A stretch of DNA of 64,000 nucleotides, taken from positions 2,070-66,069 of the forward strand of contig JALOBW010000004.1 in NCBI GenBank assembly GCA_023228085.1. Direction: 5' to 3'. The position numbers and the translations under genes were made by a program. The notes below the pieces were generated by a model. The model was not told the DNA's origin. It was given only the letters and a program-made list of their open reading frames with translations, and searched no databases. This document shows, one piece after another, positions 1-64,000 of this stretch (position 1 is the first letter of the stretch; every line of letters starts with the position of its first letter). This DNA comes from a bacterium (GTDB taxonomy: Bacteria > Patescibacteriota > Minisyncoccia > Minisyncoccales > Minisyncoccaceae).

Positions 1-87
1 TTTTGGAATTTCACAGGAATAGGTCTAATGATATTTTTAATATTATCAGGACTTGGATTGCTTTTCCATTTAACATTTAAGGAGTGA
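1..87 (+). CDS. 3' end of a small membrane protein (truncated by the window edge)
   Basis: Frame 1 open from base 1: FWNFTGIGLMIFLILSGLGLLFHLTFKE*. Hydrophobic; the stop overlaps the AAGGAG RBS of the next gene. Confidence 0.6.
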   Translation, partial: FWNFTGIGLMIFLILSGLGLLFHLTFKE

Positions 88-91
88 TAAT

Positions 92-442
92 ATGAATAAA
101 TTGAAAGCTACATATAGAAGTATATTCCCATTAGGAGTAATAGACCTGTTTAACTCAATATGGAACTGGAAAAGAAACAATATGTCATACAATGATTATC
201 TTAAAATACAGAAGGGAATATATTCATATAGTGAGCTGTGCAATGGAATAGAAATCAGGGGTAGCATTAAGGTTGATGCTATAAATAAAAATCCTGCAAT
301 GGATAAAATAGAGTCTAATTTCAAATCCCTGATTTCAGGATCATCTGAATTTTGGTATTGTGACATAATAACAATTATTGTTCTTGTTTATTATATGCAC
401 AAAGATTGCATATCTAAAATGATAAGGAGGATTAAAATATGA
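92..442 (+). CDS. hypothetical protein
   Basis: 116 aa ORF with AAGGAG RBS; ATGA overlap with the next gene. Confidence 0.7.
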   Translation: MNKLKATYRSIFPLGVIDLFNSIWNWKRNNMSYNDYLKIQKGIYSYSELCNGIEIRGSIKVDAINKNPAMDKIESNFKSLISGSSEFWYCDIITIIVLVYYMHKDCISKMIRRIKI

Positions 443-1668
443 CACTATCTAGTAATAAAATTAGGATCAAAAAAGAAACAAATGAATGCTATAAATGCAA
501 GTCAACCACATGTCTTCACTTAATAGACCAAAAATATAACATTTATATCTGTAATAGATGTAAATGTAGATATATTAAAAAATGTCATTTTTGCCAGAAG
601 GAAATAGTTCCAAGCCTATTAAGCCATATCTATTTAAATGATGATGTCGGTTCAGTATGTTGTATTCAATGTGCAGAGAAATATGTTTCAACTTGCAGCT
701 CTTGTGGGTGTCAATGTAAATCATCTAATGTGGAATATTGTGATAAGTGTAGAGCATTTTATTGCAAAGGAGATTGCTTTAATCATCATTATTGCAACGA
801 AACAATAAGGCACCATAGCTTTAAACCCATCCCCCTGTTCCACACTAGAAATGGGGCATTGATACGCCAAAATCAACTGAAAAGGGGTTTATTTATTGGA
901 ATAGAACTCGAAGTTGAATGTGGAGACGAGAGCGATAGAATAGCCAATCATTTAGTTAATATTTTCTCAAACAATGGAAATAATTTTTATTTAAAAGAAG
1001 ATGGATCACTTAATGATGGAGGATTTGAAATAGTTACACATCCAATGCATATAGAACGATTTATGTCTATGCCATGGGATGATATACTAAAATTCCTATC
1101 TAAAAGTGGTGCGTCATCCCATAGTCCATCAACCTGTGGGCTCCATGTTCACTTTAATAATAGCTATTATAGAAAACCATGCTCAAAAAGGAACCCGTCA
1201 AAGCAATTTGTTACTAACAGGATTAAGTTAGTTAATTTTTTCAATAAGAACTGGAAGGAATTGTCCATAATATCAAAAAGGGAAGAGTTCAATTATTGCC
1301 ATAAAAATCCCAAAATAAAGGACATAGTTTGCTTAAATGATCGTCAAGACACATGGGTAGAAGCTAAAAGAAATTGGTCTGACTATATCAATGGTCATTT
1401 ATCATGTGGAAGATATCAAGCAGTAAACACCGCTGGAGTCCATACAACAGAAATTAGGTTGTGGAGAGGAACCCTTAGCCCAATATCATTTAAGGGATTG
1501 ATACTACTAACGCATGCAATTATCAAGCAGTGCAAAAATGATAAAATTACAAAAACATCCACCATTAGAGATGTTATCAATAAAATGAAAAAAAGAGATC
1601 GGGATATAGTGTTGGAAATGATACAGTCTAGAGATAGACGCAATAAAACTTCAATCATAAATAGCTAA
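439..1668 (+). CDS. putative amidoligase (COOH-NH2 ligase type 2, Amidoligase_2-like) with N-terminal CxxC-rich region, copy A
   Basis: Motifs FIGIELEV, EDGSL, GFEIVTHP, TCGLHVHF, RYQAVN, TEIRLWRGTL; about 6 CxxC pairs in the N-terminal 120 aa. Confidence 0.85.
   Translation: MTLSSNKIRIKKETNECYKCKSTTCLHLIDQKYNIYICNRCKCRYIKKCHFCQKEIVPSLLSHIYLNDDVGSVCCIQCAEKYVSTCSSCGCQCKSSNVEYCDKCRAFYCKGDCFNHHYCNETIRHHSFKPIPLFHTRNGALIRQNQLKRGLFIGIELEVECGDESDRIANHLVNIFSNNGNNFYLKEDGSLNDGGFEIVTHPMHIERFMSMPWDDILKFLSKSGASSHSPSTCGLHVHFNNSYYRKPCSKRNPSKQFVTNRIKLVNFFNKNWKELSIISKREEFNYCHKNPKIKDIVCLNDRQDTWVEAKRNWSDYINGHLSCGRYQAVNTAGVHTTEIRLWRGTLSPISFKGLILLTHAIIKQCKNDKITKTSTIRDVINKMKKRDRDIVLEMIQSRDRRNKTSIINS
1021..1047 (+). 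repeat. 27-bp exact direct repeat, second copy at 3791-3817
   Basis: GGATTTGAAATAGTTACACATCCAATG (encodes GFEIVTHPM) in both ligases. Confidence 0.95.
1131..1160 (+). repeat. 30-bp exact direct repeat, second copy at 3901-3930
   Basis: AACCTGTGGGCTCCATGTTCACTTTAATAA (encodes TCGLHVHFN) in both ligases. Confidence 0.95.
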
Positions 1669-1670
1669 AT

Positions 1671-1721
1671 GAGGTGTAATATGTGTGTGATAATATACAA
1701 GCATAGCAAAGCAAAACTACC
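1671..1721 (+). repeat. 51-bp exact direct repeat, second copy at 4532-4582
   Basis: GAGGTGTAATATGTGTGTGATAATATACAAGCATAGCAAAGCAAAACTACC is identical in both copies; it covers the RBS and first codons of each amidotransferase. Confidence 0.95.
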
Positions 1722-2706
1722 TACTTCTGATATATTAACAGAAGCATCAAAAAGAAATCCTGATGGAATTGGAATTGCATATACCACAAATGGCAAAAAG
1801 AAAGTCATGATCGAAAAAGGGATATCACTTGACTACCTATTATCAATAAATAAAGAAGGTGAATATCTATCAAACCAATCAGTAATTTATCACTTCAGGA
1901 TAGCAACTAGTGGAGGTAAAGAAAAATCCCATTGTCATCCATTTCCACTATCTGAAAAATTGGATGACCTATCTTCAACTGAAGGCTTATTTAATACAGT
2001 CCTTGCTCACAATGGACGCATGTCTAGTTTTGAAAACAACAAAGAATATAGTGATTCTCAAATGTTTATACACAAAATAGTAAGCAAGTTAAGCTTCAAT
2101 GACCTTTCATCTATTAAAATAAGGAGACTATTTAAAGCTGCAACACAAGGCAGTAGATTCATATTTCTTAATAAAAATGGGAATATATGTAAATTTGGGC
2201 AATGGATAAAAGAGGGTGGTCTTTGGTATTCCAATGATACTTTAACTAAAAAGAAAACAACAAAACTTGTAACAGCATATCAATATGACTATCTAGACTA
2301 TGGTTGCTATAATGACTATGGATGTAGCTATAACTACAAGATAAGCAAGAATCATGATAATAAATCCATAGATACATCATGTCCCGATAATGAAGGCATC
2401 CCTAAATGCCACTCATATCTAAATTCTGGTGGAATATCATGTAAATACTGCATGTCAGTGCCGGCAACAATTTATTGTGATGATTTTTTTAACGTGAGCC
2501 TGTGCTATAAATGCTATCAAGAATTTAAATTAAACCAAGGCAATAAAGCTACCGACCATTGCTCTATGTGCAACAAAAGTGAAATTGACAATGGTGGAAA
2601 GCTATGGAATTATGTTTCTGGATTTGAAGACTGCTCACTATGTGATTCTTGCAAAGAAGAAGTGTTAAAAACATCAAATAGCAAAGGAGAAAATCATGCC
2701 AAATAG
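1681..2706 (+). CDS. class II (Ntn) glutamine amidotransferase with C-terminal CxxC-rich tail, copy A
   Basis: Start moved to ATG 1681 (GAGGTG RBS) so that Cys follows Met (MCVII). Motifs NPDGIG, HFRIATSG, CHPF, AHNG. Confidence 0.85.
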   Translation: MCVIIYKHSKAKLPTSDILTEASKRNPDGIGIAYTTNGKKKVMIEKGISLDYLLSINKEGEYLSNQSVIYHFRIATSGGKEKSHCHPFPLSEKLDDLSSTEGLFNTVLAHNGRMSSFENNKEYSDSQMFIHKIVSKLSFNDLSSIKIRRLFKAATQGSRFIFLNKNGNICKFGQWIKEGGLWYSNDTLTKKKTTKLVTAYQYDYLDYGCYNDYGCSYNYKISKNHDNKSIDTSCPDNEGIPKCHSYLNSGGISCKYCMSVPATIYCDDFFNVSLCYKCYQEFKLNQGNKATDHCSMCNKSEIDNGGKLWNYVSGFEDCSLCDSCKEEVLKTSNSKGENHAK

Positions 2707-4540
2707 AGAATACCTAACAAGAACAACAAGAAACATAATTGACAGCATGGCTGAAAATATTATGAATTCAAGCTTCCAAATAAGGGGAATCAATATGACA
2801 GATGAACCATGTGCCCCACGAATAGGAAGTGAGTCATGCTCTACTGTTACAGCAGAGACAATCGACCCAAGCAATAAAGCCAATCTAATAATTGGTTGCT
2901 ATGGATGTTCTTTTAATTGCCGGATATGCAATGGAGAGGTGGGAAGGAGAGATAGTAGCGTTGTCCTTACTCCTAGCTTATTAGATTTAAACAATGATTT
3001 AAGTATTAGTCGTAGTGATTTCGAAAGAAGCATTGTCGGCCCTAGAATATGCATTAAGTGTGCAAAGCAAATAGTGGATGGTGAACATTTTCATAGATGC
3101 CACGGTTGTGGATTATGGAGTTTTGAACCTCATGGAAAATATTTAGAAGGCTCCAATACCAGGAATAGTGTATGGGTTTGCAATAGCTGTTTAGAATGTT
3201 CTAAGTTTACATGTTCTCACTGTAATAGAACATTGTATTCAATAACAACAATGTCATGGAGATTATTTAACAATAATACAGTTTGTGACAGATGCAAGAA
3301 ACTTCATTATTTCATATGTAGTGACTGCCATAATGGGTTTCCAAATAATGAAGCATTAATAGATCCAGTTACTGGCGAGCATCTTTGCGGTAGTTGCTAT
3401 CCAAGTAGATTTGTTGTATGCACATTATGTGGCAGATCTGCTCACATTAGAACCACTATGAGCCTTGGAGATAGACTGCTATGTAGAGATTGTGTAAATA
3501 GTTCAAGGGGATATGAAGTTGAGCCAGTTAAACCATACAACTACAAGCCAAGCATATTCAATTTTTATACATATACAAGCAAAGATGTTAAAAATAATGA
3601 TGTGACTGGCTATGATCTATTTAACATCTCTAATGAAGAAGATAGCAAGAAGCTATATCTTGGGATAGAAGTAGAGATAGATGGGTTCAATTCAACTAGT
3701 GCAAAGGAAAGATGTGCCCTTGATATTCTGAAACAATTTTCCAACAAGGAAAAAATATTTTACATTAAACATGACGGATCTTTAAGATGTGGATTTGAAA
3801 TAGTTACACATCCAATGGAGCTACAAGCACTATTCCTTATTCCTTGGAATGAAATATTTAATATAGCAAAGTCTTACGGAGCCTATGCATTTAAAGAAAA
3901 AACCTGTGGGCTCCATGTTCACTTTAATAAGTCCTATTATGGATGTAATTTAAGTAAGCCAAGAACATCATCATACAATAAACCTTTTATGGAAAAAGCC
4001 TTGAGATTATTAGATTTTATCAATAAAAATTTTATGGAATTATCAAAAATTTCAAGGAGATGCAACAATAATTATAGGTGTATGCTTAAAGAAAGTGATT
4101 TGCCAATAGAAATAGATCAAGGCTACACTCATTGCATTAAAAATTGTGGCAAACCATGCTCCTTTAGATATTGCAGAAAGCAACATACTGTTAAAAATTT
4201 AATGAAAAGGATTAAAAAATATGGAGGTAGAAGACTTTACAATGTAGCAGATCTTTACAATGGTTCTATTATAGATAAATATTCAGCTTGCAATTTAACC
4301 AACTTCTCCACAATAGAGATCAGATTGTGGAGGGGAACATTGAATGTAGAAAGCTTCAAAAGTTTAATATTATTAACCTATCTAATAATACAACACGTCC
4401 ATGACACAAATAAATCAAAATCAATAAAAATTATTGATATTGTAGCACAGTCTAAACAACTACAGGATGATCAAAAAACCAAGTTGATTGGATTCATAGC
4501 TAAAAGAATATCAAGCAATTCTATAGCAGGAGAGGTGTAA
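2696..4540 (+). CDS. putative amidoligase (Amidoligase_2-like) with long CxxC array, copy B
   Basis: Motifs YLGIEVEI, HDGSL, GFEIVTHP, TCGLHVHF, KYSACN, TIEIRLWRGTL; about 11 CxxC pairs before the ligase domain. Confidence 0.85.
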   Translation: MPNREYLTRTTRNIIDSMAENIMNSSFQIRGINMTDEPCAPRIGSESCSTVTAETIDPSNKANLIIGCYGCSFNCRICNGEVGRRDSSVVLTPSLLDLNNDLSISRSDFERSIVGPRICIKCAKQIVDGEHFHRCHGCGLWSFEPHGKYLEGSNTRNSVWVCNSCLECSKFTCSHCNRTLYSITTMSWRLFNNNTVCDRCKKLHYFICSDCHNGFPNNEALIDPVTGEHLCGSCYPSRFVVCTLCGRSAHIRTTMSLGDRLLCRDCVNSSRGYEVEPVKPYNYKPSIFNFYTYTSKDVKNNDVTGYDLFNISNEEDSKKLYLGIEVEIDGFNSTSAKERCALDILKQFSNKEKIFYIKHDGSLRCGFEIVTHPMELQALFLIPWNEIFNIAKSYGAYAFKEKTCGLHVHFNKSYYGCNLSKPRTSSYNKPFMEKALRLLDFINKNFMELSKISRRCNNNYRCMLKESDLPIEIDQGYTHCIKNCGKPCSFRYCRKQHTVKNLMKRIKKYGGRRLYNVADLYNGSIIDKYSACNLTNFSTIEIRLWRGTLNVESFKSLILLTYLIIQHVHDTNKSKSIKIIDIVAQSKQLQDDQKTKLIGFIAKRISSNSIAGEV

Positions 4541-4541
4541 T

Positions 4542-5642
4542 ATGTGTGTGATAATATACAAGCATAGCAAAGCAAAACTACCAGATAGAGATAAATTGAG
4601 ACTAGCGGCATCCGAAAATCCAGATGGAGTAGGATTGGCATATACACATAACAATAAGGTAATTATTAAAAAGGGAATTAACCTTAAGCAGTTATTTGAC
4701 ATGGAAAGTTTATTATCAGATAAGACTGTAATTTATCACTTTAGAATAGCGACTAGTGGAATTAAAACTAGCAAGAACCAATGCCATCCATTTCCACTAT
4801 CTGGCAATTTTGAAGATCTTGAAAAATTAGAGACATCATGCAATACAGCAATAGCACACAATGGGCATTTAATTGGATATTACAGTGATAGGTACTCAGA
4901 TACCCAAGTGTTTATTAAGACAGTATTGAATGGTTTTGTATTTAACGACATATACTATAATCAAAAAATAAAATTACTATTTGAATCTACAATAGATGGA
5001 GATAGATTTATATTTATGAACAAGGATGGTAGGATAGTTAAATTCGGAACATGGTTTAAACATGAAGGAATTTGGTATTCCAACAATTCCATGTTTAAAT
5101 ATAACTACAAGACTACTGTTATTAAGAGTTCCCACAACGAAAATGTTAATAATTACATACATCATAGATCATGCGCTACATGTGGAACTGAACTTCATGC
5201 AGCAGATGGAGTTGCATTTAGTTCAATTATCAATGACCATGTTTGCTTACACTGCAATAGCATACTCATTAAAATGCAGAGAGCCAAGACAAATGATATT
5301 AAAGTATATCAATGTGAATCTTGTAAGAAGTATAAAAAAGATGTATATAGAGAGCCTAAATCTGGAAGTATGATGTGCATGGACTGCTGGTCATCTTATA
5401 ATGTTGCTCATGGCTCAAAGGTTGAATCAACTGGAAGTTGTGGGATATGTAATCATGAATTTCAAGTTCTTTACTACAATTCGCTGGTTAAAAAAATGAT
5501 ATGCTTAACTTGCTGGATAAATAAGGATATAATAAAAGGTCAAATGCTTAAAAATGAAATAGCAACAAAATCAAATGAAAAAGGCAAGGAGGATTGTGAA
5601 TGTCTAAAAGAAGATCAGCTCACTATAGTATCAGCAGATTAA
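4542..5642 (+). CDS. class II (Ntn) glutamine amidotransferase with C-terminal CxxC-rich tail, copy B
   Basis: MCVII start; motifs NPDGVG, HFRIATSG, CHPF, AHNG; about 6 CxxC pairs in the tail. Confidence 0.85.
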   Translation: MCVIIYKHSKAKLPDRDKLRLAASENPDGVGLAYTHNNKVIIKKGINLKQLFDMESLLSDKTVIYHFRIATSGIKTSKNQCHPFPLSGNFEDLEKLETSCNTAIAHNGHLIGYYSDRYSDTQVFIKTVLNGFVFNDIYYNQKIKLLFESTIDGDRFIFMNKDGRIVKFGTWFKHEGIWYSNNSMFKYNYKTTVIKSSHNENVNNYIHHRSCATCGTELHAADGVAFSSIINDHVCLHCNSILIKMQRAKTNDIKVYQCESCKKYKKDVYREPKSGSMMCMDCWSSYNVAHGSKVESTGSCGICNHEFQVLYYNSLVKKMICLTCWINKDIIKGQMLKNEIATKSNEKGKEDCECLKEDQLTIVSAD

Positions 5643-5671
5643 GTTATAAAATAATTAAAGGAGGTAGATTG

Positions 5672-5779
5672 ATGTATAAGATGAGTGTCTGGATGTCAGG
5701 CAATCCTATGAAGATATTTAAATACTACCTTCGCAAATTAGCAATAAGAAGAGGCGTAAATATATTAAACAAAATGTAA
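5672..5779 (+). CDS. small basic protein (35 aa), not in the ORF track
   Basis: AAGGAGGT RBS; MYKMSVWMSGNPMKIFKYYLRKLAIRRGVNILNKM*; fills the gap between neighbouring genes. Confidence 0.55.
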   Translation: MYKMSVWMSGNPMKIFKYYLRKLAIRRGVNILNKM

Positions 5780-5790
5780 TGAGGTGCATC

Positions 5791-6360
5791 ATGGAAGAAA
5801 AACAAAAAAGATTCTTTACCAATAACCAGAGAAAAGAACTTGCTAATAGGATTAGCAATAAAATGGTTATGCATCCAATATTCCTGGAAAACATAATGGA
5901 TGTAATTGAGGACTACTTAATAAATAACACTAAAAGAAACAAGGTTGCTATCAATACATCCCATGGTGGATTTAGATTATCGACAGAAGCTGTTATAGAA
6001 TTGATTAAACTAGAATCAGATGCTTTAGTGAAGACTCTCATTAAACATGTTCATAGTAGCCGTGGGGATATTTCCAACTATCCAGACATAATTGAAGAGA
6101 AGTATTTATGTAATAAATCAAGTGGGTATTATGATGGGGTTGTTTGTGGTGAGTATATTTATAGTCCCCATATCTATAATAGTATTAGAGAAAGAAACCA
6201 CCCAGATTTAATTGCAGTAATAGAGAAATTAGGGACCAATGCTGCATCTGCACGTGGGTCCGATATTAATATTATAACACTTGATGATTGTGAGATTGGA
6301 GGAAGGATATACATAAATGAATACGATGGCAGAGAGTCATTGGACTATTCAAAAAGATGA
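5791..6360 (+). CDS. conserved phage hypothetical protein
   Basis: GAGGTG RBS before ATG 5791. The pattern KVAIN..GGFRLS...R.HPDLIAVIEKLG...INEYDGRES resembles a widespread uncharacterised phage family (recalled, not searched). Confidence 0.7.
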   Translation: MEEKQKRFFTNNQRKELANRISNKMVMHPIFLENIMDVIEDYLINNTKRNKVAINTSHGGFRLSTEAVIELIKLESDALVKTLIKHVHSSRGDISNYPDIIEEKYLCNKSSGYYDGVVCGEYIYSPHIYNSIRERNHPDLIAVIEKLGTNAASARGSDINIITLDDCEIGGRIYINEYDGRESLDYSKR

Positions 6361-6405
6361 CAACCATAACTTGAAATTCTAACTTGGAAAGTATATATTA
6401 TTAAT

Positions 6406-6624
6406 ATGACAGAAGCAAAATCAAGAAAAGAAAAATCACTTGGGGCATTAGGATCTATCGAGATTAGAATACCACTCCCAGATTCTCTTAAGTTTTTAAT
6501 TGGCAAAACTGAATGTATCTGTGGATCAATTTGGGACAATAGAGAAATGAGAATATTAAAATCTAACAAATGCCCCAAGTGCTTAAATTATTTTAAGGAG
6601 GATAAGGAAAATGACAGCAAATGA
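6406..6624 (+). CDS. small hypothetical protein, possible zinc ribbon
   Basis: CICG...CPKC motifs. Confidence 0.6.
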   Translation: MTEAKSRKEKSLGALGSIEIRIPLPDSLKFLIGKTECICGSIWDNREMRILKSNKCPKCLNYFKEDKENDSK

Positions 6625-6985
6625 TAAAAAGAATGTATTTTGTGATGATGGATTTGATCCAAACAATGAGATGTGTATAAATTGCATACATTCAAGTGAA
6701 TGTAAAGACTGGACATTGACCTGGAGAACAATAGAGGATGTTAAGGATAGAAAATCCACAAATCCAGAATCTGACTCTGACGATGACATCCAGGTAGGGG
6801 TAGAATTACTCCAGAGAATGAACTTGCTAGATCAAAATGAAATTGCACTAAGAAAGGAGATTAATAAAATTAACATTAAACTAAATAGGATGATAGAGTT
6901 AGAATTTGGAAAAGATGAACTTGAGTTCATAAATACCCTGGTCAATGATGATCTATTGGCCAACTCAGGAAATCTAGGAAAGTAG
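6611..6985 (+). CDS. hypothetical protein (Cys motif, acidic linker, coiled coil)
   Basis: AAGGA RBS; CINCIHSSEC; predicted helical C-terminus. Confidence 0.65.
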   Translation: MTANDKKNVFCDDGFDPNNEMCINCIHSSECKDWTLTWRTIEDVKDRKSTNPESDSDDDIQVGVELLQRMNLLDQNEIALRKEINKINIKLNRMIELEFGKDELEFINTLVNDDLLANSGNLGK

Positions 6986-6994
6986 GTGAGCATT

Positions 6995-7306
6995 ATGGCA
7001 CCAAAATTCAATACAGGAATAGTAGATCTATTAGGCTATGATTTAATTAAAAGTTTTTTTGAATTTAACTTAAGGAGCAAAAATTCTCTTGGAGATACGT
7101 TTTATGGCATGGAGTGTAAAATATGTGGAGAAGGATTCGAAAGTGACAGTTATGCAAATCAAAGAGACCATATTAAACAGCATCTTCATCAAGAAGAAAT
7201 TGAAGAAGCTAAAAAATATTTAACTGGATTAATTAAAGTAAGCAAGAAAATACACACTTTGGGTAAAATACCACTACACAATTTATCTATAAGGAGAACA
7301 GTATGA
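6995..7306 (+). CDS. hypothetical protein with C2H2-like zinc finger
   Basis: AGGTGAG RBS before ATG 6995; CKIC...HIKQH. Confidence 0.65.
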   Translation: MAPKFNTGIVDLLGYDLIKSFFEFNLRSKNSLGDTFYGMECKICGEGFESDSYANQRDHIKQHLHQEEIEEAKKYLTGLIKVSKKIHTLGKIPLHNLSIRRTV

Positions 7307-7854
7307 ATAGTGTAAGCCAAGAAAACAATGAAATTAAAACAACTCTTGATGGAATTGAAGATCTAGAGAAGATGTTCCCATTAGTAATACCTTTCAATAG
7401 GGATGGCTCCATGGTTCACATTGACTGCAATATAGCACCACCAGTTTCCAGAGATCGTGAAGGACTATCAGAATTCTTTATTAACAAATTAGCTTTACTA
7501 AATGATGTTAAAGCATTACTGGATCATGATATTGGGATTGCCAAGCTAGAGTTTGACCACCTTAAATCTGAACTTGAAACCTGGATAGACATAGAGGTGT
7601 CTCAAATAGGAATTGATTGCAGAGAAAAGGAACGATCTGGAGAAATAAAGAAGATTACAGATGAAGAGGTTAAGGATAGAAAGAAAGCCATGACTCCTCA
7701 AATGTTTGCATACATTACTTCTCGAAAATCTACATTAAAGACATTGGAATCAAACATATACCTACAGGAAAAAGATCTTTCCAGGGTCAAAGGTAAAATC
7801 AAGGTTTGTGAATGGGCATTAAAGCTAATAACTAACAATGATAAGGATGAATAA
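7303..7854 (+). CDS. coiled-coil protein, possibly a recombination mediator
   Basis: AAGGAG RBS; helical heptad pattern; lies upstream of recA. Function inferred only from position. Confidence 0.5.
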   Translation: MNSVSQENNEIKTTLDGIEDLEKMFPLVIPFNRDGSMVHIDCNIAPPVSRDREGLSEFFINKLALLNDVKALLDHDIGIAKLEFDHLKSELETWIDIEVSQIGIDCREKERSGEIKKITDEEVKDRKKAMTPQMFAYITSRKSTLKTLESNIYLQEKDLSRVKGKIKVCEWALKLITNNDKDE

Positions 7855-7856
7855 TT

Positions 7857-7964
7857 ATGTTATTTAAAAAGAAGTTCATAGGCGACGAAGAAGAAATAGG
7901 AGAGGATGAAGCTGATGAGATGGAATATCAAGGTGATGATGATGATTGGGATTGGGATGATTAG
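7857..7964 (+). CDS. highly acidic 35-aa micropeptide, not in the ORF track
   Basis: MLFKKKFIGDEEEIGEDEADEMEYQGDDDDWDWDD*; fills the gap before recA. Confidence 0.55.
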   Translation: MLFKKKFIGDEEEIGEDEADEMEYQGDDDDWDWDD

Positions 7965-7978
7965 AAAGGACAATAATA

Positions 7979-9127
7979 ATGGTTAAAAAGGTTATTACAC
8001 CAGAAAATCCTCAAGAGGATAACACTGGTATCGTTCAGCAGCCCCCCGCTTCTCTCGAAAGTTCTTTGGCTATAAACCCTTACGTTAACCATAAATCTAT
8101 TATGGAATATAGGGAAAACAAGCCTTTCTTTGACACTGGAATACCATCATTAAACTATGCCTTAAGAAAGGAATCAGGAGATGGATTGCCAATAGGCTTG
8201 TTTATAGAGCTACTTGGAGAGGATAAATCTGGTAAAACAGCGCTTCTCATCTATTTAGCTAAAACTATATTAGATGGTGGTGGCATAGTAGTGTGGTTGC
8301 AAAATGAATGCGACCTGGATAGAGAAAGATGTGTTAAGTATGGATTAGATTGGGACAAATATGTAGCATCTGGGCAGCTTTTAATTCTGGAATTTGTAAG
8401 CATAGAAGAGACATTTACTTACATGGAAGTTCAATTAGACAGAATTATAGGATTTAGAAAGAAAGGAGAAACTAGAACTATAGGGATGTTCCTTGACAGT
8501 TTAGTATTTAATACTAACTCTATAACTGAAAATAACAAAGTAGGAGTTAGAGATCAAGGCTGGAGCAATGAACTATTAAAGCAATTCATTAACAAATGCC
8601 ACATTAAGCTAATCCAAGCAAGGGTTTTAATGATTGCTACCAATCAACTTGATAAGAGTGAAAACAAATGGGAAAAATCCCACCTTAGAAATAGAGGTAA
8701 AGGAGGAGGTAAAGTTATAAGGTATGCTATTGCAGGTCAAATTCTCATAGAGAAGTTTAGAGAATGGGATAGTGGCTCTGGGTATAGCACCATAGTTACA
8801 ATAAGAAACACAAAGTTTGGAGAGCCAAACAAGAAAACCATGTTAGATTTTATCTATGACACTGGATTAGTTCCACACTCTGGGATATTCCACATATTAG
8901 ATGATTCTAAATTTTGGAAGAAGCAAGATGGGCATGGTGAAAGACTTGGATCTTCAGGAAATAAGAAATTCTACCATGAAAAATTAGCTACCCCATTTAT
9001 GATGGATAAGCTATGGGAAGATGATAATATTAGAGAATTCATGATTCAAGATTTAAAGTATTATTATCAAAACAAGATATTTAAAACGACAAAAGCAGAT
9101 TCAGATGAATCAGGAGGTATGGAGTAA
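7979..9127 (+). CDS. recA: RecA/UvsX-like recombinase
   Basis: FFDTGIPSLN, Walker A GEDKSGKT, Walker B MFLDSL, TNQL, GGKVIRY. Confidence 0.85.
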   Translation: MVKKVITPENPQEDNTGIVQQPPASLESSLAINPYVNHKSIMEYRENKPFFDTGIPSLNYALRKESGDGLPIGLFIELLGEDKSGKTALLIYLAKTILDGGGIVVWLQNECDLDRERCVKYGLDWDKYVASGQLLILEFVSIEETFTYMEVQLDRIIGFRKKGETRTIGMFLDSLVFNTNSITENNKVGVRDQGWSNELLKQFINKCHIKLIQARVLMIATNQLDKSENKWEKSHLRNRGKGGGKVIRYAIAGQILIEKFREWDSGSGYSTIVTIRNTKFGEPNKKTMLDFIYDTGLVPHSGIFHILDDSKFWKKQDGHGERLGSSGNKKFYHEKLATPFMMDKLWEDDNIREFMIQDLKYYYQNKIFKTTKADSDESGGME

Positions 9128-9919
9128 ATGGTAAAAAATAAAAGCATAACAGATGTTGAGAATAAAACCATAGATGGAGTCCCTGAAATTAATTCAGTAA
9201 TAGACACAGAGCCTCCAATGGTTCCAAATAATCCCATTGAGATAGCCACGATAGAACAACCAAAGCTAGACCCAAGATTTATAGTCAACATAAAAGGCAA
9301 AGATTTTGTTGTATATGCAGGGCTACTAGATCTTGCCCATCAAAAGGGATTTCATGATTTAGTTGTCCAAGCTATACAATACCCAAATGATGAAAATAAT
9401 CACATGGCAATTTGTGTAGCAGTATTGACAGATAATGGAGGTCGTAAGTTTCAAGACTTTGGAGACGCAGACCACAGTAATGTCAATTCCAAAATCAGAG
9501 GTCATGAATTGAGAATGGCTTCTACTAGGGCTAAAGCTAGAGTACTTAGAGACTTTACCAACGTTGGCATGACAGCTCTGGAGGAAATAGGAGACATTGA
9601 CAATACAGCAGATAATGAAGATGAGCATTATGACAATAGACCATCTAATGTGGTAAGGTTCCCAAAAAAAGAAAACAGGGCTGCTGAAAATGATGAACTT
9701 ACCTTCATAAAAGCCAATATAGCTGATTTAATTAAGACTAAACTGTCTTTCTACTCAACGGATGCTAATGACACTAGCATGAAAGCTGTTAAGAATCTAT
9801 ACAGAGACCTTACCCTCCCAATGGCAAAGGCTCTATGTGATGCCATGTATCTCAAAGAAAATGGTTCAATGTCATTTGATGAGTTTAGTAAATTACAATT
9901 AACAATACGGCAGATGTAA
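9128..9919 (+). CDS. Rad52/Sak-like single-strand annealing protein (probable)
   Basis: FVVYAGLLDLAH...FQDFGDA...LRMASTRAKARVLRD..VGMTALEE pattern; directly abuts recA. Confidence 0.55.
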   Translation: MVKNKSITDVENKTIDGVPEINSVIDTEPPMVPNNPIEIATIEQPKLDPRFIVNIKGKDFVVYAGLLDLAHQKGFHDLVVQAIQYPNDENNHMAICVAVLTDNGGRKFQDFGDADHSNVNSKIRGHELRMASTRAKARVLRDFTNVGMTALEEIGDIDNTADNEDEHYDNRPSNVVRFPKKENRAAENDELTFIKANIADLIKTKLSFYSTDANDTSMKAVKNLYRDLTLPMAKALCDAMYLKENGSMSFDEFSKLQLTIRQM

Positions 9920-9930
9920 GATTGTAAACA

Positions 9931-9950
9931 GGGGGGCTTTATTGCCCCCC
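9931..9950 (+). terminator. GC-rich hairpin (terminator or RNA-stabilising stem)
   Basis: GGGGGGC-TTTATT-GCCCCCC, 7-bp stem in an intergenic gap; only a weak U-tract follows. Confidence 0.45.
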
Positions 9951-9968
9951 ATTTAAAGGAGAAATAAT

Positions 9969-10274
9969 ATGACTAAAATATTAAATATAGAAATAAAATC
10001 ATGCTCTGAATGCCCAATGTATGAACACAGAAGAAGCACCTATTGGGGCGATAGGGTTCCAACCGTAACTGACGAACACCATTGTGAAATGATTCTCAAA
10101 TTGAGCAGATCTATGGAAAGTGAAGGGACATCATATATTAAAGTATTAGAGAAATATGGTAGTGTTGTGATCCAAAATGACGTAAAATACCAAGATCCTG
10201 ATGAGCCACCTAATTTTAAACAAGACTTTACTAAAGAAATATATATAAGGTGCCCATTGCCAAACAAGGAGTAG
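9969..10274 (+). CDS. small Cys-motif hypothetical protein
   Basis: AAGGAG RBS; CSECP...HC...CPL. Confidence 0.7.
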   Translation: MTKILNIEIKSCSECPMYEHRRSTYWGDRVPTVTDEHHCEMILKLSRSMESEGTSYIKVLEKYGSVVIQNDVKYQDPDEPPNFKQDFTKEIYIRCPLPNKE

Positions 10275-10278
10275 CAGT

Positions 10279-11412
10279 ATGACTAATAAAACCAATAAAG
10301 CACTCATAGTAGCAGATTTACATTTATCCCATAAACATAGGTTTCCAAATCCCCAAATGAGGCTACGGAGGGACATCCAGGCTGTCAATAACTTATGTAG
10401 AGAGGTAGTAAGGTTAAATTGTAATTCCCTTATTATTGCAGGAGACTTTTTTGATACTTATAATCCAAGCATAGAATTACTAAATAGTATAATAGGAGAA
10501 ATGCAAACATTAGCAACTGACAATGATGTTAGAATTTACTTTATAAGAGGAAATGGAATACATGAAGGAGCTAAAGATAGGTGGAGCAACCCATTACTAA
10601 CCCTTGCATCTGCAATAGACAATGCCTTATTTATAGATTGTGGATATCATATAGAGCCATCTATTGATGACATTATAATGATACCACACTGTGAATCATC
10701 AGATGAGTTTCTGTCTAATTTAGATTCTGCAATAATAAATAGAAATGCTAGTGATAAGTATAGTAACCACAAAGATCAGTGCTACATAATATGCCACCAA
10801 TGGTTTGATACACTATTTAGATTTGATTCACCTGATACTATTAGGTGTGATGACATATTAAAAATAACAAACAAAAGAGAAGATGTTAAATTTAGGTTTA
10901 TATCTGGGCATCAACACAAAAGCGTATCGGTATATTACAATGACAATATATCTATTGCTAGCATAGGAATCCCAATTCAACAGAACTTTGGAGACCCATT
11001 GGATACAAATGCAATATTGTTAGAAAGTTTCACAGGAAAACTAGATTATCATTGGAACAAAATAGAGCTTTCAGACATTAAGTTTAAAAAGATAAAAGCA
11101 TCTAATATGGAAGAATTTGAAAGATTTACAGACCCAGATGCTAAAAAGCACCTGTATAGCATAGACATCCAATGTGAAGAGGATGAAAAGTTATTCAAAG
11201 CAATGTCTGAAGAGGGTTATTTTATTGAACCAAACTTCATGAAGCCAGAAAATGTACCTGGTAAAATAGAAAGAGAGGAGATTAAATTGGATAGTGACAT
11301 TGAATCCATATTAAGTGAAACTGTTGATGAGTTAAGCGGAGAGCCAGAAGAGGTTAGGAAAGAAATTATAGCCATAGGCATGGAATTAACAAAAGAACCT
11401 TGCCCATTTTAA
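10279..11412 (+). CDS. sbcD: Mre11/SbcD-like metallophosphoesterase nuclease
   Basis: ADLH, AGDFFD, GNGIHE, CHQ, SGHQH, QQNFGD; lies near the Rad50-like ATPase. Confidence 0.8.
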   Translation: MTNKTNKALIVADLHLSHKHRFPNPQMRLRRDIQAVNNLCREVVRLNCNSLIIAGDFFDTYNPSIELLNSIIGEMQTLATDNDVRIYFIRGNGIHEGAKDRWSNPLLTLASAIDNALFIDCGYHIEPSIDDIIMIPHCESSDEFLSNLDSAIINRNASDKYSNHKDQCYIICHQWFDTLFRFDSPDTIRCDDILKITNKREDVKFRFISGHQHKSVSVYYNDNISIASIGIPIQQNFGDPLDTNAILLESFTGKLDYHWNKIELSDIKFKKIKASNMEEFERFTDPDAKKHLYSIDIQCEEDEKLFKAMSEEGYFIEPNFMKPENVPGKIEREEIKLDSDIESILSETVDELSGEPEEVRKEIIAIGMELTKEPCPF

Positions 11413-11425
11413 GGAGAAATATATT

Positions 11426-12454
11426 ATGAGAAAATTAGCAAGTATTCAAAGGATAGAGCAAGTAATTCCAATAGAAGGAGCAGATAATATAGAATCAGTA
11501 AGGGTTCTTGGCTGGGTCTGTGTTGTGAAGAAGGGCGAATTTGAGCCTGGCAATCTATGTATTTACATTGAAATAGATTCAGTGCTGCCCAACATCCCAC
11601 AATTTGAGTTCTTTAAAAAATATGCAAAGGACAGGCGAGTAAAAACCATTAAATTGCGTAAGATAATTTCTCAAGGACTATGTTTACCAGTAGGAGAATA
11701 TTTGCCTTCAGAATATAATGGCATTCAAGTAGGAGATGATGTTACTAGTATTTTTGGCATTGAAAAATATGAGCCACCTGCTGAAATCAGGGGAGCTGGA
11801 TATGATAAAATGATGGCATTCCCAATAGTAATACCAAAGCCAGATGAAACAAGGATACAAACAATACCCCACATATTAGAACAATTCAAAGGAACCCCAT
11901 GTTATATAACAGAGAAAATAGATGGGACTTCAGTTACATTTTTTAAATATGAAGGTGAAATAGGAGTGTGCTCAAAGAATGTAAGGTATCAACTTGATGC
12001 TTCCAATGTATATACTGCCATGTTTAAAAAACATGATTTAGAAGAAAAACTAAAATCAAGCTATGACAATATTGCAATACAGGGAGAAATAGTTGGTCAA
12101 AAAATACAGAGCAATAAATACAAATTCCCAGATCAAAAGCTATTTATATACTCAATATATGACATTAAAAGCCAAAGATACTATTCTTGGGATTTAATGA
12201 ATAGGGTATGCACTGAGCTTGGATTAAAATGTGTTCCCTATTTATTGGGCATAGATTTATCTGGAGGAGTTGATGATTTTGTGGGATACTCAAAAGGCAA
12301 ATCTGTATTAAATCCAGAAGTGCACAGAGAAGGCATTGTAATAAGAGCAAGAGGTGCAATAGATTTAGATCTCAAGACTATGAGCGAGCTTGGGTATAAT
12401 AGGTTCTCGTTTAAAGTTATAAATCCTGATTTTCTTATAAAATACGGAGAATGA
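11426..12454 (+). CDS. RNA ligase (Rnl2-like nucleotidyltransferase, DRB0094-type)
   Basis: N-terminal MRKLASIQRI..IEGADNIE domain; motifs TEKIDGTS, QGEIVG, EGIVIR, FKVINPDF. Confidence 0.9.
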   Translation: MRKLASIQRIEQVIPIEGADNIESVRVLGWVCVVKKGEFEPGNLCIYIEIDSVLPNIPQFEFFKKYAKDRRVKTIKLRKIISQGLCLPVGEYLPSEYNGIQVGDDVTSIFGIEKYEPPAEIRGAGYDKMMAFPIVIPKPDETRIQTIPHILEQFKGTPCYITEKIDGTSVTFFKYEGEIGVCSKNVRYQLDASNVYTAMFKKHDLEEKLKSSYDNIAIQGEIVGQKIQSNKYKFPDQKLFIYSIYDIKSQRYYSWDLMNRVCTELGLKCVPYLLGIDLSGGVDDFVGYSKGKSVLNPEVHREGIVIRARGAIDLDLKTMSELGYNRFSFKVINPDFLIKYGE

Positions 12455-12455
12455 A

Positions 12456-14288
12456 ATGAAACTAAAAACAGTTAGAATTAAAGATTTTATGACAATACAT
12501 AAAGCAACGGTTGAGCTTGACAATCAGGGCATTGTGTTGCTTCTTGGGGAGAATAGAGATGATAAGTTTGCTACATCTAACCTATCTGGTAAGTCAACAA
12601 TATTTGAAGCTATCTGCTGGGGGCTATATGGCAAGACCTATAGGGGTATTAAGGGCAAAGAAGTAATAAGAGATGGATGCAGTGGATGTAAGGTTGAAGT
12701 AGAACTTGAAGACTCTACATTTATAAATAGAGAAAGGACTGAAAATAAGGAATATCTAAGTACGATGTATCCAATAGAATTTGGCTCTGTTCCAAATGAT
12801 ACTGCATTGACCCAGGAGTCCCTAAATGAAAAACTTGGTATGGACTTTAACACATTTACAAGTTTTGTATATTTTGGAGATGATACTGCAAATAAAAACA
12901 TAACCCTATTTGGAGAAGCTACTAATAGTGAAAAATTTAAAACCTTAAAGGCATTTCTAAATTTTGACCTTTGGGATACTGGATATGCTAATGCTAAAAG
13001 TGAACTAGATAAGCTGGAAAACTCTATTAGGAAGATAGCAACTGAAAAAATAGAACTTAATAACAAGAATAAAGTAATAGAAGCTAAAATGGAATCTCTT
13101 TCAGAACACCTCAAAAGCCTATGGGAATCTTTACATAGCTTGTCAAATCCTGAAAACCAAGACGACTTAAACTTAGAAATGGGAATGAAAGACTTGTCAG
13201 ATAAAGAATTGGATTTGTTAGCTAAGAAAAAAGCTCTTATAGAGTCCAAGGTCAACATTGCTAACCAAAGATCTTCTCTTATGCTTAAAAAGAGCAAGGT
13301 TGAAGCTGAAAATGGATCAATAAATGCTAATATATTAAGGATATCTGATAAAATTAGAGATCTTGAATCTGCCCAATCTACAAAAATATGCCCATTTTGC
13401 AAACAGGAAATTAAAGAAGATACGGAGTGGACAAACTGCTACACAAAGATTGAAGAATTGGAAAAAGAAATCCAATATTTAAGTGCTAATATGCTTGCCA
13501 ATAAAGATGCTATTGAAGCATTGAAGATTGAAGTTGCCCAGTTGGGAGATAAAGAGAGCGAAGTTTGGAGGCTAATATGTGAAGTTGATGATGAGATGAA
13601 AGAAATATCATCAAAGATGGGAATGATAAAACAAAAAGAAAAATCTAAAGCAGAAAGAGAAACATCTATAAAAAGGTATGGCAATGAAATTGGAAAAACA
13701 GAAGAATCGTTAGAGAACATGGAAAAGGCAATAAAGTCTAATAGTGAAATGATAAAGCTGTTAGATGAATCTGTTATTGAAATTGAGCATAAATGCAGAA
13801 TATTAAGATTCTGGGTAAAGCAGGGATTTAAAGAAGGAGGAGCAAAAAATGTCGAGTTACGTAGAATTATCCCATTCATCAACAACCACATTAAGTCTTA
13901 CGTTTCGTCAATATTGTCATCAGATTATCCCATTACTCTTTCTCCTTGCAGGGAGCTTAAAAGTGGCAATATTAAAAATGAAATATCAGTCGAAATGTCA
14001 GGAAATTATCAGCGTAAGTCTAGAAGTGAAAGAAGAAGAATTGATATTATTATCAATATGGCATTGTCTATGCTCCATCCAAAATTTTGCAATGTTATCT
14101 TATGTGATGAATTGTTTAGTGCAATGGATGAAAAGGGGATGGAGATAATAATTAGATTCTTTAAATCTCTTATTGAGATGGGCAAAGTTTCAAGTGTATT
14201 CTTGGCAAGCCCATATGACATGGATATAGATGTTGATAATAGAATAACTGTAATAAAAGAAAATGGCATGAGCCATGTAAAGGAGTAA
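12456..14288 (+). CDS. sbcC: Rad50/SbcC-like ABC ATPase
   Basis: Walker A SNLSGKST, long coiled coil, zinc hook CPFC, Walker B ILCDE, D-loop LFSAMD. Confidence 0.85.
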   Translation: MKLKTVRIKDFMTIHKATVELDNQGIVLLLGENRDDKFATSNLSGKSTIFEAICWGLYGKTYRGIKGKEVIRDGCSGCKVEVELEDSTFINRERTENKEYLSTMYPIEFGSVPNDTALTQESLNEKLGMDFNTFTSFVYFGDDTANKNITLFGEATNSEKFKTLKAFLNFDLWDTGYANAKSELDKLENSIRKIATEKIELNNKNKVIEAKMESLSEHLKSLWESLHSLSNPENQDDLNLEMGMKDLSDKELDLLAKKKALIESKVNIANQRSSLMLKKSKVEAENGSINANILRISDKIRDLESAQSTKICPFCKQEIKEDTEWTNCYTKIEELEKEIQYLSANMLANKDAIEALKIEVAQLGDKESEVWRLICEVDDEMKEISSKMGMIKQKEKSKAERETSIKRYGNEIGKTEESLENMEKAIKSNSEMIKLLDESVIEIEHKCRILRFWVKQGFKEGGAKNVELRRIIPFINNHIKSYVSSILSSDYPITLSPCRELKSGNIKNEISVEMSGNYQRKSRSERRRIDIIINMALSMLHPKFCNVILCDELFSAMDEKGMEIIIRFFKSLIEMGKVSSVFLASPYDMDIDVDNRITVIKENGMSHVKE

Positions 14289-14290
14289 AA

Positions 14291-14416
14291 ATGGCTGGAA
14301 TAGCGATTTGGATCGGCAGTATTTATTTAATAGTTTGCATTACTTGTTTTACCATATCTTCATACCATACTGCTGAAATGGTTGATAAAATTGCAAAGAA
14401 AATGAAACTGAGGTGA
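14291..14416 (+). CDS. small membrane protein (41 aa), not in the ORF track
   Basis: AAGGAG RBS; MAGIAIWIGSIYLIVCITCF hydrophobic helix followed by a basic tail. Confidence 0.6.
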   Translation: MAGIAIWIGSIYLIVCITCFTISSYHTAEMVDKIAKKMKLR

Positions 14417-14419
14417 GTC

Positions 14420-14731
14420 ATGAAGCTATTTTTATCTAACAAGTCAAACGATGATGCTATAAGGATTAGAATTGAAAGAACAGAAGATGGGATGACTCTA
14501 ACGGATGATAAGTCATTGCTATATTATATTATAGACAAATTTAGCATAGGCAAAGAATCTGCAAAGAGGATGATAGAAAAAGCAATAAAGCACAAGATGG
14601 AGTTGAATTTTTACAAAAATAAACTATATTATAATATAGCTACTTTATTTGACTTAGTTGATGAATATGAAGACTTTAAACAACACGTAACAAACATAAT
14701 AGACACAACACGAGGAGACCTACATGCTTAA
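14420..14731 (+). CDS. hypothetical protein
   Basis: GAGGTGA RBS; 103 aa. Confidence 0.7.
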   Translation: MKLFLSNKSNDDAIRIRIERTEDGMTLTDDKSLLYYIIDKFSIGKESAKRMIEKAIKHKMELNFYKNKLYYNIATLFDLVDEYEDFKQHVTNIIDTTRGDLHA

Positions 14732-15125
14732 TATGATAAAGAAATTTATAAAAAGTAACACTTTTGATATTATAATGGGTGGCATAATTGTACTAGTGGC
14801 AATATGCTCTATTTTAGCAATGGCATATGGCGTAGCTAAGATAACAGAACCATTCCGTGACAATAAAATAGAAACTCATTTAATATCTGGAGTAATAACT
14901 GGGGCAGAGTATGATGGAAATAGTGTAATAGTTGAAATGCAAGATAGTGATGCTGAAATAAAATACATTAGATTGAACAATATTATTGGTCATGTATTGT
15001 GGGTATTTGGAGACACAACTATTATCTATGATAGTAATGGTAATATTATAAAAACATACAAAACTCCTCAATCCAACAATACAAAACCAGAACCACCTGA
15101 AAATGTAAGGAGCATAAACAAATGA
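14724..15125 (+). CDS. membrane-anchored hypothetical protein
   Basis: GAGGAG RBS; N-terminal TM helix IIMGGIIVLVAICSILAMAYGV. Confidence 0.7.
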   Translation: MLNMIKKFIKSNTFDIIMGGIIVLVAICSILAMAYGVAKITEPFRDNKIETHLISGVITGAEYDGNSVIVEMQDSDAEIKYIRLNNIIGHVLWVFGDTTIIYDSNGNIIKTYKTPQSNNTKPEPPENVRSINK

Positions 15126-15646
15126 AAATATTAGCAATAGATCCAGGCAGTGAAAAATCTGCCTTTATAGCATGGGATACCGAAAAGCATGAAATAATAA
15201 AAGGGGAGTATGTTTGGTTTGAAGACACAAAAATACTAGGAATTGAAAATAATGAATACATCATAGATTGCATGTTGTGTGAGGAAACTAATATAGTCTG
15301 GGGGATGGACTTGATTGCTATTGAAATGATTTCATCTTATGGCTTTTCGGTTGGAAAATCTGTATTCCAAACCATAAAGTGGATAGGAAGATTCGAAGAA
15401 TACATAAAGCATGTTGTAAACATAGCTATAAAGAAAAATGTTCCAGTCCAATTTTATACTAGACCAACCATAAAAGGAGCGCTTGGGTGTAGGAATGATG
15501 CAGAAGTAAGACAGGCTATAAGGATGGAATATGGAGAAGCAAGGAAAGGAGAAAAACTTGAAAGAGTAAGGAAAGATATTTGGCAAGCTGTAGCATTGGC
15601 TATTGCATTAGAGAAAAACCCAAACTTAAAGCAATGGGAGGAATAA
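15122..15646 (+). CDS. RuvC-like Holliday junction resolvase
   Basis: ILAIDPG, IAIE, DIWQAVALA (RNase H-fold catalytic pattern). Confidence 0.75.
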   Translation: MKILAIDPGSEKSAFIAWDTEKHEIIKGEYVWFEDTKILGIENNEYIIDCMLCEETNIVWGMDLIAIEMISSYGFSVGKSVFQTIKWIGRFEEYIKHVVNIAIKKNVPVQFYTRPTIKGALGCRNDAEVRQAIRMEYGEARKGEKLERVRKDIWQAVALAIALEKNPNLKQWEE

Positions 15647-15648
15647 AT

Positions 15649-15972
15649 ATGACTAAAAAGATATGCTGTAACTTTAATGAACTACTAGATCTTGCATTGG
15701 CCCATGCTCCAAGGCGCATCACTTCTATTAGTAATTTTTCAGCAATATCATTTATCCAAAAACTAATTATGTGGTTCAATATTGGAGGCTATTCTTACAT
15801 TAGAAAGGGCCCATGCTCACTATATTCTATAATGGTCAGTAAGGAGATGTTTCATATTTTAAAAGAAGAGCTATTGTCATTATTTATTAATAATGACATA
15901 AAACAATCTGCGCATAACTCAGAGGAGGTCTTAATACTCGGAGTAAGAATCACCCCAAGTCAATATCTATAG
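15649..15972 (+). CDS. hypothetical protein
   Basis: GGAGG RBS before ATG 15649. Confidence 0.65.
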   Translation: MTKKICCNFNELLDLALAHAPRRITSISNFSAISFIQKLIMWFNIGGYSYIRKGPCSLYSIMVSKEMFHILKEELLSLFINNDIKQSAHNSEEVLILGVRITPSQYL

Positions 15973-15987
15973 GAGGTAAGTATTGCA

Positions 15988-16188
15988 ATGAAATTTAGGT
16001 TAGATGATACAGAAGATAATAGATCAGCTTTCAATGAAGTAAATAGATGTATCCAAGTTGGCAGAGCATTTATTGTATATTACAATAAAGAAGATAAGAA
16101 TACTTATATTCTACTAACTGGTCAAGAAGCTATAGATTTCAATTTAGATAGAGAAAAACATATTTACATTTCATCAGGAGGATTGTAA
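15988..16188 (+). CDS. hypothetical protein
   Basis: AGGAGGT RBS; 66 aa. Confidence 0.65.
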   Translation: MKFRLDDTEDNRSAFNEVNRCIQVGRAFIVYYNKEDKNTYILLTGQEAIDFNLDREKHIYISSGGL

Positions 16189-16782
16189 GTGACACAGGTT
16201 ATTAAATCAATACAGAATAGAGATCAAGATGTTTTGATGGCAATAAGGGAATTATACTTATATGGAGAGAAATTTGAATTGGACCCCTGTTATTCTTCTG
16301 GAAAGTTCTATGAAGGAATTGAGCCACCAAATATAACAATGGACAAAGAGCCTGCTAATTACAAAATTATTAAAAATGACATTATGGATGGGATACCATG
16401 TAAAGATAGCTCAATTACAAGTATAGTTTTTGACCCACCATTCATGTTTGGAACACATGGTCAAACTAAAAACAATATAATGACCAAAAGATTTACCATG
16501 TTTGATAGTTGGGAACAATTAGAGCAAATGTATAAAAAGGCACTATCTGAATTTTATAGGATTCTGGTTAAAGGTGGAATAGTTGCTTTTAAGTGCCAGG
16601 ACTACACAGACAGTAGAACTACACTAACTCATTGCTTTGTTCATAACTGGGCCATTGAGAATGGCTTTAAGATTGAAGACTTGTTTATAATGGTATTTAG
16701 CGGAGTCAGGATTTGGAATAGCAACTTAACACAGAGACATGCAAGGAAATATCATTCCTACTGGATAGTATTAAGGAAATAA
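16189..16782 (+). CDS. DNA amino-methyltransferase (probably N6-adenine)
   Basis: SAM-binding LDPCYSSG followed by catalytic FDPPF; LVKGGIVAFKCQD. Confidence 0.75.
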   Translation: MTQVIKSIQNRDQDVLMAIRELYLYGEKFELDPCYSSGKFYEGIEPPNITMDKEPANYKIIKNDIMDGIPCKDSSITSIVFDPPFMFGTHGQTKNNIMTKRFTMFDSWEQLEQMYKKALSEFYRILVKGGIVAFKCQDYTDSRTTLTHCFVHNWAIENGFKIEDLFIMVFSGVRIWNSNLTQRHARKYHSYWIVLRK

Positions 16783-17459
16783 TGGAAAATAAAACTATAG
16801 ATAAATACCTATTAAAGTATAAAGAAACTTTAGATGAAAGCTACAAGAATGCCCTCATAACAGAAATATACTTCATGGCAAAGAGGTTTGTTAGAGTATT
16901 AAAGACTAGGAAAAACTATAGCAACATGGACAGTAATGAGTTAATCAATGTTGCAATAATTAGAGCAATGGAAATTATAAACAACACAGGCAGTGACCTA
17001 TATAAAGTAGAAAGCAAGTCTGGGTATATAATGGGCATAATAAAGAACTCTATGAAAGAATATGTTAGATCTCTAAAAGATAATAGGGAGTACAATATAG
17101 ATGATTTAGAAAGCCCAGATTACTTTATAGCTATCAATAGGAAGAATATTGCAATAGAAATAAAGGATAAGCACGAAATAAAGCAAAGAGCATCTTTAAT
17201 TTTAAAAGCAATTAAGTCCTTTAGGGTTCCTCATTATATCAATATAGGCATGGATTTGGATAAAACTGTTAAAATAATTGATGAGGCAGTTGACAAAATC
17301 AAAAAAAATTACTATATTATTATAAGAGATGAAAGAAGATTTAAGATGAAAGTAAATTTAGAATATAAAATAAGAAAGGAGCAGAAGCAATTTATTGTTA
17401 GTTATTACAACTACCTATTAAAAAAACATGTAGAACAATACCAGTTGCTTGATAATTAA
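16782..17459 (+). CDS. possible sigma70-region-2-like transcription factor
   Basis: NELINVAIIRAMEII...SGYIMGIIKNSMKEYVR loosely matches the sigma region 2 pattern. Confidence 0.4.
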   Translation: MENKTIDKYLLKYKETLDESYKNALITEIYFMAKRFVRVLKTRKNYSNMDSNELINVAIIRAMEIINNTGSDLYKVESKSGYIMGIIKNSMKEYVRSLKDNREYNIDDLESPDYFIAINRKNIAIEIKDKHEIKQRASLILKAIKSFRVPHYINIGMDLDKTVKIIDEAVDKIKKNYYIIIRDERRFKMKVNLEYKIRKEQKQFIVSYYNYLLKKHVEQYQLLDN

Positions 17460-17460
17460 G

Positions 17461-18084
17461 ATGGCAGACCTGATACACCAAGATATGACAGAAGACCAGA
17501 AGAATAATGCTATTGCTACATGGCTAATGTATGGATCTAAATTAACAAGAAGGGCAGCAAATGAGTGCTCTTCTGGAGACGATCCAAATGAATTAGTAAA
17601 TGTATCTGGAATTAAACTTGCTAAGTTAATGGGATATAGTATAAATGAATATAGGTTGAAGTTTCTTCCTGCCGTTAAGGCAATGGAAAACTTCATAGGA
17701 ATCCACGTTGATAGTAAGATGGTTCAGGAAACATTTTTTGACATAGCCATAGACACCTACACTAGGATAACCAATAACCAAATAAAGTTAGAGGAGGACA
17801 AGGATTTATTCAGAAAGGTTTTACATGAGGTTATGGAAAAACCAATGAATGAAGTCTCTGATAGAGACCTAGATATATTAAAGCATTACTCCAAGGTTCT
17901 TGCTACAATGTCATCTATATCAGGGAGACAAATAGAAGCTCCTGCTGCTGCATTTTCTGCAATAACTGAAGGGCTATCTAAGTTAAACAAGCAACCAGAT
18001 TTGCATGTTAATCAGGATTTTTCAAATAATCCAAGACAATATATACTAAACCAAAATGGAAATAAGGAAAATAACGATGGCTGA
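17461..18084 (+). CDS. candidate terminase small subunit
   Basis: HTH-like GIKLAKLMGYS; helical body; lies upstream of terL. Confidence 0.45.
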   Translation: MADLIHQDMTEDQKNNAIATWLMYGSKLTRRAANECSSGDDPNELVNVSGIKLAKLMGYSINEYRLKFLPAVKAMENFIGIHVDSKMVQETFFDIAIDTYTRITNNQIKLEEDKDLFRKVLHEVMEKPMNEVSDRDLDILKHYSKVLATMSSISGRQIEAPAAAFSAITEGLSKLNKQPDLHVNQDFSNNPRQYILNQNGNKENNDG

Positions 18085-18676
18085 GAAAAAAGAGAAAAAA
18101 GAAGTTTGTATGAACAGTAAGGAATTAAATAACTTACTATATGGCAAAAATCCCTGCAAGTTCTTAATGAAATTAAGACATGGATTTGATCCATTGCATT
18201 TAATGATCCTAAAAATAGACTATGCAGAGGAATATCTAAACCTCTCCATTAAAGAGCTTATGGTTAGCATGAAGTTATTTAAAAAACTATACTGCTCCAT
18301 CATGTCAGTAACTTCTAAATTCTTTGAAGACAAGAAACCCACCTACTTCTATTTGCATGGGACAAAAATTGTTCCAAGTAACTATATCGGGGAAAAAGTA
18401 AAGGATGCTATTGGCAAGGAAAATCCAACAACTCCAACTCCTGGAGTTGAATCATTGCATTCCATTTCAGATGAGCATTTTACAAATCTAAAAGAATACA
18501 AAGAGATAAAAGATCTATTGAGCATAATTGACACACTACTACATATCAAAGGATTATATCAGTTAAGCCAGTTAAACAAGAAAACTCAAAGGGGAATATT
18601 GAATTTTACCACCCAGACATGCTTTCTTTTGTCCCAATGTTTTCAAGAGCTACCCTTACTCCACAGAGTTAATTAA
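18077..18676 (+). CDS. hypothetical protein
   Basis: AAGGA RBS before ATG 18077; sits between the TerS candidate and terL. Confidence 0.6.
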   Translation: MAEKKEKKEVCMNSKELNNLLYGKNPCKFLMKLRHGFDPLHLMILKIDYAEEYLNLSIKELMVSMKLFKKLYCSIMSVTSKFFEDKKPTYFYLHGTKIVPSNYIGEKVKDAIGKENPTTPTPGVESLHSISDEHFTNLKEYKEIKDLLSIIDTLLHIKGLYQLSQLNKKTQRGILNFTTQTCFLLSQCFQELPLLHRVN

Positions 18677-18680
18677 CAAA

Positions 18681-20357
18681 ATGGCAATAGAACTTAATAA
18701 ACTTGAATTTGATAGGGCAATATCTGATACTGAAGATGGATTTAGGTTCTATTGTAAATATGTTCGAATAGTAGATAAAAAGGCTAAACTAGTAAGATTT
18801 GAACTTAATCATGTTCAGAACTTACTTATAGAAGAGTTTTTTAAACCAAAAGTTAGATTGATGATCCTAAAGTGTAGGCAAAGGGGAGTTACGACCCTTG
18901 CCACACAATTAGGATTAAAGAGAGCCATAACAATCCCAAACAAAAGAGGAGCTGTTTATTTACACAGATTCCCACCGACCAGAGAGCTTGGGAGAAAATG
19001 CCAGGTAACATATAATCACTTGCCAATGATATTTAAAAATCCCAAGCTCGATACAGTTGGTATATCAGAAGTAAATATTAGTGAATTAAATTCAACTTTA
19101 AAGTTTGTAACTGCTGGACAAAGAGGAGCTGCATCTAGATCTGAAACATTGGATTTTCTGCATTTATCAGAGCCTGCATTTTATGAAAGCTTAACAGAGA
19201 CTCTTACTGCTGCAAGGGATTCAGTCCCAGATGAAGATGGAACATATTTAGTACTAGAAAGTACTCCAAATACAATATCGGACCCATTTGCAAAATTATG
19301 GTTTGCAAGTAAAGCAGGATTGTCTGAATTTAAAACATTCTTCTATCCATGGCATGCTGACCCAGAAGCAATAATAATAGACAATGACCTATATGAACCA
19401 TGGGAAGGTTCAGATGAAGAGAATTTAGCCCAAAGAAAATATGAGTTAACAATACCACAACTTAAGTGGAGAAGAAAAGCAATCCAGAAATATGTCATGG
19501 ATGGAGAAGGTGGTAGTGCTCTAAAGATATTTAAAAGAGAGCACCCAGAAAGTGATACTGATTGCTTCATGGCAGACCAGTGTGCATTTTTTCCAACAGA
19601 AGTCATACAAGATCATATAGGAAGAGTAGAGATAGATACTAGGGAAGGGCAAATAACTCCACAAAAGGGAATAAACTTTTTTACAAACCCTGAAATGAGA
19701 GTATTATTAAAAGATGCAATTATATTTAAAGATGTAGAACATGGGAGAAGGTATGCTCTATCTGGGGATACTAGTGAAGGAATAGACAAGGGGGACTTTC
19801 AGGCTGGAATAGTTTTAGACTTAGACAGCGGTGAGCAATGCGCACAGATAAATACAAAGGTAGATGTATATACATTTACTAAAATGCTTAATGTATTAGG
19901 AAGGTATTATAATGACGCAATACTTGCTGTTGAATTTAACAATCATGGTATTGCAGTAGTAGAATGGCTAGTTAGAGAATTTAATTACCCAAATTTATAT
20001 AGAAGTACCACAAGAAGGAATCTTGGGACAGGTCAAAGGCATGTATCAAGATATGGATTTTATACAACAAGTGGGCTGGAAGTTAATACAAAAAGATACA
20101 TTATGGACAATTTATCTCAAAGCTTAACTGCTGGGGAAATATTGCCTATGGACAAAACTTGCCTTGAGCAATTATTGCATTACCAAGAAAAAGACAGAAG
20201 GCTATCAGCTCCAGAAGGAATGTTTGATGACTTAGTTATGGCATTAGCTATAGCATGGAATTGTAGAAGTCAAAACACTTCTCATATTGATATATTCACA
20301 TCAAGGATTTCACAAAGATCTCAAGATAGTGGAATTACACTTCATTTGAATTATTAA
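18681..20357 (+). CDS. terL: terminase large subunit
   Basis: ILKCRQRGVTT (Walker A), LHLSE (Walker B), ESTPN coupling motif, nuclease motifs SGDTSEG and DDLVMALAIA. Confidence 0.9.
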   Translation: MAIELNKLEFDRAISDTEDGFRFYCKYVRIVDKKAKLVRFELNHVQNLLIEEFFKPKVRLMILKCRQRGVTTLATQLGLKRAITIPNKRGAVYLHRFPPTRELGRKCQVTYNHLPMIFKNPKLDTVGISEVNISELNSTLKFVTAGQRGAASRSETLDFLHLSEPAFYESLTETLTAARDSVPDEDGTYLVLESTPNTISDPFAKLWFASKAGLSEFKTFFYPWHADPEAIIIDNDLYEPWEGSDEENLAQRKYELTIPQLKWRRKAIQKYVMDGEGGSALKIFKREHPESDTDCFMADQCAFFPTEVIQDHIGRVEIDTREGQITPQKGINFFTNPEMRVLLKDAIIFKDVEHGRRYALSGDTSEGIDKGDFQAGIVLDLDSGEQCAQINTKVDVYTFTKMLNVLGRYYNDAILAVEFNNHGIAVVEWLVREFNYPNLYRSTTRRNLGTGQRHVSRYGFYTTSGLEVNTKRYIMDNLSQSLTAGEILPMDKTCLEQLLHYQEKDRRLSAPEGMFDDLVMALAIAWNCRSQNTSHIDIFTSRISQRSQDSGITLHLNY

Positions 20358-20373
20358 ACGAAAGGAATAAAGT

Positions 20374-20775
20374 ATGTCAAATTCAGATTTTACCATTAGG
20401 CGCAGTTTAGATGGCAATGATTTAATTATAAGCTATTTTGAAATTTTAAAAAATAGAGAAAGAATTAAAAAGAGCAAAGCAATACCATTGAAAGATATTT
20501 TAAAAATTGAGCCTATATTGATAAAAGAACATATAATATTTTATAAAAGTTGCCCAGTCCCAGATATATATGGGAATTACCCATGTGCATTAGTTTGTGG
20601 CTCTATGAAAATAATAGGGAAAGATGGATCAACTCTATTTGATATTATCTTAACAAGACCAGAAGACTTTGATGATTTTCTCAAAAGAGACAATTCATTG
20701 CTATATTCAGAGCAAGAATATTTTATTAGAAGTATAAAAGCTCTAAACTATGATTTGGGTCTAACCAATTCTTGA
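20374..20775 (+). CDS. hypothetical protein
   Basis: AAAGGA RBS; 133 aa. Confidence 0.6.
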   Translation: MSNSDFTIRRSLDGNDLIISYFEILKNRERIKKSKAIPLKDILKIEPILIKEHIIFYKSCPVPDIYGNYPCALVCGSMKIIGKDGSTLFDIILTRPEDFDDFLKRDNSLLYSEQEYFIRSIKALNYDLGLTNS

Positions 20776-20800
20776 CATACCTATTTAAAATGTTTATAAT
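20772..20800 (+). promoter_or_regulatory. sigma70 consensus promoter for the portal/head operon
   Basis: Perfect TTGACA-17 bp-TATAAT. Confidence 0.85.
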
Positions 20801-20830
20801 TACAATATGAACATTATAAGATAGGATTGT

Positions 20831-22495
20831 ATGCCAAGAAAAAAAATAGTAAATACTGTTCCAAGCCCAGAACCACAGAGCAATGGTATTAAAATAGGTT
20901 ATGCATCTAACGTAGATCTAAAAACATTACAGTTACTTAAAAGACTAAATGAAGATGATGACAACCTATTTAAAGACAAAGTTAAAGAATGCTCCATGGC
21001 ATTGCACAAAACATACCTACTCCAAAAGGGATACTCACCAAGAAAAATATCTAAGATGTATTCCAATACTCAGGAATTTGTGGAGCCTCCTTGGGACGTA
21101 GATTTACTTCTTGATTTAGTTAGGTTCAATACGTGGCACAAAACTTGCATAGATGTAAAATCTGAAGATGCAGTTAGACATGGGATAAAGTATTACAAAG
21201 ATGGAATAGTAAGCAATGCTGCTGATGCAAATAAAACTAAAATAAAAGACTTCTTTGAAAAGCCAAACTCTGAAGGAATGAATATGTATGGAGTTTGTGT
21301 AGCACTTCTACAGGACTTACAGAGAAGCAATGCAAATATGGCAGTGGAAGTTGTAAGGACACTCAAAAGTCTCTATGATGTAAATTCACCTATAGTAGAA
21401 ATCAAGCACGTAGATGTGACAAGGATAAAGCCTCACAAATATGCTTTCGTTTCTCCACTAGACCCAAAATACACTCCAATATTTAAATATGTATCAGCCT
21501 ATGATGATGACAAGGATAAATATTTTAAGGCATTTGGAGCAGTGGATGCCAATGGCAATCCTTTAATATATGACAAATATACCGGGGAAAGAATAGGCAA
21601 AGAAAATCCCCTTGAGCCAAATGAAGATGGGACTTTAAATTTAGATAGAGTAGCAACTGAGCTTATATATAAAGTAATATATGAGCCAAATGGTGGAGAT
21701 GACAGTTACCCATACTTCCCATATTATGGATTAAACCCAATAATACCAATGATACTGGCTACAGTTGGATTTAGAAATGCAGCTATGTTTAATATTAAAT
21801 TCTTCAAACAAACAATAAAGAATTTGATAATGCTAAAGGGAAGATTGAGCCCTGCAAGCGAGAAGAAGTTTAATGATTATATGGAAGTCTGCATGACAGA
21901 CCCAGAAATGCTCCCAGATCTTTACGCTCACACAGATGACCCAGATGGCGGAATAGAAGTTAAACAACTCATAGATAGAGCATTAGAAGCAAGTTTCTTG
22001 CAATACTCATCCATGAATAGAGATGAAATTATAGCTGGGCATAAAGTTCCTGCAAATAGAGTATATACTCCTGAAGCTGGAAAATTGTCTGGAAATATAG
22101 CTGAAACATCCAATGAAGTATATAAAGACACCACATTGGCTCCATTACAAAGAATGCTTGACGAAGAACTAATAAACCCATTTATTATTAAAATGGGTCT
22201 AGGAATATCAGACTGGACTATTAAATTCAATAGACTTGGAACTATTGATCACAGGTTCCTGTTGGATGAAGTTAGATCTTTGGTTGATAGGGGGATAATA
22301 ACACTAGGAGAATCAGCAAACATACTTGGCATAGAAAGTGAAATGGATGACGAAACAAGGAATATGCGTATTATATTATCATCCTATATGCCATTGAAGT
22401 TGATGCAACATCAAACATTGCAAGATAGGATTCCTAGTGATAGTGGAGCAATAATGAACCCAGCACAATTAAATCCACCAGTTAAGGGTAAATAA
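20831..22495 (+). CDS. portal protein (PBSX-like)
   Basis: EPPWDVDLLLDL...WHKTCIDVK, YYGLNP, FLQYSSMNRDEIIAGHKVP; position after terL. Confidence 0.85.
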   Translation: MPRKKIVNTVPSPEPQSNGIKIGYASNVDLKTLQLLKRLNEDDDNLFKDKVKECSMALHKTYLLQKGYSPRKISKMYSNTQEFVEPPWDVDLLLDLVRFNTWHKTCIDVKSEDAVRHGIKYYKDGIVSNAADANKTKIKDFFEKPNSEGMNMYGVCVALLQDLQRSNANMAVEVVRTLKSLYDVNSPIVEIKHVDVTRIKPHKYAFVSPLDPKYTPIFKYVSAYDDDKDKYFKAFGAVDANGNPLIYDKYTGERIGKENPLEPNEDGTLNLDRVATELIYKVIYEPNGGDDSYPYFPYYGLNPIIPMILATVGFRNAAMFNIKFFKQTIKNLIMLKGRLSPASEKKFNDYMEVCMTDPEMLPDLYAHTDDPDGGIEVKQLIDRALEASFLQYSSMNRDEIIAGHKVPANRVYTPEAGKLSGNIAETSNEVYKDTTLAPLQRMLDEELINPFIIKMGLGISDWTIKFNRLGTIDHRFLLDEVRSLVDRGIITLGESANILGIESEMDDETRNMRIILSSYMPLKLMQHQTLQDRIPSDSGAIMNPAQLNPPVKGK

Positions 22496-23098
22496 ATGAA
22501 TATACAGAAAAATGAAAAGAAAAGATTGGCAAGGTTTGGGGTTCTAACGCCTGGATTGTTGGATAAAGACAAACACTTTATACCAAATACAGAAGAGGGG
22601 ATAGATGCAATAATAGATGCAGAAATAGATTTTGCAAAAGGTGGCTCTAATTTAGACCTATTCCACAGAGATGATATGATATTAAGTAAACAGGATGCTA
22701 TTGTAGTTGAGATGTGGATAACTGAAAATGATATGATAGTTGATTTGGAAAAAGGTGAAGTGATGCCTGATGCAGTTGTTATGGCAAAGGATGTCGAAGG
22801 CATTCTGCAAAAATCAGAAGGTGAAATTGGATTAGACGTAGAAATGGATTTAGCAACAGAAGTTTTCAGGAATAAATACAAGGAATATAAGTCAATAAAG
22901 AATAGAATAAAAGAAGATTTAGAATTACATAAAAAAGATCCTAATCATAAGTTTAAATATAAGAAAATAAGAAAAGGAACGTTGAGGATGGGAGTACATT
23001 ATCCCAATGAGAATATTTGGAATAAAGTGCTAGATGGGACACTTGGTCAAGTTTCTATAAAGGGAGTAGCTACTGAATTTGAAGAAGTTGACTTATAA
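22496..23098 (+). CDS. XkdF-like prohead protease
   Basis: GVLTPGLLDKD...LFH...VVEMW...GTLRMGVH..NIWNKVLDGTLGQVSIKG. Confidence 0.65.
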   Translation: MNIQKNEKKRLARFGVLTPGLLDKDKHFIPNTEEGIDAIIDAEIDFAKGGSNLDLFHRDDMILSKQDAIVVEMWITENDMIVDLEKGEVMPDAVVMAKDVEGILQKSEGEIGLDVEMDLATEVFRNKYKEYKSIKNRIKEDLELHKKDPNHKFKYKKIRKGTLRMGVHYPNENIWNKVLDGTLGQVSIKGVATEFEEVDL

Positions 23099-23131
23099 TA
23101 ATTTTAATTGTATTATTAAATATGGAGAAAT

Positions 23132-24097
23132 ATGATGGCTAAAGCTATTAAGTTGAAGAAATTTACAATATCAAGAATAGCAAACTTAACAAAAGGCTCT
23201 CAAAGAGATGATGATGATGAGCAACTTGGATGTTTGTTGTATATGACCAAAGGTGAAAATTTACAGATAAATGAAGATTTAATATTCAAAGATTTAGAAA
23301 AAGAAATAAATCTTAAAGATGGAGAATCTTTTGATATAAATGTTATTCCAGAAGTTATTAAAGGAGAAGTTGGATTAAGTGAAGACTTGAAATCCTTAAA
23401 GTATATAATTTCTGACAATAGCATCTACCAAGAAATATATGAATGCAAGCCCCATGGAGAAAATGGGGTATCATTTATAAAGGGCTTAAGGGATGGTTCA
23501 ACTGAATTACATTCTATTATATTTAATAAGCCTACATTTGATAAGACAAAAGCCACACAATGGCTTAATGCTAACTTAAGGATTAATAGTAATCTACAGA
23601 AAGGAGATAATCCAAATAGCATGGAACTTCAAGACATTCTTCCAGAAATAACTAAATCTCAGGAGAAGATTCTGGAAAAAGGGCTAGAACCGATTAACGA
23701 ACTCAAGAAGGAATTTCAGTCCTTCAAGGAGGAAGTAAACTTGAGGCTTACTAAAATGGAAAAGCCTATAGAGACAACTCCTCCAATAGATCAAGGTAAA
23801 ATTGATCTCGAAAAAAAGGAAAAAGAACTCAATGACAAAATTGCAGAGTTCACAAGCTTAGCTTCTACAATCCAGAATTTAGAGAAAGGTCAAAAGGATA
23901 TCTCTGATAAAATTTCTGCGATTGAGAGCACTGGTCTAATTTCAGCTGGTGCTTTTGGAGTGCCTGGATTTGCTGGTTCACTCAACAAACCTGGAGTTGG
24001 AATCAAAGCAGAGAATGGCATGGTAATAACAAAGGCTGATGAAGGCAATGAACTTGGACCTCTTAACTTGAAGTTATCAAAAGGGGAGGTGAATTAA
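23132..24097 (+). CDS. capsid scaffolding protein (probable)
   Basis: KLKKFTISRIANLTK N-terminus, coiled-coil C-terminal half; directly upstream of the major capsid gene. Confidence 0.55.
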   Translation: MMAKAIKLKKFTISRIANLTKGSQRDDDDEQLGCLLYMTKGENLQINEDLIFKDLEKEINLKDGESFDINVIPEVIKGEVGLSEDLKSLKYIISDNSIYQEIYECKPHGENGVSFIKGLRDGSTELHSIIFNKPTFDKTKATQWLNANLRINSNLQKGDNPNSMELQDILPEITKSQEKILEKGLEPINELKKEFQSFKEEVNLRLTKMEKPIETTPPIDQGKIDLEKKEKELNDKIAEFTSLASTIQNLEKGQKDISDKISAIESTGLISAGAFGVPGFAGSLNKPGVGIKAENGMVITKADEGNELGPLNLKLSKGEVN

Positions 24098-25411
24098 ATG
24101 CCATCAGAACCTAATTTAAACATACTAGACATTAAAGTTGGAACTAGGGAAATTAGAAATGCCATCAGGAATCTAATCCTTAGTAAATCTGAAATTACTT
24201 CAGATATGTTCACTTCTGCCAATGGTGGTATGAAATTGCCTCACAGGTATGCACTCGGTTGGCTTCGGAAACTCGGAGACAATACTATGCTAAAGAAATC
24301 TGGCATGGTAGAGTTTTATGAGTTTAGGGGCAATGAATCACAAATCAATGCCATTGACTGGACAGATATGGCAATGTATCCACAAGTAGAGCTTACTGAC
24401 CACAGATATTACACTGGTCCAACATTTGATCAGATTACATTAAGCCCACAATGGTTTAGTGCTAAATTCATGATCACAGACCAGGATGTCAATGTGGCTA
24501 CTGAGACCGACTTAGGTGGTCTATTCCTTGAGCTCATGGCTATGAAGCTTGCCAATGAATATGAAAAATTAATGATTCATGGTAACAAGATTGGCCAGAA
24601 CACTTCTCGTGCTAAAGCATATGATGACTACGATCCTGACAAAGTAAGCATAGATCCTACCTTCATTAAAACTGACGGTATCATATCACTTGCTGTTGCG
24701 GATGGTATTCAAGTTGACTGTAGCACATGGGAAACTAAGTATTTCAATCCTGAAATATGTAAAGAAATGCTTATGGCCATTGCTGAGGAACAACAGTTCT
24801 TGCTCCAAAGCATGCAGTTCATGGTTAGCCCAAGAGCTTATGAAGACTTCTATGAACATTGTGAAAACAAAGGTGTAGATACTGCATCTTTGCAATGGGT
24901 ACTTGGCACAATGCCAATCCAATATCACAAAAAGCTGATTCATGGAGTTCCTCTTTGGGACAACAACCCAAGACAGGTCAAGAAAGCCAAAATTACATCT
25001 TCTGGTGGAACAGTGGATTTGCCTTATGTCCCAATAGTAGAGGACAGTGACAAATTTATACCTCACACAGAAGGAACATTCTACACCCCATATGTAAATG
25101 GCACAGCAGATGACTATACATTGGATCTTACAACTGGCAAAGTTACCCATACTGGAACTGACACATCTTCAATTCCATTGGATACTTTCATAAACTTTAC
25201 CTACAAAGGGCCTGGTGTTGCAGTAATGACATTCCCTGGAAACTTTAAATTTGCAGTTAACACTGATACTGTAAAAATAGAGCATGACAGAGTAGTCAAT
25301 GATGCCACTGACCTATATGTAAGTCATACATCTGGTGACATTGCAATGTGGAGAGCTGATGCTTGTGTATGGACAAATGTTCAAAACAAAACACCTACGC
25401 TGGCTAGCTAA
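24098..25411 (+). CDS. major capsid protein (HK97-like fold)
   Basis: GGGGAGG RBS; position; PTFDQITLSP, LANEYEKLMIHGN, FIKTDGIISLA patterns. Confidence 0.8.
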   Translation: MPSEPNLNILDIKVGTREIRNAIRNLILSKSEITSDMFTSANGGMKLPHRYALGWLRKLGDNTMLKKSGMVEFYEFRGNESQINAIDWTDMAMYPQVELTDHRYYTGPTFDQITLSPQWFSAKFMITDQDVNVATETDLGGLFLELMAMKLANEYEKLMIHGNKIGQNTSRAKAYDDYDPDKVSIDPTFIKTDGIISLAVADGIQVDCSTWETKYFNPEICKEMLMAIAEEQQFLLQSMQFMVSPRAYEDFYEHCENKGVDTASLQWVLGTMPIQYHKKLIHGVPLWDNNPRQVKKAKITSSGGTVDLPYVPIVEDSDKFIPHTEGTFYTPYVNGTADDYTLDLTTGKVTHTGTDTSSIPLDTFINFTYKGPGVAVMTFPGNFKFAVNTDTVKIEHDRVVNDATDLYVSHTSGDIAMWRADACVWTNVQNKTPTLAS

Positions 25412-25505
25412 TGACGAATAATAGATGGCTTCTGTTCATCTTTAAAATAAACCTTTAAGCGTCAATCATCTGATTGAGGTAGGGCGGGAGGGCTGAAAGG
25501 TTAAA

Positions 25506-26072
25506 ATGCCAAGAGCAAAAGAAGTAAAAACAATAACATCAGTAACTGTTAATGATGAAGTACTTGATAATCTTACTCCAGATATGGATATTGAAAGCAA
25601 GGATAACCTTAATGAAGATATCCCACAATCTGAGTTAGTAAAAGAAAATTCTAACAGACAATTTAGAATAACACTTGTCCATCTTCCTGCACATTATAAT
25701 GGGCTAGGAGATTATGACCAGGAACGCATTGAAGGAAAGAGAAAGCAACTATTTTCGGAGCTAGGGGACTGGAAAGAAGTTGATAAAGCTATCAATGCAA
25801 TCATGAACAGTAAAAACATAAGAAATACAGCTTCCCTGAGAAAGAGAATACATTTTTCTCATAGGGGACAAAAACATTACATCAAAGATGCTAGAGTAGC
25901 CATGGAATACTACAGAGTAATCACAGCAAGACACAAGTATCAAGATGTATCAAAGGGGAAGAATAGGGCTAGATGGGTCCACAGCACCCCAGAATATGAC
26001 ACTTATGCTTTTGAAGTAAAATTGGTTGATACCAAAAGAAAAGTAGAAAGAGTCGTTGACAATAGGAGATAA
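25506..26072 (+). CDS. hypothetical head-associated protein
   Basis: 188 aa ORF following the capsid gene. Confidence 0.65.
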   Translation: MPRAKEVKTITSVTVNDEVLDNLTPDMDIESKDNLNEDIPQSELVKENSNRQFRITLVHLPAHYNGLGDYDQERIEGKRKQLFSELGDWKEVDKAINAIMNSKNIRNTASLRKRIHFSHRGQKHYIKDARVAMEYYRVITARHKYQDVSKGKNRARWVHSTPEYDTYAFEVKLVDTKRKVERVVDNRR

Positions 26073-26078
26073 GAGATA

Positions 26079-26789
26079 ATGGGATTATATATAGTCTCTT
26101 CTGACATAGTAAATAAGCAAGGGCTTCCTGACAGTGAAGTTGAGAAGATCATTGATACAATAGAAGAGCAGGTTCATTCCTATTGTATGGATATATTCTG
26201 TACTTGGGATGACATATATGATGAAAGCTATACATTTAAGTTCAGAGGAGAAGGCAATCCTGTTATTTTCATTGACAGATTAATACCCTATAACTTGATT
26301 TCCATAGCAAATATAGAATACATAGACCCAGAACTAGGGCTAGACACAATAGACGATGAATATGAGTTCAATGAATATAGTATTACTAATCTAGACAATG
26401 CTTGGAAATCAAGTCGTAGGATGAATTATCAAGTAACATGCAATATAGGAAATGCAGAAACATCAATACTTGGAAACACTAACCCAAAGTATAAGCCAGA
26501 AAGCTTGCTATACTGTCTGAAAGCACTAGTAACTAGGGAAATAGACATAATGTATAGCGATGGTGCAGTATATGCTGGGACTACAAGTTTAGATGTTGAT
26601 AAAATAAAAGAGTATGAGTTTAACTCAGAAACGGCATTTGATTATTCATATAAACGCAATAAATCCATAATAATAGATCCAAGCAATCCAAACCCAACTG
26701 GAATACCAACTATAGATTCAATATTGAGAAGTTTACAGAGACAAGATATCAAAATATGGACAGCCAGACAAAACTGGAGTAAATACTAA
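26079..26789 (+). CDS. head-tail connector/adaptor (probable)
   Basis: Position; TIEEQVHSYC...FRGEG..., YSYKR, TGIPTIDSIL patterns. Confidence 0.55.
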   Translation: MGLYIVSSDIVNKQGLPDSEVEKIIDTIEEQVHSYCMDIFCTWDDIYDESYTFKFRGEGNPVIFIDRLIPYNLISIANIEYIDPELGLDTIDDEYEFNEYSITNLDNAWKSSRRMNYQVTCNIGNAETSILGNTNPKYKPESLLYCLKALVTREIDIMYSDGAVYAGTTSLDVDKIKEYEFNSETAFDYSYKRNKSIIIDPSNPNPTGIPTIDSILRSLQRQDIKIWTARQNWSKY

Positions 26790-27139
26790 TGCCTTCTTCC
26801 ATAATGACTCCACATCAAGTAGATGTTGAGAGGCAAACTCCTGCTCAAGATGATACTGGTGGATATGATGATTCTACCTATAGCACAATATATGAAAATC
26901 TTAAATGTAGAATAGCATCAGTAGAGTCTCTATATGGAAATAAAAACATTGGATATGCCAAAGAAATGTTTAGTGGAATGCCAGAAGTAACTGCTGTAAT
27001 GATGGCATCAACTAAATTGGATAACATGGATAGAATCACATTTGGTGATACTATATATGAAATACGTAAAATATACCCAGTATATGCATTTAGAAAACTA
27101 CATCACTATACTTATGGGTTAAAGCAAATCACTATATAA
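26789..27139 (+). CDS. head closure protein (SPP1 gp16-like)
   Basis: VDVERQT..QDDTGG...LKCRI...DRITFGDTIYEIR. Confidence 0.7.
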   Translation: MPSSIMTPHQVDVERQTPAQDDTGGYDDSTYSTIYENLKCRIASVESLYGNKNIGYAKEMFSGMPEVTAVMMASTKLDNMDRITFGDTIYEIRKIYPVYAFRKLHHYTYGLKQITI

Positions 27140-27161
27140 TATAATTCGAGGAGAATAAACG

Positions 27162-28844
27162 ATGGGAAATTGCTCTATTAAGATCAATCAATCAGATAAC
27201 CCACTATCCTATATTAAATTCAATCTCAAAGAAATGAAAAGGAAGTTAAGGATCTGTCTATTGCAACCAGGTGGCTGTGGGGATTCTATAATGGTAGAGC
27301 CCATTGCAAGGTGGATTAAAGACAATAATGATAATACTGAAATAGCATTTGCTGCCAGGCCTGAATACATGAAGGTAATGATGAATAATCCATATTTTAA
27401 GGTTATTGATGGATTTGAAATATTAAAGGCAATTAAAAATCATGATAGTGGGATATTGAACCAATTTGACATTCCTCCCATTAACTTTGCTACTGCAATA
27501 AATACTAATCCAGATGCAGAGAAAATGCACTACATAGATGCTCATTATAAATATATAGACCAAGATATTGACACTAACTCCATACCAATAGAATACAAAA
27601 TTCCAAGATTGTTTATAAAAGAAGATAGGGCTAAGTTAGCAAAAAGCTGGTTTAATGTTATGGAATTAAGAGATAGAATAACTGTTGGAATACAAATAAG
27701 ATCTAGTAGTTATGTAAGGAATTGGAATAAAAATAAAGAGCTTGCATTACTATTAGGTAGCAATGGATACAATGTAATATTATTCTCAAACAACCCTTAT
27801 GACTTTTTTAGTGGTCCAAACATATATACTCCGCCATTCAAATATACTCACCAGCAAATGGAGAATGTTGTAGCATTTGCAAATGAATGTGACATATTGG
27901 TTAGCCCAGACAGTAGCTTTGTTCAAATAGCACAGGCATTAAATAAGAAATTAGTATGCATGTATGGACCATTCCCAAGCGAATATAGAGTTAAATACTA
28001 TGATAATGTAATAGCCATAGAGAACCATGATCATGAAAAATTTAAATGTATGCCATGTTATCTTCATCATCATACGTGCCCATTTGGATCAACTTCTCCA
28101 TGTATGGACTCTATAAGTGTTGATGATGTATTTGATGCAATAGTTAAAAAGTCGCATGAATATGGCATGGATACAGGTAAACTAGTAAACACTGAATTCT
28201 ATAGTGAAAAAATATACAGTTCAATTAAATGTATAGATGGCAACAATTTTGCAATAATGTCTCCAAATTATGGAGTATGGACTTGTGAGAATGCTCAAGA
28301 AATAGCAAATAGAATTAAAACCCATACACAGGGTGCTTATCCAAATATGTCACAGTTCTGCATAGCAGACATGGGATGCGGAGATGGAGCGCTTATGGAT
28401 GCAATATCTAAATGCTCAAGAGATAAATTTTATCCGCTTCTGTATGGGATAGATATTATGGATTCTGCAAAACATCAAGCTAGGGTCAACCATCATGATA
28501 TATGGAGCAATATTAAGAAGGCAGACATTAGAGAAAGATTTATTTGGTCCAATGGCAAATTAAACTGTATTATCTACAATGAAATACTTGAGCACATGGA
28601 TATATATGGTGCAATAGAAGCAATTAAAACTGGCAAATCATACTTGCATAACAAGGGAATAATGTATATATTATATAGTATGGAACATGCAAAGTTTGAC
28701 ATGCATAAAGTTTTTGGAATGATAGGAATGGAGATTGTATCCAATAGCATGATAGACAATAAAACAGAACTAATAGCAAGGAAAATACAGAATGAGACAA
28801 ATACGAGCAATATCCAACAAAGTAATAGCAAAGAGAACCAATAG
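27162..28844 (+). CDS. GT9-family (GT-B) glycosyltransferase fused to a class I SAM methyltransferase
   Basis: GGCGDSIM, VSPDSSFVQIAQAL...MYGP, CMPC..C...CMDSI; C-terminal IADMGCGDG. Confidence 0.8.
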   Translation: MGNCSIKINQSDNPLSYIKFNLKEMKRKLRICLLQPGGCGDSIMVEPIARWIKDNNDNTEIAFAARPEYMKVMMNNPYFKVIDGFEILKAIKNHDSGILNQFDIPPINFATAINTNPDAEKMHYIDAHYKYIDQDIDTNSIPIEYKIPRLFIKEDRAKLAKSWFNVMELRDRITVGIQIRSSSYVRNWNKNKELALLLGSNGYNVILFSNNPYDFFSGPNIYTPPFKYTHQQMENVVAFANECDILVSPDSSFVQIAQALNKKLVCMYGPFPSEYRVKYYDNVIAIENHDHEKFKCMPCYLHHHTCPFGSTSPCMDSISVDDVFDAIVKKSHEYGMDTGKLVNTEFYSEKIYSSIKCIDGNNFAIMSPNYGVWTCENAQEIANRIKTHTQGAYPNMSQFCIADMGCGDGALMDAISKCSRDKFYPLLYGIDIMDSAKHQARVNHHDIWSNIKKADIRERFIWSNGKLNCIIYNEILEHMDIYGAIEAIKTGKSYLHNKGIMYILYSMEHAKFDMHKVFGMIGMEIVSNSMIDNKTELIARKIQNETNTSNIQQSNSKENQ

Positions 28845-29067
28845 ACTCATTGAAGAGCATCATGGCATAGCAATACCACAGACTGCAAAAGTTATTTCTG
28901 TAGTGTGTGAGGTATTGTCTGTTGGGCCAAGGGTTAGAAGTGGCATAAAAGTTGGAGACATGATATTTAAAGATCAGTATTTAAGACCAGATACTGAATT
29001 TGAAGTTGATGGTCAAAAGCTACTTTTATTAAATGAAGATGAAATTCATTGTAAGGTAGAAGAATAA
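28792..29067 (+). CDS. groES: GroES/Cpn10-like co-chaperonin
   Basis: IRAISNKVIAK...GIAIP...EVLSVGP...IKVGD...EFEVDGQKLLLLNEDEI. Confidence 0.8.
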   Translation: MRQIRAISNKVIAKRTNRLIEEHHGIAIPQTAKVISVVCEVLSVGPRVRSGIKVGDMIFKDQYLRPDTEFEVDGQKLLLLNEDEIHCKVEE

Positions 29068-29640
29068 TTGACTGTATTATCTAGACAGGGTCTTCCTCAA
29101 ACCACTTCTTTAAATGTAAAGAAATGGAAAGTTAAAAGCAGTGGAATGACTAAAGCTACTGCTAAATTTAAGGGTGCCATAAACGTAGATTTAGAGTGGA
29201 AATTAAAATTGGATGCTGACAAGTTTTGTAGGGAATATATGGCAAAGTGTATAGAAGAGGGCATGGGTAAAATAGGGAAAGACATAAAAGATAGAGCTTA
29301 CATGCAGGCCGGTGGAGAAAGAATATACATTGGTGGAATGACAAAATGGCAAAGAATAAAAGCATATTATGCAGCAACTAAACTTTCTCCTCCTGAAAGA
29401 GTTAGAATTGAAACTGGGCTATACAAAAATAACTTCACCCATAAAATTCAATCTACTCATGAAAACTTAAAAACATCACTAACTATTGGCAATCAATACA
29501 AACATGCAGCCTATGTAGAATCAAAAACAGGCAATTTAACTGCTGCAATGCTTTCATTGTGGGTATCCATTTTATACCAAATAGGACTATCTCTAGGCAA
29601 AGCAATGACAACATGGGAATCAAGTAGTAATACTCAATAA
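29068..29640 (+). CDS. neck/tail completion protein (HK97 gp10-like, probable)
   Basis: RIETGLYKNNF...TIGNQYKHAAYVE pattern. Confidence 0.5.
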   Translation: MTVLSRQGLPQTTSLNVKKWKVKSSGMTKATAKFKGAINVDLEWKLKLDADKFCREYMAKCIEEGMGKIGKDIKDRAYMQAGGERIYIGGMTKWQRIKAYYAATKLSPPERVRIETGLYKNNFTHKIQSTHENLKTSLTIGNQYKHAAYVESKTGNLTAAMLSLWVSILYQIGLSLGKAMTTWESSSNTQ

Positions 29641-29655
29641 ATATAAGGAACCAAT

Positions 29656-30033
29656 ATGATGGTAAAACCAATAAAATACAATCCAAATGAATTAGCAATA
29701 TTTATAGACATCAATGATAAAAGTGACTACAGGGGAGCTGCCAACTTTGCTAGGGCAAAATATTGTATAAACATGCACCCAATGTCTTTTAGAATATTCT
29801 ATATAATGGATGAACTGTCTAATGGTAAAATAAAAGAAATTAACTCCTATTTGTTAAATATGAATGGCAAATTTAGAGGGTCGCTAATAAGATCTTGTGA
29901 AGTTGAAGAAATAGCCAATAAGTATAGGAATAAAGTTGCCATAAGTGGATCTGCAATTATAGGCAAGACATCCAATGACAATGATTTACCAAAGATCATA
30001 GGACCATCTGATGAAAAAAAGATCACAGGATAA
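29656..30033 (+). CDS. hypothetical protein
   Basis: AAGGA RBS; 125 aa. Confidence 0.65.
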   Translation: MMVKPIKYNPNELAIFIDINDKSDYRGAANFARAKYCINMHPMSFRIFYIMDELSNGKIKEINSYLLNMNGKFRGSLIRSCEVEEIANKYRNKVAISGSAIIGKTSNDNDLPKIIGPSDEKKITG

Positions 30034-30059
30034 ATCTAGAAGATATCACTACAGAAACA

Positions 30060-32153
30060 ATGAATTTTGGCAAGAAAAATAAAGCAGAAGTTACTATTTC
30101 TATTTTGTGTTTTAATAGGCTAAATGCAACCAAAGATTGTGTTAATAGCATATTGCAATCTAAAACCAAATATGACTACAACATTATCCTTACTGACAAT
30201 GGAAGCTATGACAAGGCAAATAAAGACTTTCTAATTGAAACTTACAAGAATAATGAGAATATTGCACTACTATTGCACAATGGCAACATGGGATTTATAG
30301 ATGGCCACAGAAAGGCATTGGAAATAGCAACTGGAAAATACTTTCTATTACTAAACAATGATATCATTGTATATGATGGATGGTTAGATGATTTAGTAGA
30401 TAAAATTAAAAAAGATAAAAATGCAAAAGCAGTAGGAGTACACCCATGCAAGCTTGATAATAATGGCGTTGGAGGCATAGTATCTAAAACAGACTTTGAC
30501 TATGTGGAAGGTGACTGCCTAATGGTAGAGACTGAATTTATAAAAGAATTTGGTCTATTTTCTCCAAAACTATACTTTATATATTATGAAGATTCAGATT
30601 TATGTTTAAGGCTAAAAGAACATAACTATGGAGTAGCTTATTGTGATACCAACAAAATAGTCCACATTCCAATGGTCAAAGCAATAAATACAAGTAAGGA
30701 TAAAACAAGGCATGTTCATGACAACCAAGAATATTTCAAAAAGAGATGGGGATACTATCTAAAACATAAAACATTTAAAAATGCTAAATATATTATCAAG
30801 AGAAAACATGCGATAGGAGACACCTTATATACTCTACCTATTGCAAAGACATTAAAGGAATTAAATCCTTCTTGTAATATACTACTAGAGACAGATTGCC
30901 CTCAAATAGCAAAAATAATTCCCTATATAGATTCAACAATAGACACTGGGAGCATTAGCTATGATGGATATAATGTATTAGACTGTGATTTTGCACATGA
31001 AAATAACCCAATGACTCCTATATATGAAGCCTTTTGGAAAAGCATTGGCATAAAAGTAAATAGCATAACTCCAGATATCCCAATAAACAATGATGTTAAT
31101 GCTAAATTAAAAGATAAATACAACTTCCCATACATAATAGCTCACTGGGGTCCATCATTTGGATGGGATGGAAGGAATGTTGACAAGGAAACTATTGACT
31201 GTATAAGTAAGCTAATTAAAAATGAAGGTCTAAAGATAATAGAAGTTGGAACTTCAAAGAATTCTAAATACTCTGACTATGTATTGTTGAATCAAGAGTG
31301 GGATGTTGATATAGAACTTGTAAGGAATAGTGCTGGGTTTATAGGAATAGATAGTAGTATTATGCATATTGCTCAAGCACTAGGAACAAAGGGATCTGCC
31401 ATATTTGGATGTGTAGATCCAAAAACAAGGCTAACTGAAAATAGTTCTATTATTGAATATACGGCAGATGCAGTATGTAAATTCTGTTGGAATAAATCTG
31501 AACCACCAAAGACATTTATACAATGCAGAAGGGGAGACAATATTTGCATTAAAAATATAAATCCAATCCAATTTGCAGGAATAGCAGTAAAACATATAAC
31601 CGGCAAAAAGATGAGCAAATTGTTTATAAACAAAAATAATATTAAACTTGAGAACTTAAAAGTAGATTGGGGATGTGGGTTTAGAAAGGAAAAAGGGTAT
31701 GTTGGAATCGACATACAAGATTATGACAATGTTGATATTGTTTGTGATGTTATGGACGTTGATAAACAGAAGCTTCCCAAAGGGTCATGCATAGAAATAA
31801 GGTCATTGCACTTTATAGAGCATCATACATATAAAAATGTAATAAAAATACTAAAGGAATGGAAAGAATTGTTGGCTAATGAAGGAGTTGTTAGAATATT
31901 CTTCCCAGACATGTCTATGCTATCAAGAAAAACCAATGATGCAAGAATGCTAGACTTTTCATTAGGCCAATGGCAAAATCAATATGATGTCCATAAGAGT
32001 TGGTGGACACAGGATTTAATGGTTAAATTTCTTGAAGAAGTAGGATTTAAAAATGTAAAAGCAATACCATATACTGGGCCTTTGCATACAGTTACTAATA
32101 TGGTAAATAGAAAAGAAATATGCTGCACTTCGGGAGTGGAAGGAGAAAAATAA
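30060..32153 (+). CDS. three-domain protein: GT2 glycosyltransferase + GT9 glycosyltransferase + SAM methyltransferase
   Basis: GT2: LTDNGSYD, LLNND, YEDSDLCLR. GT9: AIGDTL, FIGIDSSIMHIAQALG. MTase: VDWGCG, HFIEH. Confidence 0.85.
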   Translation: MNFGKKNKAEVTISILCFNRLNATKDCVNSILQSKTKYDYNIILTDNGSYDKANKDFLIETYKNNENIALLLHNGNMGFIDGHRKALEIATGKYFLLLNNDIIVYDGWLDDLVDKIKKDKNAKAVGVHPCKLDNNGVGGIVSKTDFDYVEGDCLMVETEFIKEFGLFSPKLYFIYYEDSDLCLRLKEHNYGVAYCDTNKIVHIPMVKAINTSKDKTRHVHDNQEYFKKRWGYYLKHKTFKNAKYIIKRKHAIGDTLYTLPIAKTLKELNPSCNILLETDCPQIAKIIPYIDSTIDTGSISYDGYNVLDCDFAHENNPMTPIYEAFWKSIGIKVNSITPDIPINNDVNAKLKDKYNFPYIIAHWGPSFGWDGRNVDKETIDCISKLIKNEGLKIIEVGTSKNSKYSDYVLLNQEWDVDIELVRNSAGFIGIDSSIMHIAQALGTKGSAIFGCVDPKTRLTENSSIIEYTADAVCKFCWNKSEPPKTFIQCRRGDNICIKNINPIQFAGIAVKHITGKKMSKLFINKNNIKLENLKVDWGCGFRKEKGYVGIDIQDYDNVDIVCDVMDVDKQKLPKGSCIEIRSLHFIEHHTYKNVIKILKEWKELLANEGVVRIFFPDMSMLSRKTNDARMLDFSLGQWQNQYDVHKSWWTQDLMVKFLEEVGFKNVKAIPYTGPLHTVTNMVNRKEICCTSGVEGEK

Positions 32154-32848
32154 TGACAAGTATTGATTTTTATCAACCAGCCTATTCCCCAAATGGGGAG
32201 TTCTTAAAGAAAGTTTGCCCATTCTTCTACCATTTTTGGTGTGATTCTTTGTGGCACAATGCAGTTCCAAAAGATACTGCTGGGCTATCTTATTTAGACA
32301 TAGGATGTGCTGATGGACTATATCTACTTAGGTTTATGCAAAGAGGTGGCAAATCAGCCTGCGGAGTTGATCCAAAAATTAAGGCTAGTGGATTTGAATA
32401 TTTAAAAGAACTATATAATCCCATTCAATATATTGGAATAGAAGGATGTGTTAATAAGGAAGGAAATATAATACCAGATGTTGAACCAGCAAATATAGTA
32501 AATTGCATGAACATGATTGAATACACTGACGATCCATATAAATGCTTAGAAACCCTGTTAAACAAAACAATAGATAGGCTAATAGTAACTGTAGATATGG
32601 GGCCAAAGACAGGATATTCAAATAAACTTAATCAATGGTTATTTAATAAAAATGAATTTGTAAGCAAAATACCTTATCCATTTATAGTGTGGGAAGAGAA
32701 TGATTTAACATATCCTCAAATAGCATGTGTAGTTGTTAATAAAACAAATGCAATACAGCCTATGCCCCCTGGGGCAATACATTGTTCAACGGATATTACT
32801 GAAACTCAAAAGTATTACCTTGAATCAATCGAAGTAGGAAATAAATAA
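32153..32848 (+). CDS. class I SAM-dependent methyltransferase
   Basis: YLDIGCADG, GVD, NMIEYTDDP; start at ATG 32153 overlapping the upstream stop. Confidence 0.75.
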   Translation: MTSIDFYQPAYSPNGEFLKKVCPFFYHFWCDSLWHNAVPKDTAGLSYLDIGCADGLYLLRFMQRGGKSACGVDPKIKASGFEYLKELYNPIQYIGIEGCVNKEGNIIPDVEPANIVNCMNMIEYTDDPYKCLETLLNKTIDRLIVTVDMGPKTGYSNKLNQWLFNKNEFVSKIPYPFIVWEENDLTYPQIACVVVNKTNAIQPMPPGAIHCSTDITETQKYYLESIEVGNK

Positions 32849-33615
32849 TGCTACCAGAACAATGCCAATTTATAGTTCTTGCTGGAGTAAATAAATGTGG
32901 AACTTCATCTTTGGCTTATGCACTAAAAAAACATCCAAATATATATCTAGCAAATGGTAAAGAGCCAGCATTCTTTGTAGAGGATAGGTTTTTTGATTCA
33001 CAGGGCAAGGTCAATGAAGTTGACTTAAGTAATTACCATTTCTATGTATATAAGTTCTTTGAGAGTGTAACACATTACCTTGATGCTTCTACGATATATT
33101 CTGGATTCCCAAAATGTATGAAGAGGATAATGGAATATAGATCAGATGCTAAAATAGTTATTGTATTTAGAAATCCAATAAATAGAGCATATTCTGCATG
33201 GTGGCATTTTGCAAGTGACGGGAAATCAGAAAAACATTCATTCCATGATGCAATAATTAACGAAGCAAAGTACTGTATGGAAGCAAAAGACTTAGGATAT
33301 TCCCTCAGATCTTATGTATCAAGAGGATTTTATTCCAATACCATAAGGATGATTTGGAGATACTTTGATAAATCACAAGTATTGCCAATAAAATTTGAGA
33401 GCATGGTTGCAAACAAACAAGAAACTTTAAATAGTATATTTAACTTTATAGGAGTAGAGCAGGTAGAATTAGAATTTGGGCATAAGTTGAAAAGTGCCTA
33501 TCCTTGCCCGATGAGCGATGAAGACAAGGAATATTTAAAATATGTTTATGAATACTCAATAAAAGATTTAGAAAGAATGTTGAGTTGGGACTGTAGTGAT
33601 TGGCTATCAACTTAA
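32848..33615 (+). CDS. PAPS-dependent sulfotransferase
   Basis: 5'-PSB loop GVNKCGTSSL, KEPAFF, 3'-PB FRNPINRAYSAW, SRGFY. Confidence 0.9.
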   Translation: MLPEQCQFIVLAGVNKCGTSSLAYALKKHPNIYLANGKEPAFFVEDRFFDSQGKVNEVDLSNYHFYVYKFFESVTHYLDASTIYSGFPKCMKRIMEYRSDAKIVIVFRNPINRAYSAWWHFASDGKSEKHSFHDAIINEAKYCMEAKDLGYSLRSYVSRGFYSNTIRMIWRYFDKSQVLPIKFESMVANKQETLNSIFNFIGVEQVELEFGHKLKSAYPCPMSDEDKEYLKYVYEYSIKDLERMLSWDCSDWLST

Positions 33616-33630
33616 TATCAAGAGAGGTCA

Positions 33631-34269
33631 TTGAAGATGATAACGGAAAAGCTATTAAGATGTTCTATTAAATCAGCAGAATTAGAGCAATCAAGAATCA
33701 ACGAAAAAGTAATGGGAATAGGAGGATTTACTTCTAACAAAGTAAGGCATTTTTTGAACAATATCTGTGGTGTACTACCATTCCACTATCTAGAAGTTGG
33801 AACCCATCATGGCTCAACAATAATAGCAGCTTCATTTAGGAATCATGGTAAATATACAGGAATAGATGATTTTTCACAGTTTCAGGGAAGGGAGAAGGTC
33901 CTCTTTGATAACATAAATCAATTTAATGGACTATGCAATATTAAATTTATCAATGGGAACTCTTTTAGTAAAGAAGTTATTGACCAAATAGACAATAATA
34001 GCATAGAAGTATATTTCTATGATGGAGACCATTCCTATGAATCGCAATATAAAGCACTTGTTGATTATATTGGTAAGATGAATAAAAAGTTCTGCTTTAT
34101 AGTTGATGACTGGAATTGGGAAGGCCCAAGAAATGGAACCAATGATGCTATTAGCTTCCTTGAATTAAAAACAGTATATAAAGAAGAGTTATTTACCCCA
34201 AATTATGAAAATGGAAGGGCAGATAGCTGGTGGAACGGACTGGGAATATTTATATTGGAGAGACAATAG
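33631..34269 (+). CDS. class I SAM methyltransferase (Methyltransf_24-like)
   Basis: YLEVGTHHGST, FYDGDHSYE, IVDDWNW. Confidence 0.85.
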   Translation: MKMITEKLLRCSIKSAELEQSRINEKVMGIGGFTSNKVRHFLNNICGVLPFHYLEVGTHHGSTIIAASFRNHGKYTGIDDFSQFQGREKVLFDNINQFNGLCNIKFINGNSFSKEVIDQIDNNSIEVYFYDGDHSYESQYKALVDYIGKMNKKFCFIVDDWNWEGPRNGTNDAISFLELKTVYKEELFTPNYENGRADSWWNGLGIFILERQ

Positions 34270-34271
34270 AC

Positions 34272-35069
34272 ATGGCCAAACTAGGAGGATCAATATTTAC
34301 ACATAACTGCATTAAGTATGATTATTGCTTTAAAGAATCTATTAGAAGCCTATGTGGAGTTTGCGATGAAGTTGTATGCTTAGACGCTGAAAGTGATGAT
34401 GGAACACTTGAAGAGCTTAAAGTATTACGAGGTGAACTGCCAAATCTAAAAATAATACAAGATAAATGGGAACAGCACATAGAAGGAAGCCCTGGATATG
34501 ACAGGCTTTGCATATTAGCAAACAAGGCAAGGGAGGAATTAAGCACTGAATGGCATTTCATGCTTCAGGCAGATGAAGTTATACATGAAAGTTCTCATGA
34601 TCATATAAGAGAATTTATTGATAGCCCAAATATTAGTTCAGTTGTTTGCTTGAGATATAATATATATGGAGACTTTGATCATTATGTTAAATTAACTAGT
34701 GCAAAGAAGCCATGTGGAGACTTTATAGTCAGATTAGCAAGAAAGTCATGCCGAGTAGTTGGAGACGCAGAGTCTATAATGATGCATCCTGTAGTATATA
34801 GAGATGAACCGCAGTCAGCTATAAAAATATTTCACTATGGAATGGTAAGACATCCATATATTTTTGTTGACAAAGTAATAGATATGCAAAAATGGTTTTT
34901 TGGAGTTCCAGATTATAGATTTGTTCAATACAAATCAGATGGAAATAGGTGGAATCCATTAGACATCATACCAAAAGAAGAACTTAATGCCCTTAAAATT
35001 AACCATCCAAGCATAGTTTCTAATTGGATAGAAAAGAGAAGATCTTTTTATAACATAAATATGGTATAA
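34272..35069 (+). CDS. GT2-family glycosyltransferase
   Basis: CDEVVCLDAESDDGT, FMLQADE, IFHYG; GGAG RBS before ATG 34272. Confidence 0.8.
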   Translation: MAKLGGSIFTHNCIKYDYCFKESIRSLCGVCDEVVCLDAESDDGTLEELKVLRGELPNLKIIQDKWEQHIEGSPGYDRLCILANKAREELSTEWHFMLQADEVIHESSHDHIREFIDSPNISSVVCLRYNIYGDFDHYVKLTSAKKPCGDFIVRLARKSCRVVGDAESIMMHPVVYRDEPQSAIKIFHYGMVRHPYIFVDKVIDMQKWFFGVPDYRFVQYKSDGNRWNPLDIIPKEELNALKINHPSIVSNWIEKRRSFYNINMV

Positions 35070-35121
35070 TTAAAATATGACTATAACTTAACATTATATA
35101 AACCTACTAAAAGGAAACATT

Positions 35122-35271
35122 ATGCCGTGGAAAAGCAAAAAACAAATGGCCTGGGGAAATTCAAAATCCGGGAGAGAATCTATGGGAGAAAAGAAAGTAA
35201 GTGAATTTAATAAGGCTACTAAGGGCAAGAAATTGCCTAAAAAAATTAAAAAAACAAAGAAAGGCAAATAA
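35122..35271 (+). CDS. small Lys-rich protein (49 aa), not in the ORF track
   Basis: AAGGA RBS; MPWKSKKQMAWGNSKSGRESMGEKKVSEFNKATKGKKLPKKIKKTKKGK*. Confidence 0.75.
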   Translation: MPWKSKKQMAWGNSKSGRESMGEKKVSEFNKATKGKKLPKKIKKTKKGK

Positions 35272-35272
35272 T

Positions 35273-35623
35273 ATGAAAAAGGTATTTTTAGCATCAATGC
35301 TTATAATGTCAATTTGTGGAATAGCATATTCATCAGTTTTCCTTGAATGCAATCCAATACCTCAAAGCCAAAATGATCCAAGCAATCTAGTGGATCATTA
35401 CATTATAACCATAGATGGGTTAAGCAACATTGTATTGCCAATAAAGGATGAAACTGCTTGCACTGCAAAGTTTAAATATGAGTTAACCGGGATATCACTT
35501 GGAGATCATTCTATTTTCATTAAGACTGTTAATTATTTTGGGGTTGAAAGCGACCCTTTCGAGTTCTCTTGTCCTGTAGAGAAACCGGACTCTCCTTCTG
35601 GCGTAAAGATAGTGGCAGAATAA
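35273..35623 (+). CDS. secreted small beta-sandwich (FN3/Ig-like) protein
   Basis: Signal peptide MKKVFLASMLIMSICGIAYS; beta-strand pattern; C-terminal KPDSPSGVKI. Confidence 0.65.
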   Translation: MKKVFLASMLIMSICGIAYSSVFLECNPIPQSQNDPSNLVDHYIITIDGLSNIVLPIKDETACTAKFKYELTGISLGDHSIFIKTVNYFGVESDPFEFSCPVEKPDSPSGVKIVAE

Positions 35624-35647
35624 AAGAGATAAGGGAATTTGAATATT

Positions 35648-35770
35648 ATGTTGTTAATGAATAAAACTTTAAAATATACCAAAGATTGTGGATTCGTTTT
35701 AATTGGAGTTCTCTGGTATTTTTTAAGAAATATTTCAGGTAATAATTACTTTGGTTGGAATGGAGATTGA
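35648..35770 (+). CDS. possible 40-aa membrane peptide
   Basis: MLLMNKTLKYTKDCGFVLIGVLWYFLRNISGNNYFGWNGD*; fills the gap; weak RBS. Confidence 0.35.
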   Translation: MLLMNKTLKYTKDCGFVLIGVLWYFLRNISGNNYFGWNGD

Positions 35771-35779
35771 GAGGATAGC

Positions 35780-38700
35780 ATGAACAGGCTTTCACAGACC
35801 AATATCGTGATACTTTTCTCCGTTATTGCTATCCTCTCAATTTGCTCTATTGGATATCCAGAAGATTACTGGGTATATGTCACTACTACAGATGATTATT
35901 CCTCTTCTGAAGGGTCTAACTCTCAAAAAGGTGACATGGTTGATGCTATACCTGCAAGCATCTATACTCCGACAACCGAAGAAAAGAAATTGTGGGCTAT
36001 TTTTAAAGTGTCTGGAACGACAAAAGAAGAACTTGAATTTTACAAACAGCCTGGCTATAAGTCAGTTGACACTTCAAAAGGATATAGCTGGTACAGAAAA
36101 CACAAACTCGACATAAAATCTCTTGGATTAGAAACAAAGGGAGTTAGAGAAGGAACTTTTAATTGGTCGTACGTAAAATCCAAAATATCTGAAAAAACCA
36201 ATACTGATTTAGCACAATGGAGAGACAATCATAATTATCAAGTAAAAATAGATTACTGGATGTCATATCTTAAGGTATTTGAAACAGTTAAAGCATGGGC
36301 TACTTCTACAGTAGTTAAGACTGTTAATAAAACAAGTGGTGATTACAATACTCTGACCCTTTGGGAGGATGCAACTGACAATGATTCCCTAATTACAGCA
36401 GACGAAATTAGAGTAGCCGAATGCTATGATGATTTGAATAATGGTATTTTAGACGACAGAACAGCCTTTAGTATAACTGGAACATACATAGATTCTACTC
36501 ATTACCGTGATGTCTATGCTCCTTCTGGACAGAGGCATAATGGCATAGAAGATAACTCTGCAAATCCTTCTGGTTTCTGTATTGACCCATCAACTAATGG
36601 AAGTGTAATTATAATTTATGAAAGTTATATTAGATTTCATGACATCCGTATTAAAGGCTGGGGGAATGACGGGTATGGATATACAAGTGCCATTTCGGTT
36701 CAAGAAGGAAATTATGTAAGAATTTATAACAATCTAATTTACAAGCCAAATGGTGGGAACGATAGAGGATATAGGGGAATTTATTTTGCAGATGTACCAA
36801 ATTATCTTTACATTTACAACAATGCTATTATCAATGTATCAGGTAAAAGTGGATATCATGCTTATGGAATTGGATCTTATAATGATAACAATGTTTACAT
36901 AATTGGTAATTCAATTTATAACATTACAGGGTCAAGCGGATCCAGTGCCTATGGCATCCTTTCTGGAAGCACGAAGCATGTAGTATCGAACAATATAGTA
37001 ATTACTTGCACCACAGCTTGTTTTTCTGGAACTTGTGCAGCTTCCTCAAATAACAATATGTCATCTGATACAAGTTCACCTGGAGCTGCTGGAATCGACA
37101 ATGAAACAACTGGTGAATTTACTTCTGTAACTGCTGACTCAGTTGATGTTCACCTTGCTGCCGATGCAAATGCTATTGAAGCTGGATTAGATGCTTCTTC
37201 AACTTTAGGATGCACCGCAAGCTCAACTTGTATTGACTATGTATATAATATAAGACCACAAAGAACTAACTGGGACATGGGATGCCATGAAAAACCACCC
37301 GTTCCTACTCCAACACTAACTATAACAGCAACTGCTACAGCTACAATTACAAGAACTCCAACTTTAACAATTACAAGAACTCCAACCATTACAGTCACAG
37401 CAACAGATACCATGACTCCAACTTTGTCTGCAACTCCTACAATGACTCTTACATTGTCTAATACTCCTACAATGACTGTGACTGAAACCATTACAGCAAC
37501 TCCTTCATATACAGCAACACCTACAGCAACTTGTGTTGAACCTGATAATAGAATCAGAATTGGATTAAATGCTAATTGTGATTATGCTGGTGGATGGGAA
37601 GATACTCATGTTGATAAGCAAAATCCAAATACAAATTATGGAAATGACGAAACAATGGAAGTTCAAACTGTTGCAATGCAAAATGCAGCATATGTTCATT
37701 TCAGATTTAATACTGGAGACTTATATAACTATGTAGATATTACTTCTGCACGTCTTTGGGTTTACATTACAACAGCAAGTTCATTGTTGCCATATAGCCC
37801 AGAATTATATGCTTTAAACCAAGCATGGGTCGAATTACAAGACACCTTTAATATTTACTCAACTGGAAATTCATGGACAGGTTCTGATGGTGGGAATCAG
37901 GACAAAGGTGATTCATATGGTTCAGGGACTTGGTATGCTGGTCCCAAATGGAGAGTAATGGAATTAAATGCTGCATGTATTGCTCAATTAGAATCATCTG
38001 CTGGAACTGGTAATTCAATCGACTTTTTCCTAACAGATGAAGCTGTATTTGGCTCAAATTATACAATGGCAAGTAGTGAAAATACCGATGACTCACGAAG
38101 ACCTTATGTAGAGATTTGCTACCATACTTATATAACACCAACACAAACTTTAACTCCTACAATGACCTTAACATCTACCTTAACACAAACACCAACACTT
38201 TCAGCTACTATAACACAGACAATTACCATTACTCCAGCAACCCCAACGAATACCATGACTCCTACATTATCAAATACTCCTACTCAAACGGTTACAGCAA
38301 CCCAAACACAAACTGCCACTGTCACAGCAACTGCAACTGAAACTCCAGTTCCTACCTGTGGCTCTCATTCAAGAGCAAGATTTGGGGATGGCTCATTCTG
38401 TGAATTTGTGGACTGGGCAGATACTTATGTTGATTTCTCACACCCTACTGCAAACTATGGAACTGATTCTAATTTATGGATAGACCCAGATGGAGCAAAT
38501 ACAAGATATACGCACATCAGGTCTAATATTAGAGCAATCTATCCAGCAACAATAAGTTCAGCAAGGTTATATTTTTATGTATCAGACACTAACTCACAGG
38601 AAATGAATTTAATAACTAAAATATTGAGTTCTGATAATTCAAAGCAATTCAGTGAAATACAAGACACATGGAGACTATATGAAACTGGTCATTCATGGGA

Positions 38701-39169
38701 GAACGAAGATGGTGGAATGAGTGATGCTGGTGATACCATATCAAGCACATGGTGGGGCAATGTAACTGGATGGCAATTTATAGAATTCAATGTAACCGGA
38801 ATTACTTATTTAACTACTCAAATGAATGCCAATACCCCATGCCAATTTATTATCTACTCCTCTTCTGGTAAAAGGCAACTTGTTAGTTCTGATGGAACTG
38901 ATTTAAATAGGCCATACTTAGAAATTTGCTATGACCCAATGCCAACTCCAACTGCTACAGCTACAGCTACAGCTACACAAACTGCCACTGCTACACAAAC
39001 TGCCACACAAACAAGTACATTAACTCCAACTAATACACAAACACCAACACTAACAATAACTAGGACCCCAACCGTATCTCCAACTGAATGTGATGGGTAT
39101 ATAATAGAAGAAAAGCCAGGGTCTGGAATAATTCATTCATTACAAAAGAGAAGTAGTATGAAGCAATAA
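35780..39169 (+). CDS. large exported adhesin-like protein: signal peptide, right-handed beta-helix, three Thr-rich linkers, two DNRLRE-like domains
   Basis: N-terminal hydrophobic signal; repeated IYNN/IYNI/GI beta-helix motifs; twin DT(H/Y)VD..PxxNYG...ARL(W/Y)...SS....RPY(V/L)EICY domains. Confidence 0.7.
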   Translation: MNRLSQTNIVILFSVIAILSICSIGYPEDYWVYVTTTDDYSSSEGSNSQKGDMVDAIPASIYTPTTEEKKLWAIFKVSGTTKEELEFYKQPGYKSVDTSKGYSWYRKHKLDIKSLGLETKGVREGTFNWSYVKSKISEKTNTDLAQWRDNHNYQVKIDYWMSYLKVFETVKAWATSTVVKTVNKTSGDYNTLTLWEDATDNDSLITADEIRVAECYDDLNNGILDDRTAFSITGTYIDSTHYRDVYAPSGQRHNGIEDNSANPSGFCIDPSTNGSVIIIYESYIRFHDIRIKGWGNDGYGYTSAISVQEGNYVRIYNNLIYKPNGGNDRGYRGIYFADVPNYLYIYNNAIINVSGKSGYHAYGIGSYNDNNVYIIGNSIYNITGSSGSSAYGILSGSTKHVVSNNIVITCTTACFSGTCAASSNNNMSSDTSSPGAAGIDNETTGEFTSVTADSVDVHLAADANAIEAGLDASSTLGCTASSTCIDYVYNIRPQRTNWDMGCHEKPPVPTPTLTITATATATITRTPTLTITRTPTITVTATDTMTPTLSATPTMTLTLSNTPTMTVTETITATPSYTATPTATCVEPDNRIRIGLNANCDYAGGWEDTHVDKQNPNTNYGNDETMEVQTVAMQNAAYVHFRFNTGDLYNYVDITSARLWVYITTASSLLPYSPELYALNQAWVELQDTFNIYSTGNSWTGSDGGNQDKGDSYGSGTWYAGPKWRVMELNAACIAQLESSAGTGNSIDFFLTDEAVFGSNYTMASSENTDDSRRPYVEICYHTYITPTQTLTPTMTLTSTLTQTPTLSATITQTITITPATPTNTMTPTLSNTPTQTVTATQTQTATVTATATETPVPTCGSHSRARFGDGSFCEFVDWADTYVDFSHPTANYGTDSNLWIDPDGANTRYTHIRSNIRAIYPATISSARLYFYVSDTNSQEMNLITKILSSDNSKQFSEIQDTWRLYETGHSWENEDGGMSDAGDTISSTWWGNVTGWQFIEFNVTGITYLTTQMNANTPCQFIIYSSSGKRQLVSSDGTDLNRPYLEICYDPMPTPTATATATATQTATATQTATQTSTLTPTNTQTPTLTITRTPTVSPTECDGYIIEEKPGSGIIHSLQKRSSMKQ
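37304..37531 (+). repeat. Thr-rich low-complexity coding repeat 1 (TPTLT/TATPT)
   Basis: About 76 codons of TxT repeats. Confidence 0.9.
38126..38356 (+). repeat. Thr-rich low-complexity coding repeat 2
   Basis: TPTQTLTPTMTLT... repeats between the two globular domains. Confidence 0.9.
38942..39085 (+). repeat. Thr-rich low-complexity coding repeat 3
   Basis: PTPTATATATATQTAT... near the C-terminus. Confidence 0.9.
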
Positions 39170-39170
39170 A

Positions 39171-39199
39171 TTGATTTAAAGTATAATTTAACTTATAAT
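39171..39199 (+). promoter_or_regulatory. sigma70-like promoter for the lysis/tail genes
   Basis: TTGATT-17 bp-TATAAT in an intergenic gap. Confidence 0.7.
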
Positions 39200-39227
39200 A
39201 TAAACATGAGATATACGGAGATGTACC

Positions 39228-39878
39228 ATGACAGATAAAATAACAATAGCAAGTATAGTTGCTTTTATTATATTTGTATTATATATGATCTTATTTTATG
39301 GATCTTGCCATGCAGGAATACCGGTTGGAACACCATACCATATAAAGGCAGTAGTGTCAAATGGTCAAGTATTTCAAACTGGGCAATCTGTCCAGGTTGG
39401 GATATTGAGAAATAGTGATTTATATTGGTATGATTTTGTAAATACTAAATTTATATCAAACCCAGCAAATAACTGCTATGATGACATGACCGAATATGAT
39501 TCTCACCCATTATTTGGATTCTATGATTATAGTTGGACTCCCCCTATTAGGAAGAAAATAAGCATATCATCAACGGTAGGAACCATAAGTGTTGGAGATA
39601 CTGTAAAAGGATGCACTAGTTTAGCCAATGGTACTGTTTTAACAAAAACTGCAAGCTACATTATTGTAGATAATATATTTGGTACATTTCAAAATAATGA
39701 GAAAATTTGCTTAGGATCTGATACATGTTCCACTTCAACAAACTATTTTATGTCTAGTGGTACTGGAGTTGATGTTCCTGAGATATATACATTTTTTGCA
39801 ATATGCAGTGGTGACATAAAACTCTATTCAGCAGTAGATATATCAACTGACGTTATCAATTTCTATTTCGGTCAATAA
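39228..39878 (+). CDS. hypothetical protein with N-terminal signal/TM helix
   Basis: ITIASIVAFIIFVLYMILFYGSCHA followed by a beta-rich body. Confidence 0.7.
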   Translation: MTDKITIASIVAFIIFVLYMILFYGSCHAGIPVGTPYHIKAVVSNGQVFQTGQSVQVGILRNSDLYWYDFVNTKFISNPANNCYDDMTEYDSHPLFGFYDYSWTPPIRKKISISSTVGTISVGDTVKGCTSLANGTVLTKTASYIIVDNIFGTFQNNEKICLGSDTCSTSTNYFMSSGTGVDVPEIYTFFAICSGDIKLYSAVDISTDVINFYFGQ

Positions 39879-39889
39879 GGAGACACTAA

Positions 39890-40378
39890 ATGAGAAGACT
39901 GTTTGCATTATTACTAATACTAATAACAATATATTGCACATTTTCACTGATTACCAATGCACAAACCACAAACTTGCCCAACATACAAACTAATCAAAAT
40001 CCAAAATCTAACGACTTTAGCATTTCAATAACCCTTTCAGGTGCTGCAATCATAGGTTTTTCAATACAGATTTATAATTCCTATAAAAAAGATAGGCTAT
40101 ATGAGAAAATGATAGACTCAAATAATTCAAATATAGACAAAATACTAGCATCCAATAAAGATGATAGAGACTTGCTATTTAAAAAGCATGGAGAAGTAAT
40201 TGAACAGCTTGGGTATTTAGATAAGAGAAGAGAAAGAAATGCTGTAAAAATAGAAAATCTTGAAAATATATACCCAACAATACAGGGGAATGTTAATAAG
40301 CTTGAAAAAAGAGTTATTAAAATATGTGGCAAGCACAATGAAATACATCCAGACAAACCATTAGATTTAACACAATGA
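39890..40378 (+). CDS. membrane protein with coiled coil (holin-like candidate)
   Basis: Two hydrophobic segments followed by a coiled coil. Confidence 0.5.
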   Translation: MRRLFALLLILITIYCTFSLITNAQTTNLPNIQTNQNPKSNDFSISITLSGAAIIGFSIQIYNSYKKDRLYEKMIDSNNSNIDKILASNKDDRDLLFKKHGEVIEQLGYLDKRRERNAVKIENLENIYPTIQGNVNKLEKRVIKICGKHNEIHPDKPLDLTQ

Positions 40379-40387
40379 GGCAATAAT

Positions 40388-40654
40388 ATGAATCAAGAAA
40401 TAATAAACACCATTATAGTAACAGCACTTCCGTTGATATTTGCATGGATAAGAGAGTATATACACAGAAAACATAAAGACACTATTATTGACAAGACTAC
40501 CAATGGAGTGGAGAAGTTAATAGAAAGTATGCCACCAGAACAAGTAAAGTTAATAAAGGACTCTATAGCATCTGAATTTGTAGGAGCAAGCAAAACTGTT
40601 ACAAATCTATTCCAAAAAGCACTAATAAAGAAGGGATTTTCAAAGGAAGCATAA
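40388..40654 (+). CDS. holin-like single-TM protein
   Basis: IINTIIVTALPLIFAWI followed by a charged helical tail. Confidence 0.5.
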   Translation: MNQEIINTIIVTALPLIFAWIREYIHRKHKDTIIDKTTNGVEKLIESMPPEQVKLIKDSIASEFVGASKTVTNLFQKALIKKGFSKEA

Positions 40655-40692
40655 TGCAATATAAAAAATGCAAACCAAAGAAAGGCAAGTAG

Positions 40693-41478
40693 TTGAATCG
40701 TACATTTCTTCATACTCAGTATAATGCAACTGATATGACAAGATATCATCCAGATTGTGATGAAATGCCAACAGTAAAGGTATATAAGCAATTAGATGAT
40801 TCTTTAATTGAGACCCCAACTGTGTCTAAAAATGCCACACTTGGATATGCAACCGGTCTATATGAATATACATTAGACTGGCACAAATATCAACTTGGAA
40901 GCCATTATTATGACATAGTTGAATCATTGTATAATGGAAATCTTGTTATAACAGACAAGAGAATATTTAAATGGGGACTAACTGATAGTACAGGAGGAGA
41001 TGCTGATATGGGATTTGACAATAACCTATATAAGGCATTTTTTGATGCAGTAGTCGCATTTACTGATTTTGCAGAAATAATAGAATATCCAGCAGATTAT
41101 AAGATTATGAAGTCTAGATCTCTTGTTAATAAGTCTGCTAATTTTCCATGTATGACATATAGTATATCGGCTCAGCATCCTCTTTCTGGAGAAAATTTAT
41201 CCACATACAGAAGATCTTATTTAGAATGTAGATTTTGGCATGTAGATAACACTAAATCTAAATTACTTTTAAGATTGAGTGACATGCTATATGACTGGAT
41301 ATGTGAATCTAATGACTACAATGGATTACAGCTTAGAAATGATGTTTTTTATAGTACTAATATCAGAGGAGACCAAGCATTGGCTGGGCCAACTGGAGAA
41401 ACTCCATGGCTAGACGATGACTGTGGATGTTTTTGCTGTGGATTTAGAGTAATTGTAGATGCGTGCTGCTATGCTTAA
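40693..41478 (+). CDS. tail terminator/completion protein with N-terminal extra domain
   Basis: C-terminal FPCMTY...ECRFW pattern; position before the major tail gene; possible internal start at 41008 with a GGAGG RBS. Confidence 0.55.
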   Translation: MNRTFLHTQYNATDMTRYHPDCDEMPTVKVYKQLDDSLIETPTVSKNATLGYATGLYEYTLDWHKYQLGSHYYDIVESLYNGNLVITDKRIFKWGLTDSTGGDADMGFDNNLYKAFFDAVVAFTDFAEIIEYPADYKIMKSRSLVNKSANFPCMTYSISAQHPLSGENLSTYRRSYLECRFWHVDNTKSKLLLRLSDMLYDWICESNDYNGLQLRNDVFYSTNIRGDQALAGPTGETPWLDDDCGCFCCGFRVIVDACCYA

Positions 41479-41525
41479 TATAGGTAATAGTAAGAAATTA
41501 AAAGTTTTAATAAAGGAGGACCAAT

Positions 41526-42470
41526 ATGGTCGCAAAAGTTAAATTAACAGTTGGGAATGAACGAGATTGCCAGGCAATAAATATTCACAAGGCTTTTCCA
41601 ATAAATTTAGAGCTTGACGATTCTGGCAGCGGGACTGCGCAGGGAGGTTCTGGCTTTAGTTTCATAGTAGGATATTCATGTACTGGAGTGGCTTCTGATG
41701 ATGCTGACATTATCATGACCACACATGGAACTGCTACAAATGGAACAGTAACTGGAATCCAAATACCAACAGACATTGGAAAATTGGACGTAGGTATAGT
41801 AGTAGATCAGAGAAGCAACTTAACTGGCTTACTTGATGACATTGTTTACACATTGACACCATCTGATGATGGAACCGCCGGAACTGCTGCAACAGTAGCA
41901 ATGAGTGCATGTGACAGCTTTGACTATAGTTATAGCTACAACAAGAATGATTTGTTCTATGGTCCAGGTGTACTCTATGTAGATGGTAGAGTTATTGGAT
42001 TGCTTGAAGAGGACATAGCATTCTCACATCTGGAAGATGTCACTGACATTATGTCTGGAAGCTTAAAGGGAAAACTTGAGTCCATCATCAATAAGGAAGG
42101 ATGGAGCGTAAAGTGCTCTATAAAGCAGCAGACTCTTGATAGGCTAAAATGGATATGGAACCTCAAAAATGCTCCAACCTCTAATGGAACTATCAATATT
42201 TTAGGTAGTGCCTATGCCGGAGAGTCTATAGATTTAGAATCTTCGTCTGGACTTCTTGATGAGCACCATGTAATGCTTAAAATACCTATCAATAAAGCCG
42301 ATAATGCATTAGTGGTAGAACTGTATTCTGCTACATGCAAAGGTGCCGGAGATTGGGCTATAGGTAAAGACAAAAATGTGGCTACTACTGTTACATTTGA
42401 TGCCAATGTTATAGCAGACCCAGATAATCAAATATTTGGTAAGCTATATGTTATAGACATAGGAGCCTAA
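41526..42470 (+). CDS. major tail (tube) protein
   Basis: AAGGAGG RBS; FYGPGVLYVDG...GLLEEDI...VKCSIKQQTL...VTFDA; position before the chaperones and tape measure. Confidence 0.7.
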   Translation: MVAKVKLTVGNERDCQAINIHKAFPINLELDDSGSGTAQGGSGFSFIVGYSCTGVASDDADIIMTTHGTATNGTVTGIQIPTDIGKLDVGIVVDQRSNLTGLLDDIVYTLTPSDDGTAGTAATVAMSACDSFDYSYSYNKNDLFYGPGVLYVDGRVIGLLEEDIAFSHLEDVTDIMSGSLKGKLESIINKEGWSVKCSIKQQTLDRLKWIWNLKNAPTSNGTINILGSAYAGESIDLESSSGLLDEHHVMLKIPINKADNALVVELYSATCKGAGDWAIGKDKNVATTVTFDANVIADPDNQIFGKLYVIDIGA

Positions 42471-42491
42471 CTTTAAGCAAGGAAACGAACT

Positions 42492-42818
42492 ATGACAATT
42501 AGAGTTGTTAAAACAGCTACAGCAACAACTAGAAGAGAATTGCTGGCGCTATTCTTTGCATCTAAAAACAATGTTGCTATAGATGCAAAGATAGTGCCAG
42601 AGATAATATCCAACAGCAATGACGGTACTAGGCTTAAAGAATGGATAGAATACACCTGTATATTTCCAAGTATAGAAGCCTTAAGGGATGCTAAAAAAGA
42701 ATTCTATAACACCCCGTTGCCAGATATGGAAAAGAAACTTTCAAAGATAATATCTTTAAGGAAAGAAACATTTAAAAAATACAAGGAGAAAAAACAATGC
42801 CAGACGAAAAGGCAATAG
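42492..42818 (+). CDS. hypothetical tail-region protein
   Basis: AAGGA RBS; 108 aa. Confidence 0.6.
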   Translation: MTIRVVKTATATTRRELLALFFASKNNVAIDAKIVPEIISNSNDGTRLKEWIEYTCIFPSIEALRDAKKEFYNTPLPDMEKKLSKIISLRKETFKKYKEKKQCQTKRQ

Positions 42819-43222
42819 ATGAATTTGATGTTATTGCAAATGTTCCTACTATCATACAAATAGCAGGAGAAGATATACACCTTGAAGCTCAGAAAACAAA
42901 AGTATTTAGAGACTTCAAAAGAGATATTACTAATCTCCAAACTGATACTAAAATGGGGCCAGGGGATAAGGAAGCATTTGTAGTTGACTCATTGATTAAG
43001 ATTATATGTAAGTCAATAAGTAAAAGCTTTGACTGGTTTGACAATCTGCCACTAGATGATGCTGAAAAGCTAATAAATGCCTTCAAGAAAGTGAACAACA
43101 TGGCAAAATATTTCCCTTTATTGAGGAACTTGGGGCCTGCGGGATTCATAATAGATGTGACAAAGATCAGTCCTCAAGTCGCACAGGCAATAGAAAAACA
43201 AATGAAGGAAATGGAGAGTTAA
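42797..43222 (+). CDS. tail assembly chaperone (gpG-like)
   Basis: AAGGAG RBS; position upstream of the tape measure gene. Confidence 0.65.
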   Translation: MPDEKAIDEFDVIANVPTIIQIAGEDIHLEAQKTKVFRDFKRDITNLQTDTKMGPGDKEAFVVDSLIKIICKSISKSFDWFDNLPLDDAEKLINAFKKVNNMAKYFPLLRNLGPAGFIIDVTKISPQVAQAIEKQMKEMES

Positions 43223-43278
43223 CATCTCTAACAGATATTGTCATAAAATTAAAGCAGTATAATTACGACTTCAATGAA

Positions 43279-43518
43279 TTGACTTTTAAACAAGTTGATT
43301 TATACTATAACTGGATTATAACTCATGAACTTAAGAATGAGACAAGAAGAGATGATAAATTGCTAAACTTAATGCTACTTGCAAAAAGTGTTGAATCTAA
43401 GGATGGAGCTGACATTATCAACAAACACTACAAGAACAGTTCTTATATTATGCACTCACTAAAGATTGCTAAAAAGAAAATATTAGGAATATTTGATGGG
43501 AAAAAGGTAGATAAATAA
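43279..43518 (+). CDS. tail assembly chaperone C-terminal part (gpT-like), probably expressed by a -1 frameshift
   Basis: TTG start with no clear RBS; reading frame open from 43066, in the -1 frame relative to the upstream chaperone. Confidence 0.55.
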   Translation: MTFKQVDLYYNWIITHELKNETRRDDKLLNLMLLAKSVESKDGADIINKHYKNSSYIMHSLKIAKKKILGIFDGKKVDK

Positions 43519-46259
43519 TGGCATTATTTGCTGATGCACTTATAAGAATACAGACAGATGCTACACAGGCCAAGGCTGGGATTAAGGATGTAGATAATGA
43601 ATTAGATGCATTAGATGCTTCTGTTCAATCTTTTGGAACCACAATGGCTGGAGTGTCTGCTGGTCTATTAGGCATATCAGCAACTCTATCTGGTATATAT
43701 GCATATTCTGTAATGCAATTTCAAGCCTATGAAAAAGAACTAGTCAACATTCAGGCTATTGCAGGACTAACCAATGAAGAAACTAGCAAGCTATGGGAAT
43801 TGGGAATTAAATCTGGGCAAGACTACATGCAGAGTGCTGATGAAGTTGCATTTGGAATGGAAAAGTTGGCAAGAGGTGGATATGATGTTGCTCAAATAAT
43901 GGAGTCCATTGGTCCAATTATGAACATGGCAACTGCTGCAAATGAATCATTTGATGAATCTGCACAGTTAGTAGTTAGAACATTGGCTGCTTATGAAATG
44001 GAAACTGAAAAAGCTCAATATGTTTCTGACTTATATGCTAAAGCAATGAATATATCTCAAACTGAATTAGTAAACTACACCACTGCAATGAAATATATTG
44101 GTCCAGTAGCACATAGTGTTGGATGGTCATTAAAAGACATGGTTGCTATATTATCATTCTTGTATGATAGAGGCATAGATGCTTCTACGGCAGCCACTGG
44201 GCTAAGAACAATCATATTGAGACTACAATCTCCAACTAGGGAAACAAGAAAGGCAATAGAAGAGCTTGGGATATCACTTAGAGACATAAATCCAAACCTT
44301 AATACTCCAGTTCAAATAATAGAGAAGTTTCAGAAAGCTAGTGAAGAGCTATCTGGAGAAAAATATAAAGATTTAATTGGAAGAATCTTTGGTAAATATG
44401 CCTTTGCCTCTGCTATTGCAATGATAGATGATACTGAAGGTGCATTAAAGACATATCAAGACAGACTAGAAAATGTAACTGGATATAGTAATAAAGTAGC
44501 ATCAGTAGAGTTGGGAACTATGGCTGCAAAATTTAAAAAGCTATTTGATATTATAAACACTGGAGCTATAGTTTCAATAGTACCATTTGCAAATGCTATA
44601 AAGAGTGTATTAGACTCTCTTATTGGATTATCTAAGCTTATAGCTAACATGGACAAGGATACAGTTAGATCTATAGGCAACTGGACAACAGCAGCTATAA
44701 TATTTACTGGAGTTGCTGGAGCAATAACAGCACTTGCAGCAGCAGTAACATTAGCACTCCCAGCATTGGAAACATTTGCTGCTGTATTAACTACATTTGG
44801 AGTAATGTTTGCAGCAGGTTCAGCATGGATATTGACCATAGGACTCGGGATAGAGTTATTATATAAATTAGAGCAAGCAGCATCTGGAGCATTGGATGCA
44901 ATAAGAGGAGAACAGGAAGCTGCACTAGAGCTCCAAAGAGCGCAAGACTTACTTCTAAGTGGAGAATTAACTAAGGCAGAAAAAACTCACAAGTTAAATG
45001 AAGAGCTTACTAAATTAACAAGAACTCAATTAGAGCTAATAGCCAATGAACTATACATACAAATGCTTCAATATAATCTGTTTACATCTTTTTATGAGCT
45101 TGGAATGAAGATGGGAAAAGCAGATGACATAAAAAAATACAATGAAGCATTGAGAATGTATAATATTTATGCATCTGAATATCTTAATATTTTAGGCTTA
45201 ATATCAAAAATACCCCCAGTGCAAATGCCAGGGTCTGGAGTTGGAGGAGAGCCTCCTGATAATACTAAATTAGAAGAGCAATTAAGAAAAGAAAATGAAA
45301 TAAGAGAAAGATCTTATGAATCATATGTTAACTTTATGATTGACAAGCAAAATACTCTTATGGATTTCATGCTAGAAACAAATCAAATTACAACTCAAGA
45401 CTATATACAAGGGCTAAATGAACAGTTGCGATATTACTCTGTTGATTCTATAGAATTTATACAAATAGCAATAAAGATATATAATGCAAAAAAGGCAATG
45501 TATGATAAAACAGTAGAAGATGCAGATAGAGCATTTAAAAGAGAAATAGATGCCAATAAAAAAGCCATGAAGCAAATGGAAAAAGATAGGAAGGAGTGGG
45601 AAAAGAAACTCAACACTCAAATAGGCTCCATTTCGGATGGGTTTAATGATTTTTTCAAGGGCTTAAAAAAGAACGAGACTTATGCTAATAAAGCTTGGGG
45701 TTCACTATTCAATAGCATGGTTGATATCACGGAAAATGCCACTAGTGCTTTTGCAAATAGCTTTTCTAGTTCAGTTGCACAAATAATAGTTGAAGGTGGA
45801 AATCTCGAAAGATTCTGGATATCACTATTGGAAACAATGATAGCAGAAGTGATAAAATTGTTAATGACAATGGCATTGCTAAAATTAGGAATGGCATTAT
45901 TCACAGGCGGCTCATCATCACTAGTTGGGTTTGGAACTGATTTAGGAGGAGGAACTGGCTGGGGGATGGATCCATCAACATTTCTTGATGAAGGTGGATG
46001 GTTCACTAAGTCAGGAAATAAAATGCCATTGACTCAATTCAAAGGTCACTACAATGTTAATGTGTTGCCAGGTGAGATAATGATACCTCCACAAAAGGTT
46101 CCAGAATTTGTATCCTCAATTAGAGGAAGTGGAGTATCTGTTGGTCAAATATCTTTTAATATACAAGCATCAAATTATGATCATTTTATTAAACAGTTCA
46201 AAAACCATACTGGTGAAATAGTAGAAATAATACAATCAAGGATGTACTTAAATGGCTAA
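43518..46259 (+). CDS. tape measure protein (TP901-like core)
   Basis: SADEVAFGMEKLARGG, GIDASTAATGLRTIILRL; long helical protein with a hydrophobic segment. Confidence 0.9.
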   Translation: MALFADALIRIQTDATQAKAGIKDVDNELDALDASVQSFGTTMAGVSAGLLGISATLSGIYAYSVMQFQAYEKELVNIQAIAGLTNEETSKLWELGIKSGQDYMQSADEVAFGMEKLARGGYDVAQIMESIGPIMNMATAANESFDESAQLVVRTLAAYEMETEKAQYVSDLYAKAMNISQTELVNYTTAMKYIGPVAHSVGWSLKDMVAILSFLYDRGIDASTAATGLRTIILRLQSPTRETRKAIEELGISLRDINPNLNTPVQIIEKFQKASEELSGEKYKDLIGRIFGKYAFASAIAMIDDTEGALKTYQDRLENVTGYSNKVASVELGTMAAKFKKLFDIINTGAIVSIVPFANAIKSVLDSLIGLSKLIANMDKDTVRSIGNWTTAAIIFTGVAGAITALAAAVTLALPALETFAAVLTTFGVMFAAGSAWILTIGLGIELLYKLEQAASGALDAIRGEQEAALELQRAQDLLLSGELTKAEKTHKLNEELTKLTRTQLELIANELYIQMLQYNLFTSFYELGMKMGKADDIKKYNEALRMYNIYASEYLNILGLISKIPPVQMPGSGVGGEPPDNTKLEEQLRKENEIRERSYESYVNFMIDKQNTLMDFMLETNQITTQDYIQGLNEQLRYYSVDSIEFIQIAIKIYNAKKAMYDKTVEDADRAFKREIDANKKAMKQMEKDRKEWEKKLNTQIGSISDGFNDFFKGLKKNETYANKAWGSLFNSMVDITENATSAFANSFSSSVAQIIVEGGNLERFWISLLETMIAEVIKLLMTMALLKLGMALFTGGSSSLVGFGTDLGGGTGWGMDPSTFLDEGGWFTKSGNKMPLTQFKGHYNVNVLPGEIMIPPQKVPEFVSSIRGSGVSVGQISFNIQASNYDHFIKQFKNHTGEIVEIIQSRMYLNG

Positions 46260-46653
46260 AATGGGGAGAGGATGTTATTCTATAAATGGGTATAGATTTA
46301 AGTATGACCCAATGAACCCAAAAGATGGTGGTAAATACATTCCAACATCACAGGTTCAAATAAAAACACTTTCTAGCAATATATTCCAAACTTGGGAATC
46401 ATCTTCTGGGGATGAGTTGCAAATATTTGAATGGGACAAAATGGATTCTGAAATGTATGCAGAACTTAGGGCATTTGCGGATTCCTTACTTACGGACAGC
46501 ACAACTACTCATACTTTAACATATCACAAATTAAGTGATGAACAGTGGACTATATTGATACATGAATTTTCTGGATCATATGCACAAGGGTATAATCACT
46601 ATACAAATGTCACATTGAGTTTTTATTTAGTTTCTCAAATAATTGGTTCATAA
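46252..46653 (+). CDS. distal tail protein (Dit-like, probable)
   Basis: Position after the tape measure gene; beta-rich. Confidence 0.5.
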   Translation: MAKMGRGCYSINGYRFKYDPMNPKDGGKYIPTSQVQIKTLSSNIFQTWESSSGDELQIFEWDKMDSEMYAELRAFADSLLTDSTTTHTLTYHKLSDEQWTILIHEFSGSYAQGYNHYTNVTLSFYLVSQIIGS

Positions 46654-46661
46654 GGCAATAA

Positions 46662-48698
46662 ATGGCTAGAGATTTAGCATTAAATAACCCAAGCTTAAAG
46701 ATACTACAAGACTCTGTTATACAGAACCCAAAATATCAAGTTCTGGTAAAGCCATCCCATGATTCAGGTGATGAAGAATATGTTGACATCACTGAATATA
46801 TAACAGTAGGCTCCATTGAAAGAAATATTGAAGGAGAGCCATGCACTGCAAGCATAACAGTCTCTTCTAAAAGAGGAGAATTTGATATATGCAATCTAAA
46901 TAGCCTATTGAGAAATACATTTAAAGATAAGGCTATGGTTAAAATATCCCTAGGGATGGGAGACATTACTAATCCAGATAATCTATTGTCAATGTTTACT
47001 GGGTATGTAGCTAGTGGCTATGACCAAGAATATATCAGAAGAGAAGAGGAAACTGTTACTATCCCACTCCAAGACAGAAGTTGCTTTCTGGATTCACCAA
47101 TCACTACAGACCAATATCTGAATACTGACTTAGAAACTGTATTAGATGATGTATTAAAAACATATGGTGGGTTAAGTGCTGATGAGATAGGAGACATAAG
47201 TACACTTGCCTCATATACTGTTCCAATGTGCCAATTTACAGATGAGACAATTTGGGACATAGTAAATATGATTTGTCAAGTAGCTATAGTATTGCCATAC
47301 TTTGATGAAGATGGAGTTTTGAGAGTAACCAGAATACCAATGACAATAACTGGGACGGATACTGAATATTATGTATGGGACCAATTAAAATTTCAAGATG
47401 ATGAAACAGCAGGAACTCCAACTCTATCAATATCTCATTCATGGAATAATGATTCACTAAGATCTAAAATAACAACTATAGGTGGAATTAAATCAAATGA
47501 ATGGACTGGTGGGCAAGTTCCAGTAATAGATGTTGATCCAAACTTTGTCGGGTATGCATTAGGGCTTAAGCCTGATTTTGAAGCCACAACTACTTTATGG
47601 TATGGATCATTAGGCAACCCATGTTATGATTGCCTTTCAAGAGACCCAAGTGCTACTGGGGATGATAGATATTTTGGAGCAGGGTTTCAAGGCACAATAG
47701 TTCCAATTTACTTTTTAAATGAAGGTGAAACTATAGAAGATGACTATTTAATAGTTAGCCAACTAAGAAAAGACCCAGACAACTGGGCATTGGTAGTTCA
47801 AGGCCCATTCCCATGGACAAGATATACTCATGACTGCCAAGGAGATGGACCAGGAATAAGGCAATGGGGATGCAGACCAGCAGAACCATATCAGACTGTT
47901 CAAACTGGAATAGGAGACGGAGGAGACCTTGGCACTTCTGGATATTTTAGTATATACAATACAGATGGGGGGACTACCGTTCAAATAGACGTATCCACCT
48001 TGAGCAATGAAATGACTTGGTGCGAATATCCTGTTCAAAGATTCTTTGAAAATGGGTGGGGAGACCGGTGTGTAGATTTAGGAATAGTTCCAAGTAAAGA
48101 TGAATGGGATAGCTTTATGGGGATAATGACCGGCAATGGGCAGCCAGGGTCAGGAGTTCCATACCCATTTGATCCGGAAGATTACGATGGTCCAACATCT
48201 ACTGAATTTTATGTATATGCATTAACATTCCTAGCTATACATAGTGGTCGTGATTTTAATTGGGCATACGGAGATTATGATTATAGAAATAAAATATTTA
48301 GATGGGGAGGTCTCTATTTAGCTGGAGAATTTTACCCAGAGACAAGTTATACTGGGTCTGCTGTAGATGCAGAGCTGGATGCTTATTATGGAGAATCTAG
48401 GTATGAAGAAGTTGAAAACCCATTGCTTTGGGACGACAATGACTGCAATGATTTAGCAACTTCAATAATAGATAGTGCTAAAATATTCTATCTCCAAACA
48501 AAAGTCACTAGACCATTAAATTTTGAAATAGAACCAGGAGACAATATTTTGTATTTAAATGTAGAAACTGGGTGTGAAGAAAAGGCTTGTATTACAAGAG
48601 TGGCATATAACTTTGGAAATAGAAGTGATGCATTTACAACTGAAGCCTATGGTGGGATATTAGATATTGACGGAACTGTAATAAAGACTTGGGTGTAA
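46662..48698 (+). CDS. baseplate hub / tail tip protein
   Basis: YVDITEY...ASITV...FTGYV...QDRS...FTDETIWDIVNMI...YFDEDGVL; C-terminal EIEPGDNI. Confidence 0.7.
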   Translation: MARDLALNNPSLKILQDSVIQNPKYQVLVKPSHDSGDEEYVDITEYITVGSIERNIEGEPCTASITVSSKRGEFDICNLNSLLRNTFKDKAMVKISLGMGDITNPDNLLSMFTGYVASGYDQEYIRREEETVTIPLQDRSCFLDSPITTDQYLNTDLETVLDDVLKTYGGLSADEIGDISTLASYTVPMCQFTDETIWDIVNMICQVAIVLPYFDEDGVLRVTRIPMTITGTDTEYYVWDQLKFQDDETAGTPTLSISHSWNNDSLRSKITTIGGIKSNEWTGGQVPVIDVDPNFVGYALGLKPDFEATTTLWYGSLGNPCYDCLSRDPSATGDDRYFGAGFQGTIVPIYFLNEGETIEDDYLIVSQLRKDPDNWALVVQGPFPWTRYTHDCQGDGPGIRQWGCRPAEPYQTVQTGIGDGGDLGTSGYFSIYNTDGGTTVQIDVSTLSNEMTWCEYPVQRFFENGWGDRCVDLGIVPSKDEWDSFMGIMTGNGQPGSGVPYPFDPEDYDGPTSTEFYVYALTFLAIHSGRDFNWAYGDYDYRNKIFRWGGLYLAGEFYPETSYTGSAVDAELDAYYGESRYEEVENPLLWDDNDCNDLATSIIDSAKIFYLQTKVTRPLNFEIEPGDNILYLNVETGCEEKACITRVAYNFGNRSDAFTTEAYGGILDIDGTVIKTWV

Positions 48699-48702
48699 AA
48701 TT

Positions 48703-49377
48703 ATGAGAAAAGATTTTAAGACATGCCTTGGCAATATTACAACAAAGCCAGAAAGAAAATTTCAAAGGACACTGTCTGCTTCATATACTAAAGATAAGCA
48801 AGATACGGTCAGGGGAACCATAGTTGCTTCAGTAGGAACTAAATTATATGATGTTAAATTATTTAAAACAGATAAGATACTAAAAAATATACCAACCACT
48901 GAATCATCTAGTAATACTTATGTGGTAGGGACTGAAGTGGTTCTTGGATACAACAAGGGCAATAGAGGCAAAATAAATATAATAGGTGTTTATCCACATC
49001 AAATTTCAAGTGGAAGTGATAATAATTTTAATACAAACAATACAAGGCAAAAAGCATCTGATGCTTTTGAGGCAACACAGAAAACTAACTTTGTTGTATA
49101 TTCAGAAGGTGATAGTGATTATTTAGCACCATCCTCAAAGGTTCATTCAGATTTAACTGGAACAGAGCTCCATGACCCAAAAGCTCATACTCATTCTGGA
49201 GATTCAATAACTCCATCAAATATAACATCTCTAAATTCAGAAAGGTTCAATACCATATCTAGAGACAGGTCTGCTTATGAGAATGAAAACACCATCATAC
49301 TATATGACACTGGATCATATAAAGCATTATGTGCATACGTAAATAGTTCATGGCAGGAAATAAAAAGATTTGCATAA
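48703..49377 (+). CDS. tail spike/tip protein (OB-fold-like N-terminus, HxH motif)
   Basis: VRGTIVA...YDVKL...YVVGTEVVLGY; HDPKAHTHSG. Confidence 0.5.
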   Translation: MRKDFKTCLGNITTKPERKFQRTLSASYTKDKQDTVRGTIVASVGTKLYDVKLFKTDKILKNIPTTESSSNTYVVGTEVVLGYNKGNRGKINIIGVYPHQISSGSDNNFNTNNTRQKASDAFEATQKTNFVVYSEGDSDYLAPSSKVHSDLTGTELHDPKAHTHSGDSITPSNITSLNSERFNTISRDRSAYENENTIILYDTGSYKALCAYVNSSWQEIKRFA

Positions 49378-49380
49378 AGC

Positions 49381-49410
49381 TTGCTTTTTAAAAAAAATGA
49401 TATATATTAT
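49381..49410 (+). promoter_or_regulatory. sigma70-like promoter for the replication genes
   Basis: TTGCTT-TTTAAAAA-N8-TATATTAT; same architecture as 55918-55947. Confidence 0.55.
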
Positions 49411-49489
49411 TATATATGAGTAATATGAAAGTTATTATAAAAGATAAAACAAAGCATTTATATGACAGGGCGACAGCTACCAAGAGACC

Positions 49490-49548
49490 GGAGTGGATGG
49501 GAAATAATAATATTACTTACACCTCAAAACAACCTCACCATCCACTCC
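49490..49548. repeat. 11-bp perfect inverted repeat, 37-nt loop
   Basis: GGAGTGGATGG (49490-49500) / CCATCCACTCC (49538-49548). Confidence 0.9.
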
Positions 49549-49563
49549 AAGGAATATTAAATC

Positions 49564-49646
49564 GTGGCAAGTAGGGCATGTGTATTGCATATATGTATAT
49601 GAAAGAATGAGAAGAAATTGTAAAAATAACATAATCTACTTGCCAC
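49564..49646. repeat. 11-bp perfect inverted repeat, 61-nt loop
   Basis: GTGGCAAGTAG (49564-49574) / CTACTTGCCAC (49636-49646). Confidence 0.9.
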
Positions 49647-49671
49647 AGCTTATATAGCACAAGGATTTAAG

Positions 49672-51120
49672 ATGAACAGAAACGAAAAGATGATAATTGA
49701 AGTAAATAATAATTATGTATCAATATCAATGGTCCAAAATTACAATAATATTATTTCCGAAATCATGAAAACGCTCACTGTTAAATCTCCAGGATATTTC
49801 TTTTCTCCAGCATACAAGTCTGGTAAATGGGATGGAAATAAAAGATTTTATTGGACCAACAGTGGATACTTTAATTGCTCTATTGGATTACTTCATGTGA
49901 TAGAAGGATTGCTAAAAAAACTATCTGTTAAATATGAAGTTTTAAAAAGGTATGCCCCAAGAGAAGTTGACTATAATAATCTAGAATTAAACATAGAATT
50001 AAAACCAGAGCAAATAGAGACTCTATATGCTATGAATCGGATGGGGAGAGGAATACTTCAAGCCCCAACTGGATCGGGAAAAACAGAGTGTGCAATAGCA
50101 TTTGCAAAGGAATATTTAGAGAATAATACTGGGATAGTACTGTTCTTAACACATAGACAAAGCATATTTGATCAGGTTTGGTGTAAAAGAATAGAGGAAA
50201 GGCTTGGATTGCCTCAAATGCAAACCAATTATAAAAACATTAAAGCCTATCCATTTTTAGAAGGCAAGCCTGAAGATAATAAAACATACATGGGCAACAA
50301 GGTTATATATATAGCAATGTCTCAAACATTTACAAGACACATAAAAGAATTAAAGTGGTTAAAGCATGTAAAGGTAGTATTTTGTGATGAAGTTCATGCC
50401 ACTGAAACATATAAAAGAAAGACAATATCATCTAATCAAGTTAATATATTTAGATACCTACCAAATTCCTTCCACACATGGGGAATGTCCGCAACACCAT
50501 TTAAAAAAGAAGGAAGTAAAATAGACCTTCACAACTATTATGGAACAGTACAGCACTTTGGTGATGTATTAGAAATTAAATCTAGTAATGGCATTAAAAC
50601 TAAAGTAAATGTCATTACTGTTCCATATAGTCATATCCCAGAAAATTATAGTAATGCAGTTAAAAACTCTATTGCTAACATAGATAAAATACAGGAAATA
50701 AAAAAGATACTCCAGGAAATGCCTGACAATAAAGTGTTGATATTTACTAAATATATAGATCATGGCAATCTAATGTCAAGTATATTAGGAATACCTTTTA
50801 TAAGTGGAGAAACTTCTTCAAAAGAAAGAATAGAAACCTGTAGGTTATTAGAAGATGGAAAGATAAATGCAATTATAGTATCTGGAATATTCTATTTTGG
50901 AGTAGATATTCCATGTATAGATACTATAATATTTGCTCACATAGAGAAGAGTTATATAAATATAATACAGAGTATTGGTCGTGGGAATAGACAATTCCAA
51001 GACAAGAAAGTATTAATAGTATTTGATTTTTACGACAATGACCATAGCTATTTAGAACACCACAGTAGGATAAGGCTAAAGCATTATAAGTCAATGAATT
51101 ATGAAGTAAACATGTGTTGA
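49672..51120 (+). CDS. superfamily 2 helicase (UvsW-like)
   Basis: APTGSGKT, DEVH, MSAT, QSIGRGNR. Confidence 0.9.
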   Translation: MNRNEKMIIEVNNNYVSISMVQNYNNIISEIMKTLTVKSPGYFFSPAYKSGKWDGNKRFYWTNSGYFNCSIGLLHVIEGLLKKLSVKYEVLKRYAPREVDYNNLELNIELKPEQIETLYAMNRMGRGILQAPTGSGKTECAIAFAKEYLENNTGIVLFLTHRQSIFDQVWCKRIEERLGLPQMQTNYKNIKAYPFLEGKPEDNKTYMGNKVIYIAMSQTFTRHIKELKWLKHVKVVFCDEVHATETYKRKTISSNQVNIFRYLPNSFHTWGMSATPFKKEGSKIDLHNYYGTVQHFGDVLEIKSSNGIKTKVNVITVPYSHIPENYSNAVKNSIANIDKIQEIKKILQEMPDNKVLIFTKYIDHGNLMSSILGIPFISGETSSKERIETCRLLEDGKINAIIVSGIFYFGVDIPCIDTIIFAHIEKSYINIIQSIGRGNRQFQDKKVLIVFDFYDNDHSYLEHHSRIRLKHYKSMNYEVNMC

Positions 51121-51132
51121 TAGGTATGTAAT

Positions 51133-52779
51133 TTGGCAACTAGAAAAGAGGATTATTCTAAATGGAGAATTACCAATAGATTTAAGGTTCCAAATGTTCA
51201 CATTAGATTCACTACTCCTATATTTAAGGACATTATAACTGGCAAGATGAATAAGTATCAAATAAAGATACTTTTATTTGTTTTACACAATAAAGTTGAT
51301 AATGTTCTTAACCTATCTAAGGCAATAGGATGTCCTACAAGATCTTATGAGGTTGGTAAGGCACTAGATAGTCTAAAGAACTATAAAATTATAAAAGATA
51401 AGCTTGTATATGAAGAAGGATTCGAAGGACTACCAGACCACTTAATAACAGTTAAGGTTGAAAAGATATACCATCTTATTGATGATAATTTTAGACCAAC
51501 ACAGGAATTATTAGCCAAACCATGTGAAAATATGATAATGAATGAAGTTGCTTATAGGTTTTGTATAGAGTCAATAGCTAGTGCATTTAAAATAAGGCTA
51601 CTATTGGTTTGCATAAGTCTATATAGATATATAGATTCAATGCAAGATATCCAGAATTATTTAGAGGTTAGAAGTAGAAGTGAAAGGATAAGGGAGTATT
51701 TAAAGTTATTTATTGAAGATATGAGAATAGTTTACTCAGAGAATTTAAAGAAGGTTTTATGGCCAGACTATTTCTGGAACGATGAGGTTGATGCAAGGAA
51801 TGAATTAAAGACAACTGTAATATCCAATGATGATAAAAGAAAAGAAAGAAAAGTAACAAAAGAAATAAAAGAAAATAATTCCTTATTAAAAAATAAATAT
51901 ATATATAATAAATATAAACTATGCGGAAAAGCAATAATAAGTCCAAAAGGGAGATTGGTAGGGAGAGTAACTTCAGAGTGGTATGCCAAGAATTTAGAGG
52001 ACAATAGAAGAGACATAATTGCGCAATGTGGACTTACAGAAGAGATTTATGGAAACAAAAACAAGCCGGAGGTTATAAATATGAATAGTCTTTGCGAAGC
52101 ATTGCAAAATTCAGTAGGATTCAAGAAGTCAAAAAGGCACTCAATTCCAAAAAACAATAGAGATGTTAGTGTTGAATTTTCTACAATAAGGTCTCTTGAT
52201 AAGGCAACTATTGATGCTATAAATAATCACACTAAGGCTATGCTTTTCTTGGACAACTACAATCCATTCATTGATGCTCCAATAGATTTTACATTTGACC
52301 TTAATGGAAAAAGATTTAGAATATACAATCCCCTGTATGAGATGAAAAAGATAATAGACAAGTATGATGAATTAGTGTCTGGTAGGGTTAAAAAAGCAAA
52401 AAATCAATACCAAAGTAGGGTTTCATCTGGGACTAGAAGGATGGTTAGTGAATTCTACTTTAGATGCTTTAACTCACAAATAGACCCAATTCTATTCCTT
52501 GACTACTTAAATGAAAACCTATGGAAAGGCAGGAAGAGTATTGCTTTCAGGGAAATAATTTCAAAGCCTGCATTGAGTTTGATGATGAAATTTCACGATA
52601 AGTATTGGAAGGAATATGCAAAAAAGCTTAGGGATATTGCAGATGAAATAGTTGTGAAAAAAGAATTTGTAAAAAAATGTATTAAGGAAGATAGCCCAGA
52701 AGAAATAGAAAGAATAAATGCAAGAAAAGAATTATTATTAAAACAAAGAAAACAAATATTAGAGGAGTTTAGTAAATGA
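51133..52779 (+). CDS. putative replication initiator / helicase loader
   Basis: HTH-like N-terminal segments, Lys-rich KERKVTKEIKENN..KYIY linker, overlaps dnaB. Function inferred from position. Confidence 0.4.
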   Translation: MATRKEDYSKWRITNRFKVPNVHIRFTTPIFKDIITGKMNKYQIKILLFVLHNKVDNVLNLSKAIGCPTRSYEVGKALDSLKNYKIIKDKLVYEEGFEGLPDHLITVKVEKIYHLIDDNFRPTQELLAKPCENMIMNEVAYRFCIESIASAFKIRLLLVCISLYRYIDSMQDIQNYLEVRSRSERIREYLKLFIEDMRIVYSENLKKVLWPDYFWNDEVDARNELKTTVISNDDKRKERKVTKEIKENNSLLKNKYIYNKYKLCGKAIISPKGRLVGRVTSEWYAKNLEDNRRDIIAQCGLTEEIYGNKNKPEVINMNSLCEALQNSVGFKKSKRHSIPKNNRDVSVEFSTIRSLDKATIDAINNHTKAMLFLDNYNPFIDAPIDFTFDLNGKRFRIYNPLYEMKKIIDKYDELVSGRVKKAKNQYQSRVSSGTRRMVSEFYFRCFNSQIDPILFLDYLNENLWKGRKSIAFREIISKPALSLMMKFHDKYWKEYAKKLRDIADEIVVKKEFVKKCIKEDSPEEIERINARKELLLKQRKQILEEFSK

Positions 52780-54095
52780 CAGAATTAGTTAGAGTGCCAC
52801 CCTGTAATTTAGATGCTGAGAGTGCAATACTTGGAATAATCCTAATTGACAATAGTAAGTTTCATTTAATATCAGGGATGATCAATGAGTCTGATTTTTA
52901 TAATTCCAATTTGAGAAAAATTTATTCCATCATAAAAATTATGATCAATGACAATAGGCCATGTGACCTTCTAACATTAAAAGATGAATTGTTAAACAAT
53001 GGATTACTAGATCAAGTTGGAGGGATATCTGCTATAACTAGGCTACTTGATGACATCTCAAGCCCTGTAAATGTAGAGTATTATGCTCAAATAATAAGGG
53101 ACAAGTCAATGCTTAGAAAAGTTATACAAGTTGGTAATACAATGACAACAAAAGGCTATGAAGCTAAAGAAGACCCAATATCAATCATAGAAGATGTTGA
53201 AAATTCAATAGAAGAAATAATTGGAGCTGAATTAAGTAGAGAAGCTGAAAAGATGGGAGAAGTTGACCGTGATTTTATGGAAAAAATGATGGACCAATAT
53301 GAGAACCCAGAGTCATACGGCAACCTATATACTGGATTTAGGAACTTCGACACAATAGTTGGGGGGTTAAGAAAGCAAGATCTTATTATAATAGCAGGAA
53401 GACCTAGTACTGGTAAAACTTCATTTGCACTAACAATCACTAAACATGTAGCCTTTAAAGGAAAGAAGGTTTTATTTTTATCACTAGAGCAAAGTATAGA
53501 TGCTATTAAGAATAGGTTATTGTCAATGGAAACAGAGGCGGATCTTAGGATATTTAAAACTGGTAGTAATGACAAGATTATATTAAATAAGATTATCATA
53601 GCATCATATGAATATAGCAAAAGAGACCTTTTTATTAGTGACAACCCAATGTCAATAGATCAAATATGCTCTATAGCAAAAAGATATAAACTGGTTCATG
53701 ACATAGACTTGTTGGTTATTGACTATTTGGGCTTAATTGATGTCAATGATATGGAAAATAGAAATGCAGAAGTTGCTAAAATGTCAAGGAAAATAAAAGG
53801 ACTTGCTAAAAAATTAGACATCCCAATAATACTACTTAGCCAATTAAATAGGTTAGTAGAGACAAGGAGTTTAAAGAAACCACAGTTGAGTGACTTAAGA
53901 GACTCCGGAGCTTTAGAGCAGGATGCTGATGTTGTAGTATTGCTGTGGTCAGAAGCTATAGATGTTGAAAGTGGTGGATATGCTACATGTGTAGATGGTA
54001 TTCCAGTTAAAGTAATAATTGCTAAAAATAGAGATGGCACAACTGGAGTTGTTGACATGAAATTCCAAAGAAGCTGTGTCTTGTATAAGGAGTGA
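52776..54095 (+). CDS. dnaB: replicative DNA helicase DnaB
   Basis: RVPPCNLDAESAILG, AGRPSTGKT, IDYLGL, LSQLNR, LRDSGALEQDAD, IAKNRDG. Confidence 0.95.
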   Translation: MTELVRVPPCNLDAESAILGIILIDNSKFHLISGMINESDFYNSNLRKIYSIIKIMINDNRPCDLLTLKDELLNNGLLDQVGGISAITRLLDDISSPVNVEYYAQIIRDKSMLRKVIQVGNTMTTKGYEAKEDPISIIEDVENSIEEIIGAELSREAEKMGEVDRDFMEKMMDQYENPESYGNLYTGFRNFDTIVGGLRKQDLIIIAGRPSTGKTSFALTITKHVAFKGKKVLFLSLEQSIDAIKNRLLSMETEADLRIFKTGSNDKIILNKIIIASYEYSKRDLFISDNPMSIDQICSIAKRYKLVHDIDLLVIDYLGLIDVNDMENRNAEVAKMSRKIKGLAKKLDIPIILLSQLNRLVETRSLKKPQLSDLRDSGALEQDADVVVLLWSEAIDVESGGYATCVDGIPVKVIIAKNRDGTTGVVDMKFQRSCVLYKE

Positions 54096-54358
54096 TAATG
54101 AACTATATTTTTGAATATGAATCAGATTTTCAGAGTTATAATTGCTATGAACTTGCAATTCACTCTCCAATTTACTATATTCTAGTACATAGGATATTTA
54201 ATTATGTATTACGACAACATCAAAATGTATTTAATATTAAAAAGAAAGGAAATAAGTGTGTATTCTGGTCAATTAACAATGTTGATAGTTGGGAAAAAGT
54301 AGAAAAAAACACTATTGAGATTAAAAGGAGGTTATTTAATGTTGCTACCAGAAACTAA
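54092..54358 (+). CDS. hypothetical protein
   Basis: AAGGAG RBS; 88 aa. Confidence 0.65.
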   Translation: MIMNYIFEYESDFQSYNCYELAIHSPIYYILVHRIFNYVLRQHQNVFNIKKKGNKCVFWSINNVDSWEKVEKNTIEIKRRLFNVATRN

Positions 54359-54521
54359 ATATGAGAAGTCAAGTGATATTTGTGAAAAACATAAAATATC
54401 ACTGATAGTGGTAATGGACCCAATAGGCTGTTATTTATATAATTGCTATCAGTTCTGCCCAGAATGCAGTCCAAGTGAACCATTACCTCCTGGATTTACT
54501 ATTGAAAGAAAGGAACAATAA
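54339..54521 (+). CDS. small Cys-motif protein
   Basis: AGGAGG RBS before ATG 54339; CEKH...CYLYNCYQFCPEC. Confidence 0.6.
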   Translation: MLLPETKYEKSSDICEKHKISLIVVMDPIGCYLYNCYQFCPECSPSEPLPPGFTIERKEQ

Positions 54522-55555
54522 TGAAAAATATTGATAAACGAGTTATTGCAATACTGGAAACTTGTCCAAATGTATTAATTTGTGACAAGATGAAAGTTGC
54601 AAAAAGAACAGTTAATTTATGGAAAATCAATCCAGAAAGGATGAGTGAAAAACACTCTATTGAATTAGTTAGGAAATTAAATCAAAGTTTCCTTGACATT
54701 AGAAAAGGTGGATATGAGTCATTCCTTGAAAGGTTTGCAGAACCACAAATAAGGCTAAACAGGGTGGATTTACAAATAAATGACAATGATAACTATAAAG
54801 ATGTTGGGTTTATAGGTGATTTGCATGATGGATACCATACTTGCAATCAGAAGCTTATCAATGAAACAATAGAATATTGTGTAGATTATAATATACCAAT
54901 AGTGCTAATGGGAGATTTGGCTGAAATAGGGCAAAAAAGTTCAATAGGGGATTCTGTCTATACTCAAAAGAGACTAATACAACAACAAATAGACAATCTT
55001 TTTGCAAGATTTGAGCCATTAGCAAAAAAAGACTTGATAATAGGTGTAATTAGAGGAAATCATGAAGCAAGAATACTCAAAACTACTGGAGTTGATATTA
55101 TTAGAATAATGTGTAAGATGCTAAATATTGAGCATAGGTATTTAGGAGGAGCTTGTTGGAACTTATTTAAAGTTGGCAACGAGAGCTATGCTGTATATAC
55201 AGTTCATGGAAGGTCATCTTCTAATTTCCAATGGACAAAGTTGGCATATTATGCAAGATTGGCTAATAATTTTGACTGTGACCTTCTTGCTGGTGCCCAT
55301 GTCCATGATCTTGGGCATGTAAGAATAATAACCCAGAGATTAAATAAAGACAAAAAGGGTATAGTTAATCATACAAAGCATGTAATAACCACTGGAGGCT
55401 TCCTAGAGTATGATGGTGGCTATCCGCAGGAGAATTGTATGAATATTGCACAAATAGGATCTCCAAAGGCAAGATTTTATTCAAATGAACACAATATTTC
55501 TATACATGAACTGTTCTCTGGCAAAGAATATAGACCAAAAGAATGGAGTGAATAA
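54521..55555 (+). CDS. calcineurin-like metallophosphoesterase with N-terminal HTH-like region
   Basis: GDLHDG, MGDLAE, RGNHE, VHG, GAHVH. Confidence 0.85.
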   Translation: MKNIDKRVIAILETCPNVLICDKMKVAKRTVNLWKINPERMSEKHSIELVRKLNQSFLDIRKGGYESFLERFAEPQIRLNRVDLQINDNDNYKDVGFIGDLHDGYHTCNQKLINETIEYCVDYNIPIVLMGDLAEIGQKSSIGDSVYTQKRLIQQQIDNLFARFEPLAKKDLIIGVIRGNHEARILKTTGVDIIRIMCKMLNIEHRYLGGACWNLFKVGNESYAVYTVHGRSSSNFQWTKLAYYARLANNFDCDLLAGAHVHDLGHVRIITQRLNKDKKGIVNHTKHVITTGGFLEYDGGYPQENCMNIAQIGSPKARFYSNEHNISIHELFSGKEYRPKEWSE

Positions 55556-55556
55556 T

Positions 55557-55913
55557 ATGAAAAGAAATATGCACATTGAAAGGAAAAAGGCTGGAAGTGC
55601 ACCAATATATCACAATTCCATATTGCAAAATTACAATAATGAGAATATGTGCAAATGGTGCAGCAGGAGCAATGATAACTGTAAGGTTAGTGCAGTTATA
55701 ATAAGAAGGATATCTCAAGATCATAAGATTAAAATATTGGTAACTGAGTGCCCATATTTTGTGGAAAAAACACAAGAGGAACCAAAGATTAAAACTAAAA
55801 CAGATGTATATGCTTGCGGTACATGTGGGAATACCATAAAGGAAGGAATTAGCATATGCCCATTTTGTGGGTTTGAAAGAAATATTTCGCAAGAAGAGGA
55901 AAAAGATGAATAA
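55557..55913 (+). CDS. zinc-finger hypothetical protein
   Basis: CKWC...C...CP and CGTC...CPFC. Confidence 0.65.
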   Translation: MKRNMHIERKKAGSAPIYHNSILQNYNNENMCKWCSRSNDNCKVSAVIIRRISQDHKIKILVTECPYFVEKTQEEPKIKTKTDVYACGTCGNTIKEGISICPFCGFERNISQEEEKDE

Positions 55914-55917
55914 TGAC

Positions 55918-55947
55918 TTGCAATTTAAAAATTCAGGAATATATTAT
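55918..55947 (+). promoter_or_regulatory. sigma70-like promoter
   Basis: TTGCAA-TTTAAAAA-N8-TATATTAT in an intergenic gap. Confidence 0.5.
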
Positions 55948-55983
55948 TTATTGTAACCTATTTAATAAGAAAGGAGATATGGG

Positions 55984-56238
55984 ATGAAAGGTAAGATTTT
56001 AGCAATGTTTTTCATACTTGCAATATGTATAGGATATATTGGATGCGGACATAGCCTAACTGGCAGTGATTGTGAAAGAGATAGACCAGATGCTCCGTAT
56101 GGATATTATCAATACTCTGAATATAAGAGTGGAGAGTACCACTCTATATCATATACAGATGGTCATGGAAGTTGGATAACCTATACATCTAGTGATAAAT
56201 GTAATGATTATGAAGAATCAACTTATAACACAAATTAG
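55984..56238 (+). CDS. small lipoprotein
   Basis: AAGGAG RBS; signal MKGKILAMFFILAICIGYIG-C (lipobox-like). Confidence 0.65.
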   Translation: MKGKILAMFFILAICIGYIGCGHSLTGSDCERDRPDAPYGYYQYSEYKSGEYHSISYTDGHGSWITYTSSDKCNDYEESTYNTN

Positions 56239-56249
56239 GAGGAATTGAT

Positions 56250-56465
56250 ATGGATAATATTGCAAAAATTATTGGGGCTATAGCAATAGCATTTTTTGTC
56301 ATATTTTTAATATCTTGCATTGCTTGCCCATTTATTTACTTGCTATGGAATTGGATAATGCCAACATTATTTGGGCTAAACCACATAACGCTTGCCCAAG
56401 CATGGGGATTAAATATTCTATGTGGAATATTATTTAATAAACAAAGATTATCTTCAAAGAATTAG
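56250..56465 (+). CDS. small membrane protein
   Basis: AGGAGG RBS; two hydrophobic helices (LWNWIMPTLFG...AWGLNILCGILF). Confidence 0.75.
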   Translation: MDNIAKIIGAIAIAFFVIFLISCIACPFIYLLWNWIMPTLFGLNHITLAQAWGLNILCGILFNKQRLSSKN

Positions 56466-56474
56466 GAGGAATTA

Positions 56475-56831
56475 ATGAATAGAGTAATTTTACTTGGTAA
56501 ATTAACAAAAGACCCAGAGATGGGCACTACAAAGAAAGGCACTTCCTTAATGAAGATGTCCATAGTATGTAGTGAGTATGTAAAACAAGGAGACCAATAT
56601 AAGAACATTGAGACTTATGTTGACAATATAGCAGTATGGGGTAAGTATGCTGAATCTATAAATAGCCATCTGCATGAAGGGATGGATGTTATTATAGAGG
56701 GCAAACTTACAAGCAATGAATATGAAGGTAAGCACTATATAAATATCATGGCTGAAAAAGTTGAATTTATAAGAAGCCATGAAAGCTCTCCTAAATCTCA
56801 AACTGAAACAGATGGTGATGTGCCATTTTAA
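56475..56831 (+). CDS. ssb: single-stranded DNA-binding protein
   Basis: MNRVILLGKLTKDPE, VWGK.AE, VIIEGKL; C-terminal DGDVPF. Confidence 0.95.
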   Translation: MNRVILLGKLTKDPEMGTTKKGTSLMKMSIVCSEYVKQGDQYKNIETYVDNIAVWGKYAESINSHLHEGMDVIIEGKLTSNEYEGKHYINIMAEKVEFIRSHESSPKSQTETDGDVPF

Positions 56832-56840
56832 GGAGTAATT

Positions 56841-57101
56841 ATGCCAGACAATAATTTAAGATTGGAAGCAGAAGAAGGTTTTAAGGAAATAACAGACAGT
56901 TATTTTATAAATCTATGTAAAGAATATAATGAACTTGTTAGGGCAGTTGGTAAAGCTAAAAAGATCAAGAAGATACTAGAGCATAGATTTTCAGGTCAAA
57001 GGGTAGAAGTGCCAGGAGTTTGTAGAATAGATTTTTCTACTAAACTAAAGATGGAATATCAATTACTTGCTTCAGATATTGAAGAAGAGGATGGAGAATA
57101 A
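56841..57101 (+). CDS. hypothetical protein, paralog of 62849-63082
   Basis: AAGGAG RBS; shares F(S/A)GQRVEV...CRID. Confidence 0.7.
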   Translation: MPDNNLRLEAEEGFKEITDSYFINLCKEYNELVRAVGKAKKIKKILEHRFSGQRVEVPGVCRIDFSTKLKMEYQLLASDIEEEDGE

Positions 57102-57102
57102 T

Positions 57103-57387
57103 ATGACAGATAAAAAACCTATGACAATAGAAGAAATATTTTCTAAATGCCAAGAGATATTTAATAATAGAAAGACTATAAGAGGGACTCCAGAGAACTC
57201 TTTTCCTGTCCAAGCTAAGTTGGTAGATATTTTCCTTAACCAAAGGGACAAAAATAAACCAATAGGTCCAGATGACGTGTCTATGATATATGCTCTGCTT
57301 AAAATAGGTAGGGAGCTTAATGGAAGAGATGATGATAACATCATAGATGCCATTGTATATTTAGCAATATACCTTACCCAAAAATAG
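57103..57387 (+). CDS. DUF6378-like (MazG-fold nucleotide pyrophosphohydrolase-like) protein
   Basis: RGTPENSF...DDVSMIYALLKIGR...DNIIDAIVY. Confidence 0.65.
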   Translation: MTDKKPMTIEEIFSKCQEIFNNRKTIRGTPENSFPVQAKLVDIFLNQRDKNKPIGPDDVSMIYALLKIGRELNGRDDDNIIDAIVYLAIYLTQK

Positions 57388-57486
57388 AGTAACAATTTAT
57401 GATATATAGAAAGGGTGATACCAATGAATTGTTAATTATTGTAAAAGTTGTTACAAGCCATACCGTACTATAAGACTTTAAAAAGC

Positions 57487-57511
57487 AAGCCCCATCATGG
57501 TGGTGGGGCTT
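57487..57511. terminator. hairpin, possible terminator
   Basis: AAGCCCCA...TGGGGCTT stem in an intergenic gap; an A-run on the 5' side gives a U-tract on the minus strand. Confidence 0.45.
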
Positions 57512-57535
57512 AATCAATACAAAGGAGGAATATAA

Positions 57536-57913
57536 TTGACAAGAAAAAAACATTTACAATCACATACATTTCATACAGAAACAGAATTTGGGCATTTATA
57601 CGTAATAATAAGTGAAGATAATGATAATCCTTATGAATTATTTGCAATTATAGGAAAATCTGGAGATGAAATAGCAGCAATAACAGAAGCTATTGGAAGA
57701 TTAGTTTCATTATGCTTTAAAAGTAGTATAGATATAGTAGAAGTATACAAACAACTGCATGGGATAGTAGGAAAATCAAAATGGACATCAGAAGGTAATG
57801 TTCTTTCTATTCCAGATGGGGTAGCAAGGTGTATAAGATACTATATGGAAAGTAAAAATATAGAAATAAAAGATGAAGATAGTAAAACAATAGGAAATAA
57901 TGATGAAGTATAA
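57536..57913 (+). CDS. stand-alone TSCPD-domain protein (class II ribonucleotide reductase C-terminal domain-like)
   Basis: TEFGHLYVII...PYELF..IGKSG...EAIGRLVSL...QL.GI...VLSIPDGVA; AGGAGG RBS, TTG start. Confidence 0.8.
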   Translation: MTRKKHLQSHTFHTETEFGHLYVIISEDNDNPYELFAIIGKSGDEIAAITEAIGRLVSLCFKSSIDIVEVYKQLHGIVGKSKWTSEGNVLSIPDGVARCIRYYMESKNIEIKDEDSKTIGNNDEV

Positions 57914-58469
57914 TGTAATATACTGTGATCCTCCTTATACTTATAGAAATATTAAAACTGGAGGGTCTATGAAATCTGGAGCATTAAATTTCTATCCAAC
58001 AATAACCAATAAAGATCTAAAGTTATTGCCAATTAGTAATATTTGTGAAAAAGATTGTATTATGTTCCTTTGGGTAACAGTGCCATTGATAGATGAAGGA
58101 ATGGAATTATTGAAAAGTTGGGGATTTAAGTATAAAACAATGCTTACTTGGAGAAAGGTAATGTCTTTGGGACTTGGATATCATTTTAGAGGTCAAACTG
58201 AACATATATTGGTTGGGATGAAAGGCAAAATTAAAGCTTTGAGATGCCAAGTTGAAAATATATATCAATGTAGAGCATTAAAACACTCTGAAAAGCCAGA
58301 ATATTTTAGAGGTCTAATAGAAATGGCAACTGAAAACATCCCCAGCAGGAAAATGGTAGAGTTATTTTCAAGAAAAACTAATATACCATGCTGGAAAACA
58401 ACAGGATTAGATTCAGATGGAATAGATATAAGAGACTTTTTAAAAGGAGAAGTAAGTGACAAAGGTTGA
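57900..58469 (+). CDS. MT-A70 family N6-adenine methyltransferase
   Basis: IYCDPPY, FLWVT, GLGYHFRGQTEH, HSEKP, ELFSR. Confidence 0.9.
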   Translation: MMKYNVIYCDPPYTYRNIKTGGSMKSGALNFYPTITNKDLKLLPISNICEKDCIMFLWVTVPLIDEGMELLKSWGFKYKTMLTWRKVMSLGLGYHFRGQTEHILVGMKGKIKALRCQVENIYQCRALKHSEKPEYFRGLIEMATENIPSRKMVELFSRKTNIPCWKTTGLDSDGIDIRDFLKGEVSDKG

Positions 58470-59214
58470 TCCTAAATTAGAAGGTAGTAATATTGTAGAT
58501 GTAATACCACATTCTGGATATTGCCCAAATGATTGTATTAGTTGTTATTACAATAGTAATTTCTACTTAGATATTAAGAAAGAATTGCCTTTATTGCCTA
58601 ATCCTTCTAAATATGACTTGGACAAAACAATATTTAGAGTTAATTCTGGGCATGATTCTAATATGTTAAGAGAAATGGTAATAGAATCATGTAAGCAATA
58701 TCCTTTAAAGTATTACAATACTGCAATACCAGAGAATATATCTAGATTTGATGCCCCTGTTATACTCACTGTAAATGGAGTAAATCATGATGATAGCCTT
58801 AGAATAGAATGGTGGCTACAAAAACTTACCAAAGAAGACATGAAAAACTTAATGGCAGTAAGATTTAGAGCAAATTGCTGGAATATTATACTATTAGATA
58901 CTATATATAGGATATTTCATAAAAATAAAATACCAATCATAGTAACTCCAATGAGATATCAGCCCTGGTATCACAATTATATGCCAAAGAAATACCATAA
59001 ACATTATATTTTAGAGAAACACATAACTAACCAGTATTATGTTTTGAATAAAGAATCCTGGAATGCAATGAAATCAATGCTACGATTAGAATATTTCTTT
59101 GGCAAGGTGGCAAAAAAAGTAACATACATGTGTGGAAAAACTTATGAAAACAAATATTGCAGAGATTGTGGGCAGTGTGAAAAGTTTTTCTGGGATTTCC
59201 ATAACTCTAAATAG
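58456..59214 (+). CDS. radical SAM-like protein
   Basis: CPNDCISC (CxxxCxxC) near the N-terminus; second Cys cluster C-x7-CRDCGQC at the C-terminus. Confidence 0.7.
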   Translation: MTKVDPKLEGSNIVDVIPHSGYCPNDCISCYYNSNFYLDIKKELPLLPNPSKYDLDKTIFRVNSGHDSNMLREMVIESCKQYPLKYYNTAIPENISRFDAPVILTVNGVNHDDSLRIEWWLQKLTKEDMKNLMAVRFRANCWNIILLDTIYRIFHKNKIPIIVTPMRYQPWYHNYMPKKYHKHYILEKHITNQYYVLNKESWNAMKSMLRLEYFFGKVAKKVTYMCGKTYENKYCRDCGQCEKFFWDFHNSK

Positions 59215-59249
59215 TGGATATGCAACGTGACTACACGAAAGGAGTAAAA

Positions 59250-59552
59250 ATGCCAAGTTATAAAACATGCAATAAATGTAACGGTAGATGCTGTGAGGAA
59301 TTTACTATTCTAACAATACACTATGATGGGATAATGGAAGGAACAATACAAACACCAGATAAGAAACGAGACTTTATTAAGGATATGATTATATTTAAGA
59401 ATTATTCAGAATCTGGCAATAGAGTTATTTTAAATTGCAAGCATTTCGACAAAATATCAAGAATGTGCCTTGTATATAATGATAGACCAGACATGTGTAA
59501 AATATTCAAATGTGATAAAATACCAGGCAGGAAGGGCAATGGAAATAAATAA
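59250..59552 (+). CDS. YkgJ-like Cys-cluster (putative Fe-S/Zn) protein
   Basis: CNKCNGRCC...CKHFD...CLVYNDRPDMCKIFKC; AAGGAG RBS before ATG 59250. Confidence 0.8.
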   Translation: MPSYKTCNKCNGRCCEEFTILTIHYDGIMEGTIQTPDKKRDFIKDMIIFKNYSESGNRVILNCKHFDKISRMCLVYNDRPDMCKIFKCDKIPGRKGNGNK

Positions 59553-60327
59553 AATACTACAAGGAGATGTTTTAGATAAGTTCCCAGAAATACCAGATAA
59601 TTTTGTCCATCTCATAGTAACATCCCCTCCTTATAATGTTGGAATGCAATATGGAACAGATGACAGAAAGAATTATTCTCTATACTTAGATTTCATGAAA
59701 AATGTATTAACCCATTGCTATAGAGTTCTTATTCCAGGTGGGAGAATCTGCATAAACTTACCTTCTTCCATATTGCAATCTACTAAATCAAGAATGGCAT
59801 ATTTAAGCATAGATATACTAATGATAATGAGGGAGATTGGATTTTTAGATAGAGAATTTGTAACTTGGATAAAAATGCCTAGAGGAGAACTTTCTGGAAA
59901 CAATGTAACTTCATGGGGAAGTTGGATGTCTGCTTCTTGCCCTTACTTAAGAGATGCTTCTGAATTAGTAATAATAATGGACAAAGAACAACGCAAGAGA
60001 ACAGACAAGGCTGGCCCAAATGATATATCAAAAGAAGAGTTTCTAAGATTTACAACTAATTGCTGGTATATCCAACCTAACCCAGATAGAAGGGAGCATC
60101 CTGCTCCGTTTCCAGAAGAATTACCTTATAGATGTATTAAACTGTATTCTTGGCCAGGAGATGTTGTATTAGACCCGTTCATGGGCTCAGGGACTACAGC
60201 AGTCACTTGCGTAAAGAATAATAGGAACTACATAGGCATAGAGCTTTCAGAAAAGTTTTGCTATGTAGCATTTAAGAATATAGAACAGGCAAGAATGCCT
60301 TTACTTAAACTAATGGAGGACAAATGA
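59539..60327 (+). CDS. beta-class N4-cytosine/N6-adenine DNA methyltransferase
   Basis: VTSPPY, HPAPFP, VLDPFMGSGTT, YIGIE. Confidence 0.9.
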   Translation: MEINKILQGDVLDKFPEIPDNFVHLIVTSPPYNVGMQYGTDDRKNYSLYLDFMKNVLTHCYRVLIPGGRICINLPSSILQSTKSRMAYLSIDILMIMREIGFLDREFVTWIKMPRGELSGNNVTSWGSWMSASCPYLRDASELVIIMDKEQRKRTDKAGPNDISKEEFLRFTTNCWYIQPNPDRREHPAPFPEELPYRCIKLYSWPGDVVLDPFMGSGTTAVTCVKNNRNYIGIELSEKFCYVAFKNIEQARMPLLKLMEDK

Positions 60328-60932
60328 AAGTAGAATTATTATCAATAACACCAGAACCAGAAAAACATATAGAGTTGTGTGGAAGAACTTGTTATCAGTC
60401 TTATAGTAAAATTACAGAGGATTCTTCTTCAAGATTTATAAGAATGATATTAGAGAATGAGCATGAGTCTGTTTTAGAACATGCTTCTGCTACATTTAGG
60501 ATATCAGGGATTTCCAGAGCAATGACACACCAGTTAGTAAGGCATAGATTAGCTTCATATTCCCAGAAGTCACAAAGATATTGTAAGGAAGAGCAATTTG
60601 AATATGTTATGCCTCCATCCATTGAAAAACATAAAAATAAACTGCCTAAGGCTATTTATAAAAATATCATAGAAGACATGCAATATGCATATAGACATTT
60701 AATTGATTGTGGTGTACCTAAAGAAGATGCAAGGTTTATTCTCCCCAATGCTTGCACAACAGAAATAGTAATGACAGCAAACTTTAGGAATTGGAGACAT
60801 ATTATAAAGATGAGGTGTTCAAAACATGCACAGTGGGAAATTAGAGATGTAATGTGTGAAGTCTTAAAAGTTCTGTATAGCAAAGCTCCAAGTGTATTTA
60901 GAGATTTATTTAACCTTTATATAGGAAACTAA
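60324..60932 (+). CDS. thyX: FAD-dependent thymidylate synthase ThyX
   Basis: HESVLEH, ThyX motif RHRLASYSQKSQRY, EDARFILPN, AQWEIR. Confidence 0.95.
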   Translation: MKVELLSITPEPEKHIELCGRTCYQSYSKITEDSSSRFIRMILENEHESVLEHASATFRISGISRAMTHQLVRHRLASYSQKSQRYCKEEQFEYVMPPSIEKHKNKLPKAIYKNIIEDMQYAYRHLIDCGVPKEDARFILPNACTTEIVMTANFRNWRHIIKMRCSKHAQWEIRDVMCEVLKVLYSKAPSVFRDLFNLYIGN

Positions 60933-60936
60933 AAAG

Positions 60937-61203
60937 ATGAAAGCAGAAGATTATGATACAAATAAATATGGGTGTGAAGAGTGCCCATTTCTAGAAACTG
61001 GGAGCATAACCAATTATGCAAGAAGTGCTAAACATATATCCATGAGATGCTCTATAATAAGAGACATTGAAAGAAAAAAGTCCGTGAAATCTAACCCCTT
61101 TGTTGGTGTAAAACCATCTAATTATACAATATACTATCTTGACAGCATAACAGATAAGGAATTACCAACCATACCATCATTTAAAGATTGCCCAGGAGGA
61201 TAG
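60937..61203 (+). CDS. small Cys-motif protein
   Basis: CEECPF...RC...DCP; pattern similar to 9969-10274. Confidence 0.6.
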   Translation: MKAEDYDTNKYGCEECPFLETGSITNYARSAKHISMRCSIIRDIERKKSVKSNPFVGVKPSNYTIYYLDSITDKELPTIPSFKDCPGG

Positions 61204-61207
61204 CATA

Positions 61208-61432
61208 ATGGAAGAATCAGAAGTAGGATATGAAATTCTAGACAAAAGTGACTTACTATACCAATATGGCTATACATATAATGAAATAGAGAACATCTTA
61301 TTTAATAGGATGTTCCCAATTCCAGAAAAGCATAATAATGATGCATGGAATAAATCAGGTAAGGTTTCTAGTGATGCGCATAAGGTTCCACAATACAGGT
61401 CAAATGTGTTTCATGAAATAGGATTGTATTAA
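61208..61432 (+). CDS. hypothetical protein
   Basis: AGGAGG RBS; its stop overlaps the restored stop of the convergent MTase (TTAA, 61429-61432). Confidence 0.6.
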   Translation: MEESEVGYEILDKSDLLYQYGYTYNEIENILFNRMFPIPEKHNNDAWNKSGKVSSDAHKVPQYRSNVFHEIGLY

Positions 61433-62201
61433 CTAAAACTTATCCTTCCTTGCCTGTTATAATCCTCAATCCTTTTCATACCTTTCTCATAGTAAGTGTG
61501 ATCCTTTTCTATGACTATGTAGCGTCTATTTGTCGATAGACAAGCAATGACAGTTGTGAGGCTCCCCCGAAGGGGTCCAGAACCAGATCACCTTCGTTGG
61601 TATAAGTTTGAATCAGGTATTGGAATAATGCTATGGGCTTTTGAGTGGGGTGCAATCCGAATTCTTCGTCATTATTGTTGTTAAAATATTGAATACTACT
61701 TGGATATTTAAGTTCTGTATAAAAATTGGCTTCTCTTGTTAATGTTTTTAAATTTCCTAAATGATTAATTTCCGTATTGCCATTTCTGATATAATTGTCT
61801 CTTTGAATTGAAGATAAAGACTTCTTTTGCATTATTGGAAAATAATTTATTGATTCCCCGAAAACCAATACATTCTCATGTAATTTCATAGGTTGATATT
61901 TGATAGAAGCAAAATTGCTACCATGATTCTTTTCCCATATCCACTCATACTTAAACCACTTTCGATTCGAGCATATCAAATCCGTAGTGAACGGCTGTGA
62001 AGCTGTGAATACATAAGCACAATTCGGCTTGCCAATACGCTTTAGTTCTGTCCAAAGCTTATCGAGATCTGGAACTATATCCCATGCACAAGCGGTTATT
62101 CCATAAGGCATATCTGTCAACACCAGTTCCACGCTCTTATCCTTGATCTGGGGGAAAATGTCAAGACAATCTGCATTTATTATGCTATTCGGCTCTATCA
62201 T
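61429..62201 (-). pseudogene. beta-class DNA methyltransferase with a frameshift at a G5 run (61564-61568)
   Basis: LTDMPY, HPTQKP, VLDPFGG. Adding one G restores SLTTVIACLSTNRRYIVIEKD...* ending at 61429; AAGGAGG RBS. Confidence 0.8.
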
Positions 62202-62296
62202 TTATCCTCCTTTAACACCCATCTTACAGTTATCAATATCATAACTATAATAATTGACCATCCAGCAACTATTAAAGCCATTTGTAGAGTAATCAC
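62198..62296 (-). CDS. 32-aa membrane peptide, not in the ORF track
   Basis: GTG start; MITLQMALIVAGWSIIIVMILITVRWVLKEDK*; ATGA overlap with the MTase. Confidence 0.55.
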   Translation of the reverse strand: MITLQMALIVAGWSIIIVMILITVRWVLKEDK

Positions 62297-62691
62297 AATA
62301 TATTCCCTTCCATACTATCTATTTCCTCTATTACAATATTCCCACTTATAGTAACAAGATTGCCAGAAATAAACAGAAGGTTTTTTTTGCATGGTAAGGG
62401 AATAAAGGAACAAGTATTAGAAAACCCATGGTAATATTTAATGCAATACCAAACTCTAATAACATCTTTCTCACTTGAACCATACAGTGTTATTTTATAC
62501 TTTGCATCTTCTATCGTAAGTGCAATGCCAGCATCTATAATTTTATGTACCACAATACTACCGCCAACAAGCACCACCAACACTAGTACTATTACTGTTG
62601 CAAGCTTTATTGTTTTCATAGATAACATCTTGTTGATGATATTACAATAATACTTGCTCCAAATGTCTCTGTAATAAACAACCTTCTTCAC
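62293..62691 (-). CDS. membrane-anchored hypothetical protein
   Basis: AAGGAG RBS before GTG 62691; TM LATVIVLVLVVLVGGSIVV. Confidence 0.6.
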   Translation of the reverse strand: MKKVVYYRDIWSKYYCNIINKMLSMKTIKLATVIVLVLVVLVGGSIVVHKIIDAGIALTIEDAKYKITLYGSSEKDVIRVWYCIKYYHGFSNTCSFIPLPCKKNLLFISGNLVTISGNIVIEEIDSMEGNIL

Positions 62692-62705
62692 ACTACTACT
62701 CCTTT

Positions 62706-62831
62706 CTATACCATACCTATTAGTATTAGTATATTCAATATTAAATAAGCAGATAGCCATGCCATAATGGTCAGGGCTACAATCCCAATACCAAGCTTAA
62801 CTTCATCTGGTATTTTATCAACTAAACTCAT
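62706..62831 (-). CDS. 41-aa membrane peptide, not in the ORF track
   Basis: AAGGA RBS; MSLVDKIPDEVKLGIGIVALTIMAWLSAYLILNILILIGMV*. Confidence 0.6.
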   Translation of the reverse strand: MSLVDKIPDEVKLGIGIVALTIMAWLSAYLILNILILIGMV

Positions 62832-62848
62832 AACTACATCCTTTCTTG

Positions 62849-63082
62849 TTATTGGAATTGTCCATTAACTCCTATTGGTTCGTATTTTATTTCATTATCG
62901 GAGGTGCAATCAATTCTGCACATATTACAAACCTCTACTCTTTGCCCAGCAAATTTCTTTCTAAGCTTTTCCTTCATTGCATTGGCAACATCTTGCATAG
63001 CCAAAAGCCTATTAAGATATTGACAATATTTCATTAAATAGTTATCTTCATTTAGTATATATGCTTTTCCAATATCATCCAT
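62849..63082 (-). CDS. hypothetical protein, paralog of 56841-57101
   Basis: AAGGTGAT RBS; FAGQRVEVCNMCRID. Confidence 0.7.
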   Translation of the reverse strand: MDDIGKAYILNEDNYLMKYCQYLNRLLAMQDVANAMKEKLRKKFAGQRVEVCNMCRIDCTSDNEIKYEPIGVNGQFQ

Positions 63083-63137
63083 TTTCTGTCATCACCTTAG
63101 TTGTTATTTCTTTCTTGTTAATGTTTCTCATATATAT

Positions 63138-63166
63138 AATATAGTATTCCAATAGCAATATTTCAA
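63138..63166 (-). promoter_or_regulatory. leftward sigma70-like promoter
   Basis: Minus-strand TTGAAA-17 bp-TATATT upstream of the leftward cassette. Confidence 0.65.
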
Positions 63167-63553
63167 GTACAACCAAAAATAAATTTTACCCTACTACCCT
63201 ATTATAGCTACAGTAGGAATCCTATACACTTAATAATAAGTGTAGCACTTGTCAACCAACAGGCATTACTACTGCTACAATATGTTTCCAGGGGTATGGG
63301 TGTAGGATGCAGTATATATCTTCTCTTATTATGGGTGCCAGAAATCCCTAGATCTGAAAAGTGCAAGCATTGGCACCTTGCTACAGGCAGAAGATGCTCC
63401 AAGAAGGCAAAATATGAGCCAAAAATGAAGGTATGGAAAAAAAATTAGTCCCAGGTATGAGGGAGATCAAGCTTATCCCTGGAAATGTTTCCAGAGCTTG
63501 CCCCACCTGTCGCCCTGATTCTATTGGCTTCCTACCAAGCACTCCTGCACACA

Positions 63554-63615
63554 CTTGATAATACTGGACTTGACAAAGCATACATTATAGATGCTTGATA
63601 ATACTGGACTTGACA
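63554..63615 (+). repeat. 22-bp direct repeat x2 (40-bp period) with a palindromic spacer
   Basis: CTTGATAATACTGGACTTGACA at 63554-63575 and 63594-63615. Confidence 0.9.
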
Positions 63616-64000
63616 GGTGCCCATGCCTTCCAGAGTCAATAGATTCAAGCATCTACAATGTATTATGATAATACTAACATATAATCATGGGTAAATAAGT
63701 ATAATTAAAGTAATAGTATATAATTGGAAATATAGAATGCTTTACTTCAAAACTCTCCGAATTTTGAAGTGATATTCTATATTATCTTAATATTCTATGG
63801 AATATAATATAGTAGGTGAATATAATAATAAGTGTATAATACTGCATGTGAATATCATATATTATAAGTGTATAAACATGGTATACTATAGGATAATAGC
63901 AATAAATGTATTATAATTGAATAGAATATAACTTATGGAATAGGATGACAATATTTGTCAGTGTCCTGAAACAGGACAATATACCCTTGATTACCAGCAC

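Follow-up and report, generated by a model that had tools for sequence, protein, structure and literature searches.

What do paired genes for a carboxylate-amine ligase and a glutamine amidohydrolase do in a phage, and why does one genome hold several such pairs? Both questions are raised by the start of a 64,000-nucleotide stretch of DNA (the window), in which ligase and Ntn genes alternate. The parent genome, derived from a landfill metagenome, is circular and measures 68,701 bp. The window omits 4.7 kb of it and a third ligase-Ntn pair (pair C, composed of ligC and gatC) is located within this omitted part, just outside the window. The source is a landfill phage genome with three diverged ligase-Ntn pairs, two of which lie inside the window.

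The combination of an Amidoligase_2 ligase with a class II glutamine amidotransferase (GATase) is said to have been described in phages by Iyer and colleagues in 2009. Examples include Mycobacterium phage Marvin gp105/gp106, the LUZ24-like phages (tf, UFV-P2) and the OM43 phages, which share with the pairs described here the two families, the ligase-then-Ntn order and the phage setting, but have one pair against three diverged ones here. The literature agrees with the original prediction for this locus that such pairing is already known in phages, with its substrate unassigned, and no paper reporting an experimental test of the module's function was found in the literature searched. The module itself is known, while copy number (three pairs) is the standout feature of this genome.

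Gene organisation of the locus

The region from 439 to 5642 holds four plus-strand genes. The first, ligA (439..1668), encodes a 409 aa protein with a LIM-like zinc-finger array followed by an Amidoligase_2 domain, a glutamine synthetase-like (GS-like) carboxylate-amine ligase. It is followed by gatA (1681..2706), encoding a class II (Ntn, Cys1) glutamine amidohydrolase of 341 aa with C-terminal zinc ribbons. The second pair consists of ligB (2696..4540), whose 614 aa product combines a long zinc-finger array with an Amidoligase_2 core at aa ~300-614, and gatB (4542..5642), with a class II Ntn glutamine amidohydrolase domain at aa 1-181 of its 366 aa product and C-terminal zinc ribbons beyond. 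Upstream, the stop codon of a plus-strand ORF of 116 aa (92..442) overlaps the ligA start (ATGA), and this ORF and ligA share a transcription unit; a family search with its product returned no recognisable family.

Junctions throughout the four genes are tight, with 12 nt and a GAGGTG Shine-Dalgarno sequence between ligA and gatA, an overlap of 11 nt between gatA and ligB, and 1 nt between ligB and gatB. This spacing is compatible with translational coupling, as originally predicted; the packing stands, although coupling itself is suggested rather than demonstrated by such distances. The start of gatA is probably the ATG at 1681, giving M-C-V-I-I-Y, and not the ATG at 1669, because the ribosome-binding arrangement GAGGTG-N5-ATG-TGT is identical to that of gatB and the public gene call is also 341 aa. 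This start, together with the third pair and the zinc-finger and ribbon extensions, was missed in the original prediction.

The ligase-Ntn genes are the first large genes of a long plus-strand series that follows a regulatory gap, and they are therefore probably expressed early. A promoter scan was uninformative (86 sites against 81 expected). Megablast of the region against GenBank phages gave no match, and neither did an exact-word search of IMG/VR for close relatives with gatB and the UvsX-like protein as queries.

Ligase and Ntn proteins: folds, active sites and zinc-finger or zinc-ribbon extensions

The catalytic core of ligA (841..1665, plus strand) carries the motifs GIELEVE, EDGSL, GFEIVTHP, CGLHVH and TTEIRLWRGT. 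All three ligases lie above the cutoff of 22 bits for Pfam PF12224, Amidoligase_2 (ligA 25.5, ligB 25.4, ligC 27.4), and ligA matches phrog_16683 at 1e-32, while phmmer of ligA against PDB sequences gave no match. An AF2 model of ligA (pLDDT 85) has YbdK, glutamine synthetase, GshF, PafA and Dop as its best Foldseek matches, with a probability of about 1.0 and whole-chain TM-scores of just 0.3-0.4. Alignment of 60 homologs demonstrated 15 family-invariant residues, all of which are present in ligA (G154, E156, E158, D188, S190, G195, E197, P202, C233, G234, H236, H238, R281, E338 and R340) and in ligB, with the E-x-E, D/E, H-x-H and E-x-R residues invariant in the homologs and in all three paralogs. 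By equivalence to GS, E156, E158, D188, E197, H236, H238, R281, E338 and R340 would be the metal, ATP and acyl-phosphate residues. The Klebsiella "amidoligase" CfmP is an ATP-grasp enzyme and has no bearing on this family.

The Ntn partners are more weakly recognised by Pfam, GATase_4 scoring 23.2 bits in gatA and 15.0 in gatC (cutoff 23), with no Pfam match in gatB. Against a family HMM, gatB scores 227 bits, and 190 aa of it align with gatA at 51% identity. Its AF2 model, with pLDDT above 90 across aa 1-190, matches the GlmS glutaminase domain (1xff, E 6e-6), GFAT1, EgtC (E 7e-4) and PurF in Foldseek, and the glutaminase domain as modelled is of the Ntn αββα fold; phmmer of gatB against PDB sequences returned chance matches to SET8 and cytochromes and nothing else. 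The products of gatA (read from 1681), gatB and gatC all start with M-C, and neither M1 nor C2 varies in the two sets of 38 and 57 homologs. R68, N107-G108 and D120 are also invariant in the family, and gatA has C2, the R68 equivalent, N-G and S-D all in place. The family profile HFRIATsG / aHNG / SDT aligns with HVRYATAG / AHNG / SDTE of Bacillus subtilis PurF, and the family keeps Cys1 as well as the residues with which PurF holds glutamine (Arg, Asn-Gly and Asp). The best solved sequence relatives of this profile are PurF (E 5e-7) and GFAT, both of which are true amidotransferases.

These results confirm the four plus-strand genes and the intact motifs on which the original prediction was built, the motifs corresponding to invariant columns in 60 ligase and 38 Ntn homologs. 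Its domain assignments are likewise borne out by the Pfam matches and invariant residues, and the HMM search it had proposed placed Amidoligase_2 above cutoff in both window ligases and GATase_4 marginally so in gatA alone of the two window Ntn proteins.

Each ligase carries an N-terminal LIM-like zinc-finger array and each Ntn protein C-terminal zinc ribbons. The ligA array (487..798, plus strand; aa 17-120) is made up of ~3 CxxC...CxxC units, with CxxC motifs at aa 17, 38, 49, 75, 86 and 101, and the finger cysteines are kept in register across the 60 ligase homologs. In ligB, 12 CxxC motifs are present and the array spans ~5-6 units within aa 68-266. The arrays of the three paralogs differ in length and sharply in net charge (-25, +1 and +9), the N-terminal extension of ligB having +1 and that of ligA (aa 1-133) +9. 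Family-wide, ligase finger arrays are strongly acidic (median -23), and compared with other phage modules the basic ligA array is therefore unusual, as is the number of Ntn zinc ribbons: gatA (CxxC motifs at aa 254-321) and gatB (three ribbons at aa 211-324) hold 5-6 CxxC motifs each, and 79 of 119 relatives have none.

LIM proteins are the sole PDB sequence matches of the ligase profile (E 1e-4), although structural likeness is weak. As in the eukaryotic tandem LIM proteins (PINCH, LMO4, LHX3/4), the arrays consist of zinc fingers in tandem, each made of CxxC knuckles in pairs. However, the fingers are of the form CxxC-x10-22-CxxC and depart from the canonical LIM spacing CX2CX16-23[HC]X2[CH]X2CX2CX16-21CX2[CHD], with irregular linkers of ~4-14 residues against the canonical 2. 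The Pfam LIM model matches none of the proteins here and 2 of 120 among the relatives listed. The lengths of the ligase N-terminal and partner C-terminal extensions are weakly correlated (rho 0.26, p 0.04), which was rejected as evidence of docking between the two extensions.

Pairing, copy number and divergence

Of the 104 informative loci, 85 have a single ligase gene immediately followed by a single Ntn gene, an adjacent pair being found in 63/80 loci from IMG/VR and 22/24 from metagenomes, the latter scanned with a six-sequence alignment as query. In this census, which covers ±10 kb around loci selected by Ntn similarity, two pairs occur in 1 of 104 loci and three pairs in none. Multiple pairs are thus not routine in the survey (1/80 IMG/VR, 0/24 metagenome loci), in keeping with the weight that the original prediction placed on them. 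Several loci with a seemingly solitary Ntn gene have a divergent Amidoligase_2 directly upstream, and some phages have two ligases per one Ntn gene. Ligase-Ntn fusions were sought in 379 proteins and in about 160 loci and not found; the sole cross-matches were between Ntn C-terminal zinc ribbons and the last ligase finger. Helicase, terminase and portal genes are the recurrent neighbours across the 80 loci, in which no third conserved partner gene was found near the pair, so the pair looks self-sufficient. The module occurs in crAss-like, Pseudomonas, mycobacterial, marine and giant viruses, and the Ntn partner alone forms 5,888 clusters at 50% identity.

Judged from their sequences, the three pairs of this genome are old paralogs of the same architecture and each other's closest relatives. 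Their Ntn cores are 47-51% identical and their ligase cores 32-34% (ligB against the ligA core, 34%). The same holds across the family: in 94% of 2,449 same-genome-pair comparisons, identity is higher for the Ntn core than for the ligase core (median 35% vs 28%). These identities were used in place of a comparison of HMM-score spread, which was rejected since the loci had been chosen by Ntn similarity. A conserved Ntn core beside a divergent ligase is in line with the former always acting on one small substrate, glutamine, and the latter on targets that vary. All catalytic residues are retained in the six proteins of the three pairs. The original prediction named loss of such residues from one pair, or routine double pairs in related phages, as grounds for refutation, and neither was found. 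The suggestion of separate targets is supported by the divergence of ligase cores and array charge, although it was founded on two pairs where the genome has three.

Candidate functions of the pairs

The explanation tentatively favoured here is that each pair is a two-subunit, glutamine- and ATP-dependent enzyme amidating a carboxylate on a target of its own, probably a protein. The GS-like ligase would activate the carboxylate as an acyl-phosphate; by analogy with characterised members of the fold this would most likely be a glutamate γ-carboxyl, probably on a macromolecule. The Ntn partner, a plausible source of ammonia, would hydrolyse free L-glutamine via its N-terminal Cys1 and pass the ammonia to the ligase, where the carboxylate would be converted to a carboxamide. 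The LIM-like array would pick the target, most likely a protein, the Ntn zinc ribbons may aid targeting or subunit docking, and the three anciently duplicated pairs would have been retained because each serves a different target. LIM domains bind proteins, and both the resemblance of the arrays to these modules and their charge divergence count towards a protein target. A bolder version is doubtful, namely that the module is a novel type of protein-modifying writer, driven by glutamine and ATP, which turns specific Glu, Asp or C-terminal carboxylates into amides under guidance of the array, with three writers serving three targets early in infection. Amidation of protein carboxylates would be the reverse of deamidation, and host or phage proteins are proposed as targets.

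Among working enzymes, the favoured mechanism comes nearest to that of MurT/GatD, the lipid II isoglutaminyl synthase, whose two subunits are encoded by two co-transcribed genes and which consumes ATP and glutamine in amidating a glutamate carboxylate via an acyl-phosphate (PMC3267633). The folds differ, with a Mur-ligase fold in MurT and a class I (triad) GATase in GatD against GS-like and Ntn class II proteins here, and sequence likeness is confined to a weak zinc-ribbon match. PurF, GlmS/GFAT and AsnB share the Ntn fold, Cys1 and the Arg, Asn-Gly and Asp glutamine site with the gat proteins; however, their glutaminase domain is fused to the synthase domain where here it is a separate protein, and the presumed synthase here, unlike theirs, belongs to a fold that is not known to take up channelled ammonia. 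We know of no GS-like ligase and class II GATase shown to act together as an amidotransferase, and no such demonstration was found in the literature searched.

The main rival, somewhat unlikely in our estimation, is a write-and-erase or protect-and-deprotect cycle of γ-glutamyl (or another acyl) groups, in which the ligase joins the γ-carboxyl of free glutamate to a target amine and the Ntn hydrolase later removes the γ-glutamyl group. To our knowledge, all characterised GS-fold ligases activate the glutamate γ-carboxyl. EgtA/EgtC (ergothioneine) and PuuA/PuuD (putrescine use), which combine a GS-superfamily ligase with a GATase-like hydrolase on γ-glutamyl amides, operate by γ-glutamyl addition and then removal, and by this analogy a stand-alone, EgtC-like Ntn hydrolase removing γ-glutamyl would be equally well precedented as ammonia supply. 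The Pfam model that fits the Ntn protein best, GATase_4, represents the stand-alone YafJ/EgtC type, and the structural match to EgtC, a class II Ntn hydrolase that likewise stands alone and takes off γ-glutamyl groups, points the same way; both weaken the amidotransferase reading. So does the absence of fusions, which also suits the γ-glutamyl cycle, since channel-forming amidotransferases are often fused, and the glutamine-binding residues would equally bind the glutamyl part of γ-glutamyl-X. In the Pfam text for PF12224, the partner is reportedly either an Aig2 cyclotransferase or a "GAT-like thiol peptidase", again favouring the cycle. Amidation is further weakened by the phages with two ligases per Ntn gene and by Firmicutes prophage amidoligases, which adjoin a γ-glutamyl cyclotransferase incapable of ammonia supply (PMC11318856). 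EgtA/EgtC and PuuA/PuuD differ from the pairs here in lacking zinc-finger arrays. Against the γ-glutamyl cycle, those pathways have intervening enzymes between ligation and hydrolysis, of which none is recurrent in the 80 loci or present in this genome; a writer and eraser tightly co-expressed without an intermediate step would amount to a futile cycle. In addition, the Ntn core varies far less than the ligase does, which is unexpected if it recognised a variable X group, and its nearest solved relatives by sequence profile are PurF and GFAT, not EgtC.

Synthesis or modification of a small molecule or envelope precursor (peptidoglycan stem-peptide amidation or a peptide-like metabolite), with the three ligases acting on different small substrates or in successive steps, is unlikely. 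Such a role was suggested for phiEco32 and Marvin by Iyer and colleagues in 2009, as relayed in PMC10580990, PMC11706807 and PMC11318856. MurT/GatD and AsnB-type enzymes are a precedent for glutamine-dependent peptidoglycan amidation (PMC3267633), and in other phages COOH-NH2_lig, Amidoligase_2, ATP-grasp and GNAT genes surround one GATase in a manner resembling a biosynthetic cluster. Here, however, each ligase has its own Ntn partner rather than a shared one, and multi-finger LIM-like arrays kept in register would be an odd accessory for a small-molecule enzyme. Furthermore, six nearby proteins (encoded by the 116-aa ORF, by the three ORFs that follow gatB and, on either side of pair C, by ORFs of 128 aa and 274 aa) have no transporter, lipid-carrier or cell-wall family match, and the region's precomputed Pfam lists likewise contain none. 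Envelope remodelling or anti-defence, roles proposed originally, gained nothing specific from the neighbour survey or from PADLOC, whose models matched none of the six ligase and Ntn proteins. A pupylation-like system, with the Ntn protein deamidating a terminal glutamine (the Dop role) and the ligase conjugating the γ-carboxylate to lysine (the PafA role), appears improbable. PafA and Dop, GS-like proteins that modify proteins through a glutamate γ-carboxylate, are among the structural matches of the ligase, and in mycobacteria the two are encoded in one gene region. Yet YbdK and GS are better matches than these two, similarity is very low, the partner here is an Ntn protein and not a Dop paralog, and neither a Pup-like tag gene nor a small tag-like ORF ending in Gln/Glu was seen beside the pairs; the invariant Asp that binds the glutamine α-amino group argues for a free amino acid and not a protein terminus. 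Very improbable is nucleic-acid hypermodification, in which a modified base with a carboxyl group, in the DNA of the phage or a tRNA of the host, would be amidated or aminoacylated. In its favour, amidoligase and amidotransferase genes have been seen on viral contigs together with thymidine-hypermodification clusters of the 5-HMUDK and aGPT-Pplase2 kind (PMC8989533), the charge of the ligA array is positive, and the gene content of the genome includes ThyX, an RNA ligase and three DNA methyltransferases. A search of the whole-genome Pfam lists for 5-HMUDK, aGPT-Pplase, dUMP hydroxymethylase or TET/JBP, however, returned ThyX and methyltransferases only, with no kinase, pyrophosphorylase or hydroxymethylase family, from which very divergent versions could escape; the acidic charge of the arrays family-wide and recurrent neighbours other than nucleotide-modification genes also speak against it. 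Finally, it is hardly credible that the three copies are redundant duplicates with a dosage effect and no separate targets: shared architecture and mutual closeness would fit, but the identities are low, every catalytic residue is kept, the arrays differ, and the rarity of multiple copies elsewhere indicates no general dosage pressure.

Amidoligase_2 with Ntn-GATase is among the commoner phage gene modules without an assigned function, predicted in 2009. This genome represents a natural experiment, with three co-resident pairs that combine conserved glutaminase cores with divergent ligase cores and targeting-like arrays. Three matched enzyme sets are suited to questions of cognate specificity, array-based target choice, and amidation versus γ-glutamylation. 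If the chemistry is amidation of protein carboxylates, phages would be taking over their hosts with the help of a new enzymatic post-translational modification.

Three ligase-Ntn pairs in a single phage genome

The window derives from an AT-rich (33% GC) tailed phage, recovered in a contig from a landfill metagenome. Almost every gene lies on the same strand, and the products include a UvsX-like recombinase, SbcCD, an RNA ligase, terminase, portal and tape-measure protein; no near relative of the window was found among GenBank phages. The four plus-strand open reading frames (ORFs) that the original prediction placed at 439-5642 were all recovered by ORF calling exactly there. They form two pairs, each of an Amidoligase_2 ligase with a zinc-finger array and a class II Ntn glutamine amidohydrolase (Ntn protein). 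The ligases ligA (439-1668, 409 amino acids) and ligB (2696-4540, 614 amino acids) match Pfam Amidoligase_2 at 25.5 and 25.4 bits, respectively (cutoff 22). The Ntn protein gatA matches GATase_4 at 23.2 bits (cutoff 23); gatB (4542-5642, 366 amino acids) has no Pfam match and shares 51% identity with gatA across the first 190 residues. In PHROGs the ligases fall into phrog_16683 and the Ntn proteins into phrog_25883, neither with an assigned function there. Ntn enzymes of this kind require a Met-Cys start. The gatA ORF is open from 1669 (345 amino acids), and its start is reassigned to 1681 (341 amino acids), with a predicted Met-Cys N-terminus, because the context GAGGTGTAAT-ATG-TGT lies upstream of gatA and gatB alike and the public annotation gives gatA 341 amino acids. 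The junctions are tight, with 12 nt between ligA and gatA, an 11-nt overlap of gatA and ligB and 1 nt between ligB and gatB, while the stop of a 116-amino-acid ORF upstream overlaps the ligA start.

Both predicted pairs are thus present in the window, but the genome holds three. In the parent contig, 4,701 bp link the end of the window to its start, giving a circular genome of 68,701 bp, and the third pair lies in this omitted stretch, at 5767-7988 of L001, the locus spanning the junction. It consists of ligC (490 amino acids, Amidoligase_2 27.4 bits), whose five-finger array is acidic, and gatC (249 amino acids, beginning MCIIIYK); the stop of ligC overlaps the start of gatC. Upstream of it are ORFs of 94 and 128 amino acids, and downstream ORFs of 274, 86/99 and 67 amino acids, followed by the first ORF of the window; the 274-amino-acid protein has no family match and ends in KGE. 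The three pairs together account for roughly one eighth of the genome and head the long plus-strand gene series directly after a repeat-rich non-coding gap of ~1.1 kb, a position which suggests early expression. The gap, upstream of the early plus-strand genes (window 63554-63615 and 63962-64000, on into L001 4823-4911), contains, in two copies 40 nt apart, the exact 22-nt direct repeat CTTGATAATACTGGACTTGACA; 17-mers resembling TGTCCTGAAATTGAACA occur three times and a 19-nt inverted repeat once. These are probably promoter, operator or origin elements.

Other clusters are found elsewhere in the window. Within the structural module, 27162-34269 encodes a sugar-modification cluster comprising a Glyco_transf_9 and Methyltransf_23 fusion (560 amino acids), Cpn10/GroES (~28792-29067), Glycos_transf_2 (697 amino acids), Methyltransf_23, a sulfotransferase and Methyltransf_24, which could glycosylate, methylate or sulfate virion proteins, or modify host surface polysaccharide. 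The RNA ligase (PHA02142 OB-fold plus RNA_ligase, 11426-12454) sits between an SbcD-like phosphoesterase (10279-11412) and SbcC (12456-14288), an unusual site for an RNA-repair enzyme. A DNA-modification and nucleotide cluster at 57536-62201 comprises a TSCPD-domain protein, an MT-A70 methyltransferase, a CxxCxxCC protein, ThyX and two N6_N4 methyltransferases, the second of which is encoded on the minus strand.

Active sites, zinc-finger modules and origin

The AlphaFold model of ligA (pLDDT 85) matches YbdK, glutamine synthetases, GshF, PafA and Dop, and its predicted fold is that of a glutamine synthetase (GS)-like carboxylate-amine ligase. The modelled Ntn domain of gatB (pLDDT >90) matches PurF, EgtC and the glutaminase domain of GlmS/GFAT. 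Alignment of 60 ligase homologs gave 15 invariants (G154, E156, E158, D188, S190, G195, E197, P202, C233, G234, H236, H238, R281, E338 and R340), and 38 Ntn homologs gave M1, C2, N26, G29, K44, H66, F67, R68, G73, P83, F84, N107, G108, S119, D120, S180 and N181. All three ligases and all three Ntn proteins retain their respective sets, and none of the six looks inactivated. In a profile search the Ntn motifs HFRIATsG, aHNG and SDT align with HVRYATAG, AHNG and SDTE of B. subtilis PurF (E 5e-7); the residues correspond to those with which class II amidotransferases bind glutamine, namely an Arg, an oxyanion Asn-Gly and an Asp.

N-terminal CxxC...CxxC arrays are present in all three ligases, and at least 4 CxxC precede the core in 108 of 120 ligase homologs with a recognisable core, with the array cysteines in register across the 60-homolog alignment. 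Searched against PDB sequences, the ligase profile matches LIM-domain proteins alone (PINCH1, E 1e-4), and tandem LIM domains are weak structural matches of the ligA model; the spacing, however, departs from canonical LIM, and the arrays are therefore termed LIM-like. Across the family they are strongly acidic (median net charge -23), which argues against nucleic-acid binding; here the charge is -25 in ligC, +1 in ligB and +9 in ligA, whose array is the most basic of those sampled. C-terminal CxxC units also occur in the Ntn proteins (three in gatB, two or three in gatA, one in gatC). As 79 of 119 Ntn relatives have a C-terminal extension without any CxxC, such motifs are unusually numerous in gatA and gatB. 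In many Ntn homologs (P0137, P0154, P0157, P0195 and others) the catalytic domain is followed by a low-complexity linker rich in Tyr, Asp and Asn, e.g., NYNYDYNYNYNYDYGGYYN, with a short version in gatA (YQYDYLDYGCYNDYGCSYNYK); this linker might serve as a peptide that docks onto the LIM-like array.

The Ntn cores of the three pairs are mutual best matches (47-51% identity, at most 41% to anything else) and the ligase cores mutual best or near-best matches (32-34%), which suggests that the entire unit was triplicated long ago in this lineage. When identities were compared for the same pairs of genomes across 73 cognate pairs (2,449 comparisons), conservation was higher in the Ntn core than in the ligase core in 94% of cases (median identity 35% versus 28%).

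Occurrence of the pair in other viral loci

Pairs were counted with a ligase HMM and an Ntn HMM, each derived from 121 proteins, in 80 IMG/VR loci reached through the Ntn profile (the best 80 of 295 relatives, with ±10 kb flanks) and in the 24 metagenome loci of at least 7 kb among the best 80 of 219 relatives. Within these loci the pair is near-universal and multiple full pairs are rare, as the counts demonstrate. In the IMG/VR sample, one ligase is directly followed by one Ntn gene in 63/80 loci, the two lie 1.4-3.3 kb apart in 2, a ligase, an Ntn gene and a long ligase (830-874 amino acids) occur in 7, and 7 have an Ntn gene only according to the ligase HMM; two pairs occur in a single locus (L050) and three in none. 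The metagenome sample has one ligase and one Ntn gene in 22 of the 24 loci and two pairs in none, and duplicated pairs are accordingly not routine. A further locus, L003, reached through the nearest ligA homolog, reads COOH-NH2_lig, Ntn, ligase, Ntn, GNAT.

Five of the seven "Ntn only" loci share an ORF family upstream of the Ntn gene, whose representative from L073 scores 23.8 bits, above the Amidoligase_2 cutoff; in L073, L074 and similar loci the gene directly upstream of the Ntn gene encodes an Amidoligase_2 that is very divergent and lacks zinc fingers. HMMs from close relatives hence undercount ligases. A recurrent layout in phages of ~65-70 kb (L005, L006, L010-L014, L017, L034) combines a short ligase (~310-340 amino acids), one Ntn gene and a very long ligase (830-874 amino acids) with an uncharacterised N-terminal region of ~600 amino acids, adjoining an SNF2 helicase and facing terminase and portal genes.

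Candidate functions and standing of the module

Our favoured model, held tentatively, is that ligase and Ntn protein would form a two-subunit amidotransferase dependent on glutamine and ATP, in which the ligase subunit would choose the target; the LIM-like arrays suggest that this is a protein. In its favour are an intact glutamine site, true amidotransferases as the closest solved relatives by sequence, tight adjacency of the genes at about one ligase to one Ntn gene, and slow evolution of the Ntn subunit beside fast evolution of the ligase. It is also favoured by the lack of a conserved third partner gene, none being found among the neighbours in the 80 IMG/VR loci (best 80 of 295). It is weakened in that we know of no demonstrated amidotransferase composed of a GS-like ligase and a class II GATase, and in that no ligase-Ntn fusion was found among 379 proteins or in ~160 loci.

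The main rival, a γ-glutamyl ligase paired with a hydrolase, appears rather doubtful to us, and the intact glutamine site serves it too, as the same Ntn residues would bind a γ-glutamyl-X substrate. It has precedents in EgtA/EgtC, PuuA/PuuD and PafA/Dop, and a γ-glutamyl cyclotransferase that adjoins prophage amidoligases (PMC11318856) likewise hints at it. Amidoligase and amidotransferase genes are also listed among uncharacterised neighbours of thymidine-hypermodification genes (Lee et al., 2021; PMC8989533), but hypermodification of DNA by the present pairs is unlikely, given that genes for 5-HMUDK, aGPT-Pplase and hydroxymethylase are absent from the Pfam lists of the whole genome. No PADLOC defence-system model matches the six pair proteins.

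Earlier reports of the ligase-GATase pairing cover LUZ24-like phages, Marvin, OM43 phages and Poseidoniales viruses. Passages in citing papers (PMC10580990, PMC11706807, PMC11318856) credit it to Iyer et al. (2009), and the roles speculated in such passages are cell-wall modification, superinfection exclusion or secondary metabolites; no functional test of the module was found in the literature searched. The observation behind the original prediction is confirmed and extended, and its interpretation supported in part. The module itself is already known, though uncharacterised. What is rare is its triplication with targeting-like arrays that have diverged, a variant that gives experiments a useful handle.

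Follow-up and report, generated by a model that had tools for sequence, protein, structure and literature searches.

An uncultured landfill phage, whose genome of ~68.8 kb looks complete, carries six glycan enzyme genes on the forward strand between a head-completion gene and the tail genes, and in our estimation it is about an even call that they encode a late-expressed cytoplasmic pathway through which the phage glycosylates a virion protein, adding methyl caps and, in this phage alone, sulfate groups. The acceptor most likely belongs to the head, the capsid subunit being the first candidate. To date, comparable glycan decoration of virions has been demonstrated solely in mycobacteriophages and giant algal viruses, whose enzymes are unrelated to these.

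A glycan enzyme cluster within the morphogenesis operon

The analysed DNA is a stretch of 64,000 nucleotides, hereafter the window, and the genes given below with coordinates lie on its + strand. The nine enzyme domains that a preliminary description had assigned to the six genes, namely two GT9, two GT2, four SAM-methyltransferase and one sulfotransferase domain, were all recovered in place by Pfam and PHROGs searches, one of the GT9 domains with the help of a fold model. Intergenic gaps inside the cluster range from -53 to +26 nt, and promoter-like or terminator-like sites are in no excess over shuffled sequence, in agreement with the tight coupling on one strand described before. The surroundings of the enzyme genes comprise TerL, portal, XkdF-type protease, capsid protein, head-completion protein, GroES, and tape measure genes, and, judged from the sequence, the cluster sits inside a true morphogenesis operon. 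For four of the enzyme genes, the likely true start lies downstream of the one first called (27234 vs. 27162, 32153 vs. 32120, 33637 vs. 33631, and 34272 vs. 34230).

Interleaving with head-closure, GroES, and neck genes had also been proposed, of which the GroES part was confirmed. The gene for a GroES-like co-chaperonin (28792-29067; Pfam Cpn10, 1e-10; PHROG 3188, 3e-12) is indeed interspersed with the enzyme genes and overlaps the 3' end of the first of them by 53 nt; the same overlapping pair occurs in L037, the nearest related locus. The head-completion or head-tail adaptor gene (26789-27139; PHROG 793, 7e-6; Pfam Phage_HCP, 3e-4, under the cut-off), in contrast, is the upstream border of the cluster, with a homologue in the matching position of L037. 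The neck label is tentative, as the two further interspersed genes match no family in Pfam, PHROGs, or further profile searches. One encodes a conserved 190-aa protein (29068-29640) with an L037 homologue in the equivalent slot (5e-25), possibly a neck or tail-completion protein; the other encodes a 125-aa protein (29656-30033) whose sole resemblance, weak but collinear (E 0.02), is to the stretch that extends the GT2-GT9 protein of L037 at its N-terminus.

Glycosyltransferases, methyltransferases, and sulfotransferase

The first enzyme (27162-28844) is a GT9 domain (Glyco_transf_9, 31.3 bits, cut-off 22) fused to a class I SAM methyltransferase (Methyltransf_23, 27.3 bits, cut-off 27); its sequence matches in the PDB are WaaF (1PSW) and 3TOV, and it shares 32% identity with the homologue P0122. 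The second, of 697 aa (30060-32153), combines a GT2 domain of GT-A fold (Glycos_transf_2, 62.2 bits), a GT9 domain of GT-B fold, and a class I methyltransferase. Its Glyco_transf_9 score of 21.9 bits is marginally below the cut-off of 22, and the assignment was confirmed by an AlphaFold2 model of the protein (pLDDT 76), in which Foldseek matched the GT9 domain best to 3TOV, WaaF (1PSW), and WaaC among PDB structures, with TibC significant at rank 46; the top viral structural match of the model is an RfaF-annotated protein from an uncultured phage. The C-terminal methyltransferase scores weakly (PHROG methyltransferase, 5e-5; Pfam, 0.06); it has VDWGCG as motif I, and its counterpart in the homologue P0002, with which it aligns, scores well. 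A stand-alone class I SAM methyltransferase of 231 aa follows (32153-32848; Methyltransf_23, 34.8 bits), its start overlapping the preceding stop by 1 nt, and a second one (33637-34269) is of the Methyltransf_24 (CmcI/TylF-like) type (Pfam, 30.7 bits; PHROG 1458, 9e-27), with homologues (2e-40) that adjoin the last enzyme of the cluster, F3, in loci L142 and L151. Hydropathy revealed hydrophobic segments in none of the six enzymes, all of which are thus predicted to be soluble.

The fusion family shares the GT-B fold of the heptosyltransferases WaaC/WaaF and TibC/AAH, and keeps the N-terminal GD and C-terminal (D)S..H motifs of GT9. It differs from them in that GT9 is fused to GT2 and methyltransferase domains and encoded among phage structural genes, and it scores far under the cut-offs of the WaaC, WaaF, and WaaQ equivalog models. 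To our knowledge, characterised GT9 enzymes all act on LPS, except for the TibC/AAH group; this precedent, and a fold nearer to 3TOV, WaaF, and WaaC than to TibC, count against protein glycosylation.

The sulfotransferase (32848-33615; Sulfotransfer_1, 53.8 bits) is a PAPS-type enzyme of the carbohydrate (heparan-sulfate NST/3-OST-like) kind, with sequence matches in the PDB to 3RNL (9e-18) and to NST and 3-OST (1e-6). Along with the Sulfotransfer_1 fold family, it shares with these enzymes KCGTSSL as the 5'-phosphosulfate loop and RNPINRAYS as the 3'-phosphate motif, and its KEPAFF aligns with the KE.HFF segment of 3-OST, which presumably holds the catalytic Glu. Unlike them, it is a soluble phage-encoded protein of 255 aa. 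Its closest relatives share at most 34% identity and are all metagenomic. The enzyme is missing from every related module among the loci compared, and sulfation would be a peculiarity of this phage.

F3 (34272-35069) is a GT2-like glycosyltransferase of a ~255-aa family and reaches only 19.2 bits with Glycos_transf_2 (cut-off 23.3). In a 12-member family alignment, SDDG, DADEV (containing the DXD motif), and HYG are invariant, and the alignment matches GT2 structures. Among solved proteins, the family profile comes closest to Listeria GmaR, in the domain that acts as flagellin O-GlcNAc transferase (1.1e-6, a modest match), followed by 7MSK (1.4e-3), which we take to be ThuS, and SunS (0.08); the NCBIfam model SunS matches F3 at 6.5e-5. 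With E<=1e-10 as the limit, the relatives of F3 number 322 cluster representatives; ten close relatives were checked, all of them unnamed or called 'hypothetical protein'. A single-sequence structure model of F3 reached a pLDDT of only 35. GmaR is a cytoplasmic enzyme that attaches the first sugar directly to flagellin (PMC9638930). SunS likewise places the first sugar straight onto a polypeptide in the cytoplasm, and the DXD and HYG motifs are common to GmaR, SunS/ThuS, and F3 in the alignment. Neither the TPR and anti-repressor domains of GmaR nor the substrate-binding domains at the C-terminus of SunS are present in F3, whose identity to these proteins is low. We propose F3 as a candidate protein-priming enzyme.

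Conservation of the module among other phages

The expectation that the position of the cluster is conserved was borne out by a synteny survey. L037 keeps the order of head-completion, GT9-methyltransferase, GroES, 190-aa homologue, and GT2-GT9 genes at 28-43% protein identity, and the GT2-GT9 fusion, F3, and methyltransferases recur together in ~30 other viral contigs (GC 33-64%), in every case among genes for packaging, heads, adaptors, or tails. Across the 54 distinct related loci, the fusion is present in 28, F3 in 23, and both in 17, usually abutting; a stand-alone methyltransferase accompanies 17 of the 28 fusions. The neighbour is TerL in L012 (PHROG 2) and, by similarity to the L012 protein, in 7 further loci, an intein-carrying TerL together with portal in L002 and L003, a head-tail connector in the P0004 contig, and tail genes in L135-L140. 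A T4 gp23-like capsid gene stands directly upstream of the module in 4 contigs, and a capsid and a head-tail adaptor gene flank the enzyme pair in L038. The exact slot varies between lineages, and mobile accessory genes (morons) behave likewise, which counts against the proposed virion role. The full fusion was seen in only ~4 of the best 80 matches among 185,579 species genomes, 1 of those contigs being plainly phage, which speaks for a phage-specific module. Among 50,697 phage records, tblastn returned GT2-only matches, and the fusion was seen in no cultured phage, a further point against the virion reading.

A proposed pathway for virion protein glycosylation

In the whole ~68.8 kb genome, Pfam assignments revealed no flippase, polymerase, priming phosphoglycosyltransferase, or oligosaccharyltransferase, and no sugar-nucleotide, PAPS, or integrase genes. 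Because the enzymes are soluble, lipid-carrier machinery was not found, and F3 is closest to GmaR and SunS/ThuS, a protein acceptor is the best-supported target, in line with the earlier suggestion of a phage-made glycan on a virion protein. F3 would prime the acceptor by linking a sugar to one of its Ser/Thr (or Cys) side chains, and the GT2-GT9-methyltransferase and GT9-methyltransferase proteins would lengthen the chain with host nucleotide sugars, the GT9 domains possibly using a heptose donor. The four methyltransferase domains would then O-methylate the sugars, and in this phage alone the sulfotransferase would add sulfate from host PAPS. Domain content, operon structure, enzyme solubility, conserved neighbourhoods, and relationships in sequence and fold are observed, whereas every step of this scheme, from the acceptor and the sugars to where methyl and sulfate groups go, is inferred. 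The candidate acceptor, the major capsid protein (24098-25411; PHROG 1623 virion structural protein, 2.6e-9), has Thr as its commonest residue (9.6%) and ends in ...NVQNKTPTLAS. Module-adjacent gp23-like capsid proteins carry Ser/Thr-rich C-terminal tails, e.g., ...NNGLATVTLTSS; such C-termini are not general, being absent from the L038 capsid protein and the F9 family.

Alternative targets

The enzymes may instead act in the cytoplasm on an exported Thr-rich protein of 1129 aa (35780-39169), and perhaps on further exported products, glycosylating them ahead of Sec export to yield a secreted or cell-bound glycoprotein. TibC/AAH heptosylate the adhesins TibA and AIDA-I, which are beta-helical exported proteins, by such a pre-export route. 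The Thr-rich protein has an N-terminal signal/anchor, a beta-helix-like region, three long TPT-rich linkers such as typically carry O-glycosylation sites, and two carbohydrate-binding CBM96/DNRLRE modules, and it contains 9 TPT[LM][ST] motifs compared with 1 in all other window proteins. Its gene lies ~700 nt downstream of the cluster on the same strand, in a block of five genes (35273-40654) whose products of 116, 1129, 216, 162, and 88 aa each begin with a hydrophobic signal/anchor (hydropathy maxima 1.6 to 2.9 at residues 3-9). Furthermore, the GT9 fold of TibC is a significant match, and the protein, like the sulfotransferase, is unique to this phage. Nevertheless, we deem this target unlikely: a gap of 130-200 nt and two small genes separate the enzymes from the Thr-rich gene, and the GT9 domain is nearer to LPS-type GT9 structures than to TibC in Foldseek. 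Above all, no relative of the Thr-rich protein occurs in any related locus; a protein restricted to this one phage cannot be the target that the module has in common and leaves the conserved module unexplained. The earlier idea of a glycan on this neighbour was thus not sustained, and the protein is at best an additional candidate acceptor that this phage alone possesses.

Another target could be a host envelope glycoconjugate, such as the LPS inner core or the precursor of a capsular or S-layer glycan; remodelling it from the cytoplasmic side of the membrane during infection would mask receptors and thereby spare progeny from loss on cell debris or exclude competing phages. LPS heptosyltransferases make up most of the characterised GT9 enzymes, the closest sequence and fold matches (WaaF, WaaC, 3TOV) and the RfaF-annotated viral match point the same way, and phage glycosyltransferases that alter O-antigen are well known, according to a paper that cites reviews of them. 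We nonetheless find it improbable, as the enzyme genes are predicted to be co-transcribed with late head and tail genes, the set includes neither a membrane-spanning enzyme nor a flippase, the conserved F3 resembles protein and peptide glycosyltransferases, and the module spans phages of 33% to 64% GC, some of them on contigs binned with Bacillota, which are not expected to have LPS. Integrase or other lysogeny genes were not found in the complete genome, and therefore lysogenic conversion does not apply; the block of superinfection via the host surface suggested previously is accordingly unlikely.

That the enzymes hypermodify phage DNA, protecting it from restriction by means of a methylated or sulfated glycan, is very improbable. 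Phage glycosyltransferases do attach diverse sugars, including Kdo and heptose-sized ones, to DNA (bioRxiv 10.1101/2023.12.21.572611), glycosyltransferase- and sulfotransferase-based nucleotide modification is stated to have been reported in phages (PMC10829341, citing Iyer et al., 2013), and the window carries three DNA methyltransferases besides an amidoligase and amidotransferase set. In L122, moreover, recombination rather than structural genes surround a related sulfotransferase and a GT2 gene, which also counts against the virion reading. Yet the cluster is 25 kb away from DNA-metabolism genes, within the head-tail operon, its conserved neighbours elsewhere are terminase, capsid, and adaptor genes rather than base-modifying enzymes, the genome's Pfam assignments include no hydroxymethylase or TET/JBP-type dioxygenase, and the F3 motifs are unlike the R...DDD...EDY/F of DNA-acting GT-A enzymes (bioRxiv 10.1101/2023.12.21.572611).

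Comparison with known viral glycosylation systems

Virion protein glycosylation has precedents in mycobacteriophages, where phage enzymes O-glycosylate the C-termini of capsid and tail-tube proteins (Freeman et al., 2023, Cell Host Microbe 31:1216, as cited in PMC12619734). Like the phage described here, Che8 is a tailed phage that encodes several soluble glycosyltransferases (gp108-110). The preliminary description had placed these among structural genes, which is inexact: they lie at the right genome end, whereas the present cluster is inside the head-tail operon, and they show no sequence similarity to window proteins. The present set, from which glycosylation is predicted by gene content, also has GT9 domains, four methyltransferase domains, and a sulfotransferase, and the host, as far as can be told (GC 33%), is not an actinobacterium.

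An architectural parallel is found in the chlorovirus PBCV-1, where A064R, with the layout GT-GT-methyltransferase, and a separate methyltransferase, A061L, build the methylated end of the capsid glycan (PMC9614988). Here too, soluble, virus-encoded enzymes comprise one polypeptide with two GT domains and a class I SAM methyltransferase plus a separate methyltransferase, and the layout is that of the 697-aa protein of the window, with no detectable homology. PBCV-1 is, however, a eukaryotic giant virus with an N-linked capsid glycan for which no sulfation is reported (PMC9614988), and A064R combines a GT-A domain of GT34 type with a new family, as opposed to GT2 and GT9 in the phage protein.

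Phage genome and morphogenesis operon

The window derives from a landfill metagenome and represents a tailed phage genome with a GC content of ~33%, in which the + strand holds nearly all genes. The same genes are present on an ENA contig of 68,842 bp, which runs from the right end of the window into its left end, indicating that the genome of ~68.8 kb is complete and circularly permuted between the assemblies (the whole window and contig L132). No integrase was found in the precomputed Pfam assignments for all parts of the 68.8 kb genome, so the phage is probably virulent. Bacterial-type replication genes, DnaB among them, are present, and the nearest cultured-phage terminases share only 28% identity with that of the window.

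The morphogenesis operon on the + strand comprises the genes for TerL (18681-20357), the portal (20831-22495), a protein with an XkdF-type protease domain (22496-23098), a scaffold-like protein and the capsid protein (24098-25411), followed by two genes without known function and by a head-completion gene (26789-27139) directly before the enzyme cluster. Downstream of the cluster, a block of exported proteins is followed by a probable tail tube (41526-42470), the tail chaperones and the tape measure (43518-46259).

Enzyme domains of the cluster

The preliminary description had placed glycosyltransferase, methyltransferase and sulfotransferase domains in the six genes at 27162-35069, and Pfam, PHROG and NCBIfam searches gave matches, some of them weak, to all of them at the genes claimed. 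The 560-aa protein (27162-28844) carries GT9 (PF01075, 31.3 bits against a cut-off of 22) and Methyltransf_23 domains, while the 697-aa protein (30060-32153) joins GT2 and GT9 domains to a weak C-terminal methyltransferase. These are accompanied by a Methyltransf_23 protein (32120-32848, Pfam), a Sulfotransfer_1 protein (32848-33615; PF00685, 53.8 bits against a cut-off of 22), a Methyltransf_24 protein (33631-34269, Pfam), and a protein of the F3 family (34230-35069), whose match to GT2 is weak (PF00535, 19.2 bits, under the cut-off). On the basis of gene-caller starts and family alignments, four starts were moved to 27234, 32153, 33637 and 34272; with these corrections the intra-cluster gaps range from -53 to +26 nt, and no excess of promoter-like or terminator-like sites was found inside the cluster.

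In the 697-aa protein, the N-terminal GT2 domain scores above its cut-off (PF00535, 62.2 bits) and contains the invariant residues N99/D101 and E177/D178, and the GT9 domain is borderline (PF01075, 21.9 bits, cut-off 22), with scores of up to 59.9 bits in phage homologues of this GT2-GT9 fusion. An AlphaFold2 model of the protein reached a mean pLDDT of 76.4, the GT2 and GT9 parts being mostly above 80 and most of residues 240-470 lying at 75-94. Foldseek searches against the PDB returned GT-A enzymes as the best matches of the N-terminal domain, and 3TOV (2e-11), WaaF 1PSW (8e-10) and WaaC 2H1H (4e-9) for the middle domain. The borderline GT9 assignment is hence confirmed by the predicted structure, which adopts a GT-B fold nearest to solved GT9 enzymes. 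As the genome contains no detectable heptose-pathway gene, an ADP-heptose donor, if used, would have to come from the host. A cluster of Cys residues after the GT9 domain had prompted the idea of a TibC-type protein heptosyltransferase, which was dropped as a specific claim because Cys motifs of this sort are widespread among GT9 enzymes and because TibC (4RAP) ranks only 46th (1.7e-8) in the Foldseek search with the 697-aa model, behind the LPS-type 3TOV, WaaF and WaaC. GT9 sequence searches match WaaF and 3TOV only.

Three of the methyltransferase domains exceed the Pfam cut-off (27.3, 34.8 and 30.7 bits). The fourth, C-terminal in the 697-aa protein, scores weakly (PHROG 5e-5, Pfam 0.06) and is modelled with low confidence; its motif I (VDWGCG) and its alignment with a clear methyltransferase domain of the homologue P0002 are consistent with a methyltransferase, and it is the least certain of the claimed domains.

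The GroES gene embedded in this region (Cpn10 match, 1e-10) overlaps the last 53 nt of the GT9-MTase gene (28792-28844). An overlapping pair of the same kind (1955-1980, 26 nt) occurs on contig L037, which encodes the sole known relative of the GT9-MTase protein, and its recurrence there suggests an old link between a capsid-folding co-chaperonin and a glycosyltransferase. The neck identities proposed for the neighbouring 190-aa and 125-aa proteins are putative, since searches with E values as high as 5 gave neither of them a Pfam, PHROG or NCBIfam match. The last glycosyltransferase gene is followed directly by a 49-aa ORF (35122-35271) for a very Lys-rich peptide without Cys, which is unlike a glycocin precursor.

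The F3 family

F3 constitutes a discrete family of ~255-aa proteins with 322 representative clusters (50% identity, E<=1e-10), characterized by invariant SDDG, DADEV and HYG motifs. Ten close relatives that we looked up were all metagenomic and either unnamed or annotated as "hypothetical protein". Searched against the PDB, the F3 profile matched GmaR best (1.1e-6, covering profile positions 6-187 of 252), followed by 7MSK (1.4e-3) and SunS (0.08), with the best polysaccharide synthase at 0.012. The single F3 sequence, compared with NCBIfam, gave the SunS peptide S-glycosyltransferase family as its best match (6.5e-5, far below the equivalog cut-off), and a single-sequence structure model was unusable (pLDDT 35). 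The weak GT2 match is thus confirmed at the family level by the invariant DADEV motif and the matches to GT2 structures. GmaR puts GlcNAc on flagellin (PMC9638930), and all three of GmaR, 7MSK and SunS glycosylate polypeptides directly in the cytoplasm. The closest characterized relatives of F3 by profile are polypeptide glycosyltransferases, and direct transfer by F3 itself is predicted, which makes this small uncharacterized enzyme family a testable candidate for the priming step.

The sulfotransferase

The sulfotransferase is intact, with both PAPS-binding motifs (5'-PSB and 3'-PB) present: K16, G18 and T19 in KCGTSSL, and R108, P110 and R113 in RNPINRAYS, are invariant among four relatives. 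It is nearest to the bacterial enzyme 3RNL (PDB match, 9e-18) and to heparan-sulfate N- and 3-O-sulfotransferases, and thus to enzymes of the carbohydrate type. The gene is absent from every related module that was compared. A word-indexed homology search yielded 3 relatives only, and distant relatives were found on 13 other viral contigs, including those of giant viruses. One contig, L122 (IMG/VR 3300035698_017414, GC 36%), has three proteins in common with the window within 7181-13500, namely a RecA-like protein, the sulfotransferase (1e-21) and a metallophosphatase; here the sulfotransferase and a GT2 gene lie amid recombination genes and not structural genes.

Related loci and conservation of placement

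Scanning IMG/VR with single proteins (the capsid protein, the 697-aa protein) gave no match, and the related loci were retrieved by profile-based scans, which returned 31 viral loci for the fusion family and 24 for F3. Combined with other related loci and after removal of duplicates, 54 distinct loci were obtained, with GC contents from 33% to 64% and with gene labels assigned mostly by similarity to a few annotated neighbour genes. The GT2-GT9 fusion occurs in 28 of the 54 and F3 in 23; both are encoded together in 17, usually with overlapping stop and start codons, and a stand-alone methyltransferase is found in 17 of the 28 fusion loci.

The 697-aa protein has its four closest relatives on phage-like contigs. 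P0002 adjoins a portal and an intein-carrying terminase, P0004 is encoded upstream of both a GT9 gene and a head-tail connector, and P0005 is accompanied by an integrase, two methyltransferases and a GT2 gene. The intein-carrying TerL genes beside a GT2-GT9-MTase homologue are those at L002 3381-5396 and L003 3779-5794. For the GT9-MTase protein, a metagenome scan with its alignment gave no match, and the word-indexed homology search retrieved 1 relative only, on the 4.1 kb contig L037, whose gene order is that of the window (head-completion protein, GT9-MTase, overlapping GroES, 190-aa homologue, GT2-GT9) at 28-43% protein identity.

In one large group of loci, the order is TerL, a 210-aa gene, GT9, GT2-GT9, F3, Methyltransf_24, Methyltransf_11 and a ~690-aa gene. 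By its position the last of these is probably the portal, an identity for which no PHROG or PDB match was obtained. Four contigs have a T4 gp23-like capsid protein (profile against PDB, 2e-20) with GT9 and a ~910-aa fusion coming immediately after it. On contig L038, which was binned with a Brevinema genome, GT2-GT9 and GT9 genes are situated between a capsid protein (PHROG 10, 1e-50) and a head-tail adaptor (PHROG 442, 1.5e-33), and on L135-L140 the module comes after the tail genes. The placement among structural genes that had been described for the window is therefore conserved, an outcome in favour of the preliminary description, which had named a non-conserved position as a point against itself; the exact slot varies by lineage. 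A blastn search of the cluster against 50,697 cultured-phage records gave no match, and tblastn with the 697-aa protein produced six matches, all to the GT2 domain only, so that no cultured phage in these records has the fusion. The full fusion is also very rare in cellular genomes, accounting for ~4 of the best 80 matches from 185,579 species. A back-translated YGPFPSEYR pattern matched two metagenome contigs, both unrelated.

L005 (IMG/VR 3300017971_000343) encodes at 9641-13471 a 1276-aa protein with the domains GT2, GT9, GT2 and B12-binding radical SAM. Two further GT2 genes and several methyltransferases come next, making this an even larger glycan-tailoring set in another phage. Giant opposite-strand genes lie beside the glycosyltransferase module in L001 (9909-19126, called at 4189 aa) and in L008 (12696 onward, ~2,860 aa visible in the locus); the former was considered as a clue to the target and dropped, its product not being Thr-rich.

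Proposed role of the module

None of the six cluster enzymes contains a hydrophobic segment, and neither a flippase, polymerase, priming phosphoglycosyltransferase or oligosaccharyltransferase nor a sugar-nucleotide or PAPS pathway was found in the genome, so the system would have to act in the cytoplasm on host-supplied donors. We give about even chances to the reading that the cluster carries out late cytoplasmic glycosylation of a virion protein, for which we infer every chemical step: F3 would serve as the primer that attaches the first sugar, the GT2-GT9 and GT9 enzymes would lengthen the chain, the methyltransferases would cap the sugars, and in this phage the sulfotransferase would add a further decoration. 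Since most of the neighbours are packaging and head genes, the modification is most likely to be on the head. On four contigs, the gp23-like capsid proteins next to the module have Ser/Thr-rich C-terminal tails; other capsid proteins lack them, and the capsid protein of the window ends in KTPTLAS. It is conceivable, if on balance rather unlikely, that members of a widespread family of uncultured tailed phages unrelated to actinobacteriophages build their own capsid O-glycan by means of an F3 primer, GT2-GT9 extenders and methylation, and that the landfill phage sulfates this glycan. If true, a phage particle would for the first time be found to bear a sulfated glycan, which would give it a polyanionic, host-glycan-like coat.

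The Thr-rich protein encoded downstream of the cluster, which the preliminary description had named as a possible target, looks like an obvious O-glycosylation substrate that might be modified before export, as is the case for TibC and AAH substrates. This exported, beta-helix-like protein, in which no autotransporter barrel was detected, has no relatives in phage records or the PDB. Its N-terminal signal/anchor, a feature also of the four genes around it, and the lack of a counterpart in any related locus compared make it an improbable substrate of the module and, at most, an extra phage-specific target.

Remodelling of the host envelope would fit the LPS-type affinities of the GT9 domains; we consider it unlikely in view of the late-operon placement, the affinity of F3 to protein and peptide glycosyltransferases, and the fact that no lysogeny genes or membrane enzymes were found. 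Lysogenic conversion of the GtrABC type relies on a membrane flippase and transferase of temperate phages, in contrast to the present phage, in whose complete genome no integrase was found, whose six cluster enzymes have no hydrophobic segment, and whose sole link to this type is a weak PHROG GtrB-like match (4.6e-4). Sugar-modified phage DNA is known (bioRxiv 10.1101/2023.12.21.572611) and one paper cites a sulfotransferase-based nucleotide modification (PMC10829341), yet DNA hypermodification is very improbable here, as the cluster neighbours are structural head and tail genes rather than base-modifying ones and no thymidylate-synthase-like hydroxymethylase or TET/JBP dioxygenase was matched in the Pfam assignments of the genome, where many genes have no assignment and a divergent enzyme could escape.

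Comparison with known systems

Glycosylation of a virion protein by the virus's own enzymes, the reading we favour, is in principle already known, since mycobacteriophages and giant viruses build their own glycans on particle proteins. To our knowledge, phage-enzyme glycosylation of phage particles has been shown only for mycobacteriophages, and the 2023 study by Freeman on their virion glycosylation reportedly saw little sign of it elsewhere among phages. The module had been likened to glycosyltransferases encoded among the structural genes of Che8; this parallel does not hold, as the Che8 genes lie outside the structural operon, and Che8 gp108-110 gave no hit to any window protein at E<=1 (phmmer), i.e., no homology. 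The Ser/Thr-rich capsid tails beside the module are reminiscent of the mycobacteriophage capsid and tail-tube proteins, which are O-glycosylated at their C-termini according to work cited in PMC12619734. In its three-domain layout the 697-aa protein resembles chlorovirus A064R, a GT-GT-methyltransferase that completes the capsid glycan jointly with a second, separate methyltransferase (PMC9614988).

Our literature searches found no description of such a module. It is conserved in dozens of uncultured phages that differ widely in GC content, lies within their head and packaging operons, and is unrelated in sequence to the Che8 enzymes. It is both uncharacterized and widespread, and the version in the window, with its sulfotransferase, is unusually elaborate. 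If the proposed role is true, particle glycosylation would be far more widespread than thought and of independent origin. Methylated and sulfated coats could influence how stable the particles are, how they adsorb to mucus or biofilm matrices and how hosts and predators recognize them, and the enzymes could serve for making defined methylated or sulfated glycoconjugates.

Other features of the genome

A run of five genes midway through the head-tail operon (35273-40654) encodes products of 116, 1129, 216, 162 and 88 aa, each with an N-terminal hydrophobic signal/anchor that in four of the five is soon followed by Cys; two products have the motif SIC[GS]I[AG]Y in common. The 162-aa and 88-aa proteins could be holin- or spanin-like lysis proteins, and no endolysin was recognized anywhere in the genome. 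Amidoligase_2, class II glutamine amidotransferase and Amidoligase_2 genes stand in a row at 439-4540, and a third amidoligase-like gene is located in the 4.8 kb of the genome outside the window (about 14.6-16 kb in L132); gene sets of this kind have been linked in phages to peptide ligation or thymidine hypermodification. At 57900-62201, a ThyX thymidylate synthase gene lies amid three DNA methyltransferase genes, of the MT-A70 type, the N6/N4 type and a second N6/N4 type on the minus strand. Genes for an Mre11-like phosphoesterase, an RNA ligase (PHA02142 OB domain) and an SbcC-like ATPase follow one another at 10279-14288.
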